A DNA stretch of 64,000 nt from Prorocentrum cordatum (lineage: Eukaryota): NCBI GenBank assembly GCA_963575745.1, contig CAUYUJ010000192.1, positions 186,001 through 250,000 of the forward strand. The letters are read 5' to 3'. The first letter of the stretch is position 1, and each line of letters begins with the position of its first letter. Shown in pieces: positions 1-64,000 of the stretch. Below the pieces are notes generated by a model. It ran no database searches, had not been told where the DNA came from, and saw only the letters and a program-made list of their open reading frames with translations. A program made the position numbers and the translations under genes.

Positions 1-489
1 ACGGCCGGCACCGCGGCGACCGCTGCGGCTGGCTGCGAGGGCGGTGACGATCGAGGAGGAGGAAAGAACATAAGCGCAAACTTTCACGGGTCCGTGCGAC
101 CTTCCTGGATCGGAACTGGAACCCCCCTGGCGGATGCGCTCGGCGATGTCGGCGCCGATCGATTTAGTGAGATGGATAGATAGATAGACGGACAGTGAGA
201 CCAATAGATAAGTGATGCTTACATACGTGTCCTGGTGGTTGTCCCGATTTGTGTCGTCGTTTGGCCCAGACAGGAGGCCCGTTTGCAAACATACCAACAA
301 TATGTACAGGCAAATACATGTACTGTGCGCACAATTGTTGTATAACTTAGTTGGTGTGTATCTTTCGCGAGCCAAGAGATATTTGGCATGCCACTCCAAT
401 GCAATTTTCTCAGTATACGAACGTTGCGCCGCCTCCGATTGGTTGGCAAGGCAGGCCCAGGTTGGCCCCGGGAAACGCATTGACGCCAG

Positions 490-1230
490 CTCTCCTCGGG
501 GGCCCCCGCCAAAGGGCTCCAGAAGGGCCAGAAGGGAAGCTCGACAGGCCACCCGCCAAAGGGATCCATCCTCCTGGAGCCCTCTCCTCTCGGGGGCCTT
601 CCCGAAGCCCTCCAGAAATTCGGAATGGGCCCCCAGACGGCCCGAGAGGGTTCCAACAGGGCCCCCTTGGGCCGTCCAGGGGGGTGGGCCCTTTGGGTCA
701 AAATATATTGGCGCCACCTCTGGGTTCAGAGACCTTGGCTGCGTTTGCGCCTTTTCGGGGCTTGTTCGGGACTTCGGGAGCGGGTCGCGGGGGCTCGGGA
801 GGCGTCCCAGAAGGGCCCAAGAGAGACCAAAGAAAGGCTCCCGACAGTGGCACCTAGAGGGCCCTCTTGGGTGCCACTGGGGAGGTTCTCCTTGGGCCCT
901 CTTGGGCCGCTCCCTGGGCCTCTTGGAGCCTCGTTGAACTCTCTGGGGGCCCATTCGGGACTTCGGGGGGGCTTCGGCGGGGCCCCAAGAAGAAGGGCCC
1001 AAGAGGCCCCAGGAAGACTCCAAGAGGGCTCCAGGAGCGTTCCAAGAGGCCCCCCCAAGGAGGCGCAAAGTATCTGCACGAGTGTGCCTCTTTTTGTGGG
1101 CCTCTGGTCGCAATCTCGGGTCCTTTTCAGGGCCCTGTTGGGGCTCTCGTGAGCCGTCCAGGGGCCCATTTGGAATTCTTGCGGGGCTTCGGGAAGGCCC
1201 CGAGAGGGGTCCAACAGGGCCCGGGGAGGA
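490..1230. repeat. Degenerate GC-rich repeat built from ggccc / ccaagag / ctcttgg motifs in both orientations
   Basis: Recurrent gggccc, cccaagag, ctcttgg and ttcggaatgggcccccaga (inverted near 945-965). Similar motifs recur at 2270-2470 and inside the element at 61309-62120. Confidence 0.6.
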
Positions 1231-1674
1231 TGCGGCCCTTTGGCTTTGTTTTGAGCCAGTATTGCGCGGATCTAGAAATGATTGTTCCAGCCCCTCTCAG
1301 GCCGTCTCGGGGGGTGGGGGGGCGACGTGCGGGGGGGTGTGGGGGGGGGCGGCGCGACGCGGGTGAGTGAGCGTTGTCCTTGTGGGCGACGGTGGGCACG
1401 GTTGTCTTGAAGGGCCCCGTGCTCATTTGGCAGGGGCCGGGCACGACCGGCGTCCTGAGGACCGACGACGACGAGTGGCGCGCGCGCGCGCCGAGCGCAA
1501 CAGGCGTGCCCAGAGACGCCCCTGAATTAGGTGTAGTGTTTTGTCTTCTTGTTGGGAGTACATAAATATTCTGGGATTACGGAATCGCGTTTTACAACAC
1601 GTATTTCTTATACATATCTATGTATAATGGATTTGCACTTCCCAATACATTGATGATCATATTGATTCTCGTAT

Positions 1675-1691
1675 ATTATTATTATTATTAT

Positions 1692-1786
<95 letters not shown>

Positions 1787-1788
1787 GC

Positions 1789-1840
<52 letters not shown>

Positions 1841-1893
1841 GGTGTTGGTGTTGGTGTTGGTGTTGGTGTTGGTGTTGGTGATGTTGATGTTGA

Positions 1894-1926
<33 letters not shown>
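1675..1926. repeat. Compound microsatellite (ATT)n-(TAG)n-(TTG)n-(TTGGTG)n-(TTGATG)n
   Basis: Directly visible trinucleotide and hexanucleotide runs. Confidence 0.97.
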
Positions 1927-2639
1927 AGGTTTGGCGTTTTGCAGAAGTTATAATATAGGTGTTTTGCAAAATCGATCGTTGTTTCAAAACTTGTTATATA
2001 GGAGTTTTGAAAACGCTGTGGTTTGGCAGCCAGGGTTGTTTTGCAAATCGCGCGCGCCCGTATTCACCGGCGCCATATCAAGAGCCTTGGAGGGCCTGAG
2101 TAGCCCCAAGATTGGTCTAACATTGCCGCGAGCAGATCCCATGGGCGCCAGAAGGGGCCCGCGCGGGGGCCCAACACTGCCCCGCGCGCATTGCGTGATT
2201 CGGGGGCACTCTTCGGGCCCTCCAGGGTTTCCCCGTGCCCTCGCACCTCGTCGTGCAGGCCACTGGAGGGCCCCATGAGGCCAAGAGAGCTCCAAAGAGC
2301 TAGCTCCCCTCGGGGCCCTATGAAGCGCCTTTGGCCCCCAAAGGCCCCTCCCAGGGCTCTTGGAGGGCCCGGAGAGGGCTCCTAAAGGGGCCTCCCTGCT
2401 GTCAAGGACGAGGGCCGCCGTCTTGACCGCAGGGGTCCCCTCTCGGCGTCTCTTGGGGCCCTCTTGGGGCCCTGCGGCCGAACGGTGCCAACGACGACGT
2501 CTGCGAGGGCGTCGTCGGCACATTGCGCGGAGACTACAACTAGTACGATCTCGGCTTTGCCAGCGGCGAAGGAGGTACCGTTGGGTTGGTGGGTGGTGGC
2601 GCTGTTTGCCGCGCTCTTTGCGGTGGCCTCGCTGGGGGG

Positions 2640-3110
2640 CGACGCCACGAAGTTTAACAAGTCCCTTGTCGATTGACTGTCGTGGCCGTCGCGTTCTGGT
2701 TACGATGGCCGCCGACATCATCCAGCGGATGAATCTACTCAAAAGGATGCCGCCAAGCAGTTCCAAATAGCAGACGGAGGGGTTCAGGCAGAGTCCTCGG
2801 CCATGGATGCGAGCGATTTTGAGCTAGCAGATCTCGCCCATGTGGAGGTTCCAAGACATGCAGGAACTGTATGGCGCCATGTGTTACGACGGCACCATTT
2901 GGTACCAGCTTGTTTCCAGCTAGGACGAAAGGGCTGTGACCACGGGGGTGACATGCTTACTTACGTTTCTCTATCAGAGGTTGAAGGCATGGTTGTGACC
3001 GTGCTTGCGCGTTTCTCCACATGCGAGGTCAACTATGACGGCCGCTGGCGTGTGTTTACCCCACATCCTGAGGTGGTTCTTGTTTTCTCAGGACACCTTC
3101 TCCTCGGCCC
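2640..3110 (+). pseudogene. Possible decayed pogo/Tc1-like transposase fragment
   Basis: One + frame reads ...AADIIQRMNLL...*QTEGFRQSPRPWMRAIL...MQELYGAM...IWYQLVSS*DERAV..., loosely like the CENPB-HTH to DDE_1 junction (F.AS..W ... N.DET). Four in-frame stops; resemblance judged by eye only. Confidence 0.2.
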
Positions 3111-6100
3111 TCCTCCTTCTCCTTTCGCTCCTCCTCCTCCTCTTCCTCCTCCCCCTCCTCCTCTGTTTCGCAGTGGCGATTTGCTGGCGCAGGCTGGCGG
3201 TCTGGCCGTTGCCGTGGAGGCCCAGTGCGCCTGACGAGAGAGCGTGCCGTCGCTCTCGCCTCCCCCCCATCCTTCCGCCCTCCCTCCCTCCCCCCCGCCT
3301 GCGCGATCCTCCCACCACATCTACCCCGACCCAATCTAGGAGGCTTCTATCCCCCCCCGGGTCGAGGTGCCGTTGTAGTGTTCCGCGTGTGCTCGTGCGT
3401 TTTCGTGGCAGTGGAGGCTCAGAGCGCTCGACCACAGCGTGCAAATCGCCCCGTCGCCCGCCTGCCCGCCATGGGTTGCGTCGTTCGTCGCCCCTCCTGC
3501 GCCCTGTCCTACGTTCCTCTGCCCCCTGCTGCTGTTGCTCTCGCGGGTCGTCCACCCTGCAGGCTTTTTTTGGCGGGCAGGGTGTGCACGGACAGTTTTA
3601 TCTGTGCCGATTCCAGTCTGGGCCGCTCTGGCTGCACTGCGTACGGTGTGCGTACGGTGTTTTCGGTGGAGCCGTGGAGCCAACGAGCGCTCGCAGCGAA
3701 CCGCCCGCAGGCCAGGTCACCCCGTCCTCCTCCTCCTCCTCCTCCTCCTTTTATCTTGGGGGACAGCAGTGCTCCTAAAGACAGCGGCGCCTGCCCTCCG
3801 CCGAGCTTCGGCAATGGAGCTCGCCGGTCGATGGGCTCCTTCTGGCTTTGCATTTCCTACTGGCCCTTGGCTGGCATGGTTGTGTGCCTCAGGGTGGTGG
3901 GCATGAGGTTGCACCCATGTTTCAATATAGCTCGCTATCAACTTATAGCCGTGCGCGTGGTGCTTCAGTTTGCTGTATTGTACGCCCTCTGCTATTTGCA
4001 TTGGCTCCTCTGCTTCGGCATCGAGGCTTTCTGCAAGCTTGTAGTTGATCGTCCCTCCTCCCTCCTCCTCCTCCTCCTCCTCCTCCTCCTCCTCCTCCTC
4101 CGCCTCCTCCTCCCTCTTCTGTCCTCCCCCACTTGCGTTGGGCACCTCTGCGAGTCCCGCCGTCTTCACCAGTAAGGGGCACGCGCGCGCGAATTCCCTT
4201 TTAGTGGCGTGGTAGCGCCGTGCGTACTCGGGCGCTGGGCCGCCGTGGTGGCGCAGAAATTAGCAGTCCAGCTGGGTCGTCTCAGCGTGGCGCAGTCCAG
4301 CATGCGCGATCTGCCTCTTGCCACAGGGTGCGCGCTCTTGCCAGGACTTCGGCAATGCACTGCGCTGGACCTCGGTTCGGCACTTCGGCACTGCATTGAT
4401 TTTCCCAGGGGGGAAATCGTCCCCCAGTTGGGGCAGCCCCCCTGTGTTGGTGTTGGTGGCAATTTCCTTTTTGCAGCAGAGCAAAAACACACAGACACAA
4501 TTCATCAACATCGTTCGCTGAAAGTGTGAATCTCTGGCCACCAGGGGCCAAATCTGCTTTGGGCGCCTATCCAAGTTTCAGGGCTTGAGGCGGTTTTCCT
4601 TCCGGCGTGCGGGCACCGAAGCTGCTTTCGACGCCTTCCTACCCACTGTTTCTAAACACCTCTTCCGAACACTGGTCAGGTTGTCGTGGCGACGCGGCTG
4701 CGACCCCCGCGCGGTCGTGTAAGGTTGTGGACTCGAATCGGCCGATCTCGAACGATCCTGCGCGCCCGGAAAGCCGCGGTCGTTCAGGGTTCACCGGTGC
4801 ACGCGGTATCCGAGGTCAACCCCGAAGTCGCCACGACACGAGCCCGCCGTGCGTTGAATTCGATGGGGTCTCCTCCTCCTCCTCCGCCTCCTCCTCCTCT
4901 AGGGGGTCTGGTTTGATTCTCGCGTCCTGGTTGAGGTCGCGAATCCTGCTTGATTCGCAACTTTGCCTCGCCTTCGTTCGGATGCTTGTCCTGGGGGGAG
5001 TAAATTTAGCATCGGCGCCTGTACGGTTATCTGTGGTCGAAAAGTGGCCCGATCTGGCTGAACCCCGCTTCATTCCGTTCCATCTGGCATCGGGTTCGGT
5101 TTTGGGTCCAATTTGGTTTGATTTGGCCTAGATGGCTCTTCAATCGGGTAGAATAACCTTTGCCGTTTTTGAAGGCATCCCTGGAGTTGCCGCCTTTGGC
5201 GAGTTCAAACATCTACCCAGGGCGGCGTCGGTCAGGGCCCCGAGAAGGAGTTCGAAAGGTCATCCTAGCAGATGGGGTATTTGCCCCTCCCACTCGTATG
5301 GGTCGCTCGCGCCCCGCTTCTCGGTTCCCGTTTTCTGCTCGGTCCGCATTCGTTCTTCGTGGGCAAGTCAGTTCGTTCTTGCTGGTGTTGCAAGACGTTG
5401 TCTGGGCGAGGGTGCTATGAGATGGCGCTACTGTTGCTGGGACGGCACGGTGTACCCGTCGAGGAGTCGTTATCGGAAGCTTGGCGATGCAGCATATGTT
5501 TTTCAGATCGCACGAACTACAGGTCAGTCATCTCAGTGGTCAGGACGTGCTGGAAGTGTGATGTCTTGCTTAATCGAGCTTCCACGCTCACAGGGCCGAC
5601 GCCTTCGCGGACTCCGTGCGGAAGACGCTCGAGGCTTGTTGTTTCTTGCTGTGCGACCAGTCTGTTCGGTCACGTGGCGTTGTCGAATCCGTGTGTGTGT
5701 GTGTTGACATCTGTCCCGCATGTGTTTGTTGGCTTCGCCTCGCCCCAGGAGTTGTGAATTCGCCTGGCAATTGCCGGATGTGCGCGAAGGCGTGCCGGCG
5801 TTGGTAATGTGCTCGGGGGCCTGCAGCGGCAGCCATTCCGACCACACAGGGGGTCAGTCTATGCATTGATGCAACGGCTGTAGTGGGAGCACGCTTGCTA
5901 CGATCACTACGCTTGCGAGTTGTCTCCCCCAGTCCCAGGAGTGCGCTGCTGTCCCCGTCGGGCTCGAGCGTGCACGGTATGCCGAGGGCTCCCTGTATAG
6001 CGCTTCGGGGGTGGCAGGAACTCGGGTTCGCCCTCCGCCCTTGGACGGCCCCAGCGATAGTTCTGACGGCCCAGCATTCGAGAGATGTTAGCCCCGGGAG

Positions 6101-7843
6101 CTCCAGGCAGATCTCAGACTGAGTTCCGCCTTTGTTTTGTTGTTCCTGGCGGCCCCGTCGGACCAGGTCGAGTCCTCCAAACTGGAGTCTTCCGTTTCTG
6201 CGGCGCGCCCAGGGGAGAATGCAGAGCCGGCGGCGAGCTAGGGGGGGAAGTGAGAAGGAGAAGGCCTCCTCAGCAGGCGGCGGGACTTCTCAGAAGCCCC
6301 AGTGCCTTCAGAGGCGTTTTCTGCGTCCTCAAGGAAGGCGCAGAGAACTTCCCGGAAGGCCGTGGGACGTGTCCGAGCCTTCTGAGCAGGCCCGCCCCCA
6401 ATTCTCGCTTGCCCCCCGCGCCCGGTGCCGAGAATCGAGCCGCAGGAGTCGGAATGAGCCCTGCGCAGAGAGAGGAACAAACAACTGCATAAGCATAAGC
6501 ATAAGCATACACATAAGCATAAACATAACCCCCCTCGCTCGCCGCCAACAGAGGGGGCAGGCTGGCAGGCCTTCTCAGGAGGCGGCGGGGCTTCTCAGCA
6601 GCTCTCGCGCCTGGGGCCCCCCTGCATCCCCCCTGTGGCGCGCCGCCGCAGGTCAACCCGACGAGGGGCTCCTTGCCCAGACTTCGTTCACGACGGGGAC
6701 CCCAGAGTCGGGGCCGGCAAAGTGGGGGGTTATGACGTGGGGGGGAGATGTCATGGCTCTTATTTCGTTACGTCCCTGGCCCCCACTTGGGCCGCGCACA
6801 TGCCGCCAGCCAGGATTTGCGCCCCCCCCTCTTGGACGCCCCTCTCTTGGCCGACCCTGACAGAGGACTCGACCACCCCCAGGTCATCGAGGATAAAAGA
6901 ACCCCTAACCCGAAAAACATAGTGCTGCCGTGGCCTCACTGAGGCCCCCGCCTTCGCATCAGGGATGACCGATCTGGGCGGTTTGGTTTGATGCGTCTGC
7001 AGGAGAAGACACCCTATCCCCGACGTGTTTGGCCCTCCTGACTTGAGTCCCCTCCCCAAAAGGGTCTGGGGAAGGGCTGGACCTAAGCGCTGTTTTGCTG
7101 GACTTCGGCTGTGTTTTATTTTTCGTTTTGGGGAGGGAGGTACAGGAAAACAGGCAGAGCAAAGCGAAAACAAAACGAACATAAAACGAACAACAACTTT
7201 TAGGCCAGCCCTTGTTAGGGGTTCTTCTGAAGCTGATCGCCAGGATCTGCCTTCCATCCCGAGCCGTTTTGTTGACGCTCGCGCCGCGAAAGGGTTTGGG
7301 TGCACAGTGGAGGCCCATGCCAAGGAACGCCCTGCTCGCCTCCAGGGTGCCCTGGGTTCCTTGCGGCTCGATGGCTTTGCGAGGGAGAGCTTGAAGTTCC
7401 CACACCAAACAAAAATCCGTGGACGTGCTGGGCTCCTGAGGTTGGGGTTCTGGTGGAAGGTTTATTGTGGTTGGGCCCCCACTCTAGATCAGCCGCGCGC
7501 AGAAGGGGGCGGAGGGAGGGGGGAGGGCTTTTCAGATGCACCTCTGTTTCCTAGAAGACGCGGGCCTTAGATCACAGATGTAGGGGCAGCGCCTTCTAAG
7601 AGGCAGCCTCCTAAGAAGCCCTCCCCCCTCCCTCCACCCCCTTGTGCGCGCCGCCAAGCAGAGGTGGACCGCTGACGCAGCTCGGCCGGCCCGGCCTGCC
7701 TGGTGCTCTCGGAGCGCCGCCCCCTCTGGCGGAGGCCCTGCCCGTCGGCGGCGCTCACAGCTTCCGCTCGCCGAAGAAGAGCCGGCGCCGCAAGGCCGCT
7801 TCGTCGTCGGGCGTCGAGCAGTGGGGGCGCGAAAATCCTCGCG

Positions 7844-8105
7844 TTATGGAGTTCCAGCCTACTGTAGCCTTGATCACCTGAAGGAACCTTTGAGCACCGA
7901 GAGAGTACCGACACTGTTATGGAATCCCAGCCTACTGTAGCCTTGATCACCAGAAGGAATTTCGAGCACTGAGAGAGTACCGACACCAGAGGGTTTTCTC
8001 ACGTCGGGCTTTGGGAGGCGATGTTCGTCCGACATTGTTTCGATGCCTTTCTGGGTGCTCGAAATTGTTTTTGGGATGTGGGCCTTAAGTACGATGGGAG
8101 CAACA
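7844..8105 (+). repeat. ~73-bp tandem duplication leading into a dispersed repeat (second copy ~22185-22352)
   Basis: cagcctactgtagccttgatcacc...gagagagtaccgacac occurs twice in tandem. tagccttgatcaccagaa...tgggaggcgat...gggatgtgg...aagtacgatgggagcaacat recurs at ~22185-22352. Confidence 0.85.
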
Positions 8106-8129
8106 TCATCCTCGTGACTGAAAGGGTGT

Positions 8130-8296
8130 GGTGCAATAGATTTGAGCCAAGTGGATTGCAACTTCATTGCGCCAGATAACGATATTGCATTATATTGGAT
8201 TTGAAAGTATTGCACGCGAGAGTCCAACAAGACATTTGCGCGCTGGAATGTATTGCACACCCTAAGTTTATTGCAACCCCACAACTCTATTGCACC
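8130..8296. mobile_element. Small AT-rich MITE-like element with 11-bp terminal inverted repeats
   Basis: ggtgcaataga (8130-8140) and tctattgcacc (8286-8296); internal attgca motifs. Confidence 0.55.
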
Positions 8297-9017
8297 TGAT
8301 CTATTTCACCACCCCCTTTTTCGCTGGACCCCCTTCTGGGCGCGGAAACTGGGGGGGTGAAGTCAGGTGCGTCTTTTGTACCCTAACGGGGCCTCCTGGG
8401 TCGGGTCTCGCTAGAAGTGCCCTGGCCCAAGGTGCCCCCCCCGGAATTCCAAGGAGGCCCCCACGGCCTCAGCCCCCCTGACGAGGCCCAGAAGGGCCCA
8501 GGGGCTCCAAGATGGAGCGAAAAGCTGGGGGCACCTTGCGCCAGGGACTCTTTTAGCAACCCCCGACTGGGGCCCAAACGGGGCACGAAAGGTGCACGTT
8601 CCCCCCCCCCGTCCTCCCGATTGATCGCCCCGCATTAATCAACGCCTGGCGCCCTTCTTTTTGCCCCCTCTTCTTGCCCGCAGCTCTCCGTCTCGCGTGG
8701 GTCGTCGCAGGGGGAGGAGGGGGAGGAGGAGGTTGTCGTTGGCTCTTGGAGGCGATCTCGCCTCGGGATGCCCAGCAGCTGCGCCTCGTCGCGAGCTTTC
8801 CATGGGTGCCCAGGTCGTCCCGCACGGCCGCTGTGGGCCCGAAAACCACCACGGGCACCGTTTGGGCGGGATGGGCTCCAGGGGGGGTGACGCATCGACC
8901 CCCAGTCGCCCATAGATTGCCCACAGGGGCCCGATTGCCCACCCCGTCCAGGACGCTGCGGATTTGCCCTTTGAGGCCCACCGCCGATCTGTCGGCGATG
9001 TATCGCCAGTTCAAGGT

Positions 9018-9143
9018 CTTGGCATCGATCGGACGTGTGCGTGTTCCCCTCGGCGAGGACCATCGGGGAACATCCTGGACCATCCTGCGGGAAATGAACG
9101 CACGCAATCTAACATTGCACGGGGAATGGACGTCCGAGCGACG
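9018..9143. mobile_element. MITE-like family B (~125 bp); further copies 24294-24423 and, inverted, 49567-49696
   Basis: Terminal inverted repeats of the form catcgctcggacgt ... acgtccgagcga(c/t)g, with conserved interiors across three dispersed copies. Confidence 0.75.
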
Positions 9144-9976
9144 AGGAGAGGCCAATGTTTTCCCCCCTGAGCCGGTCCCCCCCCTAATCGTCCCCCCTCA
9201 ATCCTTGAAGCTTCAAGGGCCCAGAACAATAGCACGCCACAGTATCGGCCTTCCCCCTCCCCCCCTCCCCCCCCCCCCAGGACATAGTCGTGCACCCTAT
9301 GGCGATGGAAACGTTGTCCTCCCTCCCCTCTCACCAAGCAGGGCTCGAGCTGGACCGTGCTTTTGCGATTTCGTGTGCCGTCTTCGTTTTGCTGTCGTTT
9401 CGCAGCAAGGGCATGACGAAGGTGACGACGGAGCACGAACACAAAACGAGGCCAAAAGAAAAGATGCACAACAGCTTGTTCTGCTCCCGCCCTGTCTCTA
9501 GACCTGCTCCCGGGCAGCTCACGGATCACGGCGGAGGTGTGCTGTGACCTCCGGCGCTTGCGGGCCCTCGCCGTGCCCCGGTGCCGCGCAGTGGCAGAGC
9601 AGCTCGTCGCGCATCCACCGCGACGTCGGGGCAACGGCTCTGCCGCGTGCGTCTCTGGCCTCCCGGGCCAGCGCTCTCGGGCACGGCCAGGGTGGATCAA
9701 ACCGCTATGGGAAACGAAGCCTGGTGCGGGCCTCTCGTGGCGTAGGGTCAGGGGCCCCCGATTGACCCCACAGGCCCGCACAGAGAAGAAGAGCGAACGG
9801 CACGGCGCCGCCACTTGGTCTTGCCGAGGCCCCCCCAAAAGGGGGCGTGACCCACTCGGCATCGCTCGGGCGTGCGCCTTTTTTGGTCCCTCGGCGAGGG
9901 CCGAAGGGCACGCACGACGTCGAGCAACCGCAGGGCGTCCGAGCGATGGCAATCCAAGAGGAAGAAACATAAGTAT

Positions 9977-10122
9977 AAACTTTTGGCGCTCCGCGCGGAT
10001 TTCCTGGATCCGAGCAGGAGTCCCTCCGGCGGCTCCCCCAGCGCCGCGCTTGGCGCGCTCCGCGCGCCAGGGAGGGGGGTCCGGGGCAGATCCAAGAGAT
10101 CCGCGCGGAGCGCCAACAGTTT
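9977..10122. mobile_element. Palindromic MITE-like family A; copies at ~13904-14050, 15555-15725, 16170-16285, 19905-20045, 20894-20962
   Basis: Long inverted arms ggcgctccgcgcggattt..ggatc / gatcc..gatccgcgcggagcgcc around a shared ggcgcgctccgcgcgccag core; six dispersed copies. Confidence 0.8.
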
Positions 10123-11391
10123 GTAGTTATGCCGTGTTTCTTGGTTTTAGGTAAGGCCATGTTTTCCACAAGCGCCGACGAGCGCCCCGAGAGCCCAACG
10201 TTGCCGCAGCATGCTTTCCAAGGGTTCCCAGGCTGGTCGGCGTCGACAACGACAGCGTCTTCCACAAACCGACGGGGTCGGCGGATTTCCGTAGCGAGTT
10301 TGGCCTGGGCGTGCGCTTAGCTTCACATCGTCGACTAGCGTCGATACAGCGTCGATCAGCGGCTGATCAGCGTCGATTCGCAAGAGCCGACAAGATGGTA
10401 TGGGAGGCTCCTATGGGTTGCCACCGAAGATGAAGGTGGGCCTGGCCAGGGCCCGAAGGGCCCAGGGGGCCCCCAACAAGATCTCCAAATGGTGCCCCGG
10501 ACGCCTGCAGGATGGCTCGAGACGCCTGGAGGAGCTTCTGAGACGGCCCTGCGACAGCCAGAAGGCCCCGTCCCACCTAAAATTTAGAGCACAGAAGGCG
10601 TTCAGGAAATGGCGCCGGCTTTGCATTTGGCGGCGCCCACAGATAGATCAGGGGCAACGATAGGGGGGGGATAGGCATACTGGAGGATAGATCGACCCCC
10701 AATCCCATGGATCGCCGATAGGGGTTCGATAGCCTTCACCTGCCCAGGAAGGTGCGGGCTCACCATCGGGGCCCTATCGCCGATCTATCGGCGAGGTATC
10801 GCCGATTCCAGGTCGATGCATCCCCCCTTATGCCAGCCCCCCCCCGAGCCTTGCCCCTCATTAGAGGCGGCATCCGTTTTTGTATGTGTGTACGCCGGCG
10901 CTCCAGTCGATTCCTCGGGGGGGACTCAGGAAGCGGCGTCTACGCTCGGCGGCACTCGAGATTTTGCGCAGACGTGTACCAAGGCGCGTGATTTGCGGCG
11001 GGTCCAGCTTCCATACCAAATCGACTCGATCCGTCACCAAGTCAATGCGGCTGCATTGGTTCCATGTTTCCTGTGGTACTTTCCCAGGTCCGTGGATCTC
11101 TCGCCCACGCGCCAAATCCACGGATCCGCGATCCCAGGAGGGATGAGTCTCCCGAAGCACCCGAGGGGGATGAGTGTTATGTCGATTCGCGCGCACGCCC
11201 GCCCGAAGGGTATTGCATCAGCGCGCGCCCGACGCACCCGTACATCGGTGGCGAGCGAGGGGGGAAGTGAGTAGGAGAAGGCCCGCTCAGAAGGCTGCGG
11301 GACTTCTCAGAAGCCCTCTGGCCTTCCAAGAGTTTTCGGTGCGTCTTCGGGGAAGGCTTCGAAAACATCTCACTCGGCCGGGGGACGTCGA

Positions 11392-11600
11392 GCCTTCTGA
11401 GAAGGCCTTCTCCTTCTCATTTCCCCTCTCCCTCGCCGTCAACATGACCGACTGGGCCAAGCTCGGGCGCGGCTGAGACGAGGGTAAATCCGTGCCAAGG
11501 CGCTCTGGAACGCTCTCGGAGCGTTCCAGGACGCTCCGAGGAGGCCGCGGCGCCCGAGGCATCCTCCGAAGCCGCCGGATCCCAGAGATTCTCGATCTAT
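11392..11600 (+). repeat. Dispersed repeat (second copy 16288-16492), related to cttctcagaag/cttctgagaag motifs at ~6235-6390, 26970-27050 and 47590-47680
   Basis: Near-identical ctcgccgtcaacatgaccgactgggccaag...gcgttccaggacgctc...atcccagagattctcgatctat in both copies. Confidence 0.85.
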
Positions 11601-12048
11601 CCCCAGCCGATGTTGCATTTCCCCCCCCCTTCGCTCGCCGCCAAGTGTACCAGCGCGCGCCCGAAGCGCCCCACGGGGCCACGGCGGCTGCCACTCCGCG
11701 GGCGCGGGCGAGCTGTGGGGCCCGCCCCCCGGGGGCACAGCGAGGGGAGACGGGCGCTCTCCCGGCGGCACCTCTTGGGGGGAGCGGGGATCGGGGGCGG
11801 AAAAGAGGGGGGTGATGACTAGGGGGGGGGGGTAGATATCGTGGCGGGGGCCATGATATTTCCCCAGGTTTCGTGGCGCCTCTTCTTATTTCATGACGTC
11901 CCTGGCCCCCCCGCTGGGCCGCGCACGTGCCGCCGGTCATGATTTGCACCCCCCCCTCTTGGACACCCCCCTCTTGGCCGCTCCCGAGGGGAGGGGGCAG
12001 GAGTTCCTGGCCACGCGCACAGAGGGGGTCACTCTGCATGAGGGCGTG

Positions 12049-12090
<42 letters not shown>

Positions 12091-12333
12091 CAGCATAAAA
12101 AAATAGTTACGTCAATATTGTCTGGGGACTGTTTTTGTTTTGCCTATTGTTGCGCATGGATTCGGCATTTTTCCTTTTTCTCCCAAGATCCAAGTGTAGA
12201 GGGACACGCGCACAAGGGGAGGGCGGGAAGGCTCCTTAGAAGGAGGTTGCTTCTGAGAAGCCTTTCCACCTCTTCCCCGATCCCCTTTTTGCACGCTGCC
12301 AGAGTCAGGGCAACAAGCAATGTCGTACACATA

Positions 12334-13903
12334 TCTATACGACCACTCTTCGGGTGATAAGGAGGTTTGGTGGGGGGGAGAGGGGGGGGAACCAACATCT
12401 GACTCCATCGACATCACTATCGATCTCATTCAACGGGACACCGCTGGACACCATGGGACACTTGACGATCTCATTATCGATCTCATTATCGATCTCTTTC
12501 CACTGGACACCTCGGGACACCGCGGGACACTTCTCGATCTCATTATCGGTCCCATTATCGATCTCACTATCGATCTCACTCAACGGGACACCACGGGACA
12601 CCTGTCGATCTCATTATCGATCTCACTCAACGGGACACTACGGGACACCTCGGGGCACCACATCGATCTCATTATCGATCTCACTCAACGGGACACCACG
12701 GGACACCACGGGACACTTGACGATCTCATTATCGATCTCACTATCGATCTCACTCAACGGGACACCACGGGACACCGCGGAACACCTCTCGATCTCACTA
12801 TCAGTCTCAGTATCGCTCTCACTAGCGATCTCACTCAACGGGACACCATGGGACACCTCGGGACACCACATCGATCTCATTATCGATCCCGTTATCGATC
12901 TCACTCAACGGAACACCACGGGACACCTGTCGATCTCATTATCGATCTCACTCAACGGGACACTACGGGACACCTCGGGGCACCACATCGATCTCATTAT
13001 CGATCTCACTCAACGGGACACCACGGGACACCACGGGACACTTGACGATCTCACTATCGATCTCATTATCGATCTCACTCAAGGGGACACCACCGAACAC
13101 CTCGGGACACCGCGGGACACCACATCGATTTCACTATCGCCCTCACTAGCGATCTCACTATCGATCTTACTCAACGGGACACCATAGGACACCACGGGAC
13201 ACCTCGGGACACCTCTCGATCTCATTATCGATCCCACTATCGACCGCACTGTCGATCTCACTCAACGGGACACCACGGGACACCACGGGACACTTGTCGA
13301 TCTCACTATCGATCTCATTATCGATTTCACTTTTGGGGACACCACGGGACACCTCGGGGCACCGCATCGATCTCAGTATCGATCTCACTATCGCTCTCAC
13401 TATCGATCTTACTCAACGGGACACCATTGAACACCTCGGGACACCACATCGATCCCAATATCGATCTCACTTTTTCGGACACCACGGGACACCTCGGGGA
13501 ACCACATCGATCTCAGTATCGATCTCACTATCGATCTCACTCAACGGGACACCACGGGACACCACGGGACACCGCGGGACACCGCGAGCCACTGCCGGAC
13601 GGACGGACGGACGGGCGGGCGGGGGAGAATCATTTGTCTTGATTTCGCCTTAGAAACGGCGGACACCACGGGTCACCACGGGACACCGCGGGACACTGCA
13701 GGACCCCGCGAGCCACCGCTGGTTGGACGGACGGGCGGGCGGGGGAGAATCATTTGTCTTGACTTCGCCCCAGCAACGGCGGGTTCATTCCCCTCGCGCG
13801 CCGGCGCAGCTTCGCCTCGCCCGCACGCACGACACGAATGAAACGAAACGATTTCCCGGTTGGGGGTCTCCGTTCCACTGCGATCTCACCCCCCAACCTC
13901 CGA
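12334..13903 (-). mobile_element. Non-autonomous element with asymmetric inverted repeat and 3' GNA hairpin (Helitron2/Helentron/DINE-like architecture), carrying a ~1.2-kb minisatellite
   Basis: Both ends match 56236-56678 in reverse complement: 5' TCGGAGGTTGGGGGGTGAGATCGCAGTG... and 3' ...AACCTCCTTATCACCC-GAA-GAGTGGTCGTATAGA|T. Confidence 0.7.
12405..13585. repeat. Complex minisatellite of 12-bp atcgatctca(c/t)t and 10-bp cgggacacca units
   Basis: Dozens of alternating units directly visible. Confidence 0.95.
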
Positions 13904-14476
13904 CAAATTCGAGGGTCCGTGCGGATTCTTCGGATCGGGGTTGGGGCCCCCTTGGCGGCGCCTCCCGCGCCGCCCCCTGGCGCCCTTCGCGCGCCAGCTA
14001 GGGGGGTCCGGCGCCAATACGAGGAATCCGCGCGGATCTATGAGTTTTTGTGTTGATGCCGTGCGTAATGTCCTTTTGATGAGTGCGCATGGCTACCCAT
14101 ACCGCTACTTGTCCCTCGCTTTCCCCTCGATGGGTCGCCTGGGAGGCCCTCGTCGCCACCGTCGGATTCGCTTCGAAATCCTGGTCAGAACGCACCCCTG
14201 GCGAGGTCTGGGGAGTAGCGGTATGGGTAACTTTTGGTTTTCCCATACCAGATCCGACCCGATACTTTTCGGTTTCCCCATGGTTATTATGGTTTTCACA
14301 TACATGGACATGTTAGCCAGCGTGGACCCAAAGCAGTGTGTTTTAGCATTATCTGCGATGTGATATGTGCGATGTAGTCTACGCAGTACGATCGACATAG
14401 TGCAATACATGCAATACCAATCAATGCAGGGTAATTTCCGCTATTCAATCGATGCGGTGGAATCTTAAGCTAGGAG

Positions 14477-14691
14477 CCCCCAAACCAGGTGGTGAGATAT
14501 CAGATGGTGACCTGGAATCCCCCCAAAGTCACCGCCCGATTTTGGAACACGGGGTCACCGCGGGGTTTGTGGGTTCTGGACCCACCAGCGTTCGGGACAT
14601 CCTCGAAAAAACACACGAGTCCCCAAACGGGTTGGTGACACCAAATCGCCCGACACTCACCGCCTGGTGTTGTCACCACCACGTTTGGGGA
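14477..14691. mobile_element. MITE-like element with imperfect terminal inverted repeats
   Basis: ccccaaaccaggtggtga ... tcaccaccacgtttgggga; internal ggtgac/gtcacc motifs. Confidence 0.45.
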
Positions 14692-14903
14692 CTACTACTT
14701 AAGTCGCACTTGTCGGTTACACCATGCTATTCTACGCTATGCTATGCCCCTCTGTGACATGCTGAGTAAAACTGTGTTAGGCTGAGCTATGCTGTGCCAT
14801 GCTGTGTAACTGTTTGGTATGCTAGGCTGCGCTATGCCATGCGAGTGGACGAATGCTGATGAGCTTGTTTTCCACCACCACCATAAGTTGGAGGGGGGAA
14901 GGA

Positions 14904-14934
<31 letters not shown>

Positions 14935-17189
14935 GAGGAGGAGGAGGAGGAGGAGGAGGAGGACCCCTTCCCCTCCTACTTCTGGTGGTGGTGGTGGTGG
15001 GAAACAAGCCCACCAAATGCGAGTGGACGCGGCGGGTAGACGCGTGCCAACGAACAAGGGCAAGTGGCGGCGACGCACTGCTAACAAGGACGGCGACGGG
15101 CGGCGACGACCGGCCAGCTCGGCACAGGGGCCCAGTGATCTTTTAGAACACGCGTACAGTGGAGGCGCATGCGAAGAACCACCCAGGGTGACCGTGAACG
15201 AAAAACCGTCATGCATATGATGCGTTTCTCCTCCTCCTCCGTCTCCTCCGTCTCCTCCTCCTCCTCCTCCTCCTCCTCCTCCTCCTCCTCCTCCTCCTCC
15301 CCCGTTGTCTTCTCCTATTGTTTCTCTTGGCCCGACGTTGTCAGACGCGCCTGTCGCAGCCCGACTCGTCGTGGAAGTGGGGTGGCAGGGGGGGCGCAGA
15401 GAAGGGGGGGGGGGTCTTGGGCTTCGGTGGTTCTGCTGTGGAAGGCGTGACGTTCCTACACACTATCAGTGGGCGTCCCCTGGGGTCTCGGGGTTTGGTT
15501 CCTTGTGGAAGGATTCTTGTGGATTGGCCTCCACTGTAGTAGGGGAACGAAGACTGACATAAACAGAAAAACTCTGACGTCCGCGCGGATTTCTCGGATC
15601 GGCGCTGGACACCCCTCCTTGGCGCGCGGAGCGCGCCAGGGGCGGCGCCGGGGACTCCGTCAATGGGGTCCAGCGCGGGTCCGAAGAATCCGCGGGGACC
15701 TCCGAATTTTTATGTTTCTGTCATTGTTCGTTCCCCTAGGACTGGCCTCCACTGCAAGAACCCCTGAGCAAGCAAGCTGTGTTTCGGGGAATGCTACGCA
15801 TGCCGCTCGCACGCCACTGGGCGCAACGCGCCCCGCTGCTGCCCGCAGAGGCCGGCTCGCGGGAGGAGCGCAGGCGCGGGCGCGAAGATGCGCCAGGGAG
15901 CGGGAGCGCCGACGACGAGCGAAGGACCCATGATCGGCGGCGAGCGAGGGAGGGAAGTCTTCGAGGTTCGAGGTTTTCCGACGGTTTCGTCGGTTCTCGG
16001 CGGTTGTCCTGCCTCGGGATGCTTTCCAGCGTCTGCGTCTCGCCGAGGGCGTTCCGAGGATGCGGGGATCGTCCCGATCGGCCGCGGGAGGCCCGAGCTA
16101 TGACCCCCCAAACCACATTCGACGGCGCGCCCAGGGGGGGAAAGAGGCCTTCTCTGAGGGAGCGAAGAATGACGTAAACAGACAAATTCTGAGGTCCGCG
16201 CGGATTTCTCGGATCGGCGCTGGACCCCCCTCCCTGGCGCGCGGAGCGTGCCAGAGGCGGCGCCGGAGGCGCCGCCAGGGGGCTTCGAACCTTCTGAGAA
16301 GGCTTTCTCCTTCTCACTTCCCCCTCTCGCTCGCCGTCAACATGACCGACTGGGCCAAGATCGGACGCGGCTAGGACGAGGATAAATCTCCTCCAGGTGG
16401 AACGCTCTCGCAGCGTTCCAGGACGCTCTGAGGAGGCCGCTGCGCCCGAGACATCCTCCGAAGCCGCCAGATCCCAGAGATTCTCGATCTATTCTCACCC
16501 GATTTATATCTTCGTCCTGGCATCGCCTGACAAGAGCGGGGGGGCAGGAACAAAACGGCATCGACTGGGCCAAACACGGGGGTGGGCGGATCCAAGACGG
16601 CAACCGATTGCTCCTTGGAGGCCATCAGCCAACCAGACAAGGGAGGTTCAGCCACGCGCAATGGGGGGCAGCGGGAGGGGAGGAGGGCTTCCAATACCCC
16701 CCCCCTGCTTATGATGAGGCGCGAACCTTCTGTACATATGTAAGGTCCGCGCCGTCTGAGAAGCAGGGGTGCTTCTAAGCAGCCTTCCACTCTCCCCTAT
16801 ACCCCCTTGTGGGGGAAGGGTGCGCCGAAGGCGCGCCCCTGGGCCAAAGACGCCCGAGATGTTTGCGATAACGCAGGGCTCAAAGCGCTCTCTCCGCGAG
16901 GCTGCGCTCTGGGAACGCGGACCCTCGACGCCGTGATTTCTTCACAACGTCGACCCCCAGAGGTCTGGACCCCTTCCCTGGTGCAGTTTTTCCGTGCCGC
17001 GCCGTTTTTTTGACGGCCCTGGGGTCTGGTAAGGGCCCCAGAGAATAGCGAAAGCCCTCCCGTCATGATTTTTCCACGGCGCGAGGGGGAACCCAATTAC
17101 AGCACTGCTGGAAACATCTGTGCGATCTCTCTTCCCAGGAGCCGTGCGCCGCAGGGCACCGCCCCCGCGCCTGGACACCTCGAGGGAGC

Positions 17190-19125
17190 ACGACGTCGAC
17201 GCTGACGACGACGACGACCACGACGACCACGACGACCACGACCACGACCATGACCACGACTACGACGACGACCACGACAACGACGAGGACAACGACGAGG
17301 ACGACGACCACCACGACGACGACGACGACTACGACGACGACGACGACGAAGACGAGGAGCTCGAGGACCACGAACACTACCACGACCACGGCGACGACGA
17401 CGACGATGACGACGACGACCACGCTTACGACGACGACCACGACGTCGACGACGACGAGGACAACGACGAGGACGACGACCATGCCCACAACGACGACACA
17501 CCGACGACGACGACGACTACGACGACGACGAGGAGGACGAGGACCACGAACACTACCACGACCACAGCGACGACGATGACGACGACGACGACGAGGACGA
17601 CGACCACGACCACGAAAACGACGACGACAGGGACGACGAGGACGACGACCACGACCACGACGACGACGATGACGACGAGGACGACGACCACGAACACGCC
17701 GACGACACGAAACACGACGACGACGCCGACGACGAGGACGATGACCACGACCACGACGACGACGACGCCGACGACGACGACGAGGACGACGACCACGACG
17801 ACGACCACGACCACGACAACGACGACGACGACGAGGACGATGACTACGATGACGACGGCGAGGACGACGACCACGACCACGACCACGACGACGACGACAG
17901 GGACGACGACGACGACCACCACGACCTCGATGACGACGACGACCACGACGAGGACGACGACCACGAACACGACGGCGACGACGACGACGACAACATCGAC
18001 GACGACGAAGACGACGACCACGACGACGACGACGACGAGGACGACGGCAACGACCACGATCACGATGACGACGACGACGACGAGGAGGACGCCGACGACG
18101 CCGACGACGACGATGATGACGACCATGGTCACGACCACGACGACGACGACGATCACAACGACGACGACCACGACCACGACCACGCCGACGACGAAGACGA
18201 CGATGACTAGGACGACGACCACCACCACCACCACAACGACCACGTTGACAGGGACGACGACCACGACCACAACGACGACGACGACCACGACAACGACGAC
18301 CACGACGACGACGATGACGACGACGACGACGAGGACGAGGACGACCACGGCTTCGACCACGACGACGACGGCGACGCACCGAGGACGACGACCACGACCA
18401 CGACCACGATGACGACGACGACAGGGACGACGACGACCACCACGACCATAACCACCACGACGACTACGACGACGAGGACAGACCACGACCTCGACGACGA
18501 CGGCGACGACGACCAAGACCACGACCACGACGGCGACGACGAGGACGACGACCACGACCACGACCACGACGACGACGATCACGACCACGACGACGACAAC
18601 ATCGACAACCACGACGACGACGAGGACGACGACCACGACCACGACCACGACAACGACGACCACGACGAAGACGACGACGACGAGGATGACGACCGCGACC
18701 ACTACCACGACGACGACGACGACGCCGAGGACGACGACCAAGACCATGACGATGACGACGACGAGGACGAGGACGACCACCACGACCACGACCACAACGA
18801 CCACGACTGATACGACGACGAGGACGACGACCGCGACCACGACCACGACGACGACGACGCTGACCTCGACCACTACCGCGACCACGACGACGAGGACGAC
18901 GACCACGACCACGACCAATAGACGACAACGACAACGAGGACGACGACCACGACGACGACGACGACGCTGACGACGACGACGAGGAGGACGACGACGAGGA
19001 CGACGACGACGACGAGGACGACGACGACGACTACAACCACTTCCACGACCACGACCACGACGACGAGGTCGATGATCACGACCACTTCCACGACCATGAC
19101 GACGACGATGATGACGACGACGACG
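17190..19125. repeat. ~1.9-kb degenerate (GAC/CAC)n trinucleotide array
   Basis: Continuous gacgacgac/gaccac repeats; source of the poly-T/D/V/R ORFs. Confidence 0.97.
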
Positions 19126-20459
19126 TCCCCGAGATCCGATGCTCCGTGGAAATGTGGAGCTGCCGGTTTCGGTGGAATTTTTGGTTCCTGGACGGCCTTC
19201 GTCGGGCCGTCAACAAACGAATCGGGAGGCAAAACTTGCCCCAGTCCCGTTCTATGGGAGCTCGCATCGAAGAACATGGAGCGCCGGAAGTCTGTGTCGA
19301 GCGGGCCCTTACGGGCTGCCTTTGGCCCCTCTGCGGCCGTTTTGGGCCCCAGCTTTCCCAGGCTTCCCGGGTGGGAGTGGAGCAGATCCCAGACGTGCGA
19401 CATCTTGATCTTGCACACGCGGTCCACGGATGCCCCGAGCCTCTTCCCAGGGGCTTGCTCCCTGAGGTTGTGGAGGCTCGTGTTCCTCCTGCGACCCTAG
19501 GGGCTGCAGACAGTCCGCAGGTGGTCGCGAGGTACTCGCCCGGCCTGTGAGCGCGAGAAAAAAACACAGGGTTTTGTTTTTCATCCTGAGACTTTTTGTT
19601 GACGGTCCCAGGGCCTGGTTATGGCCCGCGCAGAGGCTGAGAATTGCGAAACAAAAACCGCCATCCAGGGGTGTGTATCGGCCAGTGGGGCCCAGGCCAC
19701 GCCAGTGGGGACGCGGGGGTTGCTAAGATGCCCCCGGCCTGAGGTGCCCCCAGCTTCGCCCTCCATTTTGGAGTCCACTGGGCCTTCTCTGGCCTCGTGG
19801 GCGGTGCTCTGGAGGCCGCGGGGGCCTCATTGGCAATCCTTGGGGCACACGGGGCCAGCGATCGGTCAAGCGATGCCCATCGAAGAAGGAAGCACACCAT
19901 GAACATGAACTTTCGGCGCTCCGCGCGGATTTCTTGGATAGCGCTGGGCCCCCGGCGGCGCCGCCCCTGGCGCGCTCCGCGCGCCAGAGAGGTGGGCCTA
20001 GGCGCCGATCCAAGCCATCCGCGCGGAGCGCCATCAGTTTATGTTTATGCCCTTTTTGTTTTCTTTTTTTGATCAGACTTCCACCTCGTCTCGTGGCCGC
20101 GGAGCTGGGCCTCGTGAGAGGTGCTTTGGAGGCCGTGGAGGGGCCGCCTCGGAAATCCTTGGGGCACCTTGGGGCCAAGGGCACGCCCAGCAACCTCCGA
20201 GGGACAGGAATCTGTTGGTCGTCGTCGTCATCGTCGTCGGTCGAGCGATGCCCAGAGGTCCACCTTGTGGCCGCGGAGCTGGGCATGGCGTCGCAGTCCG
20301 TGGGGCCCACGGGCGCCCGGGTGGTGACCGTCACGAACGTCTCGGGCAGGCCGCCTGCACGTGGGGTTCCGCGGGCCGTCGCCCGGTGCGCATGATCCAC
20401 GGCGTCTGCGCGTGTGCGCTCCGTGGGCAGTTTTTGGGCGCGCTCGCCCTCCCTCTTCC

Positions 20460-20823
20460 CCCTTCCCTTCCACCTCCTCCTCCTCCTCCTCCTCCTCCTC
20501 CTCCTCCTCCTCCTCCTCCTCCTCCTCCTCCTCCTCCTCCTCCTCCTCCTCCTCCTCCTCCTCCTCCTCCTCCTCCCTCCTCCTCCTCCTCCTCCCCTCC
20601 TCCTCCTCCTCCTCCTCCTCCCCTCCTCCTCCTTCTCCTCCTCCTCCTCCTCCTCGTCCTCCTCCTTCTCCCCCTCCTCCTCCCCCCTCCTTCTTCTCCT
20701 CCTTCTTCTCCTCCTTCTATCCCTCCTCCTCCTATCCCTCCTCCTCCTCCTATCCCTCCTCCTCGTACCTCTCCTCCTCTTTCTCCTTCTCCTCCTCGCG
20801 CTCCTCCTCCCCCTCCTCCTCCC

Positions 20824-20854
<31 letters not shown>

Positions 20855-20885
20855 CTCCTCCTCCTCCTCCTCCTCCTCCTCCTCC
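20460..20885. repeat. (CCT)n microsatellite
   Basis: Directly visible. Confidence 0.97.
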
Positions 20886-21074
20886 CCGAAGCACAAACTT
20901 GTGGCGCTCCGCGCGGACCTCTTGGATCCGCGCCGCTCCATCCAAGACATCCGCGCGGAGCGTTGTTCCTCCTCTGAGGATCTCCCCGGGGGGCGCGGGT
21001 CCCGAGGGACACGGGCCCCGTGGTTTCTGGCCGTTCTCGGGCTCCCGGGGGCCCTTTCCTCGGGCCCCGGGGCT

Positions 21075-21290
21075 GGCAGGAAGGGGCTCCAGAGGAGGAT
21101 CTCCTCCAGGGGGAAGGCCCTTTCCTCCAGGGGGATCTCCTCCAGGAGGATGTCCTCCAGGAGGATCTCCTCCAGGAGGATCTCCTCCAGGGGGAAGGGG
21201 CTCCAGAGGAGGATCTCCTCCTCCTCCTCCTCCTCCTCCTCCTCCAGGGGACACAAGTCCTGGAGGAGGATCTCCTCCAGGACTTGTGTC
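21075..21290. repeat. Tandem palindromic units (ggaggaggatctcctcc)
   Basis: Repeated ggaggatctcctccagg; each unit is self-complementary around GATC. Confidence 0.85.
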
Positions 21291-21788
21291 CCTCCGGGCC
21301 CACTTCCTCCGTGCTGGACGGTCACTCCTTGTCCCGGTGTGCGTGGCTGAAGCGCGTGGCTGACGAGGAATTCCGTGGCCAGGATTCTTGTTGTTGTCGT
21401 CGTTCTCGCCCACGGCCCCCACGCGACCAAGCCGCGACACATCCGCGACCCACCCCGCGACCCGCCCGCGACACGCCCGCGACCCACTCGCGACCCACCC
21501 GCGACCCACCCCGCGACCCACCCGCGACCCACCCCTCGCCCGCCCCTTCCTCTTATCCGCAACTGAGGGGTGCTCCATCTGTTTTTTCTCACAAATCCGC
21601 GGACGACATGTTTCAGAAGACGATCCTGGGCGCCTTTCGTTGTCGCTTAGTTTGGCTTTTCTGCGCCTCCCAGTGGTCCGCAATGGTTTTCTCGCGCCAC
21701 TGGAGGCCACTGGAGGCCGCATAGAGTCGCTGTAGGATCCACTGGAGACCCCTGGAGGCTCGCGGAGGACCACTGGAGGCTACTAGGG

Positions 21789-21955
21789 TTAAGTCGGGCT
21801 TGTCCCTCTACAGGAAGAATATTCAAAAGTAGTCAAACATAGTCTGGGGACGATTTTTGTCATATGAAAAACCACGTTTGCTTATTTTGGGGATGTCTTG
21901 AAAGTTGTTTTATTTGTCGTCCAAAATCCGCCTCTGGGAGGACATGCCCGATCTA
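21789..21955. mobile_element. MITE-like family D; copies ~49069-49229, 52570-52731, partial 59713-59790
   Basis: Ends ttaagtcgggc(g/t)tgtc ... gaca(t/g)gc(c/t)cga(c)tt(a)a with AT-rich interiors. Confidence 0.6.
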
Positions 21956-22859
21956 ACACTAGGGGCCACTGGAGGAGCTACTGCGCCCACTCAGGTGATT
22001 ACGAAAGGCCCTCTTCTGAAACGTGCGTGCACCGTACCGCGCTAGCGCCCCTGGAGGGGTCGTCGAACCTCAACCTGGGCGTGGCACGGTGCACAGATTT
22101 CTCTGGCCGCAAGCAGACTAATGCACCGTACCCCGCGCTGGTGGATTGGCCTGAAGAGAGTCCAGATGTATGATGTTCCGACCTTCTTTAGCCTTGATCA
22201 CCAGAAAGAAATTCGAATACCACGAAATTACCGAATCTTTTCACGTGCCCGGCCCTGGGAGGCGATACTCGTTCGACATTGTTTCGTTTTTTTTTCTGGG
22301 CGTTCGAATTTATTTCTGGGATGTGGTCCTTGTAAGTACGATGGGAGCAACATAAGTCCAGACATGGTACGGTGAAGGGCCCGCCGTTCGCGTATCAGAA
22401 GACTCCCAGACGGGGTCCGAGTGCATTCGGGGGCGTCCAAGAGTAGGAGATGACTGGGGTTGAGTGTGTCTTTTGAAGCAAACTAGATCCAAAAGCTAAG
22501 CTCTTTACACATTCTTTATAATACTCTGATTCAATTCTGGCCCGAAACTTTGTTTCATCTCTGATTTTTGCTGAAACTCTGATGTAGCTCTGCTCTGAAC
22601 TCCGATTTCACTCTGATTCGGCTCTGTCCACAGCCGCTGAGAGCAGAGGCGAATCAGAGCTAAGTCAGAGTTACGTCAGAGTTCCAGAACCAGAGCTAAA
22701 TCGGAGTTTCAGCTAAGCAGAGATGGATCAGATATTCAGGCCAGAATCAAAACAGAGTTTAATCAGAGTGTCATCAGAGTTCTGGCAGTTCGGGGCTGAG
22801 GGCGCGGGGCGCGCTGCGCAAGTGCGCATGCCTTCTGCAAATGCAGGGGGCACGATGGG

Positions 22860-24564
22860 CGAGAACGGGGGCGGGAGCGAAAGCGGGAACGAGGGCGGGA
22901 GCGACGTCGGGAACGAAAGCGAAAACGAGGGCGGGAGCGAAGGTTGGAGCCAGGGCGGGAACGAGGGGGGGAACGACGGCGAGAACGAGGGCGGGAGCGA
23001 AGGCGGGAATGAGGGACGGAGCGAGGGCGAATGCGAGGACGGGAGCGAGGGCGGGAACGAAGGCAGGAGCGACAACGGCGGCCTTCCTCGGGGTGGGGGG
23101 GGGGGCGGCGCCGGCCACCGAGAGCGCGGCTGAGGCACTCTGCTTCCCGCGGCTGGCCCCTGCCCCGCGACGACCGCCAAAGTCGAGGCTCGAAGGCTCC
23201 CGATGGCGTTTCTGACTATTTCTTCGTCCTCGTTGTCCTCCTTCTCCTCCTCCTCCTCCTCCTCCTCCTCTTCCTCCTTTATGGGGGGCGGGCGACCGGG
23301 GAGGATGAGTGACAGGGCTCCGAGTCTCGAGCCCAGACCCTCGGAGGCAACAGCCACCCCAAACCTCACACAATCTTCGAGCCTCAGACCTCCCCCCCCA
23401 GTCCTCGCCCCCCCCCCTTCCCCCTCCTCCCCCTCCGCTTCCTCCTCGCACTGCATATGCCCTGGCAGTGTGGGGTTTTTATGTTTTGATTTCCCTACGT
23501 GAAGGCGGAAATCCTGGAAATCCTCGGAGGGAAGGGGATGAGGAGTTGGATCCAGGATCGAAGCGCTCGAAGGTCGCACGTGTTTGGTGTGTTGCTGTTC
23601 TGTGGCCGAGGGACTTCGCGTCGCCGCGGCCGGCCCCCCGTTGGAGCCTCTGGCCAGAACAAGAGTAGCGATTTTGAGAGGGCCGCCGGATGCCGCGCAA
23701 CGAGCTCGGGCCGGGCGAAAGGGGGGGATTGGGAAAGGGGGCGTCACGAAATTTGCTGCATGCAGCTGGTTTCGGCCTCACCGAGGGGGCCATTCCTCGA
23801 TACATAGCCGCCCCCGGCGCCAGGAGGCGCCGGGAAAATCAGTTACGTGAGCTGATTCTCAAACCCCCCCTTTGCTATCCCCCCCTTTCGCCCGACCCGA
23901 CGAGCGCGAGGCTGAGTTTTTTTTCCTCACTTCGGTCTTGACTGGCAGCTCCCAGGCCCTTGGGCCGCCCAAAACGATCCAGCAACCAGTTCCTAGAAGG
24001 GGTCGAGAGGTTTGGGAAGCATGCTTCGAAACAACGGCCCGTATGAAGTCGGTGCGTTTGGGCGTTGTTATACCTTTTGCTGTGCCTCTGGGAGGTTCTC
24101 GCAACCGTGGATCATTCCCCCCGAAGATTTTGGTCCGGGCCCACACCGACCTTCGGCGACACGCGTTCGAGAGGGGGTGGCGCAGGAACGATGGGGCGCG
24201 CGCGGGCACGGATAAAAGAACGGAAAAGCGAAGGAGGAAAAGGAGAGGAGGGGAGGGAAGCGGCACACAGGAGAGAAGAAAACAAGGCTTGGGCTTGGCA
24301 TCGCTCGGACGTGTGCATGCTTTCTCGGCGAGAATCATCGAGGACCACCCTGGACCATCGAGCAGAACAAACACGCACGAAACCGAAACATGCACGGGAA
24401 ATGGACGTCCGAGCGACGGCAAGTGGGCGCGCGGGGGCACGCGGCGGCCCTGCGCACTCGCGGTCGTTCGAACAAGAGCCCGCGCAATCGGGCGCCATCC
24501 CCGTCACGCGCCCTGACAGCGACTTTTGCCACCAGCTGCACAAGCGCTGGGGCCCAGAAGACAT

Positions 24565-24608
<44 letters not shown>

Positions 24609-24870
24609 AACGGGAGCGGTAACGGAGACGGAGACACAGCGGGAGAGAGCGGGGGAGCGGCTTCGCTTACAGGCGCCGCGCGGCGGGGAGGGACAGGGAA
24701 AAAACCCTTCGGTCCCGCCTTCGCTCCCGCCCTCGTTCCCGCCCTTAGCTTCGCCTTCGTTCTCGCCTTCGTTCCCGCCTTCGTTCCCGCCTTCGTTCCC
24801 GCCCTCGTTCTCGCCGTCGTTCCCGCCCTCGTTCCCGCCCTCGTTTTCGCCTTCGTTCTCGCTCTCATTC
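22860..24870. repeat. Inverted pair of 12-bp-unit arrays (gggcgggaacga at 22860-23070; tcgttcccgccc at 24712-24870) flanking ~1.6 kb
   Basis: The units of the two arrays are reverse complements of each other. Confidence 0.8.
23705..23900. mobile_element. MITE-like family C (~190 bp); inverted copy at 59512-59712 inside an intron
   Basis: Terminal inverted repeats gggcgaaagggggg / cccccctttcgccc. The interior aaatttgctgcatgcagctggtttcggcctcaccgagggg is shared between the two copies. Confidence 0.85.
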
Positions 24871-25774
24871 CGGGGCCGCCCAAGGGCCGTCTGGGGAGCC
24901 CAGGGGCCGCCAGGGGAAATCAGACTTGCAAAAAGTTTTTCGGCCAGACTTCAAACAAACCTCAAACAGACTCTAAAGATGACTCAAACAGACCTCAATC
25001 AGAGTTTGACCCAAAGCAGACCTCAAACATATTTCAAGCATACCCACCCAAGAGATATCGCATGTTACCCCCCCTCCTTGCCCCCCCCCCTTAGCGGTAA
25101 CGCACTAGCCCCGATCCCGCGCGATCCGAGGCAGCCTAGGGCATGTGTGCATGCGGGCGTGCACTATAATGCACGCAGGAAACTGTTTCTTGAGGGTCCA
25201 GCAATCACCCGGGTTATCGGGTTCGCCCCCCCTCCCCTCCCGGCCCAGGATAACCTAACCTAGCCGTTTGTGTAGGTCCGGGGGGCGGGCGCAGGGAGCT
25301 TGCAGGGAACGCTGTGTTCAACGGCGCGGTGGTGTTCGCCACAGCATGATGGTGTTTGGATGCACGTTGGCGAAGCGTTGGGGCTTGGAGTGGCACGGGG
25401 AGACGACGACAGACGACAGACGACGATAGATGACGGTAAACGACGACGAACGACGACGACACCGACGACCGACGACGACCGACGCCGTCCATAGGCATCT
25501 TTACGTGCACGTGAGCAGCGCGTACACAGGCATTGCGTTGTGCACAGGCAGCGAAGCGGTTTGGTGCGCGCATTTGTTGCTGTTGCAGCAAGATCTTCTG
25601 GGCCCCCCAAAACGGGACCGTTCCATGCGCATGAAAAGTCAATAGTCACGAATAGCTTACACATTAGATTTGTTACGTTCGGATCCCCCACGATTTTCTG
25701 GGGTTTGGTCCTGCCGGGGGCCTTGGACATGTACTTATTTGCGTGGTGTACAAAAGCTCTTTGGTGCACCTGAA

Positions 25775-25990
25775 CTGCGGTGCGCGACTATGGTGCTGAA
25801 GCAGTAACCGTGGTGCACATACGCGTCGTCGTGTTCACAGGCAGTGTGTTTGGTGTACACAGGCGCTGCGGTGCACACGGGACTTGTGGTGTACAGAGGC
25901 ATTGCGGTGTACGCAAGCATTGTTGTGTAGACAGGCGCTGCGGTTTACACGAGCAGCTGTGGTGTGCAAGGGCGTCGTGGCCAAACACTA
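25775..25990. repeat. Degenerate ~18-21-bp tandem repeat (gcggtgtacacaggcgct-like)
   Basis: Recurring (g/t)gtgtacac / gtgcacac cores at short regular spacing. Confidence 0.7.
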
Positions 25991-26002
25991 AGTAATTCAC
26001 CA

Positions 26003-26385
26003 GGGTTTATGGCATCGGGGACGCGAATATAGTATACTTTGCGAGGGTTTGTTGACCCGGGGGCGCAAGTACGGTTTCATTTGCAAGGCTTTAGGGCCTT
26101 GGATACGCGAGTACCCAAACATTTGCGACATATGATGGTTTCGGGTACGCGAGCACGTAAGTATTTACAAAAGGTTTATGGCTTCGGGGAAACGAATTCT
26201 ATGCAATCTAAAATGGATTATGGCTTCGGGGACGCGAGTATTATGCAATATACAAAAGGTTATGGCTTCGGGGACGCGAGTCTTGAGTAACCTACAATTG
26301 TTTATGGCTTCGGGGGCGCGAGTATGGTGTAATCTGCTGGGGGTTATGTCCTTAGGGACGCGAGTACCATGTATTTTCTACGTGT
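26003..26385. repeat. ~42-bp-period array, 9 units, conserved core ttatggcttcggggacgcgagta with variable AT-rich remainder
   Basis: Units start near 26003, 26045, 26087, 26129, 26172, 26215, 26257, 26299 and 26341. Confidence 0.9.
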
Positions 26386-26734
26386 CCCACGACCACTCGG
26401 GAATTCAGACAACGAAATTCGGGGATGCTAACCAGGACGACTTCGGACTGTAAACTGCAAGTGGTTCAGGGAGCTGCAAGCCTAATCTTTGCAGCCTGAT
26501 GGCCCCGCAAGGGGGCCGGCGGATTTGTATGTATGTAGAAAAACCACAAACGTACACACACACACGCGCGCACGCGCGCAACAACAGCAACACAAACACA
26601 CACACACACACACGCGAATAAGAATCGGCGCGCAGCAGCGAGAGCCCCCCGGACGAGCTCGCCACCCTCTGGGGGCTCTTCGGCCAGTTGCAGGACACGC
26701 CCGGTGATCCCCCCCCCCAGTAGCGACGGGGGGA

Positions 26735-27290
26735 ACTCTTCCTCCTCCTCTTTCCCCTCCTGTTCCTCCTCCTCTTCCTCCTCCTCCTCCTCCTCTCCTC
26801 CTCCTCCTCCTCCTCTCCTCCTCCTCTGCCTCCTCCTCCTCCTCCTCCTCCTCCTCCTCCTCCCCCTCCTTCTCCTCCTCCTCCTCCTCCTCCTCCTCCT
26901 CCCCTCCTCTGTCCTTCTTCTGTCCTCCTCCATTCGGCGGCGAGCGAAGGGGGGAGGAGAGAAGGAGGAGGCCCTCTCAGAAGGTGGTGGGGCGTCTCAG
27001 AGGCCCTCGCGCGTTCTGAGAGGTGTTCTGGTCTTCGGGGAAGGCCCCCCTGGCTCGCCACCAAACCTCCTCCGTCTCGTGCAGTTCACGATTCGGACAA
27101 CGTTACGGGCCCTTGACCTGAATTTGATGACATGCATCACAGCGATGTTCTGTGACCCTTGGGGCGGCATCGGCAGTTCAGGGGACAGCCGGTCCTCCTC
27201 CTTCTCCTCCCTTCATCATCCCTCCTCTCCCCTCCTCCTCCCGCCTCTCCTCCTCCTCCTCCTCCTCCTCCTCCTCCTCTTCCACCTCCT
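26735..27290. repeat. Interrupted (CCT)n tracts
   Basis: Visible at 26735-26930 and 27195-27290. Confidence 0.9.
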
Positions 27291-27671
27291 CGAGAGGATT
27301 ATATTGACAGCCAACCCACTGCAAGATGAGCACAAGCCAGCGCAAGCCCTTCTCACATACACAATTCCTTCACATCGCTGCCTTTGACTCGGCGTGTGCA
27401 CAAGCCCTCCGAAAGAGATCACGCACGCCGCGCATGTTTGGCGCGAAGAGGGCCCTTTCCGCCCTCCTCCCGCCTCCCCCAGTTGTAGAATGACCTTCAG
27501 GGGAGGCGGGGGTTCCTGCATGTCGAGTTTCAGGAGCGTGTAGCATGGCAGGTAAATAGGACAGACAGAAACTGCTCGCCTGAAGTGTCCGGGGGGGCCG
27601 TGGCCTGAAGTGTCCACGGGGGCCGTGGCCTGGAGTGTCCGGCGGCTTCGCCTGGCTTTGACGCGTGTTGA

Positions 27672-27693
27672 TCCGAAAACATTATGGCTCAAG
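27672..27693 (+). other. Relict dinoflagellate spliced leader (18/22 identity)
   Basis: TCCGAAAACATTATGGCTCAAG vs DinoSL DCCGTAGCCATTTTGGCTCAAG; ungapped, ~150 nt upstream of the gag ATG at 27845. Confidence 0.6.
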
Positions 27694-27844
27694 GCGCAGT
27701 TGAAGCTACAGCGCTCGACCCACCTTCCCCGCCGAAGCGACAGCGCTCGGCAGTTTCACTCACCTTTCGCGTACATCATCCGGCATTGCGGACGGAAAAT
27801 CAACTTGGTAGCCGAGCAGGCTTGATCCACCTGCTTGCGACAAC

Positions 27845-30380
27845 ATGGCGCAGCAGTTCCCCCCCTATGTCCAGCAGCTCATGTCGAACCACACGGTGTC
27901 GCCCTCATGGGACCCGGCGCGCGAGCACACGTACACCTCCTGGGACTATGTGTCAGATTTGCGCATGTGGGAGATGTGCACGGAGGCGCATCAACGCACG
28001 CACGGCCCCATGGCGATGCTACAGCTGCAGCGCCTCGCGCGGGAGACTGTTCGCCAAGTGCCGCCGGACCAGCCGGCCGACGGCCTCCACATAGACTCCA
28101 ACGACGGCCAGGGCAGGATTTGGCGGTCGGGCCTCGACCTGCTCATTCACGGCCTCTCGCGGAAGTTCGCGCCGCTCGAGGTGGAATCGGCCATCCACTC
28201 GCGATGACGGCGCTGGTGGCGTTCAGGCGCCGCCCAGGGGCGCCCATCGACCAGGCGATCGCACGTTTTGACCTGCTCAGGTTCGAGGCGGCCGACACGG
28301 GCAACTTCCATCTCGGACCTCCGAGCTTGGCTTGGATGCTCTTGAACGCCATGGGCATCCCGAGCCATCAGCGGGCGCAGTTCCTCGCACCGACAGGCGG
28401 GAACCTGCCCGTGAAAGACGACCAGCTGAACTACCTCATGGCGTTCATACGTCGTCAGGGGTAACTGCGCGAGCAGCAGGGCCTCGAGGGAGCTGCGGCT
28501 GCTGGGCCGCGCGTTGCCGCCAACTTCGCTGGTGCAGCGGACGCAGACGCAGCATGCAGACCCCATATGGAGGAAACGACTGATTCTTCTTCTTCCCGAC
28601 CCCTTCCGCGCCGTGGGGCGGCGACCAGGCGCCGTTTCCCTTTTACGATCGCCGCCGCTCCCCGCCGCCACCGCAGCCGTGGGGCGGCGCCCAAGGCGCC
28701 GACCAAATGGGCTGGGCCGGCAACGCGTCCCGAGCGACGGACTGTTCTTCGTCCTGGCGCTGCCAGCGCGTTTACTTCGCAGACGACGAGGATGTCAACA
28801 GTTCTGACACGGACGACGACGCCCACGGTACGTTCACGATTTTCCAGGTGACCATCAATGCCAACACGAATGAGGAGCTCTACGAAACCCATACGGCGCG
28901 GAGAGCCGGTGGCGTGCTCAGACTGGCCGCATGCCTCGCCGATTCCTTTGCGGGGGGTCGAGCAAAGGCGATGACCGCGGAAAAGACCGATACCGGCGCC
29001 CCAGCGGCTGGAGCTTCCTCAAGGATGCTGGCGGCGGTGCCACGTGCCCGGAGTGCGACGGCTACGACGAGGGCTCGGGCAAGGGATTCGACGGCAGCGG
29101 CAAGGGCAAGACTAGAGGCGTCTGAACCCTCTAGGAGGCAACGGTGTCAGGCTCAAGTGCGACAATCCCGCATGCGGGAGCCAAGAGCATCTCTGGCGCC
29201 AGCGCGATGGCCCCAATGCCGAGCAGTACAAGCGGCAGCGTATGTCGAGACAATATGGCGGGCAGCGTGACTTCGACATGCCAGCCGAGCCCCCGACGCG
29301 GCAGTCGCCTCCGGTAGCAGAGGTGCCCAGGCGGCCGGGGCAGCAGCGGCAGTAGAATGCCGAACTACAGCAGCAGCCTCCTCCAGCGAGTCGACCGCCA
29401 TGGAGCGTTGGCAGCGTCTGACTGGGCAGAGCGCGGGACCGACCGAGGCGACCACTCGCCGATTTTTCGTCTCGCCTCTCATGGTCGCCGAGGGCGTCCA
29501 CGAGTGCAACGCCCAGCACATTCGCGAACATCCCCATCACGACCACGATGACGACCCGCACCGGGATGGCCCGCGCCCGCGCGGGCTGCTGCAGGAGCCA
29601 GGCGATGGCCGCGATGTCGCCGCCCGCTTCTCCAGCGCCACTGCGCGCCCATCAACGCGGCGCGCTGAGGGGCTCGGAGACGACAACGAGGTCCCGAACA
29701 CTTCCGGCCAGGCACCGCGCGACACACAGGAGCAGCACCACGAGCATTGGAACCCGGAGCGCAGGGAGCGCGGCGCGAAGTGGTTTGCTGGACCTGTCTG
29801 CTTCAACACCGAGCGCGGCGATCCTGTGGAGTGCGAGGTGTTCTTTGGAGCCGCCCGCCGGCCGCCTGCCCGGCTTCGAACGCCTCCTCATTGACCCCGG
29901 CGCCTACGACAATCAGGTGGGCACGCAGTGGGTTCATCGTCGGGCGAAGGAGGCGGAGGTGGTCGGCGAGAGCCCCACCCTCGCGCACTTGCAGACTCCG
30001 ATGTTCGTCGAGGGCGCGGGTGCAAACCCGCGGCGCGCGAACGACCAGGCGACGACGCCGGGCTTCTTCCGGGAGATTCACGGTCGATGCCACAAGATGA
30101 CCCATGAGGCGCCGGTCGCGCCGAATAGTAGCATCCCGGCGCTCTGGGGCCAGCAATCGATGGAGCAATGCCGCTCGGTCTTGGACACCCCCCCGCCCAA
30201 GCTCTACTTATGCGGGCCCAGCAAGATCATCTTCGCTCCTCCGCCCCGGCTCGATCACGTTTCAGATGATCAAGGGTGCTTCGGGCCATCTGATGATGCC
30301 GGTAAGCCATTTCCGCGCTGCGGAGAGATCGACGCCGTTTCCGTGCTGTGGCGAGGTCCACGCCGACCGCTCGCGACTTG
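27845..30380 (+). pseudogene. Decayed LTR-retrotransposon-type gag - Zn knuckle - aspartic protease
   Basis: Frameshifted segments: gag-like PSWDP...YVSDLRMW...KFAPLEVES|MTALVAFRRRPGAPIDQAIARFDLLR; GKGK-rich linker with knuckle-like LKCDNPACGSQEH (~29150-29190); protease LLIDPGAYDNQVG...IPALWG...VLDT...SGHLMMP. No integrase, LTR-type RT or LTRs seen. Confidence 0.75.
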
Positions 30381-30399
30381 AATTTGCACAACTTTGAGC

Positions 30400-33300
30400 A
30401 GAGCGATCATATCGACGCACTGGCCCCGAAGTCGCGGACGCGATGATGCAGACTACGAGACCAGCAGGACCACCATCGACAGCCTTTATTTCAGACTACG
30501 CGCGCCATGGGCGTCAAGGCGACGACCCGATCCAGCTGGGAATTTAGAGTCACGGTCGGACGTGCGACGATCAACGCGCCCCTGGCCACCGCCGCCCCCA
30601 GGGCTCTCGCCGAGCACCGGCGCGCGCGCGCCGATGCAGAACCTCGCGCCGAGTCGAGCGCCCCCTGGCACCTGCAGCGCCAGCCGCTCAAGATCACCCG
30701 GCTGGCGGGCCCATCGCAGCGCCGACAACTGGCAAGCCTCTCCCTGGGCCGGGCCGGTCGGTTTCCGCGCGCGCCGGTTTGGTCGGTCGGTCTGGGCCGG
30801 TCGGTCTGCGAAGTTTTTTTCGGCATCGCCGGTCCGGGTCGGTCCGGGCCCGTGCGTTCGCTTTCCGATTCGATTGCTCGAGGCATCCTGGCGTTCGAGG
30901 GCCCTCGTCATCGCCGCGGGTGGACGCGGCTCGGAAAATTGATCGCGGGTCCCCTCGGAGGCTCTCCGCACCCATGGTTTTTTTTTCGGCGGCCTTCACT
31001 TTTTTGTCGGCGGCCTTTTTCGGCTCGGCGGCCTTCGCCTTTTTTTCGGCGTCTTTTTCGGCTGCGCGTTTTCTCTGCGGCCTTCGTTTTTTTTTTTTGT
31101 CGGCGGCCTTCGTTGTTGTTATTGTGCGTTGTGTTGCTTTTTATGTTGTTTCTCCCTGGCGGCCTTCGCTTTTTTCCGGCGGCCTTTTTTTCGGCGGTCT
31201 TTTTTTCCGGCGGTCTTCGTTTTTGCACGGCGGCTTTTTTTTCGGCTGCCTTCTCTCAGCGGCTACGCCGCCCGCCCCCGCTGCCCGCGGCGCCCCCGCC
31301 CCGGCCGCCGCAGCCAGCGCCAGAGGCGCGGCGGCGGCGACGGCGACGACGACGACGACGACGGTTGCGGCGGCGGCGACGACGGCGACGACAACGGCTT
31401 TGAGTCGGCCTGGCGCCTGATCCATTATGCGGTCACGCCGACGAGCCGCCACTTTGCCGCGCCCGTCGCCGCGCGCGCGGCCGCGGTCGACGACCGCGCG
31501 GAGCACCTGGAGAGGCAGTCTGCCAAGCGCCGCACCATCAGTTTCCACGAGTGGGCCCAGGACGCCGTGATCACGGGCGCGCAACCAGTCTTCGGCATGA
31601 CGAAGCTAAAGGATTGGGCACACAAGGAGGTGGACAGGTTTAGCATCCGCACGGCGCAACTTCAGGCGGTGGCGGACAGTCAGATGGCTTTCTGGAACGA
31701 CATTTGGAAGGGCACTGTGCTTTCGCAGAAGCCAGACCAGAGCAGTCATCACGGACGTGCAGGATAACATCGACAAGGCCATCATCAACGACTACGACAC
31801 CGAGCACCTCATCGACATGGATGGCGAGACCCTTGAGCTCGTCCGCAGCCTCCGGAGGGATGCCCTCTCTGCCCCGACGATCAGCGAGGTGCGAGCGGCC
31901 TCGAAGACGTTTGCTTGGCAGACAGGCCTGGGCGTAGACGCCATGCCCCGTCGTGCCTACTCCATCCTGTCCGACGAGTCGCTTGCCATGCTGCTATGCA
32001 CCTTGTGGGCTTCGGAGGCGTGGGGACGTTGGCCGTCCTCCATCATGGCCGTGCACGTGATGCTCCTCGCGAAGGCACAGGCTGGGTCCGCCCAATTGCC
32101 TTGCTCCCCATCCATCTACAGGGTCTATACCAAGGTGCACATAGGCCTCATTCAACGATGGATGGCGGCCCATGAGAGGCCCTACTTCGCCCTGGGAGCT
32201 GGAAGATCGACCATTGATGAGGGGGCTCGCACCACGGTACACGTCGAGGCGACGGATGCCACAGACGGCGACGCCGTCGTCACGACGCTGGTGGACATCA
32301 GCAAGTGCTTCGACAGGGTCATGTGGATCAAGACCACTCGCGCGGCCCAACACAACGGCTTCCCGGCGGACATCCTCAGGGCGGCGCTCTCCATGTTCAT
32401 GGCATCCAGAAGGATTAGTTGGGGGCGACCTACTCATGCGCGGCGCGCACCATGGTGGGAGCTCCGCCTGGCTACACGGTAGCGATGTACCTGCTTCAGT
32501 TGACCATGATGATGTCATCCCATGTCTTAGGCGCCTCGCTGCATGGCCTCAAGATCACTCTGGCTATCTACGTGGGCGGCATTACGCTGCAGATATTGTC
32601 CCACTCGGCCGAGATAGTAGAGCTGGCGACGTCTGTCATCGCGAGGCTTGCCGCGGTCTTGGAGGCGTTGGAGCTTCCGATTGCCAGGGGCAAGGCCAAG
32701 ATCCTGCGCTCCTCGCCGTGGCTGGCTGAGCAAGTGGCGCGACGACACCGCGCGTTCGGCTTCGAGGCGGCGCGGCCGCTCACTGTCTTGGGACTTGAAA
32801 GTCGCGCGGGCGCTCGGCTCGCATACTCGGCGATCCACAGGAGGGCGCGCAAGGTCAAGGAGAGCCCCCCCCCAGGTTTCGGACGCTCCGAGGACTGGCG
32901 CGGATCGCCCGAAGAGTTGCGCGCCCCGCGCTGATACCAGGCATGGCGTACGAAATCCGCATGGTCGGAGCCCCGCCGTCATTGCTGGCCACGATGACGA
33001 ACGTGGCGCGCACAGGCTGGGCCAAGACCCCAGCGGCATCGTCGACGTGGCTGGCGACGCTGCTGAAGGAGGCCCCGCGCCAGATGCTTGAGAGCATGGC
33101 CATGGCGGAGCCTCTCTACACGTGGGCGCAGATGGTGCACGGCCGACAGGTGCCACTACACATTTTCGAGAAGGCTTGGGGCGCGCAGGCCAGGACATTG
33201 ACCAGCTCCGCTGCAGGCCCCGCGGGAGCGCTGCAGCTACTCCTTCGGCGTCTCGGATGGAGAGCTCACTCGGCGACGCGATGGGCCACGGGGAACGGCA

Positions 33301-34980
33301 TGCATACTGTCTTGCCTGGCACGTCGCCGGGTCGGATACGGGTCGCGGCCGGGCGAAATTGGAGGAATGGTCCAACATGCGAGAGCGCGCGCCCGAGCTT
33401 CCCCCTGCTCTTCGGGACCCGCGGGGCTACTGGATCGAACCGATCGCGGCCATGCTCCGCGCCAACCCTGAAGCCTCCGCGCGGGGCCTGGGCACGCGAG
33501 CGAGGGGGCCTAGGATCGACGGCCATCGGGGCCCAGTGGGCGCAGCAGAGGCTCTGCTCTGTCGGCTACGTAGACGGCCCAAACTGTACCTTTTGTCGGG
33601 ACTGTCGTGGGAACCCTCACCATGGGCTCTGGTCCTGCCCGGACCTGAGCGACATGTGCACGGATGCCGTGGGCGTTGACAACAGGAGACGCGCAGTCCA
33701 GGCCCCTCCCAACGACCTCTTCCACACGAGAGGCCTCGCGCCGCGAGCGGCACTCCCTGCGCTGCCGCCATTGGCGGGTGCATAGGCCTGGCACTGCTGC
33801 GCGGGCGGCAGGGGCGCGACGATCACAGGGGGAGATCCACGCAGACATCCCGGCCAAGTGCCCACTGCACTGGCCCGGGGCGAGCCGAGCTGGTTGGGGC
33901 ATCGCGGTGATGAGTGGCAGGGTGCTGCAGGGCATGGCACGCGGACCACTGCCGCGCCTGCAGCAGACAGCGCGGAGGGGAGAGGCATATGCGATGATCC
34001 AGGCGATGAAGCACGGCCAGTTTCTCATGCACGTCAAAACGGACTGCTTGGGAACCATAGAGGGCTTTGAGCAGGGGAGGCGCCGCGCCAGGCACCCGCG
34101 GAGGGACAGCGCAGCGCGGACGTGTGCCGCCAGCTGCGGCATGCCTCGGAGGACCTAGGTGGTCTCGGTGATGACCTCGCAGTCAGCACGGTCAAGGGCC
34201 ACCGGACCTCTCTCGAGTCTGGAGAGTCGCCAGAGAAGCTCGGCAACGGCTGCGCAGACATGGCGGCCAAGAGAGGCATGGCGATCCACGGTGCGCCTGA
34301 CATCGCGCGCGAGCGCCATGCCGAGCTCCCGGCCAAGGTGCGACAAATGGCTGTCTGGCCCGGGTCCAGCCAGGCCAACGTGGAGGCGCGACCGGCGGAC
34401 AGGGGACATACCCAGGGGCACCGGCGGCGGCGGCGCGCGCCATCCAATGAGGGATCGAGTGAGTTTGAGCAAACATGTGCCCGTTTAGTGCCAGCGAGGC
34501 TGACGATGTGCTCACCGCCCACGGTCTGCCCGATCCACTGCTGGTCTGGCGCGCCTCAAGCGAGGCAGCTGCCAGGCGCGATCCGACCTGGCCCGGGGCC
34601 CGAGGTCCCGGGGTCGAGGAAATGCCCGCGGGAAGGGGGCCTGGGGGCCAAGCGGGCCACCGGGTTCCGCGGCCTGGAGGCGGCGGCCCCTGGTGGGCAC
34701 AGCGAGCGGCCCAGGACCGAGCCGCTGGCCGCTCCCAGGTCTGATGAAGACGAAATGCAGGGAGCGGGGAGGTCGTTGAGTCGCCGTCTGGAGGACGTCG
34801 ATTGGCAGGAGGAGCGGGAGCAGGAGGACAGGTCTCACAGGGTCAAGCCTCGGGTCACCCTCCCTCCCTCGGCCTCGAGTCTGTCGAGCCCCCCTCCTCC
34901 TCTGGTGTTCCCTAGTCCTGAAGCTGAGGTGCCAGGTCGCCTGGCCGGCCCCCCGCCCTGCCCCATTGTTGCCATCGGCG
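30400..34980 (+). mobile_element. 5'-truncated, decayed non-LTR retrotransposon: RT + zf-RVT + RNase H (interrupted by a low-complexity tract ~30760-31400)
   Basis: TGLGVD...GRWP...LLAK..RPIALLP.IYRVY...LVDISKCFDRV...; catalytic YVDD mutated to YVGG; CTFC...HHGLWSCP; RNase H motifs RAGWG...QTARRGEAYA...KTDC...VKGH...GNGCADMAAKRG. Many frameshifts. Both boundaries approximate; no endonuclease visible. Confidence 0.85.
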
Positions 34981-34984
34981 TTGG

Positions 34985-35046
34985 TCTCCTCCTCCTCCTC
35001 CTCCCCCTCCCCCTCCCCCTCCTCCTCCTCCTCCTCCTCCTCCTCC
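34985..35046. repeat. (CCT)n tract abutting the spliced-leader relict
   Basis: Directly visible. Confidence 0.9.
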
Positions 35047-35065
35047 GCTGCCATTTTGGCTCGAG
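35044..35065 (+). other. Relict dinoflagellate spliced leader (19/22 identity) marking the 5' end of a LINE
   Basis: TCCGCTGCCATTTTGGCTCGAG vs DCCGTAGCCATTTTGGCTCAAG; ~140 nt upstream of the ORF1 ATG at 35204. Confidence 0.8.
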
Positions 35066-35203
35066 TGGGGACAGGCCCCATTGAGTTGAGGCAGCTCCTT
35101 TCTCGGAGCGTTCCTGGGGTCAGAGCCGGGCGGTCACCTTTCTGATTTCACCTCCCCTGCTGAGGGGGCCTCTCATTTTGCGCAGGCAATCTCTCTCGCG
35201 GCC

Positions 35204-36294
35204 ATGGCACTTGATGCTAATGCTATGCGAGAGCTCTTGCAGGCTGAGTTCAAGCCCGTGCAGGAGCAGATCAACACTTTAGCCAGTGGCATTTCTCACA
35301 ACATGTCGCTGATCAAACAGGTCGACGCTGGCACGAGTGCGAGGATGGACGCCTTCAGTAAAGATATCGCCGAACTTCGTGCGCAGATTCAGGGCACCCA
35401 GACCCGCATGGCTGCCATGGAGATGCGTGCAGCCGTCGACACCTGTGCCCCGATCGACTTGGATGATGAAGAGGACGCAAGGACTGACCCCTACGGCGGC
35501 CCACGTCGTGCCCGTCCTGTTTCCCTCCCTGACGCTGAGCTTGCTGCGCGCGTCGAGAAGCTCGAGGGTCTCATTTCGTCCCGGCCATCCAATCCGAGCA
35601 GTACGTCTCCTGGCAGTGCAACCTCGCTGCGAAGTGACCCATGGTCCACGTTCGTGCCTTCTTCGGCTCGCTCTTCGACACGTCCTGCTGCCGCTGAGGA
35701 AATCCGTAATCGCAAAAAAAGATATGGATCCGAGGCTTTCCGAGGAAGCAAATGGCCACTTCTTTTCTGAATCACTTCTCCGTGGTCAAAACGAAGATGG
35801 ACCGTGAGTGCAAGGATAAGTGCAAAGCGCAGGTTCATAATTTCAAGTTCAGCTACAACAGTCAGTTCGACGATGAGGATGATGCTCAGCTATTCCATGC
35901 CGCAACCAGAGCTGACCCAGCATTCCTTACTTGGACGGACCCACGTGAAGGGAAAGTCTATCCTCTTCGTGCTGGTTGGGATCAGCCCTTGCCGATTCGT
36001 CAACGCTCTTATGCTCTTGGTCAGTGTTGGCAGCTTATCATGGATGAGATGAAAACGAAGGGTCTCTGGCAGCAATCCATGCGCCTTGGGTCGAACCCGT
36101 TCGCTGGCGTGCTCTACCCCTCCAACTCCGCCACGGAGGATGCATGGGACCTGGTCAAGATCTTGGATAACGAAGGAGAGATGGGCACCTCCAACATCAC
36201 CCCGCAGAAAGACATGCGCGACCTCGGCTTCGAGGCGACCTTCGTCGACGCATTGGCTGAGAGGGTCGCTGCCATCATTGCCAAGCAGCGCTAG
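35204..36294 (+). pseudogene. LINE ORF1-like protein (N-terminal coiled coil), one frameshift at an A-run ~35714-35720
   Basis: ORFs 35204-35770 and 35752-36294 join through ...RKK|IWIRGFPRKQMATSF; heptad-like MDAFSKDIAELRAQIQGTQTRMAAME; sits directly upstream of an APE domain. Confidence 0.7.
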
Positions 36295-36539
36295 GATGCA
36301 GTACTATGGGAATCGGCAGCTGGCTCCTCGACAGTGGCCTGCAGTACTGGTGAGCGACGTGGACGTCCACGTGTGGGTGCTCGCGCAGCGAAGCCGCGCC
36401 TCTGTGCGCCTCCCTCTTCCCCCTCCTTTTCCTCGTCCGCCTCTTCCTCCTCCTCCTCCTCCAGCTCGTCGTGCGTGGAGCCGCCTCTGGTGCTCCCCGG
36501 TCTGCGCACTAAGATTTTGAATGCGTGGAGAGTTCTTTT

Positions 36540-39365
36540 TTCTCTGACTGAGTCGCTCGGGGTGGCTTCTTGGAATTCACAAGCGTTGCTAGGCTCGGTT
36601 CACGCCAATCATCAGCGTCAGTGCCGCAAGTACTTATGTTTTCGAAACCTCGTCGAGAAATATATGATCGTATTTACGCAGGAGACACGTGGGACGTTTG
36701 ATGATCTGGAGACTCTTCGGCGTGACTTCCCCTCTCATCATCATATCAGTAGTTTCTGCGGCACCCCGAAAACTGGAGTTTTCGTCATTTCCATTTCGAA
36801 AAAGCCCATTCGCAAGTTCTCGGCCGCTCGTGTGGTTCCCGTCGCCCCTGGGAGGGTCCTGGTTCTTCGTCTCACTGGTCCTGGTGGTCAGTTTGCGCTT
36901 GGCAATGTGCAATTAGACCCTGCCTTATCGTCTGGCGGAGCATTTCGTGTTTTACAACAGCTCAGGAAGGTGGTTCCTGCTCCTGGACAGGCGCTCGCTT
37001 GCATCGGTGGCGACTGGAACATCCTTGAGCTCGACGAGTTTAGGCAGGCTGTGGACGGCAGCATCACCATTCCTCCTGATGACAGCATCACCCTCCGCAG
37101 GTTACCCAGCCTCTTTGGTGAACTCGCCGAGGTACCCCAAGAAGAACCCACTCACAGCACGTCTATTGGTGATGTTGTCCTTTCTGCATGTTGTCTCGAC
37201 CGCATTTATTGGTCAGCGCCGACAGCCGAGATGCTCGACTGGCACGCTCGCTCCAATGTCATTGGGCTTGCTCACGACAGACACGGGTGTTCGGACCATG
37301 TTCCTGTTTTCGTCCAGGTCGCTCCTGGGGCGGGCCCTCCGTCTCTGCCGAGATGGCTTTCTTCTCACCCTGGCTTCCCTGAGCTGGTTGAGAGTGTCTT
37401 GAGTGAGTGCGAGCTAAGTGACGACCCGTTCGATCGCCTTCAGGAATGCAAGGCGGCCATGTTCGCTGCGCGGGACTCCTTGGCCAGCCAGCTCTACCGT
37501 CTGGGGCCGAGTGACGGGCGGCAAGAGATTGCCGTCTGCCTCAGGTTTATGCGTGCTGCACGTGCTCATAAACGTGCGCATCTACATGCTTGCCTTCATG
37601 CTCCCCCTTTTTCTTAGCAGCTATTTCGACTTTCACAACATGTTCTACACTGACTATGAAGGATTTCATGAATACCTCAGGGCCCCCAATGCTGACATGA
37701 TATCTGACATGATGATGAACGATTGCACTTCCCCTGCTGGTCATATTGATGCTGCCAAGCAAGCTAGGATGCAAGCCCTCCTGCGCTCTTGGTCGGTGAA
37801 AAGGCGCAAGCTCGCCACTTTTGCGGTTGGAGACCCGCTAGACTCTGCGCCGCCGTCGATTGAGCAGTCTGCTAAGAATTTAGCCGTGCACTGGGGTGAA
37901 GTACACCGTGCACCTCCTCATCCTTCTTCTGTCGGTCCTCATGTTCTTGCTGATTTGGGCCGTGAATTTCAACATATTTCACCTGGCATCTCCTGGGAAC
38001 TTGAAGAATTTGAGTTTCGGTCCGTTATTCTGAGTAGGCAAGACTCTGCCACAGGTCCCGACGGTATCCCGTACAGTGGTTGGAAAAACGATGGACCCAT
38101 GGTTCATCTGTGTCTGTATCAGGCTTATGTTGCCCTTCTCCGTGGTCATGCACCCCCTCCTGGCATCAATCATGGTTTACTCGCTATCCTACCGGAGGTT
38201 GACGTTGCTGATGGTGAGGCCAAATCTATCTTGGAGCCCAAGCAGACCCGCACTCTCACGCTCAGCAACACGGACAATAAGCTGATCTCATCTGCACTGG
38301 CCACATTCGCTCTTTCAAGATTTCTATGGTCCAGAACATTCGCGCTCATAACGTTTTGGCTCAACCAGTGTTATTACGTGTGGGACAATTTTATTATGTC
38401 AATGAACGGGTTACCACGACAGAACATACAGCTTTACAGAGGCTGACCGCCTCTCCCAGACACGCCATTTCCACGTCACAACTGAAGAATATTGATCCGC
38501 TTGGCTTCGGCACGGTGCCACGTGCTATCACTTTGACAATCGTTCTGCTTTATTTCGTTCCGCCCTGCGTAGCAAGGTCTTCGATGACATCTCTACCCGA
38601 TTCCATCGGATCGAGCAGTATGATGTTGATGTCCTTTTGCTTCCCCGAATTCCTCAGTGGCTTCGTCAATCTGCCGCGTGCACTTGGCTTGGGAACTATA
38701 AGAGGCTGGTCGCCATTGCCCCTCACCTAGCCGAAGATGGCGTGCACGAGGTTCAGAAGAAAGTTGTCAGGCTTCTGAGATCTCAACGCGAGGCCCCTTC
38801 CATTGCTCACCTTCTCGGCCCGCGGGTCCGATACTTCTGGCCCGAGGCCCCGTGGGAGATTGTTGACGCTGCTTTCAGGTACACCCATTTCCTGGTCAAG
38901 CGTGCTGGCCCATTCGCGGCCGTTTCGTATACCAAGACTATCTGCAATGCCTGGCCAACTACACGAAGGTTCCGTCAAGGGACCCAGATCTGTCGATTTG
39001 GCTGCCAGGCCCTATTCGGAGATGCTGTTGATCACTACCTCCACTGTCCTGCTGCTCTGAGCGCGCTTCCTTTAGTTTTGCCGAATCTGCCTCCTGATTA
39101 TGCCTCTCGAGCCAGGCATGAGCATGTATTTTGTTTCGGAGGCCCCCAGGCTAGTCAGAATCTCTTATCGACTCTCCTTGTGCATGATATTCTGTTAGCA
39201 TCATACAACACTTTGCGCGCGCAGGACAGTTTCGGTCCTGTGTGTCTTCCTGCTCTCTTCCGCGCGCGCGCGCGGGTGCTGGCCCGCCGCCGCGCGGGTA
39301 TTCGGGCTCTGCTACAGCGAGCTGGCCCAGCGGGCCCGCCCGCCGCTGCCGATGATGAAGACTGA
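36540..39365 (+). pseudogene. LINE ORF2: APE endonuclease + start of RT, RT catalytic core deleted, post-RT region and zf-RVT retained
   Basis: APE motifs ASWNSQ, TQETRG, GGDWN, LDRIY, SDHVPV. RT start SATGPDGIPY...RTLTLSNTDNKLISSAL jumps at ~38300 to post-RT NIRAHNVLA...ALQRLTASPRH. C-terminal ICNAWPTTRRF...CRFGC...HYLHCP. Confidence 0.88.
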
Positions 39366-39964
39366 TGGACTGCTTGCCCTCGTCTCGTTCTTCTCTTGTC
39401 CGCCTGCCCTCGTCTCGTCGCTATGCCCTTGCGCTCCTCCTCCTCCTCCTCCCCCTCCTCCTCCTGCGAGGGATGCGAGGGATCAGCCGCGCTTCGTGCC
39501 TCGCAAGAGAGCGCGGTTTTCGGGGGGCCCGTGCAGTTCAGTTGGCCCCCAAAGAGGCCGCGGCTCACGCCGTCGTCGAGGCGGCCTCCAGGGGTGCGAA
39601 GCGAGCTGCTAGAGGCGCCCCGCCGTCGCTTGCGGATGCGAACCCACCAGGAGCTTCTGCCGAGGGCATGAGAGGTCCGCCCAGCGTGGCGCGAGGGCAT
39701 TTCCTGTTCATTTCTAGGGGCATTGTGGGCTGTAGTAATACATATCGGCCGAATTTTTCTCGACTCGTTTTTGGCCTTGGGATGTCGGCGCAACCGATTC
39801 GGGGGCTTCCCCGTGGAACCTCTCGTCACTGCCGCGATGTTTTGGCTGGGCTTGCAGCGCCCTGGGGCCCACTCCCGTTTTGTGCTCGATTGCGCCCGCT
39901 CTCATTTTTCAGAGGCCCTTATCCGCCCCGAAACTAACTCGGCGCGTCGTCCTATGGGCTCGCG

Positions 39965-40227
39965 GTTCCTCTTCCTACTCCTGCTCCTGCTCCTCCTCCT
40001 CCTCCTCCTCCTCCTCCTCCTCCTGTTCCTCACCCCTCTGCTCATGCTCGTTCTCAGTGTTCCTCCTCCTCATCCTCCCTCCCCTCCTCATCCTCCTCCT
40101 CCGCCTCATCCTGCTCTCCCGCCTCCCCCCCGTCATCATCGTCGTGATCCTCGTCCTCATCCTCCGTGTTTTTTTTTTTTTTTTTTTGGTCCTCTTCCTC
40201 CTCCTCCTCCTCCCCTCTCTCCTCCTC

Positions 40228-40260
<33 letters not shown>

Positions 40261-40308
40261 TCCTCCCCCTCGTCCTCCTCCTCCTCCTCTTCCTCCTCCT
40301 CCTCCTAG
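39965..40308. repeat. (CCT)n tract with an internal T-run
   Basis: Directly visible; T-run at ~40169-40187. Confidence 0.92.
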
Positions 40309-40309
40309 G

Positions 40310-43300
40310 CTCCGTCCCAGCGCTGCCCCCCCCCTTCTCGCGGAGTCTCGTGCGAGGAGCGCGGGCCGCGATGGGGGCTGCCGCACCCGCAGGGGCATGG
40401 GGGCTGCCAGAGTGCCGCCCCCCGCGCGGAGGGGCAGGCGGGCGCCCCCTGTGCTCTGGCTGCAGGCGCTGCTGCTGCTGGGAGGGGTGCGCCCAGGCGA
40501 GGGACGCTTCACGTTCCTCCCAGTGTGGAACCCACAGAACCTGCTGTCTCCCGCCCGCCTGGACGAGGTGTCGCGGGCACTGGCTGGCGTGGGAACTGTT
40601 GGCCCCCCAGGCGCGTGCGTGCGCCAGTGGTGGAACGAGCCTCACCACAAGGCGACGTCGGTGGCCCACCACGTGGTGCACTTCGGGTGGCAGCGCTCCA
40701 GGCTTGTCAACAAGAGCTGCGGATGCGCGCTGGTGCTGGCCAAGAAGTACTTCGGGGTGAACGATATTCGACGACTGGTCACCCCGCCCGTGGGCCTTCG
40801 TGGACGAGGCGGACTGGCCTACATTGCCTCGGGACCGCTGCTCCTCGCCGCGCTCGTGCTTTACTCCCCCCCGCGGCCCGCGGCCAAGGGGGAAGCGCCC
40901 ATCTGGCGCGACGCTTGCCGTGCACTGGTGGCTTGGGCGCGGTGCGAGCTTTTGCGCGTGCCTCAGCGGTGCCCCCCTGTGCTGCTCATGGACCTGAACT
41001 CGGGCCTGACCCAGCACTTCGACGAGGATCCCGTGGTCGGCCAGTTTGGTGCAGCAACTGAGAGCTACGCTGGCAAGCTGGTCCATGAGTGGCTGGCGGG
41101 GGCACGTATGCAGGCGATCAACACCACGCAGCGGGTTGGCAACACTTACTTCGGCATGGGTAGAGCGCCTTCCCAGATCGACTACATTCGCGTGCCCCAG
41201 AGTGCTGGAGTGTTAGTGGAATGGGCGAAGGCGTGGCACCGCGCGGCGGAGGCCGCGCGAGCGTCTCCCTCGATCCTCGATCACGTCCCCGTGGTTGCCA
41301 AGATTCGGATTGTGCCGCCCATGAACCAGCTGCCGCTGCGAGAGCGGTGGGGCCGCCCGCGCTTGTCAGGAGCAGTCTTGTCGGGGAATGGACGAGAGCA
41401 GTTCTTGACCGATCTTCGCGAGGCGTTCCTGGAGATAGGCCCGTCGCTCGACGTGCTGGAGACGAGGGGGGCGACTACTGGCCACGCCGCGCTTGTCATG
41501 GGCACCATCCGCAAGATCGGGCTGGCGCGCTTTCCCAGGACACGGCGCGCCCAATGTACGAGAAGAAGTTGGACGAGAAGAAGTGGCAGCTGCTCCGTGA
41601 GAGGCGCGCCATCCTGGAGGAGGTGAAGGCGCAGGAGTTCGAGGCCATGCAGCGCTGCTCTTCTCCAGCGACCTGGCCGTCGGCTGCGGGCCGCCTTACT
41701 GGCGGCCCTTCCTCTTCCCCACCTTGCGCTGGATCTGTCGAACCACTCGTATCAGAACGCAACGCGCGGAGCAGAGGCTCAGGTGCCCCCCCCCCGTCGC
41801 GGTGCCGAAGAGCCAGACCTGCCGCGCGAGAGGGTCGCCGAGTTGTGGACGCTCGGCAGTGCGATCAGGAGCTACACGAAGGCACTTCAACACTGGCGAC
41901 GCCGCAGAGCTCATGAGCGCCAGAAGTTCACAGAGGACGAACTCCGACAAGCATGGCGAGGCCGTGACATGGCCCAAGTTCCTCGGTTTGCCTGCTCGCT
42001 GGCGCGCACGGGCATTGGCGTGAAGAACCGCAACTACAGAGCACGCGCCTCGTGCAACCCGACGTGCGACGAGTGGTCGACCTTCCTCGCGCAGGACCCG
42101 CTCCTGGGCGGCTTGGCAGCTGCTCGCACGACCATTCCTCTCTGCCACAACTTGAAGCCCGACAGGCTCACGGACTTGGGCAACGCACCGGACTACGCCA
42201 TCCCTGATACGGTGCACATGTCTGAGGGGGGCCTCCGTGGTGGCCAGTCGGACTTCACGATGACAACCAAGGCCCTTCGCCGCGCGAAGATTGGCAAGTT
42301 TGCGCCGTCCTGGTCAGCTCCCTCGGAGATTCCTCCTCCTCCTCATCGTGGACCCAGGATGGCTCAGCAGCCCGACTCTGTATGCCCGCCTGCCGTGGGG
42401 AGTGGGAGCCCGACGACCGCTGGTGATGGAAGAAGAACCTCGAGCGCCTGATCCCTATGCGCGCCTGCAGCTCCGCCACCTGGAGGCATTGGGAGAAGGA
42501 AGACATCGCTTGTACCGCCTGGTACTACATGTACGGCGTATTGGACTTCTACCCGTGCAGGCGTCTCTTTCGTATGGATTTGCCCCAGATAAGCGAAATG
42601 GGAAGACGGGAGCGGCAGGCAGACGGCTGGTGCACGTCATGTGCCCTTTCTGGCGAGCTGTGATGAGGGGGGGAATTCTGCGTGGGAGCACCTTCCGACC
42701 GCCAGAGTGGGCTTTCGCGGCTCGGGGCAGGCGAAGGGAGCACTTGATGATGGCGACGAGGATCGTGGCGTGGAAGGGGCACCACTCAGGACAGCACATG
42801 CTCCACAAGAGCTACGACGCCACGAACGCGTTCGGGCGCGGCCGCAAGGAGGACCTAGAGCGTTCCGTCAGGGACCGCTTGGAGGAGGATGAGGAGATCA
42901 AGGACCAGGACCTGAATTACGTGACGGCGATCTCCCGTCAGCGACGCATGGCGCTCACCGTCGTCATCCCAGCTGCAGACGGCGAGGTGGCCCTGAGGAG
43001 CGGATCAGGAGGGTTCATGGGGGACACATCGGAGCCAGAGATATTCATGAGTAACTACCACATCGCAGTGACGAAGTGGGCCGAAGTGGAGACGGCTCGC
43101 TCTAACGGTGCGATGCTCATCAGGATGCAGAACTTGCCCGAGGTCGACGCTAGCCTGGGATGTTTTATGGACGACATCTTCAAGACCCAGCTTCTGTCGG
43201 AGCCCCAGTCCGCGGCGGAGGTGACCCGCCTCTCGCTGCGTAGCGACCAGGGGCTGGACCAGGCTCTCCTGGAGAGGGCCTACGGCCAGAACAGGGCCAA

Positions 43301-45894
43301 GCAGGACGTAGTGCCTGCTTTTCCTTCGAGGCAGCTGGTACGTCGTACGATTACGGAGCTCAACCGCAGCGGCTGCCGCAGCAGCTACGAGCTGAAGCAC
43401 CTGGGCGCCTGGTTCAACGCGGTGAACAGCAACAGTAACGAGCTCAAGGCACGGCTGGCTGCGATTACGAAAGGCTGGATGATGGTGCAGGGGTTCTGGT
43501 ACTCAGCGTCGCCATTACGAGTCAAGCGCTTGATGTTCATATCCCTGGTGAGCGGGGCGGCCCTCTCGGGCACGGTGGCTTTTTGCTGGACGGCTGCGGA
43601 GACCAGGCAGCTGTGTGGTGCATTGGCTTGCAAGCTACGCTCCATGATGGGAGGCACGGCTAAGGCGGGACCATCGCACATCACGACGCTCACCACACGT
43701 GAGGTTTATAGGCATTGGAATCGTGTGCCCTTTGCACTGGAAGCGACAGTTCAAAGGCTGAAGGCATGGCAGGCGATTGCGAGAGCGCCTCGGAACCATG
43801 CCCACTTGCTGGTCATCTTTTACGGCGAGATGCAGTGGGAGGCCACCAGCGCTTACCGCTGCCCACCGACGCTGCTTGAGGACGGCCGCTTCAACGACAC
43901 GACGCTGATCCACCCTTGGGCGCGTCAGCTCCGGCAGGACTTGGAGGTGATGTGCAGCACACCTGAAGCGGAGTCATTCGCGGAGGTGTGGGGGTTCGGC
44001 TCCATGCTGGACCTGCTGTGGGACGAGGAGGTGAACTACCTCTTCATCTCGTTTGATCCGCGGTGCCTGCGCAGCGCCTTTGCTGCAGTGCAGTGGGCAC
44101 CGCCACCTTGCCTGGCAGACACTGTGCCAGCCGCCCAGGACGATTAGCAGACCTGGGAAAAAGGAGAAGCGGACGTCTTTGTTTGTACGATCAGAGCCAA
44201 TCCAGATGACCCGACTTGTGGACAGAGTTTTCGCACGCGTGCGGCGCTTGTAGCACATGTATGTCAGTCTCGACAACCAGGGCATGGGGGACAGAGTTTA
44301 TTCAATATCCTAACGCCTAGCAATGCATGCATCAACTGCAACACGGTCTTTCAGAGCAGGGGGGAGGCGGTGAGGCACTTGGCACGATCATGGCACGCTG
44401 GGAGGTGTATCAGACACAATACGGCGTACCCGTACATGCACCACCTGCCTACCACGCACGTGTGCGCGCTGTGCCAGTCCTTGTTCATGACCTACGAGAA
44501 CCTCCGTAGCCACTTGTGCTCACACCTGCCGCCGACGCAGGAGGGCAGATCCATATCAGTCGTCACGCCGAGACCTGTACCGTCCGGACCAAGACCGAGG
44601 GCGAAGAGGCCCGCAGCTCCTGCCACAGGACCGCGCCAGAGAGGCAGTGAGATTCGCACAGTCGAGCGCCTGTTCGTCAGCAGCAACACCCTTCTATCCC
44701 AAGGAGGTGGAGAAGCCAGGGAGGTGGCGCCCACACAAGGGGGGCTCCTTGGCCCAGTCGCCGACTGGTGGGCAAGCGTCCAACGGCGGAGACGAGAGTC
44801 AGCAACGCAAGGGAGAGGGAGATCGAGCCGAGGGAGGAGCACGACTCCAACGTGGCGGAGGCGTGGTCAAGGCCATCCAGCAGGAGTCGAAGGACCTCTC
44901 AGACCACGCGGCGAACCTCCGCATGCAGATAGGCCAGTACAAGGAGGACGCCAAGAAGGCGAGCGGCTCCGACGAGGGAGCCGAGAAGGAGGCGGCGCTG
45001 AAGGCCGAGGATACTCAGAAGGAGCTGCACACGCTGGGGCCCCCTGCCCCAGCTCTCCCAGCGGCGCTCGTCGAAAGCCTGGAGGCCGAGGAGGTGGGGG
45101 CGGTCAACCGCAGGGCGCTGGAGGGGATGAAGCACGAGCTCGTCGAGGCCCCGCCCGTGGACGTCCGCCTTGGCAGGCTGGAGAGCTGCAAGGACGAGTA
45201 CATGATCAAGATCGTGCTGGCTCCCAACGACAAGTCCAAGGAGGGGGTGATCACAGCCTGGCTGCACGCGATGGGAGCCCAGGTGACCAGCGGCATGGCC
45301 CCCTCGGACTACATGGAGGACGAGGTCAACGTGTGGACCGACGCGTTGAAGGCGGCCTGAGCCCCGCACGTGAGCCTTTCGGCAGCTTCGCCGCCCTGTG
45401 CCCAGACGTGGAGGGGGTCGTGTCACTGTCGTCCGAGTCTGGGGAGGAGGAGGGATGTATGTAGAGTCTTGCCCCCCCTACTGCCCCCGCGGCATCGCAG
45501 CTCTCGCGGTGCTCTGACGGACTATCGCGGGGGCAGTGGGGGAGACGTGGACGGCTTTCCTTTTAGACGCCGACGGGGAGTCGGCAATCTCCGAAGCCAC
45601 TGGCCGTATTGGCGGGCGAGTTTCTCTGGACCGATGTGCACGCACTGCCTCGGAGCCATCGAGCTTCGGGACGCGCAGCCGTGCGCACCTGGCATAGTAG
45701 CAGCACCAGCACGGTGCGGACGGCGGACATGTGAATTCTTCTAGCAGTTTTACCCCGTGACGGGTTGCTCAGCTCGCGTGCAGCGTGTTGTCAGTCTTCA
45801 GGTGCACGAGTGCTGGGGCGCATATGTGTTAGATGTTTATTGCGAGCATTGGAGTTTCGTGATCTTGTCCAGCAGCCGCGAGCAAGCAAGCAAG
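40310..45894 (+). mobile_element. Decayed non-LTR retrotransposon (RTE-like): APE + RT + three C2H2-like fingers + 3' ORF + (AGCA)n tail
   Basis: APE: VWNPQ, MDLNS, SQIDYI, LDHVPV. RT: SYDATNAF, GGFMGD, CFMDD, NRAKQ, LKHLG. A single TAG at 44145-44147 separates the RT from in-frame fingers CTIR..TCGQSF...LVAH, CINCNTVF...VRH, CALCQSLF...LRSHLCSH. Frameshifts near 41545, 41780 and 42330. Tail agcaagcaagcaag at 45881-45894. Confidence 0.88.
44647..45360 (+). CDS. Unknown helical protein encoded 3' of the RT/zinc-finger ORF within the LINE (N-terminus probably frameshifted)
   Basis: Protein-like composition with many GC-ending codons from ~44860: VVKAIQQESKDL...LGPPAPALPAALVESL...VRLGRLESCKDEYMIKIVL...GMAPSDYMEDEVNVWTDALKAA*. 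Confidence 0.55.
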   Translation: MRFAQSSACSSAATPFYPKEVEKPGRWRPHKGGSLAQSPTGGQASNGGDESQQRKGEGDRAEGGARLQRGGGVVKAIQQESKDLSDHAANLRMQIGQYKEDAKKASGSDEGAEKEAALKAEDTQKELHTLGPPAPALPAALVESLEAEEVGAVNRRALEGMKHELVEAPPVDVRLGRLESCKDEYMIKIVLAPNDKSKEGVITAWLHAMGAQVTSGMAPSDYMEDEVNVWTDALKAA

Positions 45895-46690
45895 CTCCTC
45901 CTCCTCCTCCTCCTCCTCCTCCTCCTCCGCCTCCTCCTCCTCCTCCTCCTCCTCCTCCTCCTCCTCCTCCTCCTCTGCCTCCTCCTCATCCACCTCCTTC
46001 CTCCCTCCTCTCCTCCGCCTCCTCCTCCTCCTCCTCCGCTCCGCCCTCCTACGCTCCCCCTCCTCCTCCTCTCTCCTCCTCCTCTTCCTCCTCCTCCTCC
46101 TCCTCCTCCCTCCTCCTCTCCTCCTCCTCTCCCCCTCCTCCTCCTCCTCCTCCTCCTCCTCCTCCTCCTCCTCCCTCCTCCCCCTCCTCCTCCCCCTCCT
46201 CCCCCTCCCCCTCCCTCCTCCTCCTCCTCCTCCTCTCCTCCCTCCTCCTCCTCCTCCTCCTCCTCCTCCTCCTCCTCCTCCTCCTCCTCCTCCTCCTCCT
46301 CCTCCTCCTCCTCCTCCTCTCCTCCTCCTCCCTCTCCTCCCCTCCTCTCCGCCTCCTCCTCCTCTCCTCCACCCCCTCCTTCTCTGCCTCCTCCCCCTCC
46401 TCTCCTCCTCCTCCTCCTCCTCCTCCTCCTCCTCCTCCTCCTCCTCCTCCTCCTCCTCCTCCTTCCTCCTCTCCTCCTCCCCCTCCTCCTCCTCTGCCTC
46501 CTCCTCCTTCCTTCCTCCTCCTCCTCTCCTCCCCTCCTCCTCCTCCTCCTCCTATTCCTCTCCTCCTCCTCCTCCCTCCTCCTCCTCCCTCCTCCTCTCC
46601 TCTCCCTCCTCCTCCTATTCCTCCTACTCCTCCTCCTCCTCCTCCTCCTCCTCCTCCTCCTCCTCCTCCTCCTCTTCCTCCCCCTCCTCC
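45895..46690. repeat. ~0.8-kb (CCT)n microsatellite
   Basis: Directly visible. Confidence 0.97.
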
Positions 46691-46779
46691 GCGCAGGACC
46701 CCCTTGGGCAAACACTGGTCGGTGACTGCTGTAAGGGTTTAGTCGTCAGAGCATATGAAGCGGTATCGCCCACTGTTTT

Positions 46780-47060
46780 AACAGGCCACTTCGGCGAGGG
46801 ACGATCGAGTTGCGCCCCCAGCTGAGCCACGCCACGCCAATACGTTCCCCCAGCGAGCCTGTTGTAGAGCTTGAAGCTCTCCACCTCGTACACCTCCACG
46901 ATGCCCCAGCTGGAAGCCGTCTCTTCAGGCGAGGCGCGCCTGCGACAGAGGCAATTATGGATCAGCATCTCGCTCCATGCTGATGCAGTCATCGTGCTGC
47001 CATAAGGAACGCTGAAGAAGAAACGAAAGGGTTTCCCTGGCCACGGCGACCCTCGGCCAC
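46780..47060 (-). pseudogene. Possible decayed coding fragment (weak resemblance to the region preceding a PARP catalytic core)
   Basis: WGIVEVYEVESFKLYNRL...KWPVKT loosely resembles I..V..VEN..LW..Y; no HG motif follows. Confidence 0.15.
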
Positions 47061-47942
47061 GCAGAGGTTCCCCGACCTGGATCCGAGAAGCGGCCCGGAA
47101 ACGAAGACCCCTTCTGAACCCCCAAGTGGTCCTCCTCTCAACGTGCTTACTGTGCTCATGGCGGCCAGTGTTCGCCGTCTGGCCGAAGAACACACTCTCC
47201 CGTCCAGGCGAGTTGGGATCGGATGCAGCCACCCCGTGCTCGGTGCCAGTCCTCTGGCCAGCACACTCGAGCGCCTTCGGTGGGCCTCCCCCCACTGTGA
47301 AGGCCCGATGATCCCAGGTAAAAACCTTAATTACAAGAGCACTGCAGTCAGCATCACAATAACAAATACGAAGAGCCAGAATACATCAGCACTGCAGTCA
47401 ACACCACACTAACAAGTGTGAAGAGCCAGAGCAGTGCAGCCCCAGGACTCCCCAGACCTGTGCTGTCGTGACGCTTCTTCGCTACTACTCGCGGGCACAA
47501 GAACTCTCTCGACCGCAGGCATCACCGGGGGCGCTTTTTCCGCTGGCCGCTGCTTCGTTCTGTGGCGCGCCGCGTGGAGCAGCGAGGGGGGGCAGGCCTC
47601 CTCAGCAGGCGGCAGAGTTTCGGAGAAGGCTTAGAAAGCTTCGATCCCAGCAGGCCAGAGGCCTTCTCCCTCTCAGACGGCCCGCACCCTCTGCCTTCTT
47701 CCCCTCTGTGCGAGCCGCCGGTTCATGGCCACGGGGTTCAAGAACGGCAAGACTGGGCGCTGACATCGTGAACATTCGGCCAGCCGTGATGTCCGCGATC
47801 CGGGAGGCCGTCGCCGGCCCATCCGCTTCCGCTCGACACTGGCCCACTAGCCCCATGGACGCCTCCCGGACAACACTGCAACACTCGGACAAGCGGCTCC
47901 AGCCGGGTCGAAGGCCCTCCAGGAGTCCCGACGAGGACAGAA

Positions 47943-48008
<66 letters not shown>

Positions 48009-48110
48009 AACGGCCTCGACTTCGACTTCGACTTCGACGACGACGACGACGACGACGGACGACCCACGACCGACCCCCGACGACCGACGACCGACGACCG
48101 ACGACGGCCC
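47943..48110. repeat. (GAC)n microsatellite
   Basis: Directly visible. Confidence 0.95.
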
Positions 48111-51100
48111 GCGGCCGGCCGGCGGGGGCGTCCTGACGCGGTGCGGCGGCCAGCCGCGCAGCGAGCGGCGGGGGCGGGGGCGCGGCGCCCCGAGGGGCTC
48201 CGCGCCGAGGCGCGGGGCGCAGGGCGCGGCCCCGCCGGGCCGCAGGCAGCCCTGCGGGCGCTCCTGCGGCAGCGCCGCGGCGCTGCTCCGCCGCCGCCGT
48301 GCGAGTCGGGGGCCGCCCCGCCGCCGCCGTCGCTCGAGGAAGGGTCGCGGCGAGCCCGCCGCCGCTCGAGGGGATCGGGGCGCCCCGCCCGCGCGCGTGT
48401 GCTGCAGTGCGCTGCCGCTGGGCGTCGGCCAGCCTTGCGGCCAGAGCGCGCACGCGAGCGGAGTCGAGAAACGCCCCAGCTGACGCCAGGGGAAGATGTG
48501 AGCGAGGAAGGGGAGGGAGAGGAAGGGGAGTGAAGCAAGGAAGGGAAAGGAAAGGAGGAGGAGTGTAGAACATCGCCAAGAGAAAGAAGGCGGTGAGTGG
48601 ATGCTGGGGGGGGGGCTGTCCATCTATATATATATATATGTTTATATATATAGACAGAATATGTGTACGAATTCCAAAGTCCCCCTTTCTTCCATGTTTC
48701 CTAAACTTCCGTCTTCCCCTCCACTTCCAATATCATACAACATACAGCGTTCTTCATGTCCGCTTTGTTCACGCAGCCGCGCGGCCTCCCGCTCGTACAC
48801 CTCTCCGGCACGCCCGCGAAGTACTTCAAGCTCCGAGAAGCTCTTTCTTTGCCCAATCCCCGATTCCTCGCCTCCCGCGTTCCGTCGTGCATCAACTCGC
48901 TCCCGGCGCGTCCCTCCCGTTGCCCCACTGGCGCCTTCACGCCTGCTTCGGCTCGCTGGCGCCCGCGGAACTCCAAAGGTGTCCTTACCTCCCCCCCTGA
49001 CATCTATAGCACAGAAACGGGCCCCTGACCCTGGTGCCTTCCCCCAGGACGGGCCCTTCTTCCTAGGCTTAAGTCGGGCGTGTCTCCCTACAGGGGGATT
49101 TTCGACGAAAAATAAAAAATCTGAAAAATGCTCCCAAATTGTCAAAAAAAATGCTAACATCAAATCCCCACACTATTTTCTAACTATTTTTGAATATCCC
49201 CCCTGTATAGAGGGACAGGCTCGACTTCATCCTGGGCCGCCTCCTGCCTGTCCCGGAACCCGTGGACCGCCCCGAGGGCCCAAGACACGGCGAGAGGAGC
49301 CTCGGGGCCCGCTGCCCTCGGGACCCCCGCCCCCCCCCCGTGGCGGACTTTCCCCTCCACATGGCCTCCGTCGGCGGGCCCCCCCCCCGCGGACGCGCCC
49401 CGCCTGCTGCGGCGGCCGCCCGGGCGAGCCCCGCGCGGCGCGCGGCGGCGCGAGCGGCCGCGGCGGCGCGGGCGGCCCCGAGGCGCCGCACCCGTGCGCC
49501 TCCTGCAGGGCGCGCCAGTGCCCCGCCTGGGCGGCTGCGGGCGCGCGGGTCCCACGCAGGCGACACCTGGCCATCGCTCGGAGGTCCGTTCCCTGTTTTT
49601 TTTTGGTTTCGTGCGTGGTTTTTTCGCCAAGTGATCAAGGATGCTCCTCGATGGTCCTCGCCGAACGAAAAATGCACACGTCCGAGCGATGCCAAGACAC
49701 CTTTCACTCCCGGAGCTCCTGGCGGCTCCGCTGCTTCGAGCCGGGAACCGTGGCGTTCCATGTCGGGCCCCGGGGCCCCTTCACATCGACCCGGCTCGAG
49801 AAACGACCAGAAAGATGGGGTCCAGTGGTCCGGTCGTGGTTTTTACAACGATGCTGAATCTGCTGCAACGTCAGATCTCAGGGCTGGTTGACCGAATGGC
49901 GCAGGCCAGCCTCGTCTCTCTCTAGCTTCAGACAAGCCTGGAGGACGACGAGCGAGCGAGGGAGAAGGGGAGGACACCGAGGCCGATCGGGGGAGCAGCG
50001 ACAACCCAAGGGCGCGGAGACGACAACGCGGGAGGAGGGAGAAAGCAGGGGAGGCGACCCTTTCCTATGTTTGGTTGGCAAATGTCCAGGGAGGTGTTTG
50101 CCAAATTCTGGCCTCCCGGCCGGCCCTCGGCAGGCCTCCCTGGGCCGTCACAAGAACACCGGGACCGAGAAGCTGGTGCTCGGGAAGGGGTCCACTAGAC
50201 GTCCGGGGAGCCGCGCTGGGAAACAGTCGCGACGTGGGGCGCCTGGAGCGCACCGTCACCATCGTGCCTGAGCTCTGGCATGGTGCCACCAGCCACCCTG
50301 GGGCCCAGGAAGGCCCTGGCCAGGCACGGTGGTGGTGCACCTCCTCCTCCTCCTCCTCCTCGTCCTCGTCGTCCTCCTCCTCCTCCTCCTCCTCGTCCTC
50401 GTCGTCCTCCTCCTCCTCGTCCTCCTCCTCCTCCTGCATGCCTCCTGCGGACAGGAGAGCCGCCGCCGTCGCCGCCGCCGTCATGAAAGATGGGAGGCAT
50501 CGATGTGCTCTTGGGCGGTGCTGAGCCATTTTTTAGGGGGGGGGTAGACATGCGCGTTCCACGACTCGCAAAGTAACTCTTCGCAAATGGTCTGGATCCG
50601 CCGCGGGGGATCTACGAAAAACTAAGTCGATGCAGACATGCTTTTTCGGACGTTTGCGAGTGGGCGCTTTCCGAGTAGTGGAACGCGCTCGGTGAGAGGG
50701 AGAAACCGCTCCTCGATGCGGATGATCGACAATGTGCCGGAGCTGGGGACGATCCCGAGCACAGAGATTCTGGAGGCGGCGCACGGGAAACGACGGACAA
50801 CTAACCCATCCCTAATACGGCAGGCTCGTGTTGTGACGACCCTGGCGTTGGTTTCTGACACCGTGTGGATTGTTCAACCTTGAGCGATCGGCGGCTTCCG
50901 ATCGCCCGATCGTTCCATGTATGCCGATTCTGGACAACAAGCGGCGCTCAACCTCGAACGCCCGCGGCGGGGACGCCGCCGGTCGACACGACGCGGACCT
51001 ACCGTGCGGAGGTATCGCCAAGGAATCGCCAAGGATGCTGGGTCTTTTTAGGGGGCCTCCTGGAGCGTTCTGGTCGCCTCATGGACGGCCTCCAGGTTTG

Positions 51101-52099
51101 GGGACGCACTGACCTGGGTCAATGCAAACCCAGGTTAGTCAGGCCCTGCAGGATCCTGCAAGATCCTGCAGGATCCTGGCCCGCCCGACAATAGGTGGCG
51201 GCGCGCACAAGAGGACATAGGGAGAGGGGGGAAGGCCTCTTGGAAGGACGCCGCTTCCGGGAAGGCGCTGGCCGTACGTCTGCAGACGAGGCCCGCACTC
51301 TCTGAGAAGCAGGGGTGCTTCTAGGAAGCCCCCCCCTTTCCCCCACACCCCCCTTCGGCTACATACGCAAGAGTGACCCAGGGTAAGAGTGACCTTTGGT
51401 GCGCGGCTTTTTTGGGGGGCCGCGGGGGGACCGAACCTGGGCGCGCAAGCGGCTGCCACTGTCTCGTTCTCAGCCATCCGGGGACCCATCCGTGCCCGCA
51501 CCAAAAAGGTCACTCCTGCGAGAGGTCACCCTTATACGTCTCGTCGACCCCTTTCTGAGAGCGCGCCCGACTCTTCCCCCAGGGAGACGCGCGGGAGGCT
51601 CCGGGAGACCTTGCCATCGCCGGCCCTGCTACAGTCGGGGCGCTGACCTAAGGAACCCTAAACAAGGAACGAGGCCCCTGTTTCCCTTACCTTAAAACTT
51701 CGATTCCCCATGGAAAACCTAAGGAAAACCCGAGGCAAACTGTAAAACAATCAAGGAACACCGAGGCCCTCCCCAACGAACAGGGTTCCTTAATCAGCGC
51801 CCCGACTGTACGCACGCAGGATCGCGCCCTCCACACCCGCAGCCCGCCTTGCTGCACGAGCACCCGCCCGACCGGGCGGTCCCCCTTCTGTACAGGGGCC
51901 CCAGAACACACAAATAAAAAAACACACACACACACAAATAAAAAGAATCCCCATATTTTCTCATATTTTCGCATCTTTTCCTGGGGATCGACGGTTCATT
52001 GTGTCTGTGTGTTTTTTCCCTCCTGATTTTTGGGGAGGCCACGCGACGGCGCGACGCCTCCCTGCCAGCACGCTCGCGCACCTCGAACGGGGGGCTCAA

Positions 52100-52340
52100 G
52101 GTCCGAGGCCCGAGGCTCGAGATCGAGGCTCGAGGCGCTCCAGCCTCGGGGGCTCGAGGCCGCAGGCCCGATCGAGGGATCGAGGGCTCGAGGCTCGAGG
52201 CTCGGGGCTCGAGGCTCGAGGCCGGAGGCTCGGCCGAGGCTCGCGAGGCTCGCGAGGCTCTCGGGGCTCTCGAGGCTCCCTCGAGGCTCCCGAGGCTCGG
52301 GGCCCGAGTGCCGCTCGAGGCCCGTGGCAGTTCGAGGGCC
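52100..52340. repeat. 7-bp-unit tandem repeat (ctcgagg)n
   Basis: Repeated ggctcga / ctcgagg units. Confidence 0.9.
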
Positions 52341-53469
52341 CCCCCCCCCCACAGGCACGCACCGCAAGGGGGGGGGGGGGGCTCCCCGCACGCACCATGC
52401 TGCACTCAGGGCTAAGCCTAAACGGTGCTTTTCCTTTTCGTTTTGTTTTTCGTTGTCCTTCGCTGTTGTCTCGAACCCGCCTTTCCCGCAAAGCGACGTC
52501 GACACGAGAACGGCCCACGAAATCGCCAAACACACACCGTTGAGGTCCAGCCCTGTGCTGCACTCAGGATGAGGTCGGGCATGTCCTCCTGAAGGCGGAT
52601 TTTGAGAGAAAGCTCAAAAACAATGATCAGCAAAAACCGAGAAACCAAAAAGAGCCCCCCAAAATGGCCACCAGACCCGTGTTTGACTGTCCTTGGGGTA
52701 CTCCTCCTGTCGAGGGACACGCACGACTTAAACTTAGGAGCGGAACTGGAAAAGACCCGCCGAGGGCGCGGACTCTTTTGTGCTGGGCTGTGCCTTCCCG
52801 AGCGGCCCGGGCCCGGGCCACCGCGTTGGACCCCGGGCGACCAGCCCCGGGTCTCCTGACGCCCCCCCCCTCCCCCCCCGGCCTCAGCAACGCCGCGGCC
52901 CAATATCTGGCAAGGGGCATGGATCGACCTAAACCGTGCTGTTCGTGTTCGTTCTGTTTTCATGATCCCTCGTTTTGTGTGTCTCCAATCCGCCCTCGCT
53001 GTAAAACGAGATCGAAACGAAAACGGCCCATCGGACGTCCGATTGGACGGCGCAGCGTGGGCCCCGTGGGGGGGCCGGGGCGCGAGGCCCCTGCAGAGCC
53101 GTGGCCTGGCCACGCCCACCTCGGGGAGGAAAAAGGAGCCGTACAGCCGACCCTTATCAGAAGGATGGACGGTACAGGGCAGTTTTTAATACATGGGATG
53201 TTTAAGGATATTGGGTTTTTAATACTGATTACTTTATGAATGAATTTATGCATGGACTCGTCGTTGTTTTTAATACTAAATCCCAGCATTTTTAAGACAT
53301 GATCCGCACGCGGAGCATGTACAAGTGGTACGTGTGCCATGGCTCTGGCACACAAAGGAAGGGGGGGGGGAGGAGGTGGAGGAGGGGGGAAGAGGGGGCA
53401 ATACATCGCCCCTCGGGGCCCAGCAACGGTGCCCTAATCCCAAGTGTGTGTGTGGGGGGGGGGGGGGGG

Positions 53470-53975
53470 GAGGTGGCGCGCGTCGCGACGCGGCATGAAG
53501 CGCTCGGAGCGGAGAGGGGCACGGGGCGGAGATCCCACTGGGGAGCTGGGGGCGCGGAGAGAAGGGGGGGGGGCAGGTGGCGTGCGTCGCGACGCGGAAT
53601 AAAATGGTCGGGGCGGAGGGGGCACTGGGCGGGGCATGGGGCAGAGTGCCACGGGGGGGGGGGGTCCGACTGGGGCGCTGGGAGCGGGAAGGGAGGGGGG
53701 GGGGAGGTGGCGCGCGTCGCGACGCGGATTGAAACTGTCGGGGCGGGGGGCACGGGGCGGAGCCCCCGCTGGGGCGCTGGAGGGAGGTGGGGCAAGCGGT
53801 GTGCGTCGCGAGGCGGAATAAAGCGTTCGTGGCGGAGGGGGCAGTGGGCGGGGCTCCCCGCTGGGGCGCTGGGGGCGCGGGGGGGCTCGGGGCAGAGAGC
53901 CGCGGCGCGGGGCCCCGCTCTGGCGCTCGGGGGCGAGGGAGGGGGGGGGGGGGGTGCGACGCGGAATAAAATGTT
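53470..53975. repeat. ~110-130-bp GC-rich tandem repeat (units contain ggtggcgcgcgtcgcgacgcgg), flanked by direct copies of gtacagcc.accc..atcagaaggatggacggta (~53140, ~54020)
   Basis: Core recurs near 53472, 53577, 53705, 53800 and 53955. Confidence 0.75.
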
Positions 53976-54585
53976 CGGAGCTCTAGACACCCTGTGCAAG
54001 AGAATAAAAAACGGCACTGTACAGCCAACCCGCATCAGAAGGATGGACGGTAAGGATGCAAGGGCCTCGGAAGCCCGTTTCGAAGCTCCTCGAGCGGGGC
54101 GCGGCCAACGAACGTGGCCAAGCCTGGACCGAGGAGGCGAGGATGCGAGGGTACCCCCTTGGGAAGGTCGCTCATCCCGACTGCGCGAGTCGACTGTATC
54201 AGCCACACCCCTGAGGCAGCAGCGCAACATGCCTCCGGACGGACACGAAAAGAAGGACAACACGCGCGCACGGGCTCTCCCACCGGCGGCGCTCCACGGA
54301 TGCTCCTTCTCCCTCCCGGCCACATTCGCATGGGGGAGACGGGTCCTGAGGGACACGGGTCCTGGACCCTGGAGGAAGAGAAGGGGCATGAGGAGGAGGA
54401 GGAGGAGGAGGAGGAGGAGGAGGAGGAGGAGGAGGAAAGGATGACGTGAGGGACGACGATGACGACGGCCAGGCGCAGAGGAAGAGAAGGGGAGGAGGGG
54501 GATCTCGATACTGCTTCGATTTCCATGTAGTTGCCAGCAAGTGATCCGCTGCCTCCTGGGCTAGCCCAAAAGGAGCCCCACGGAC

Positions 54586-54667
54586 TCAGGACACGTCCTC
54601 AAAGATGTCGCCAAACATGCTCGGATTCATTATGTACGTGGAGCTGTACAGGTCGTTGATCCATCTC
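54586..54667 (-). CDS. Last exon of TSP1/vWA gene ((G)RWINDLYSSTYIMNPSMFGDIFEDVS*)
   Basis: Acceptor cccccAG|G at 54669-54668; phase 2 matches the upstream GA donor; TGA at 54588-54586. Confidence 0.7.
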
Positions 54668-54774
54668 CTGGGGGTAACCAAAGGCACCGACACCGACACT
54701 CCCTGGACCTCTCCACGGATGCGCTCTGACAATGATCCTGAGGTGCACGGTTTCCCCCGGGGCCGTAGGCGACC

Positions 54775-55185
54775 CGAGGAGGAAGAGGAGGAGGAGGTGG
54801 TGGAGGAGGAGGAGGAGGAGGAGGAGGAGGAGGAGGAGGAGAGGAGGAGGAGGAGGGGAGGGGAGGGAGGGGGAGGAAGAGGGGAGGAGGAGATGAGGAG
54901 AGGAGGAGGGAGGAGGAGGAGGAGGAGGCCAGGAGGAGGAGGCAACGAGATGGCCCAGGAGGCCCCCTCTGGCCTCGGCCCGTAGGTCTTAGGCACCATG
55001 CCAGAGGAGGAGGAGGAGGAGGAGGAGGAGGAGGAGGAGGAGGGAGGACGAGGAGGAGGAAAGGAGGAGGAGGAGGAGGAGAGGAGGAGGAGGAGGAGGA
55101 GGAGGAGGAGGGAGAAGGAGAGGGAGGAGGAGGAGGAGGAGGAGGAGGAGGAGGAGGAGGAGGGAGGAGGAGGCGGAGGAGGACG
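54775..55185. repeat. (GAG)n microsatellite (intronic)
   Basis: Directly visible. Confidence 0.95.
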
Positions 55186-55759
55186 GGCCGCCTAAGCCCT
55201 TCGGAGAAACCCTCCATCCTGAGGTAGATCCGACCTGTGGAGGCGCATGCCCGCGGAGACAGGCCCCCCAAAAGGGGAACGGGGGCCAGGCGGTTCGGCT
55301 CGAGGGTGCGCACAGGCAGCTCCCCGAGGTGGCCTCGGGCACGCCTCTCGAATCGTCTGGGACGGTCCAAGCACCCCCGAACCCTTTGGGCGCGGAGCGC
55401 CGGGTGTATTGAGACCGCCCAGGACCACCTGGGGGGCCCGTGGGCCCGCTGGGGATACCGCGGGGGGCTGCCCGCGCGCAGCCTCACGCCCCTGCCAACA
55501 GGGATGGTCATGTTTTCTGCACCTCTTCCAAGGTCCATGCTGGTCAATTGTCTTCCATCGTGAATGCATGTTTGACGGCCGCGCGGCTCGAAACGGACCC
55601 CAGACCTCGAAAACTATAAAAAAACACTGATCCTCGAGTTCCCTCCTCCCTGGTATCGGCATATTTCCCCATAACCGCATAATGGCATTTTTGTTGTTAC
55701 TCCGACCGTGTCGACTCCTCACGCAGAGTCACACTCAGGGTCACTACTTAGGTTATGCT

Positions 55760-57078
55760 AGGTGTTGATGAGAAGAATGATGATGGTGGTGATGGTGATG
55801 GTGGTACTGGTCGTGGTAATGATGATGCTGCTGATGATGACGATGATGATGATGGTGATGATGATGGTGATGATGATGCTGGTGGGTGATGCCACTCTTG
55901 GTAGATGAGGACGATGATTATGTTGATGATGCTGATGAAGGTGACGATGATGATAATGCTGCTGATGATGATGGTCAAACTTATGATAGTGATAATGACG
56001 ATAAGTATGATGGTGATGCTGATGGTGATGGCTGTGAAGATGATGACGACGAGGGCAATACTGGTAATAATGATGGTGATGCTTATGATGATGCTGATTC
56101 AGATGATGACGGCGAAGATGCTGATGCTGATGATGAAGATGCTGATAATGCTGATTACCAGGATGCTGATGATGATGTTGATGCTGCTAGTGATGGCGTT
56201 CGTCATGGTGATGATGCTGATGCTTATGATGATGATCGGAGGTTGGGGGGTGAGATCGCAGTGTAACGGAGTCCCCCCACTCAGAAATCGAGTTTCGAGT
56301 TCGTGCTCGTGCCGTGCGTGCGGGCGAGGCGAAGCTGCGTGGGCCAGCGAGGAATTCATTCTGCTATCGCTAGGGGTCCGGCAACACAAATGGTTCCCCT
56401 CCCCGGTGTTGTCAAGCGGTGGCCCGCATTGTCCCGTCGGTTGCCCGCCGGTTGCTCATCACGGTTGCTCATCATGGTTGCTCATCATTGTCCCGCCAGT
56501 TGCTCATCATGGTTCTCATCATTGTCCCGCCGGTTGCTCATCATGGTTGCTCATCATTGTCCTGCCGGTTGCTCATGATGGTTGCTCATCATGGTTGCTC
56601 ATGAGTTGTCGTCATGAGCCACCCCCCTCCCCCCACCCCCCCACAACCTCCTTATCACCCGCAGGGTGGTCGTATAGGTAAATATTATACTCATGATGGT
56701 AGTCGTGTGGATGATGATGGCAACAACGATGATAATAATCATGATGATGCTGCTGATGATGATGATCATGACGATTGTGGTAATGATGTTGATCATGATG
56801 ACGCAAGTCATGATGATGAGGATGACGATGATAATGATAGTAGCGATGTTGGTGGATGATGATGATAGTGAGGATGGTGATGGTGGATGGGTATGATGAT
56901 GATGCTGATGAGTATGATGGTGAGGAGGATGATGATGAGGATGATGATGACATGGTGATGGGGATTGTGATGATATGATGATGGTGATGATCATGATGAT
57001 GATAAAGATGGTGATGATGATGATGATGGTGCTGCTGCTGCTGCTGCTGATGATGATGATGAAGATGATGATGATGAC
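55760..57078. repeat. Degenerate (GAT)n microsatellite, split by the element at 56236-56678
   Basis: gat/ggt/gct triplets on both sides of the insertion. Confidence 0.92.
56236..56678 (+). mobile_element. Short copy of the 12334-13903 element family carrying a different tandem repeat (ggttgctcatcat)n
   Basis: A|TCGGAGGTTGGGGGG start; subterminal ccacaacctcc; perfect hairpin caccc-gca-gggtg (56656-56668); gtcgtatag end. Confidence 0.75.
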
Positions 57079-57084
57079 GGGGAA

Positions 57085-59020
57085 AAGTTTGAGGATGCCT
57101 CGGGCGAAGCGCTGGCTACAACTCACCCAAGGGGGGGGGAAGCCAGGGGGCATCTCACTCCTCCGGTCGCGCCTGGATTGCGGGGATGCCTCGAGCGGCT
57201 TGCCCATGTGCATGCTCAACACCCTCCGCTGTCGGAGCAGATTCTGCGGATGTCTCGGGCGAGGCGCCGGTGTTTGCACCCCAGGGGAGGGCAAATATTG
57301 CGAGGATGCCTCGAAGGGTGTGCGTGTTTTGCTGGCCATGCTCGTCTGCAGCCAAAGCAGGTTCTCAGGAAATGTCGGGCGACGCGCTGGTTTCGACACG
57401 CCCAAGGGAGAGCCGCCAGGGGGTATCTCACTCCTCCGTTCGCGCACAGATGGCGGAGATGTCTCGAGCGGTTTGCCTGTTTGCATGCTCAATGTCCTCT
57501 GCTTTCGGAGCATATGCTGAGGAGGTCTCGGGCGAGGCGCTGGCTTTCACACCCCAGGGGGTGCCCAGATTGCGTGGATGTCTCGAGCGGTGTGCGAGCG
57601 GTTTGCCTGTTTCCTGATCCAGGATTCTCAGCTTTCGAGGCAAATGTGGAGGACGTCTGGGGCGAGGCGGGGGGACGCATGCGGACCCTGCCGCGGGGGC
57701 CATCGGTGGAGCTCCCTATGGGGCCACGATTATCGTGAGGGGCGTGCCGAAATGGGCGGTAATGATCGACCCCAGGGGGGCACAGATTGCGAGGATATCT
57801 CGAGCGGTTTGCCTGTTTTGGTGGTCGGACTCGTTAGTCTCGGGCGAGGCGCTGGCCCAGGAGGCGCCAGGAGGCAGCAGGAGGCCCCAGGAGGCCCCAG
57901 AGAGCTCCAGGAGCCTGGAGGCCCCAGGAGGCATCAGGAGAGGAGGCCCGGCTCCAATCCTACATTAACGTATGTTCCTATAGATTGGGCTTCACGAATC
58001 CTTGGTGATTTTCGCATGTACCAACACACATATCTATATATATATATATACTGCCCCTGTCTTGTGGCCCCGACCTTCCATGTTTTCCAAATGTTCCTGT
58101 AGGTTGGGCCTCCGTTGCCAGGACAAAAAAGTGCCCACAGCCATGGCAGGTAGGCGATGCAACATGGTAACAACCACAACTGCGAAGTGCCCCTGCTTCG
58201 GACCCCTCCCCCCCAGAATTCAAAGTTGAAGTGTCCACATTCTGTCACTGGCCTTTGGCCTACCGCCAAAACCCGTCAACTTCAAATTTAGGGGAAGGGT
58301 GGTATACATGTTGGTCCGACGTTCTTTAATGACTCATTTTTTCTACTTCTCCCAGCGCACGAGATTCGTTTTGTCTTCGTTTCCCAAAGCAAAATGACAC
58401 CACAGATGTGGAAAAAGACGCGTCGCAATGTCTTGGCGAGTCACGTGTGGACACTTTCAGCCCACCCACCGTCCCCTGGGGCCCGAATCAGTTGTGTGTT
58501 TGACATGTGTTCTGATCGCCTGCTCCTCTCCTGTGGCTCCAACCCTGAGTGCTGTGCTAATGCCCCTACACTTTGGGCCTCGCCTTGGGGCGCGCATCCC
58601 CCCCAGGAGGCCCCAGGGAGGCCCCAGGAGGCCCCAGGAGGCCCCAGGAGGCCCCAGGAGGCTCCTGGATGCCACAAGAGGTTCCGGGGGGCACCAGGAA
58701 GCCTCAGGACGCCCCAGGAGGCCCCAGGAGGCACCCGGAGGCCCCAGGAGGCCCCAAGAGGTTCAAGGAGGCCCCAGGAGGCCGCAGGAGTGGCTCCAAT
58801 CCTAGGCGTTACGCTTGTTCCTGTAATTAGTGCTCCAGTCCAGGAGTGGCCGCAGAGTGCGAGGATGCCTAAGGCGGTTTGCCAGTTTTCGTGGCCAGAT
58901 TCGTCTGCGTTCAGAGCAGAGTCGGAGGATCTCTCGGGTGAGGCGCTGGCTTCGACACCGCGCTCATCTTGCGAGGATGTCTCGGGCGGTTCGCCTGGCT
59001 CGGTGGCCAGGCTCGTCTGC
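57085..59020. repeat. Diverged tandem repeats (gaggatg(c/t)ctcgagcggtttgcc units; 10-bp ccaggaggcc arrays at ~57857-57945 and 58600-58790)
   Basis: Motifs recur at least eight times. Confidence 0.75.
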
Positions 59021-59341
59021 GGGACGGGTGCACTCCCAGCCGGTCAATGCCCACGCAGCCGGTCAATGCCCACGCCCGTGTGTGTGTGTGTGTTCGAAGC
59101 CTCTCGCGCCTGGACGCTCACGACGGGACGGTCCATGCAAATAGGTGCACACATGGGGAGCTCCACGCATGCTGGTCGTCTGACCTGTAGTGTCAGAGGC
59201 ACTGTCTGTGGCCCCGGTGTTCTACACTGCTGGGCCTGCTCATAGAGCGACTGTAACTTATGTGCGGTCAGGGAGCCCCTGACCTCTCTCACTTCATGGG
59301 GAGCCCCACGCCAGGAACCGTTTGTTTCTCCTCGGACGCTC

Positions 59342-59487
59342 CCGCTGCCGCAGGTCACGTTCGCGCGCTCGGACATGGCCGCGGCCCAGACGTCCGCCGT
59401 GACCTCGAAGGTGCTCGCGTAGCACGAGGGGCCGCCGCGGCTGCCCGTGTAGTACGAGAAGGCCAGGAGGCCCTTCTCCTTCACGGC
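59342..59487 (-). CDS. Exon of TSP1/vWA gene (AVKEKGLLAFSYYTG...NVTCGSG)
   Basis: Acceptor ctgccAG|GCC; donor CGG|GAgcgt (GA type); 146 nt, phase 0 to phase 2, consistent with neighbours. Confidence 0.8.
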
Positions 59488-60258
59488 CTGGCAGTGTTCT
59501 GCCCTCGGCTTCTCGGGTCGGGCGAAAGGGGGGGATACCGAAGGGGGGGGTTGAGAATCAGCTCACGTAGCTGATTTTCCCGGCGCCTCCCGGCGCCGGA
59601 TGGAGCTATGTATCGAGGAATGGGCCCCTCGGTGAGGCCGAAACCAGCTGCATGCAGCAAATTTCGTAACCCCCCCTTTCCCAATCCCCCCCTTTCGTCC
59701 GGCCCGAGCTTCGGTCGGGCGTGTCCGCCTACGGGCGGATCTTGGACGAAAAAATCAAAAAAATACCCCCAAATTGAGAAAACAGCCGAACACGGTCGAA
59801 CAATCGTCCCCAGAGCATTTTCTAGTGCTTTCGAAGATTCCTCCTCGGATATCCACCTCGCCGGGTCGATTCGGTGCTCCGGGCTCGGTGTCTGTGCCTG
59901 CGTGGCCAGCTCGGGAGAGCGTATACGCACGGATCCCTGGGCCCAGGATGGGGTCGGGCCAGGATCGGCGAGGCAGCCAGTGGACGCCCCCCTCCCCCGG
60001 CCCTCGAAGGATCGAGAGGGGGAGGGGCCTGCAAATCGTCGACCTTCGGAGGGATCGAGGGGGGAATGGGATCGAGGGGGGAATGGGATCGAGCTGGGAA
60101 GGGATCGAGGGGGGGCATCTGTATTTTCTCCGAAGGGATCGGGGGGGAGGGATCGAGTTTCGGGACGCTTCTGGTGAGTTCTGAGGCTCTGGTCCGGGGG
60201 CCTCCGGGGACATCCAGGCTTCGGGACCCAGGGAGGCACGAGCACTTGCGAGCATGGC

Positions 60259-60548
60259 CTCCATGCAGGCGTCGGGGCTGTCGACGCGGCCCACAAACGT
60301 GTCGACGCCGCACTCGGCACTGGGGTACCCCTCCTCGTGGATGAGCAGGTAGCCCTCCTGCTCCTCTTCCTCCTCCCTCTGCGATGGCGAGAAGGCCCGA
60401 GGGCAGAACTTCACTAGCAGCCTCTGCGCGAACTCCGGCTCGTTGTTTATCAGCGTGTCCAGGCCCGGGATGCGCTCGTAGTTGGTCTCCCACGGCTGGC
60501 TCGCCCATCCCCGGAGTACCTTCAGTTGGTCGGTCGTGTGATCGGCAA
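60259..60548 (-). CDS. Exon of TSP1/vWA gene ((I)ADHTTDQLKVLRGWASQPWETNYE...DACME)
   Basis: Continues the vWA domain; donor GAG|GCcatg (GC type). 5' boundary defined by precise removal of element 60549-61013. Confidence 0.82.
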
Positions 60549-61013
60549 TCCGCCACTTTCCTTTCGACTTGTTTGGGTGGAATGAAGTGCCTGCCAGCTG
60601 CCTGGTAGGTTCTCGGTGATTTCCCAGGGGCGACGTCACGAAAGTCCACACCGCACTAGAACATCGTAGCGATGCTTTCCCAAATGGCCCAAGCCCTTGT
60701 TCTGCCGAGCCCGTCAGGATAAATCTGAAGAATCAAAGTGCATACATGAAGGGGCCCTGAGACACACATATATACACACAACTGAAATTATCCTCTATAT
60801 TTTCCATATTTTCTGGATTTTTGTCTTCCCCCTCACTTCCCATAGTTTCCTATATTTTCGGGGGAATCGAAGATTAATTGTGTCTGTGTGTTTCTTTTCC
60901 TCCTGACAAGCCCTTGCTCTGCCGAGCCCGTCAGGGATAAATCTGAAGGATCAAAGTGCACACACTTCAGTGCTGCGCTGGCAGGGTGGCGGAGGCTGCC
61001 GCAGGCAGGGCGA
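60549..61013 (+). mobile_element. 465-bp A|T-inserted element with asymmetric inverted repeat and GCA-triloop hairpin, interrupting the CDS
   Basis: Starts tccgccac; inverse gtggcgga at 60986-60993; hairpin ctgcc-gca-ggcag at 60996-61008; ends ggcga|t. Removal gives ATG GCC CCC ATT GCC GAT (MAPIAD). Confidence 0.85.
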
Positions 61014-61308
61014 TGGGGGCCATGAAGATCTGGATCCCCTTGTCCTTCATGGCCGTGGCCTTCATGCCCGTGCGGTACGCGTTCGTCCACTTGCCGTCCG
61101 AGATCACCATGACGGCGCTCTGCGCATCCTCCCGGCCGTCCGCAAACATGTTGTCGGCCGCGGTCAGCGCCTGCATCATGTTCGTGAACCCGCGCTGCCA
61201 CTGCAGCCCTTCGACCGCTGTGCTGACGGAGGCAAGGTCGCTCGTGATCTGGACGACTTCGAGAGCAGGTGAGACCGTCCCGTTGTCGAAGTACTCGCCG
61301 TTACCGAA
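61014..61308 (-). CDS. Exon of TSP1/vWA gene (FGNGEYF...GFTNMMQAL...VMVISDGK...IQIFMAP)
   Basis: vWA core with MIDAS Thr (FTN) and Asp (ISDG); 295 nt; bounded on both sides by the A|T elements. Confidence 0.88.
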
Positions 61309-62120
61309 TCCGCCACCGTGCCCTCGAGGCACGAGGTCGAATGCTCTCGGGTCCCTTGCTCGGCCCCCTTGGAGCCTCCCTGCCCGGACTCGACACTGCC
61401 ACTCGGCGTGACCCCTGGGACTGCTGGCGTGCCGGGGCGCGCTGTCGCACGACTTGCTCGGGCCCAAGAGGGCCCTCAGAAGGACGAAGAGGGCCGCAAC
61501 AGCCCCCCCCAAGACGATCCTCAAGGGCGTCGAATCGCCGAGCGATGGGTTCGACACGCCCAAGATGGCTCCGAGACGGCCCAAGAAGCCGCCCAGATGC
61601 CCCAAGAGAGCTCCAAGAGCTCTCCCAAGAGGGCCCCAGGAGCCCACAACTGTAATCCCCTTAGGGTGGTGACAGATTCTAGCTTCTTGGCCGCCCCAAG
61701 ACGGCCCAAGAGGACCTCAAGCTGGCCCCAGAGGGCGTATGGCCCCAAGACGGCCCAAGAGGGCCCCACACGGGAGGACTCGAATCGAAAAGCCGAGCTT
61801 TCCTGCCCACCGGGCCCCCCGCAGGCCCCAAGACCCCCTCCAAGAGACCCCCAAGAGTCTCCAAGAGGTACCTGCGAGGCCCAAAAGAAGCCTACAAGAG
61901 GCCTGAAAGAGTCCACGAGAGGCCCCAAACTGGCCACCTAGAGGCGTCAAAACTACCTCGAAGAGGCCCCCGAGGGGCCTCCCCCGAGATCCCAGCGAAC
62001 ATCCTAGAGACACGCATTTCAAGAAGCTCCCGAATGCCACTCCAAGAAATCCCGAGAAGCATCCGAGTCCCCTGGCCCACAACACGGGCACAGAGGTGGG
62101 GTGGGCCGAAGGCCATCAGA
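61309..62120 (+). mobile_element. 812-bp A|T-inserted element with asymmetric inverted repeat and GAA-triloop hairpin, interrupting the CDS
   Basis: Starts tccgccaccgtgccc; imperfect inverse gggcacagaggtggg at 62086-62100 (11/15); hairpin ggcc-gaa-ggcc at 62104-62114; ends atcaga|t. Removal gives GGC CTG GTA CTA TTC GGT AAC (GLVLFGN). Confidence 0.85.
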
Positions 62121-63884
62121 TAGTACCAGGCCGATGCGCATATCTTCTTGGCCATAGTAAACATTCTGGTACCTGCTGGTGAGGTTTAGGGCAAAATTCT
62201 TGACGATGTCGAAGCCCGTCTGTCTCAGAGAGCCGCTGCCATCGACTGCAATGACAAGGTCCTGCTTCGCGATGCAGATCTCATCGCCGACGCAATCCTG
62301 GGTGTTGCATTCCCTCATCTGCAAGCGGTCGGGGTGCTTGGGCGAGGGGCACCTTCCGTTCGCGCGGATGGGGATGTCCACCTTGCGCACGCGCTCCTGG
62401 ATCCCGCCGCCGCAAGCCATCGAGCAAGGCTCCCAGGCTGTCCACGGCAGGAGCGAACAATCGCGATCGCACGAACCAGTGTTGCACGGCTGCTCCTCGA
62501 GCGTCGCGTCGCACTCCGTGCCACCGTTCTTGGGCTTCGTCAGGATGGAACGGGTCTTGCCCTGCGTGCCACCTCCGCATTCCTTCGAGCACTGTGAGAA
62601 ACCAGACCATGCGGACATCACGCAGTTCACTGGGCAATGGAACTGGTTACACTTCATGCCTGCGGTCCCGTTCTTCCGCTCATAGAAAAGCGGCGGGCAA
62701 GCCATGCCGTAACTGTTCGGTGATACGATGATCTGCCTCGTGAGGTGCTTCATCCCGCCGCATGCTTGGACATCAACGCCACCGACATCAACTGGGCAAC
62801 TGTCATCGCAATCCACGGGATGCGAATTGCCTCTCCCATCGGTGGTGCATGGTCCCGCGGACCAGTCCGTCAGGTCGCAGTCCTTGATGCTATGCGTGGG
62901 CGAGACCTTGCTGTACCTCATGAGTGCGTTGCGCACTGTCCGAGTGCCGCAAATGTTCGTGTAGAGGATCTCGGTCATGCGCTTCTTGCAGTCGCCCATT
63001 TTGGAGATATAAGCCTTATCGATGTCGCGGTGTTGCTGCTGTTTCTCGCGGGTTGCAGCGGTGATAGAATTGATCTCGGAGATGGCCTCTCCCAGCATCT
63101 CCGTGAATTTCATCTTGTTCGACCTCAGAGTTGCGATCTGCTCGTTCATGTTCTCCTTCTCGCCCTCGTAAGCGTCGCGGTTCTGCTGCATCTCGTACGT
63201 CAGCTCGTCGACGAGGTCCTTGAATTTGCCCCACTCAAGTGCCATGATGTCGTGGAGGAGGCCGCAATTCACCTGGCCGTTGATGCACTTCCTCGAGCCG
63301 CCCGACGGCGTCTTGACCCGATGAGGAGGTGGCGCCTGGCCCAGCTGCAGCAGCGAGGCAGCCTGACCGTCCTTCGTGCCCAGGATCTCGCGCAGGGCAT
63401 TCTGCACGCGCGGCGACCGCCGGATCTTGGCCGCGAGGGCGGTGTTGTTGGTGTCCACTGCGACCCCGTCAGGCGTGTCGCAGACGTCGAACTGAGCGAG
63501 GGAGTACGTGTCGTCCCCGTAAGCGTTGGGGCACTTCGACAGCTGGAGGATGGCGGTGAACACGTCCTGGTCGTCCTCGCGGAGGTTCAACTCGTACTGA
63601 TTCTTCTCACGGGTAGACTGGAAGCTTCGCTTCAGGTTGTCGAGGGCTGTCTCAAGATCATCAATTCGAGTTTTCATGTCCGCGATGCCGCCTTCAGCCT
63701 GGGCCTTCATGCGCTCCTTGTCAGCCTGATCCGAGCCGAGGTGCTCCAGATCAGTGACCACCTGGCTGAAGACCATGCGGTTGCTCTCCTCAAACTCCTT
63801 GCAGTCGACCTCGACGTTGTCAAGCTGCAACCAAGCATCGTACATCATGTTGTTCAGATACACGCGGCCTTTCGCCAACGACAC
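62121..63884 (-). CDS. Large exon of a probable secreted/adhesin-like protein: coiled coils + three thrombospondin type-1 repeats + start of vWA domain
   Basis: 588 open codons after acceptor gctcAG|GTG. TSP1 motifs WSGFSQCSKECGGG..R and WTAWEPCSMACGGG..R; vWA MIDAS DLVIAVDGSGS. Upstream exons lie outside the window. Confidence 0.92.
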
Positions 63885-64000
63885 CTGAGCGACGACGCAA
63901 AAAGAGGGTCTTACAAACGACTGCACAGCTACCATGCGCTCTGGCCTACGCACGCCGCCAGCACGGCACACTGCGAGAGAACGATAACGACCACGCGCGG

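Follow-up and report, generated by a model that had tools for sequence, protein, structure and literature searches.

Two insertions with Helitron-like ends in a Prorocentrum cordatum gene are candidate non-canonical introns

How new introns originate, and how a fresh insertion becomes spliceable, is an open question, and it is raised in concrete form by a gene in a 64-kb stretch of the Prorocentrum cordatum genome (contig CAUYUJ010000192.1; the whole stretch that was analysed, 64,000 nucleotides, is called the window below). The coding sequence of this gene is interrupted by two elements, E1 and E2, whose borders are not those of ordinary dinoflagellate introns. The answer that we favour, and hold to be probable, is that the two elements are non-autonomous, related insertions whose ends resemble those of Helitron2 and which are removed by non-canonical splicing, in a way similar to the introner elements of Amoebophrya.

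The host is a minus-strand gene of adhesion type with TSP1 and VWA domains, the second of which is interrupted by both elements (Table 1); its best named relatives in a protein search are P. cordatum proteins. When E1 and E2 are deleted at their exact coordinates, the minus-strand frame is open through RIGLVL|FGNG and FMAPI|ADH, and the five exons join into a stretch of 858 codons that begins at the 63884/63886 acceptor, finishes with the stop codon at 54586-54588 and has no internal stop or frameshift (the same count as in an earlier note on this DNA). All 20 aligned homologous proteins (identity 40-100%) run across the two junctions without a gap, which means that the mature sequence is uninterrupted and says nothing on intron age. 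The central claim of that note, namely that the two elements interrupt the gene at A|T and that their removal restores the protein, is thus confirmed by the open frame and by the homologs. The window holds just the 3′ part of the gene: RNA-derived contigs continue into an upstream exon beyond it (loose ends at 63886), and a relative, P0001, is longer at the N-terminus by about 100 residues. In a codon-position GC screen and in Pfam, the 64-kb window showed no other ordinary gene that might host further introns of this sort. The MITE-like element inside intron 3 gave a sub-threshold Rfam match to MIR820 (59514-59706).

Table 1 Coordinates of the exons and introns of the host gene and of the parts of E1 and E2 in the window
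Feature	Positions	Strand	Remarks
First coding exon inside the window	62121..63886	-	Coiled-coil region, TSP1 repeats and start of VWA (Pfam VWA profile 1-43); acceptor AG|G at 63884-63886
E2, candidate non-canonical intron of the minus-strand gene	61309..62120	-	812 nt; frame restored on exact removal; phase 0, the flanking codons being CTA (Leu) and TTC (Phe)
E2 left terminus, terminal motif TCCGCCACCGTGCCC	61309..61332	+	Sequence comparison
Subterminal inverted copy of the E2 left end, degenerate and gapped	62086..62103	+	Ends 17 nt before the element end
E2 mini-hairpin GGCC-GAA-GGCC	62104..62114	+	Followed by ATCAGA, the element end
Coding exon between E2 and E1	61014..61308	-	VWA profile positions 59-136; 100% identical to P0001 residues 693-792
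E1, candidate non-canonical intron of the minus-strand gene	60549..61013	-	465 nt; frame restored on exact removal; phase 1, splitting an ATT (Ile) codon
E1 left terminus TCCGCCAC	60549..60556	+	Direct reading
E1 subterminal inverted copy of the terminal motif	60970..60993	+	24 nt, 19/24 complementary to the E2 left end
E1 mini-hairpin CTGCC-GCA-GGCAG	60996..61008	+	Followed by GGCGA, the element end
Coding exon downstream of E1	60259..60548	-	Protein alignment, RNA contigs
Ordinary dinoflagellate intron (intron 3), GC..AG then G	59488..60258	-	771 nt; MITE-like element inside; RNA joint
Coding exon	59342..59487	-	Protein alignment
Ordinary dinoflagellate intron, GA..AG then G	54668..59341	-	4674 nt; RNA loose end at 59339 continues into the last exon
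Last coding exon, with stop codon	54586..54667	-	Protein alignment

The border letters that E1 and E2 share amount to 2 nt (A..T), and read in gene sense the possible borders are AT..GG, TC..GA or C[G/T]..AT only. No register gives a 5′ border of GT, GC or GA (the elements start AT, TC or CG/CT; their neighbours in the same gene start GC and GA), and none gives a 3′ AG followed by an exon G, the elements ending in GG, GA or AT with A or T as the next exon base; the borders had been called non-spliceosomal, and indeed they are not GT/GC/GA..AG. A U12-type AT-AC intron was rejected on its 3′ end, which does not fit, and no bulge-helix-bulge or Ire1-type motif could be drawn from the sequence. 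An Rfam search (cmscan) of positions 59300-62400 at E values up to 1 gave no match inside either element, group I and II introns included.

Evidence from RNA comes from assembled contigs, as distinct from raw reads, of four public studies (runs X1, X6, X8 and X15); X15 is recorded as a polyA metatranscriptome, whereas X1, X6 and X8 are guessed or unrecorded as RNA, though all of them skip a canonical intron. The joint that removes E2 (61307>62120) was found in all four runs, where a contig of 481 nt carries it without a single difference, and the joint that removes E1 (60547>61013; 465 nt skipped, with a 2-nt ambiguity) in three, no contig of X15 spanning E1 and cover of that exon being thin in this run. 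Intron 3 (GC..AG) is joined in four of four runs (59484>60256; 771 nt skipped, 5-nt ambiguity), and the contigs with the E1 and E2 joints also skip this adjoining intron. Depth is zero over 61454-62097, within E2, in every run, and the joints bridge that span; stretches without cover that are not bridged, for example 59844-60165 in intron 3, were counted as no evidence. At contig level, none of the four runs yielded a contig that retains E1 or E2 or one that holds unique E2 sequence. The mature RNA therefore lacks E1 and E2 exactly, with one A and one T left. The suggestion that the insertions are tolerated through precise removal agrees with this, the predicted joins being exact in RNA-derived contigs from four studies, and the canonical GC-AG sites nearby that the earlier note had offered as an alternative are unused in all three joints seen. 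We likewise rejected, together with these GC..AG pairs, a GT..AG pair that would delete VLFGNGE: the alternatives are absent from the three RNA joints, and the residues are kept in 20 of the 20 homologs.

Contigs lose rare forms, cannot reveal pre-mRNA, lariats or strand, and do not tie a junction to one locus, and those described here fit RNA splicing, an identical uninterrupted copy or the product of a DNA-level excision alike. The main rival to splicing is that E1 and E2 are recent inactivating insertions, in a killed or polymorphic copy, and that the source of the joined RNA is an allele without the interruptions, a duplicate of recent date, a retrocopy or insertion-free strains. Duplication is extensive among dinoflagellate genes, and our protein searches recovered at least five P. 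cordatum paralogs of this gene as well as many transcript relatives. The closest protein match overall is 89% identical, named P. cordatum models reach at most 83% overall and at most 90% on the middle exon, and no protein model identical to the locus was found in these searches, the middle exon being matched at 100% only by P0001. This relative favours the rival in that it is 98-100% identical to the locus in the 3′ exons and 88.7% identical in the upstream exon; a search of public collections guided by it gave seven loci, all of them colinear transcripts of about 3 kb without the insertions. A copy with identical exons would yield the same contigs, and a close expressed variant is present: between about 62386 and 62471 the contigs from RNA are broken, and X6, X8 and X15 show only the G form of a C>G difference at 62403, so that there are at least two near-identical expressed forms with a common 3′ part.

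Several observations nevertheless make this rival unlikely. In four of four runs, contigs match the locus's own diverged upstream exon (0-1 differences over 62472-63786), which means that this sequence type is transcribed, and the mean depth of the bridging contigs is of the same order as that of the upstream-exon contigs in every run (a weak hint, contig depth being a poor measure). The exact joints are the only ones seen, no contig carries sequence unique to E2, and the interrupted copy itself keeps all its 858 codons free of stops and frameshifts. The rival also needs two independent insertions of the same rare type and the same orientation, 295 nt apart, in a silent copy with no other difference across upwards of 2.4 kb of exon sequence. 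As for a retrocopy without E1 and E2, its existence would mean that splicing had already removed them, unless it is older than the insertions.

Two further explanations do without removal from RNA. In the first, the elements would leave the DNA of many cells without a footprint and the RNA would come from the repaired gene. Footprint-free excision has been reported for some Helitrons and for the sequences that ciliates eliminate; we know of no split between soma and germline genomes in dinoflagellates. Removal at this locus is exact, and an ambiguity of 2 nt would suit an excision that leaves no footprint between the A and the T; the Helitron-like ends fit as well, circular Helitron intermediates with joined ends being described by Chellapan et al. 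2016 (PMC5148889). Yet both elements would have to leave nearly all transcribing genomes while they stand in the assembly, and no transcript contig with E1 or E2 occurs in the four runs; we regard excision from DNA as very improbable. The second explanation, that E1 and E2 are mis-assembled sequence, has nothing found in its favour and is the least credible of all those considered, given that mis-joins would not produce borders that are exact to the base and restore the frame, nor matched, structured termini.

The favoured reading, of spliced transposon-like insertions, draws its other support from the ends of the elements. Read on the plus strand, antisense to the gene (as a transposon-like element E1 is 5′-TC...GA-3′), E1 and E2 both start 5′-TCCGCCAC, finish in ...GA and sit between A and T. 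Their 8-nt left termini are identical, and the Helitron-like description of the ends given in the earlier note holds, the terminal similarity even extending to about 24 nt: the first 24 nt of E2 match the reverse complement of the E1 subterminal repeat at 19 of 24 positions, and over positions 9-24 the match is 11/16, a level reached by 123 of the 127968 16-mers of the window. The two had also been credited with the same terminal geometry, which is borne out for the starts, the GA ends and the C-GNA-G hairpin within the last 20 nt of both; an inverted copy of the terminus at exactly 20 nt is found in E1, where 60986-60993 (GTGGCGGA) repeats the left end perfectly over 8 nt, but not in E2, where that register gives only 5/8 matches and the inverted copy is gapped and lies at 17 nt (GGGCAC-AGA-GGTGGGG against TCCGCCACC-GTGCCC, 13/15). 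Between these ends, as had been noticed, the elements differ in length (465 versus 812 nt) and have interiors unrelated to each other, as expected if such elements are recognised by their ends alone; that of E2 consists of degenerate 10-21-nt repeats resembling GCCCAAGA.

How rare these features are varies. Triloop hairpins of the C-GNA-G type with a stem of at least 4 occur in 0.15-0.18% of the 20-nt stretches of the 64-kb window; of the 27 on both strands, two are those of E1 and E2, and none of the other 25 has a ...GA|T end or a TCCGCC partner. Nearest-neighbour energies give neither mini-hairpin an unusual stability (z against shuffles between +0.27 and -1.36). A loose version of the geometry (A|TC, an 8-nt inverted copy, a tail of 10-30 nt and GA|T) matched 74 times in the window, compared with a mean of about 24 per shuffle (30 mononucleotide shuffles, both strands, not dinucleotide-preserving); the matches are mainly simple repeats, and the scan was uninformative save for recovering E1. 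The terminus TCCGCCAC was counted nine times in the window against 3.9 expected. Because the loose geometry is not rare, significance comes from its coincidence with the exact borders that restore the frame, from a hairpin of a rare type and from a terminal similarity that reaches beyond the first 8 nt.

We infer that E1 and E2 belong to one family, and their structure alone suggests that they may have been mobile. Searches of the 64-kb window with E1, E2 and intron 3 as blastn queries recovered neither element a second time, the exact 29-nt right end of E1 had no match in metagenome contigs, and no Helitron or PIF1 Pfam family matched among the 25 largest open reading frames of the window. 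Superfamilies with terminal inverted repeats have known target-site rules, and by these rules they were rejected, the flanks being without TA, TTAA, TWA or a longer duplication.

If E1 and E2 are both transposon and intron, the same ends should be considered at two levels. At the DNA level, a Helitron2-type build would be made up of the left end TCCGCCACC..., its inverted copy set 17-20 nt in from the right end, the C-GNA-G mini-hairpin and the terminal ...GA, while the A|T target and the TC start are those of classical Helitrons. At the RNA level, the intron would begin with a 5′ tail of 19-20 nt that holds the mini-hairpin, followed by a segment that would pair at long range with the last 8-15 nt of the intron. 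Such a fold would bring the 3′ border to the base of this helix and leave the 5′ border a hairpin's length from it, and the junctions would read as a short palindrome, A|UC...GA|U. Removal would then most likely proceed by structure-assisted splicing with no need for GU or AG, a proposal already made for Amoebophrya and its introner elements with inverted repeats; the cutting could be the work of the spliceosome or of some other nuclease together with a ligase. Predicted folds bear on this unequally. In gene sense, positions 21-28 of E1 pair with its last 8 nt, and this pairing is present in both the minimum free energy and the centroid structure of the whole intron (6 of 200 shuffles matched it; whole-intron z = -1.68), whereas the end pairing of E2 is not above shuffles (50 of 200 equal it) and is missing from the centroid fold, the z of -4.65 for the whole of E2 being owed to internal repeats.

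The ends might also be read purely as RNA signals. On this account E1 and E2 would be old or convergent introns of a distinct class, never transposons, and what they share (in gene sense UC and the mini-hairpin ... GUGGCGGA) would be the signals of a pathway that does not use GU and AG. Unrelated interiors, shared parts that sit exactly at the borders and the lack of any other copy in the non-coding parts of the window all suit such an account, and border signals do define the nonconventional introns of Euglena (PMC12501133). On the other side, the terminal and subterminal inverted copies, the A|T target and the TC start are features of rolling-circle transposon DNA (PMC5148889), and the stable GNA loop of the hairpin forms on the strand antisense to the RNA. 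The insertion sites of E1 and E2, moreover, are not proto-splice sites, and the 20 homologs are colinear across both, although this concerns mature sequence and not intron age. We consider a distinct class of introns improbable, and less likely than the insertion into a killed copy discussed above.

For the reading of spliced mobile insertions, the closest precedent lies in Amoebophrya sp. A25 and A120, for which Farhat et al. 2021 (PMC7789003) report RNA-seq-supported non-canonical introns with inverted repeats of 8-20 nt; non-canonical ('NC') splice-site counts for introner families of A120 appear in supplementary file 8 of Gozashti et al. 2025. Both systems comprise RNA-supported nuclear introns of dinoflagellates (here at contig level) with end dinucleotides other than GT/GC/GA..AG, a short direct repeat over the borders that leaves the exact cut ambiguous, and the look of non-autonomous DNA transposons. 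They differ in that Amoebophrya is a syndinean parasite whereas the present host is a free-living core dinoflagellate, and in border repeat (3-5 nt there, 2 nt, A..T, here), in mean length (120-240 nt there, 465 and 812 nt here) and in the placing of the inverted repeats, which stand at both tips in Amoebophrya; here the arrangement is asymmetric, with one arm set back by 17-20 nt and a GNA-loop mini-hairpin. Measured against the inverted repeat of 8-20 nt of the Amoebophrya introns (at most 30 nt from each end in the form used by Dougan et al. 2023), E1 has a perfect 8 nt and E2 a gapped 13/15 whose pairing is no better than in shuffles.

On the transposon side, Helitron2-type and classical Helitron elements (end structure in Chellapan et al. 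2016, PMC5148889) share with E1 and E2 a TC start, an A|T insertion site that shows no clear target duplication (a 1-2-nt duplication would be indistinguishable from none), an asymmetric terminal inverted repeat whose 3′ copy lies some 20 nt inside the right end (a feature of Helitron2/Helentron elements at 20-40 nt; perfect over 8 nt at 20 in E1, gapped at 17 in E2) and short terminal hairpins with GAA-type loops. Helitron copies that share ends may have unrelated interiors, and their insertions can turn into introns. A classical Helitron, however, ends in CTRR with a hairpin 10-12 nt upstream, whereas our elements end in GCGA and CAGA with stems 5 and 6 nt before the terminus, and Helitron2/Helentron targets are reported to be TT or T-rich, whereas E1 and E2 have A|T with a TC start; with the border shifted by one base the site would become T|T in gene sense, but the element would then be without its TC start. 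Among fungal introners, fam1 of Nemania serpens and fam5 of Suillus subalutaceus are derived from Helitrons (Gozashti et al. 2025, PMC12130899), and they have gt..ag borders in 20 of 20 and 4 of 4 listed cases, unlike E1 and E2.

The nonconventional introns of Euglena (PMC12501133) are nuclear, lack GT-AG, depend on end pairing for their removal and are suspected of a MITE-like origin. They thus share with E1 and E2 the lack of GT-AG, paired ends and a suspected transposon origin. Their code (5′-N3-CDG ... CH'G-N5-6 | purine-starting exon) is absent from E1 and E2 in all three registers, a near-terminal 3-bp motif takes the place of the set-back helix and mini-hairpin, and the lineage is unrelated.

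Closer to the present host are the 'introner elements' that Dougan et al. 2023 (PMC10666404) describe for P. cordatum as well as for Polarella glacialis, and these share with E1 and E2 the host group, terminal inverted repeats and a standing as non-autonomous DNA transposons. The search for them was confined to annotated introns of gene models that allowed GT, GC or GA donors with AG acceptors, so that E1 and E2 would be invisible to it. Among the rows listed for Polarella introner families (10, of 78 occurrences) in supplementary file 8 of Gozashti 2025, nine are purely gt/gc/ga..ag, while fam13 has a few other sites among its 843 copies (5′ NC:3; 3′ ac:1, NC:2).

Certain observations speak against parts of the favoured reading. 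Just two copies were seen, both in one gene, and none in the other 62 kb of the window, so that the introner system suggested in the earlier note stays a candidate. Membership among Helitrons is opposed by the ends (GCGA and CAGA, not CTRR), by the hairpin lying 5-6 nt and not 10-12 nt from the end, and by the lack of a Rep/helicase match in the 25 largest open reading frames, and the Amoebophrya pattern by a boundary direct repeat of 2 nt in place of 3-5 nt. A bolder proposal, which we put forward as a tentative and rather unlikely one, is that core dinoflagellates have a second, structure-defined route for removing insertions from pre-mRNA, which would need neither GU nor AG and would act on Helitron-like elements whose DNA recognition structures double as an RNA fold at A|UC...GA|U. 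In that case the cutting might be done by a nuclease and a ligase on the junction helix and not by the spliceosome. If so, rolling-circle transposons could enter exons without killing the gene, and a whole class of introns would be absent from gene models.

The kind of intron described here is not new, the non-canonical introner elements of Amoebophrya (PMC7789003) preceding E1 and E2. If our reading is true, large sets of dinoflagellate gene models (GT/GC/GA-AG only; PMC10666404) would mis-model or miss genes with such introns, and the Helitron-like ends would link rolling-circle transposons to the gain of non-canonical introns, the Helitron introners listed so far being gt..ag. E1 and E2 point to a kind of intron outside what the annotation of free-living dinoflagellates looks for, and they would offer a tractable test system for the replacement of splice-site sequence by RNA structure. 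To our knowledge, the parasite Amoebophrya, which is difficult to culture, is as yet the one organism with large-scale documentation of non-canonical introns that have inverted repeats. If the same removal works in the culturable, bloom-forming Prorocentrum, the phenomenon would be older or wider among dinoflagellates than has been thought.

The window has a G+C of about 60%, against 59.7% reported for Prorocentrum cordatum (PMC10666404). At its right end lies a gene on the minus strand, the TSP1+VWA gene, whose product is of secreted type and combines a coiled coil, thrombospondin type-1 repeats and a von Willebrand A (VWA) domain. In two protein searches, no model was fully identical to the locus; with the upstream exon as query, the best named relatives were five P. 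cordatum proteins (55–83% identity), and unnamed transcript-derived proteins reached up to 89% overall identity. These relatives and the G+C content mark the host as Prorocentrum-like. Exon positions were taken from tblastn of relatives against the window, which gave five coding exons, separated by two ordinary dinoflagellate introns and by two interruptions, E1 and E2 (see table). RNA contigs are spliced near 63884–63886 to an exon beyond the window, so the window holds only part of the gene; loose contig ends occur at 63886, and the closest relative protein, P0001, is longer than the in-window part by about 100 residues. The apparent ATG at 63935 is intronic (an AG|G acceptor near 63884–63886 is used in RNA contigs).

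Features of the window and joints in RNA contigs
Feature	Position	Strand	Detail
Coding exon	63886-62121	-	tblastn of relatives
E2, interruption of TSP1+VWA gene	61309-62120	- (gene)	
Coding exon	61308-61014	-	tblastn of relatives
E1, interruption of TSP1+VWA gene	60549-61013	- (gene)	
Coding exon	60548-60259	-	tblastn of relatives
Ordinary intron, GC..AG|G	59488-60258	-	read from sequence
Coding exon	59487-59342	-	tblastn of relatives
Ordinary intron, GA..AG|G	54668-59341	-	read from sequence
Coding exon	54667-54586	-	tblastn of relatives
RNA joint, E2	61307>62120		skips 812 nt; border ambiguity 2 nt; 4/4 runs
RNA joint, E1	60547>61013		skips 465 nt; border ambiguity 2 nt; 3/4 runs
RNA joint, GC..AG intron	59484>60256		skips 771 nt; border ambiguity 5 nt; 4/4 runs
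MITE-like element	59503-59710		within GC..AG intron
MITE-like element, second copy	23703-23911		92% identity over 209 nt
Long-ORF runs	36295-39365, 40148-45464	+	non-LTR retrotransposon-like by eye
Dispersed repeat	9986-10113, 15620-15638, 19916-20031, 20904-20914	both	GATCC..GCGCGGAGCGC + palindrome TGGCGCGCGGAGCGCGCCA
Trinucleotide / 10-nt arrays	17425-19209	-	
Trinucleotide / 10-nt arrays	45895-46690, 54776-55183, 55819-56236, 56728-57077, 58601-58790		

Part of 60200–63900 is contained in 20 public runs, with the highest share (0.61 of sampled words) close to the exon share. Four runs from four studies (X1, X6, X8 and X15; X15 recorded as a polyA metatranscriptome, library type unrecorded for the others) were placed on 59200–64000, all as assembled contigs. 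Three joints in all were reported across this interval, and they show, at contig level, that both elements are base-exactly missing from mature RNA, as is the ordinary intron: the joins at E1 (three of the four runs) and E2 (all four) are exact, and the E2 joint is carried by a 481-nt contig with no differences from the window. None of the three joints uses the GC..AG sites offered as alternatives in the earlier note, and, within the 2-nt ambiguity, the gene-sense borders are those it had listed (AT..GG, TC..GA or CG/CT..AT), none of them GT/GC/GA..AG. The bridged E2 interior (61454–62097) had no contig cover in any of the four runs, and the only part of the E1 interior with cover was a dispersed repeat of 55 nt, on either side of which the contigs had loose ends. 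Excision at the DNA level, rather than removal from RNA, seems very unlikely as the source of these joints, and it is hardly credible that E1 and E2 are products of mis-assembly.

Exact deletion of both elements yields an open frame and restores the protein, as had been proposed, and the 858-codon joined frame was reproduced. The joined protein is ungapped at both junctions against 20 of 20 homologs (40–100% identity). The Pfam VWA profile is matched at positions 1–43 by the end of the upstream exon and at 59–136 by the next exon, so E2 divides the VWA domain and its exact removal mends it.

Contigs matching the locus's own upstream exon occurred in all four runs (0–1 differences over 62472–63786), and this exon is only 88.7% identical to P0001, so the upstream-exon sequence type of the locus is transcribed. 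In each run, the mean depth of the bridging contig was of the same order as that of the upstream-exon contigs; since the depth of contigs is not a reliable measure, this agreement counts as a hint only. At 62403 (within 62386–62471), RNA contigs carry G rather than C: G alone is seen in X6, X8 and X15, and in X1 it makes up about half the depth. Contig breaks occur near this position, and P0001 is 98–100% identical to the 3' exons versus 88.7% to the upstream exon; together, these observations suggest expressed paralogs with a common 3' part, via gene conversion or recombination. The main rival, if a rather improbable one, is that an identical uninterrupted copy (a duplicate, a retrocopy or insertion-free strains) supplies the RNA and that the copy bearing E1 and E2 is dead. 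The evident close paralogy and the 62403 variant, sole in three runs and coincident with contig breaks, speak for such a copy, yet the locus's own diverged exon type is transcribed while no E2-bearing contig appears, the 858-codon frame of the interrupted locus is clean, and two same-type, same-orientation insertions 295 nt apart would be needed in an otherwise identical silent copy.

Both elements start with TCCGCCAC, finish in GA and are flanked by A and T, and their interiors are dissimilar, both as first described; the interiors are unrelated (degenerate 10–21-nt repeats in E2, a 58-nt internal duplication flanking an AT-rich core in E1). The left 8 nt are identical, and the E1 subterminal repeat (60970–60993), when reverse-complemented, agrees with the initial 24 nt of E2 at 19 of 24 positions; positions 9–24 alone match at 11 of 16, a level reached by 123 of 127968 window 16-mers. 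A C-GNA-G triloop hairpin (stem at least 4) lies entirely within the last 20 nt of each element, against a background of 0.15–0.18% of the window's 20-nt segments (27 such hairpins in total, both strands). For both elements, the earlier note had the inverted left-end copy stop exactly 20 nt short of the right end; this holds for E1, but the E2 copy contains a gap and stops 17 nt short. Two observations weigh against a relation: nearest-neighbour energies give the mini-hairpins no unusual stability, and the loose geometry pattern alone is common in the window. On balance, these comparisons suggest that the ends are homologous or under one common constraint. No further copies of E1, E2 or their end pattern were found in the other 62 kb of the window (mostly repeats and LINE-like ORFs, without a clear host gene), an exact scan of metagenome contigs for the E1 right end gave no matches, and neither element contained an Rfam match; the seven metagenomic loci encoding relatives were all colinear transcripts.

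Repeats within and around the gene were also recorded. E1 is composite, with its AT-rich core bracketed by a 58-nt direct repeat (60690–60746 and 60907–60964, 93% identity); a 55-nt piece of this core (60852–60906) occurs in other transcripts in X1 and X6, with loose ends on both sides, and has 81% likeness to 51958–52026. The E2 interior resembles CCCAAGAGG-type arrays at 628–1054. The MITE-like element has 46-nt terminal inverted repeats (83% complementary) and a sub-threshold MIR820 match (39 bits versus a gathering score of 196), and its high X1 contig depth indicates that it is present in other transcripts. Pfam matches to the long-ORF runs (Exo_endo_phos, E = 0.0065; C2H2 fingers, E = 0.001–0.08) are weak hints, all below cut-off. 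The dispersed GATCC repeat is probably another transposon family. Trinucleotide arrays are very long, with CTC reaching 796 nt, and there are also 10-nt arrays; a 594-codon valine-rich open frame from one array is surely not a gene.

The observation behind the candidate introner system is real and has RNA support at contig level, and its best reading is that E1 and E2 are probably precisely removed, non-canonical, transposon-like introns; a system, with its mobility, copy number, partner and machinery, is hypothetical. At the DNA level, the TC start, the A|T target and the inverted left end 17–20 nt inside the right end, followed by a short hairpin, would combine the asymmetric terminal inverted repeats of Helitron2-type rolling-circle elements (end features from PMC5148889) with the target site of classical Helitrons. 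It is the antisense strand, relative to the gene, that bears the stable GNA loops, as would fit a signal read on single-stranded DNA, and the unrelated interiors would fit elements recognised via their ends. We think it unlikely that the shared ends are not transposon termini but signals by which a separate class of introns is spliced. Under the preferred transposon-like reading, the gene-sense intron would begin, at the RNA level, with 19–20 nt containing the mini-hairpin, followed by a helix arm that would pair with the last nucleotides of the intron. In E1, this end helix appears in both the MFE and centroid structures of the full intron and was matched by only 6 of 200 shuffles; the E2 helix is weak (equalled by 50 of 200) and missing from the centroid. 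Both junctions are a short palindrome (A|UC...GA|U), and the predicted fold could unite the two cut sites with no need of GU or AG, as has been suggested for Amoebophrya (PMC7789003).

By analogy, the closest working counterpart of E1 and E2 is the non-canonical introns of Amoebophrya: more than 60% of introns are non-canonical in strains A25 and A120, 11–30% of these with 8–20-nt inverted repeats and 3–5-nt border repeats (PMC7789003), and the 2025 survey lists many non-canonical splice sites for Amoebophrya introner families (PMC12130899). However, the border repeat of E1 and E2 is 2 nt and their repeat layout is asymmetric, unlike Amoebophrya introns, so we do not assign them to that type. 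The element sequences also lack the Euglena nonconventional-intron code (PMC12501133). The search for introner elements in P. cordatum and Polarella was confined to annotated introns with GT/GC/GA-AG borders (PMC10666404). Of ten Polarella introner rows examined in the 2025 survey, nine list only gt/gc/ga..ag and the tenth, fam13 (843 copies), a few other sites as well (5' NC:3; 3' ac:1, NC:2); its Helitron-derived introners come from two fungi, and all copies listed (20 of 20 and 4 of 4) use gt..ag; "Prorocentrum" is absent from its main text and 12 of its 14 supplementary files (PMC12130899). In the literature searched, which covered few subscription papers, no account was found of Prorocentrum introns with borders other than GT/GC/GA-AG. 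If our reading is true, non-canonical intron removal of the Amoebophrya type would also operate in a free-living dinoflagellate that can be cultured and would be linked to Helitron-like ends, and current gene models would prove to have a blind spot.
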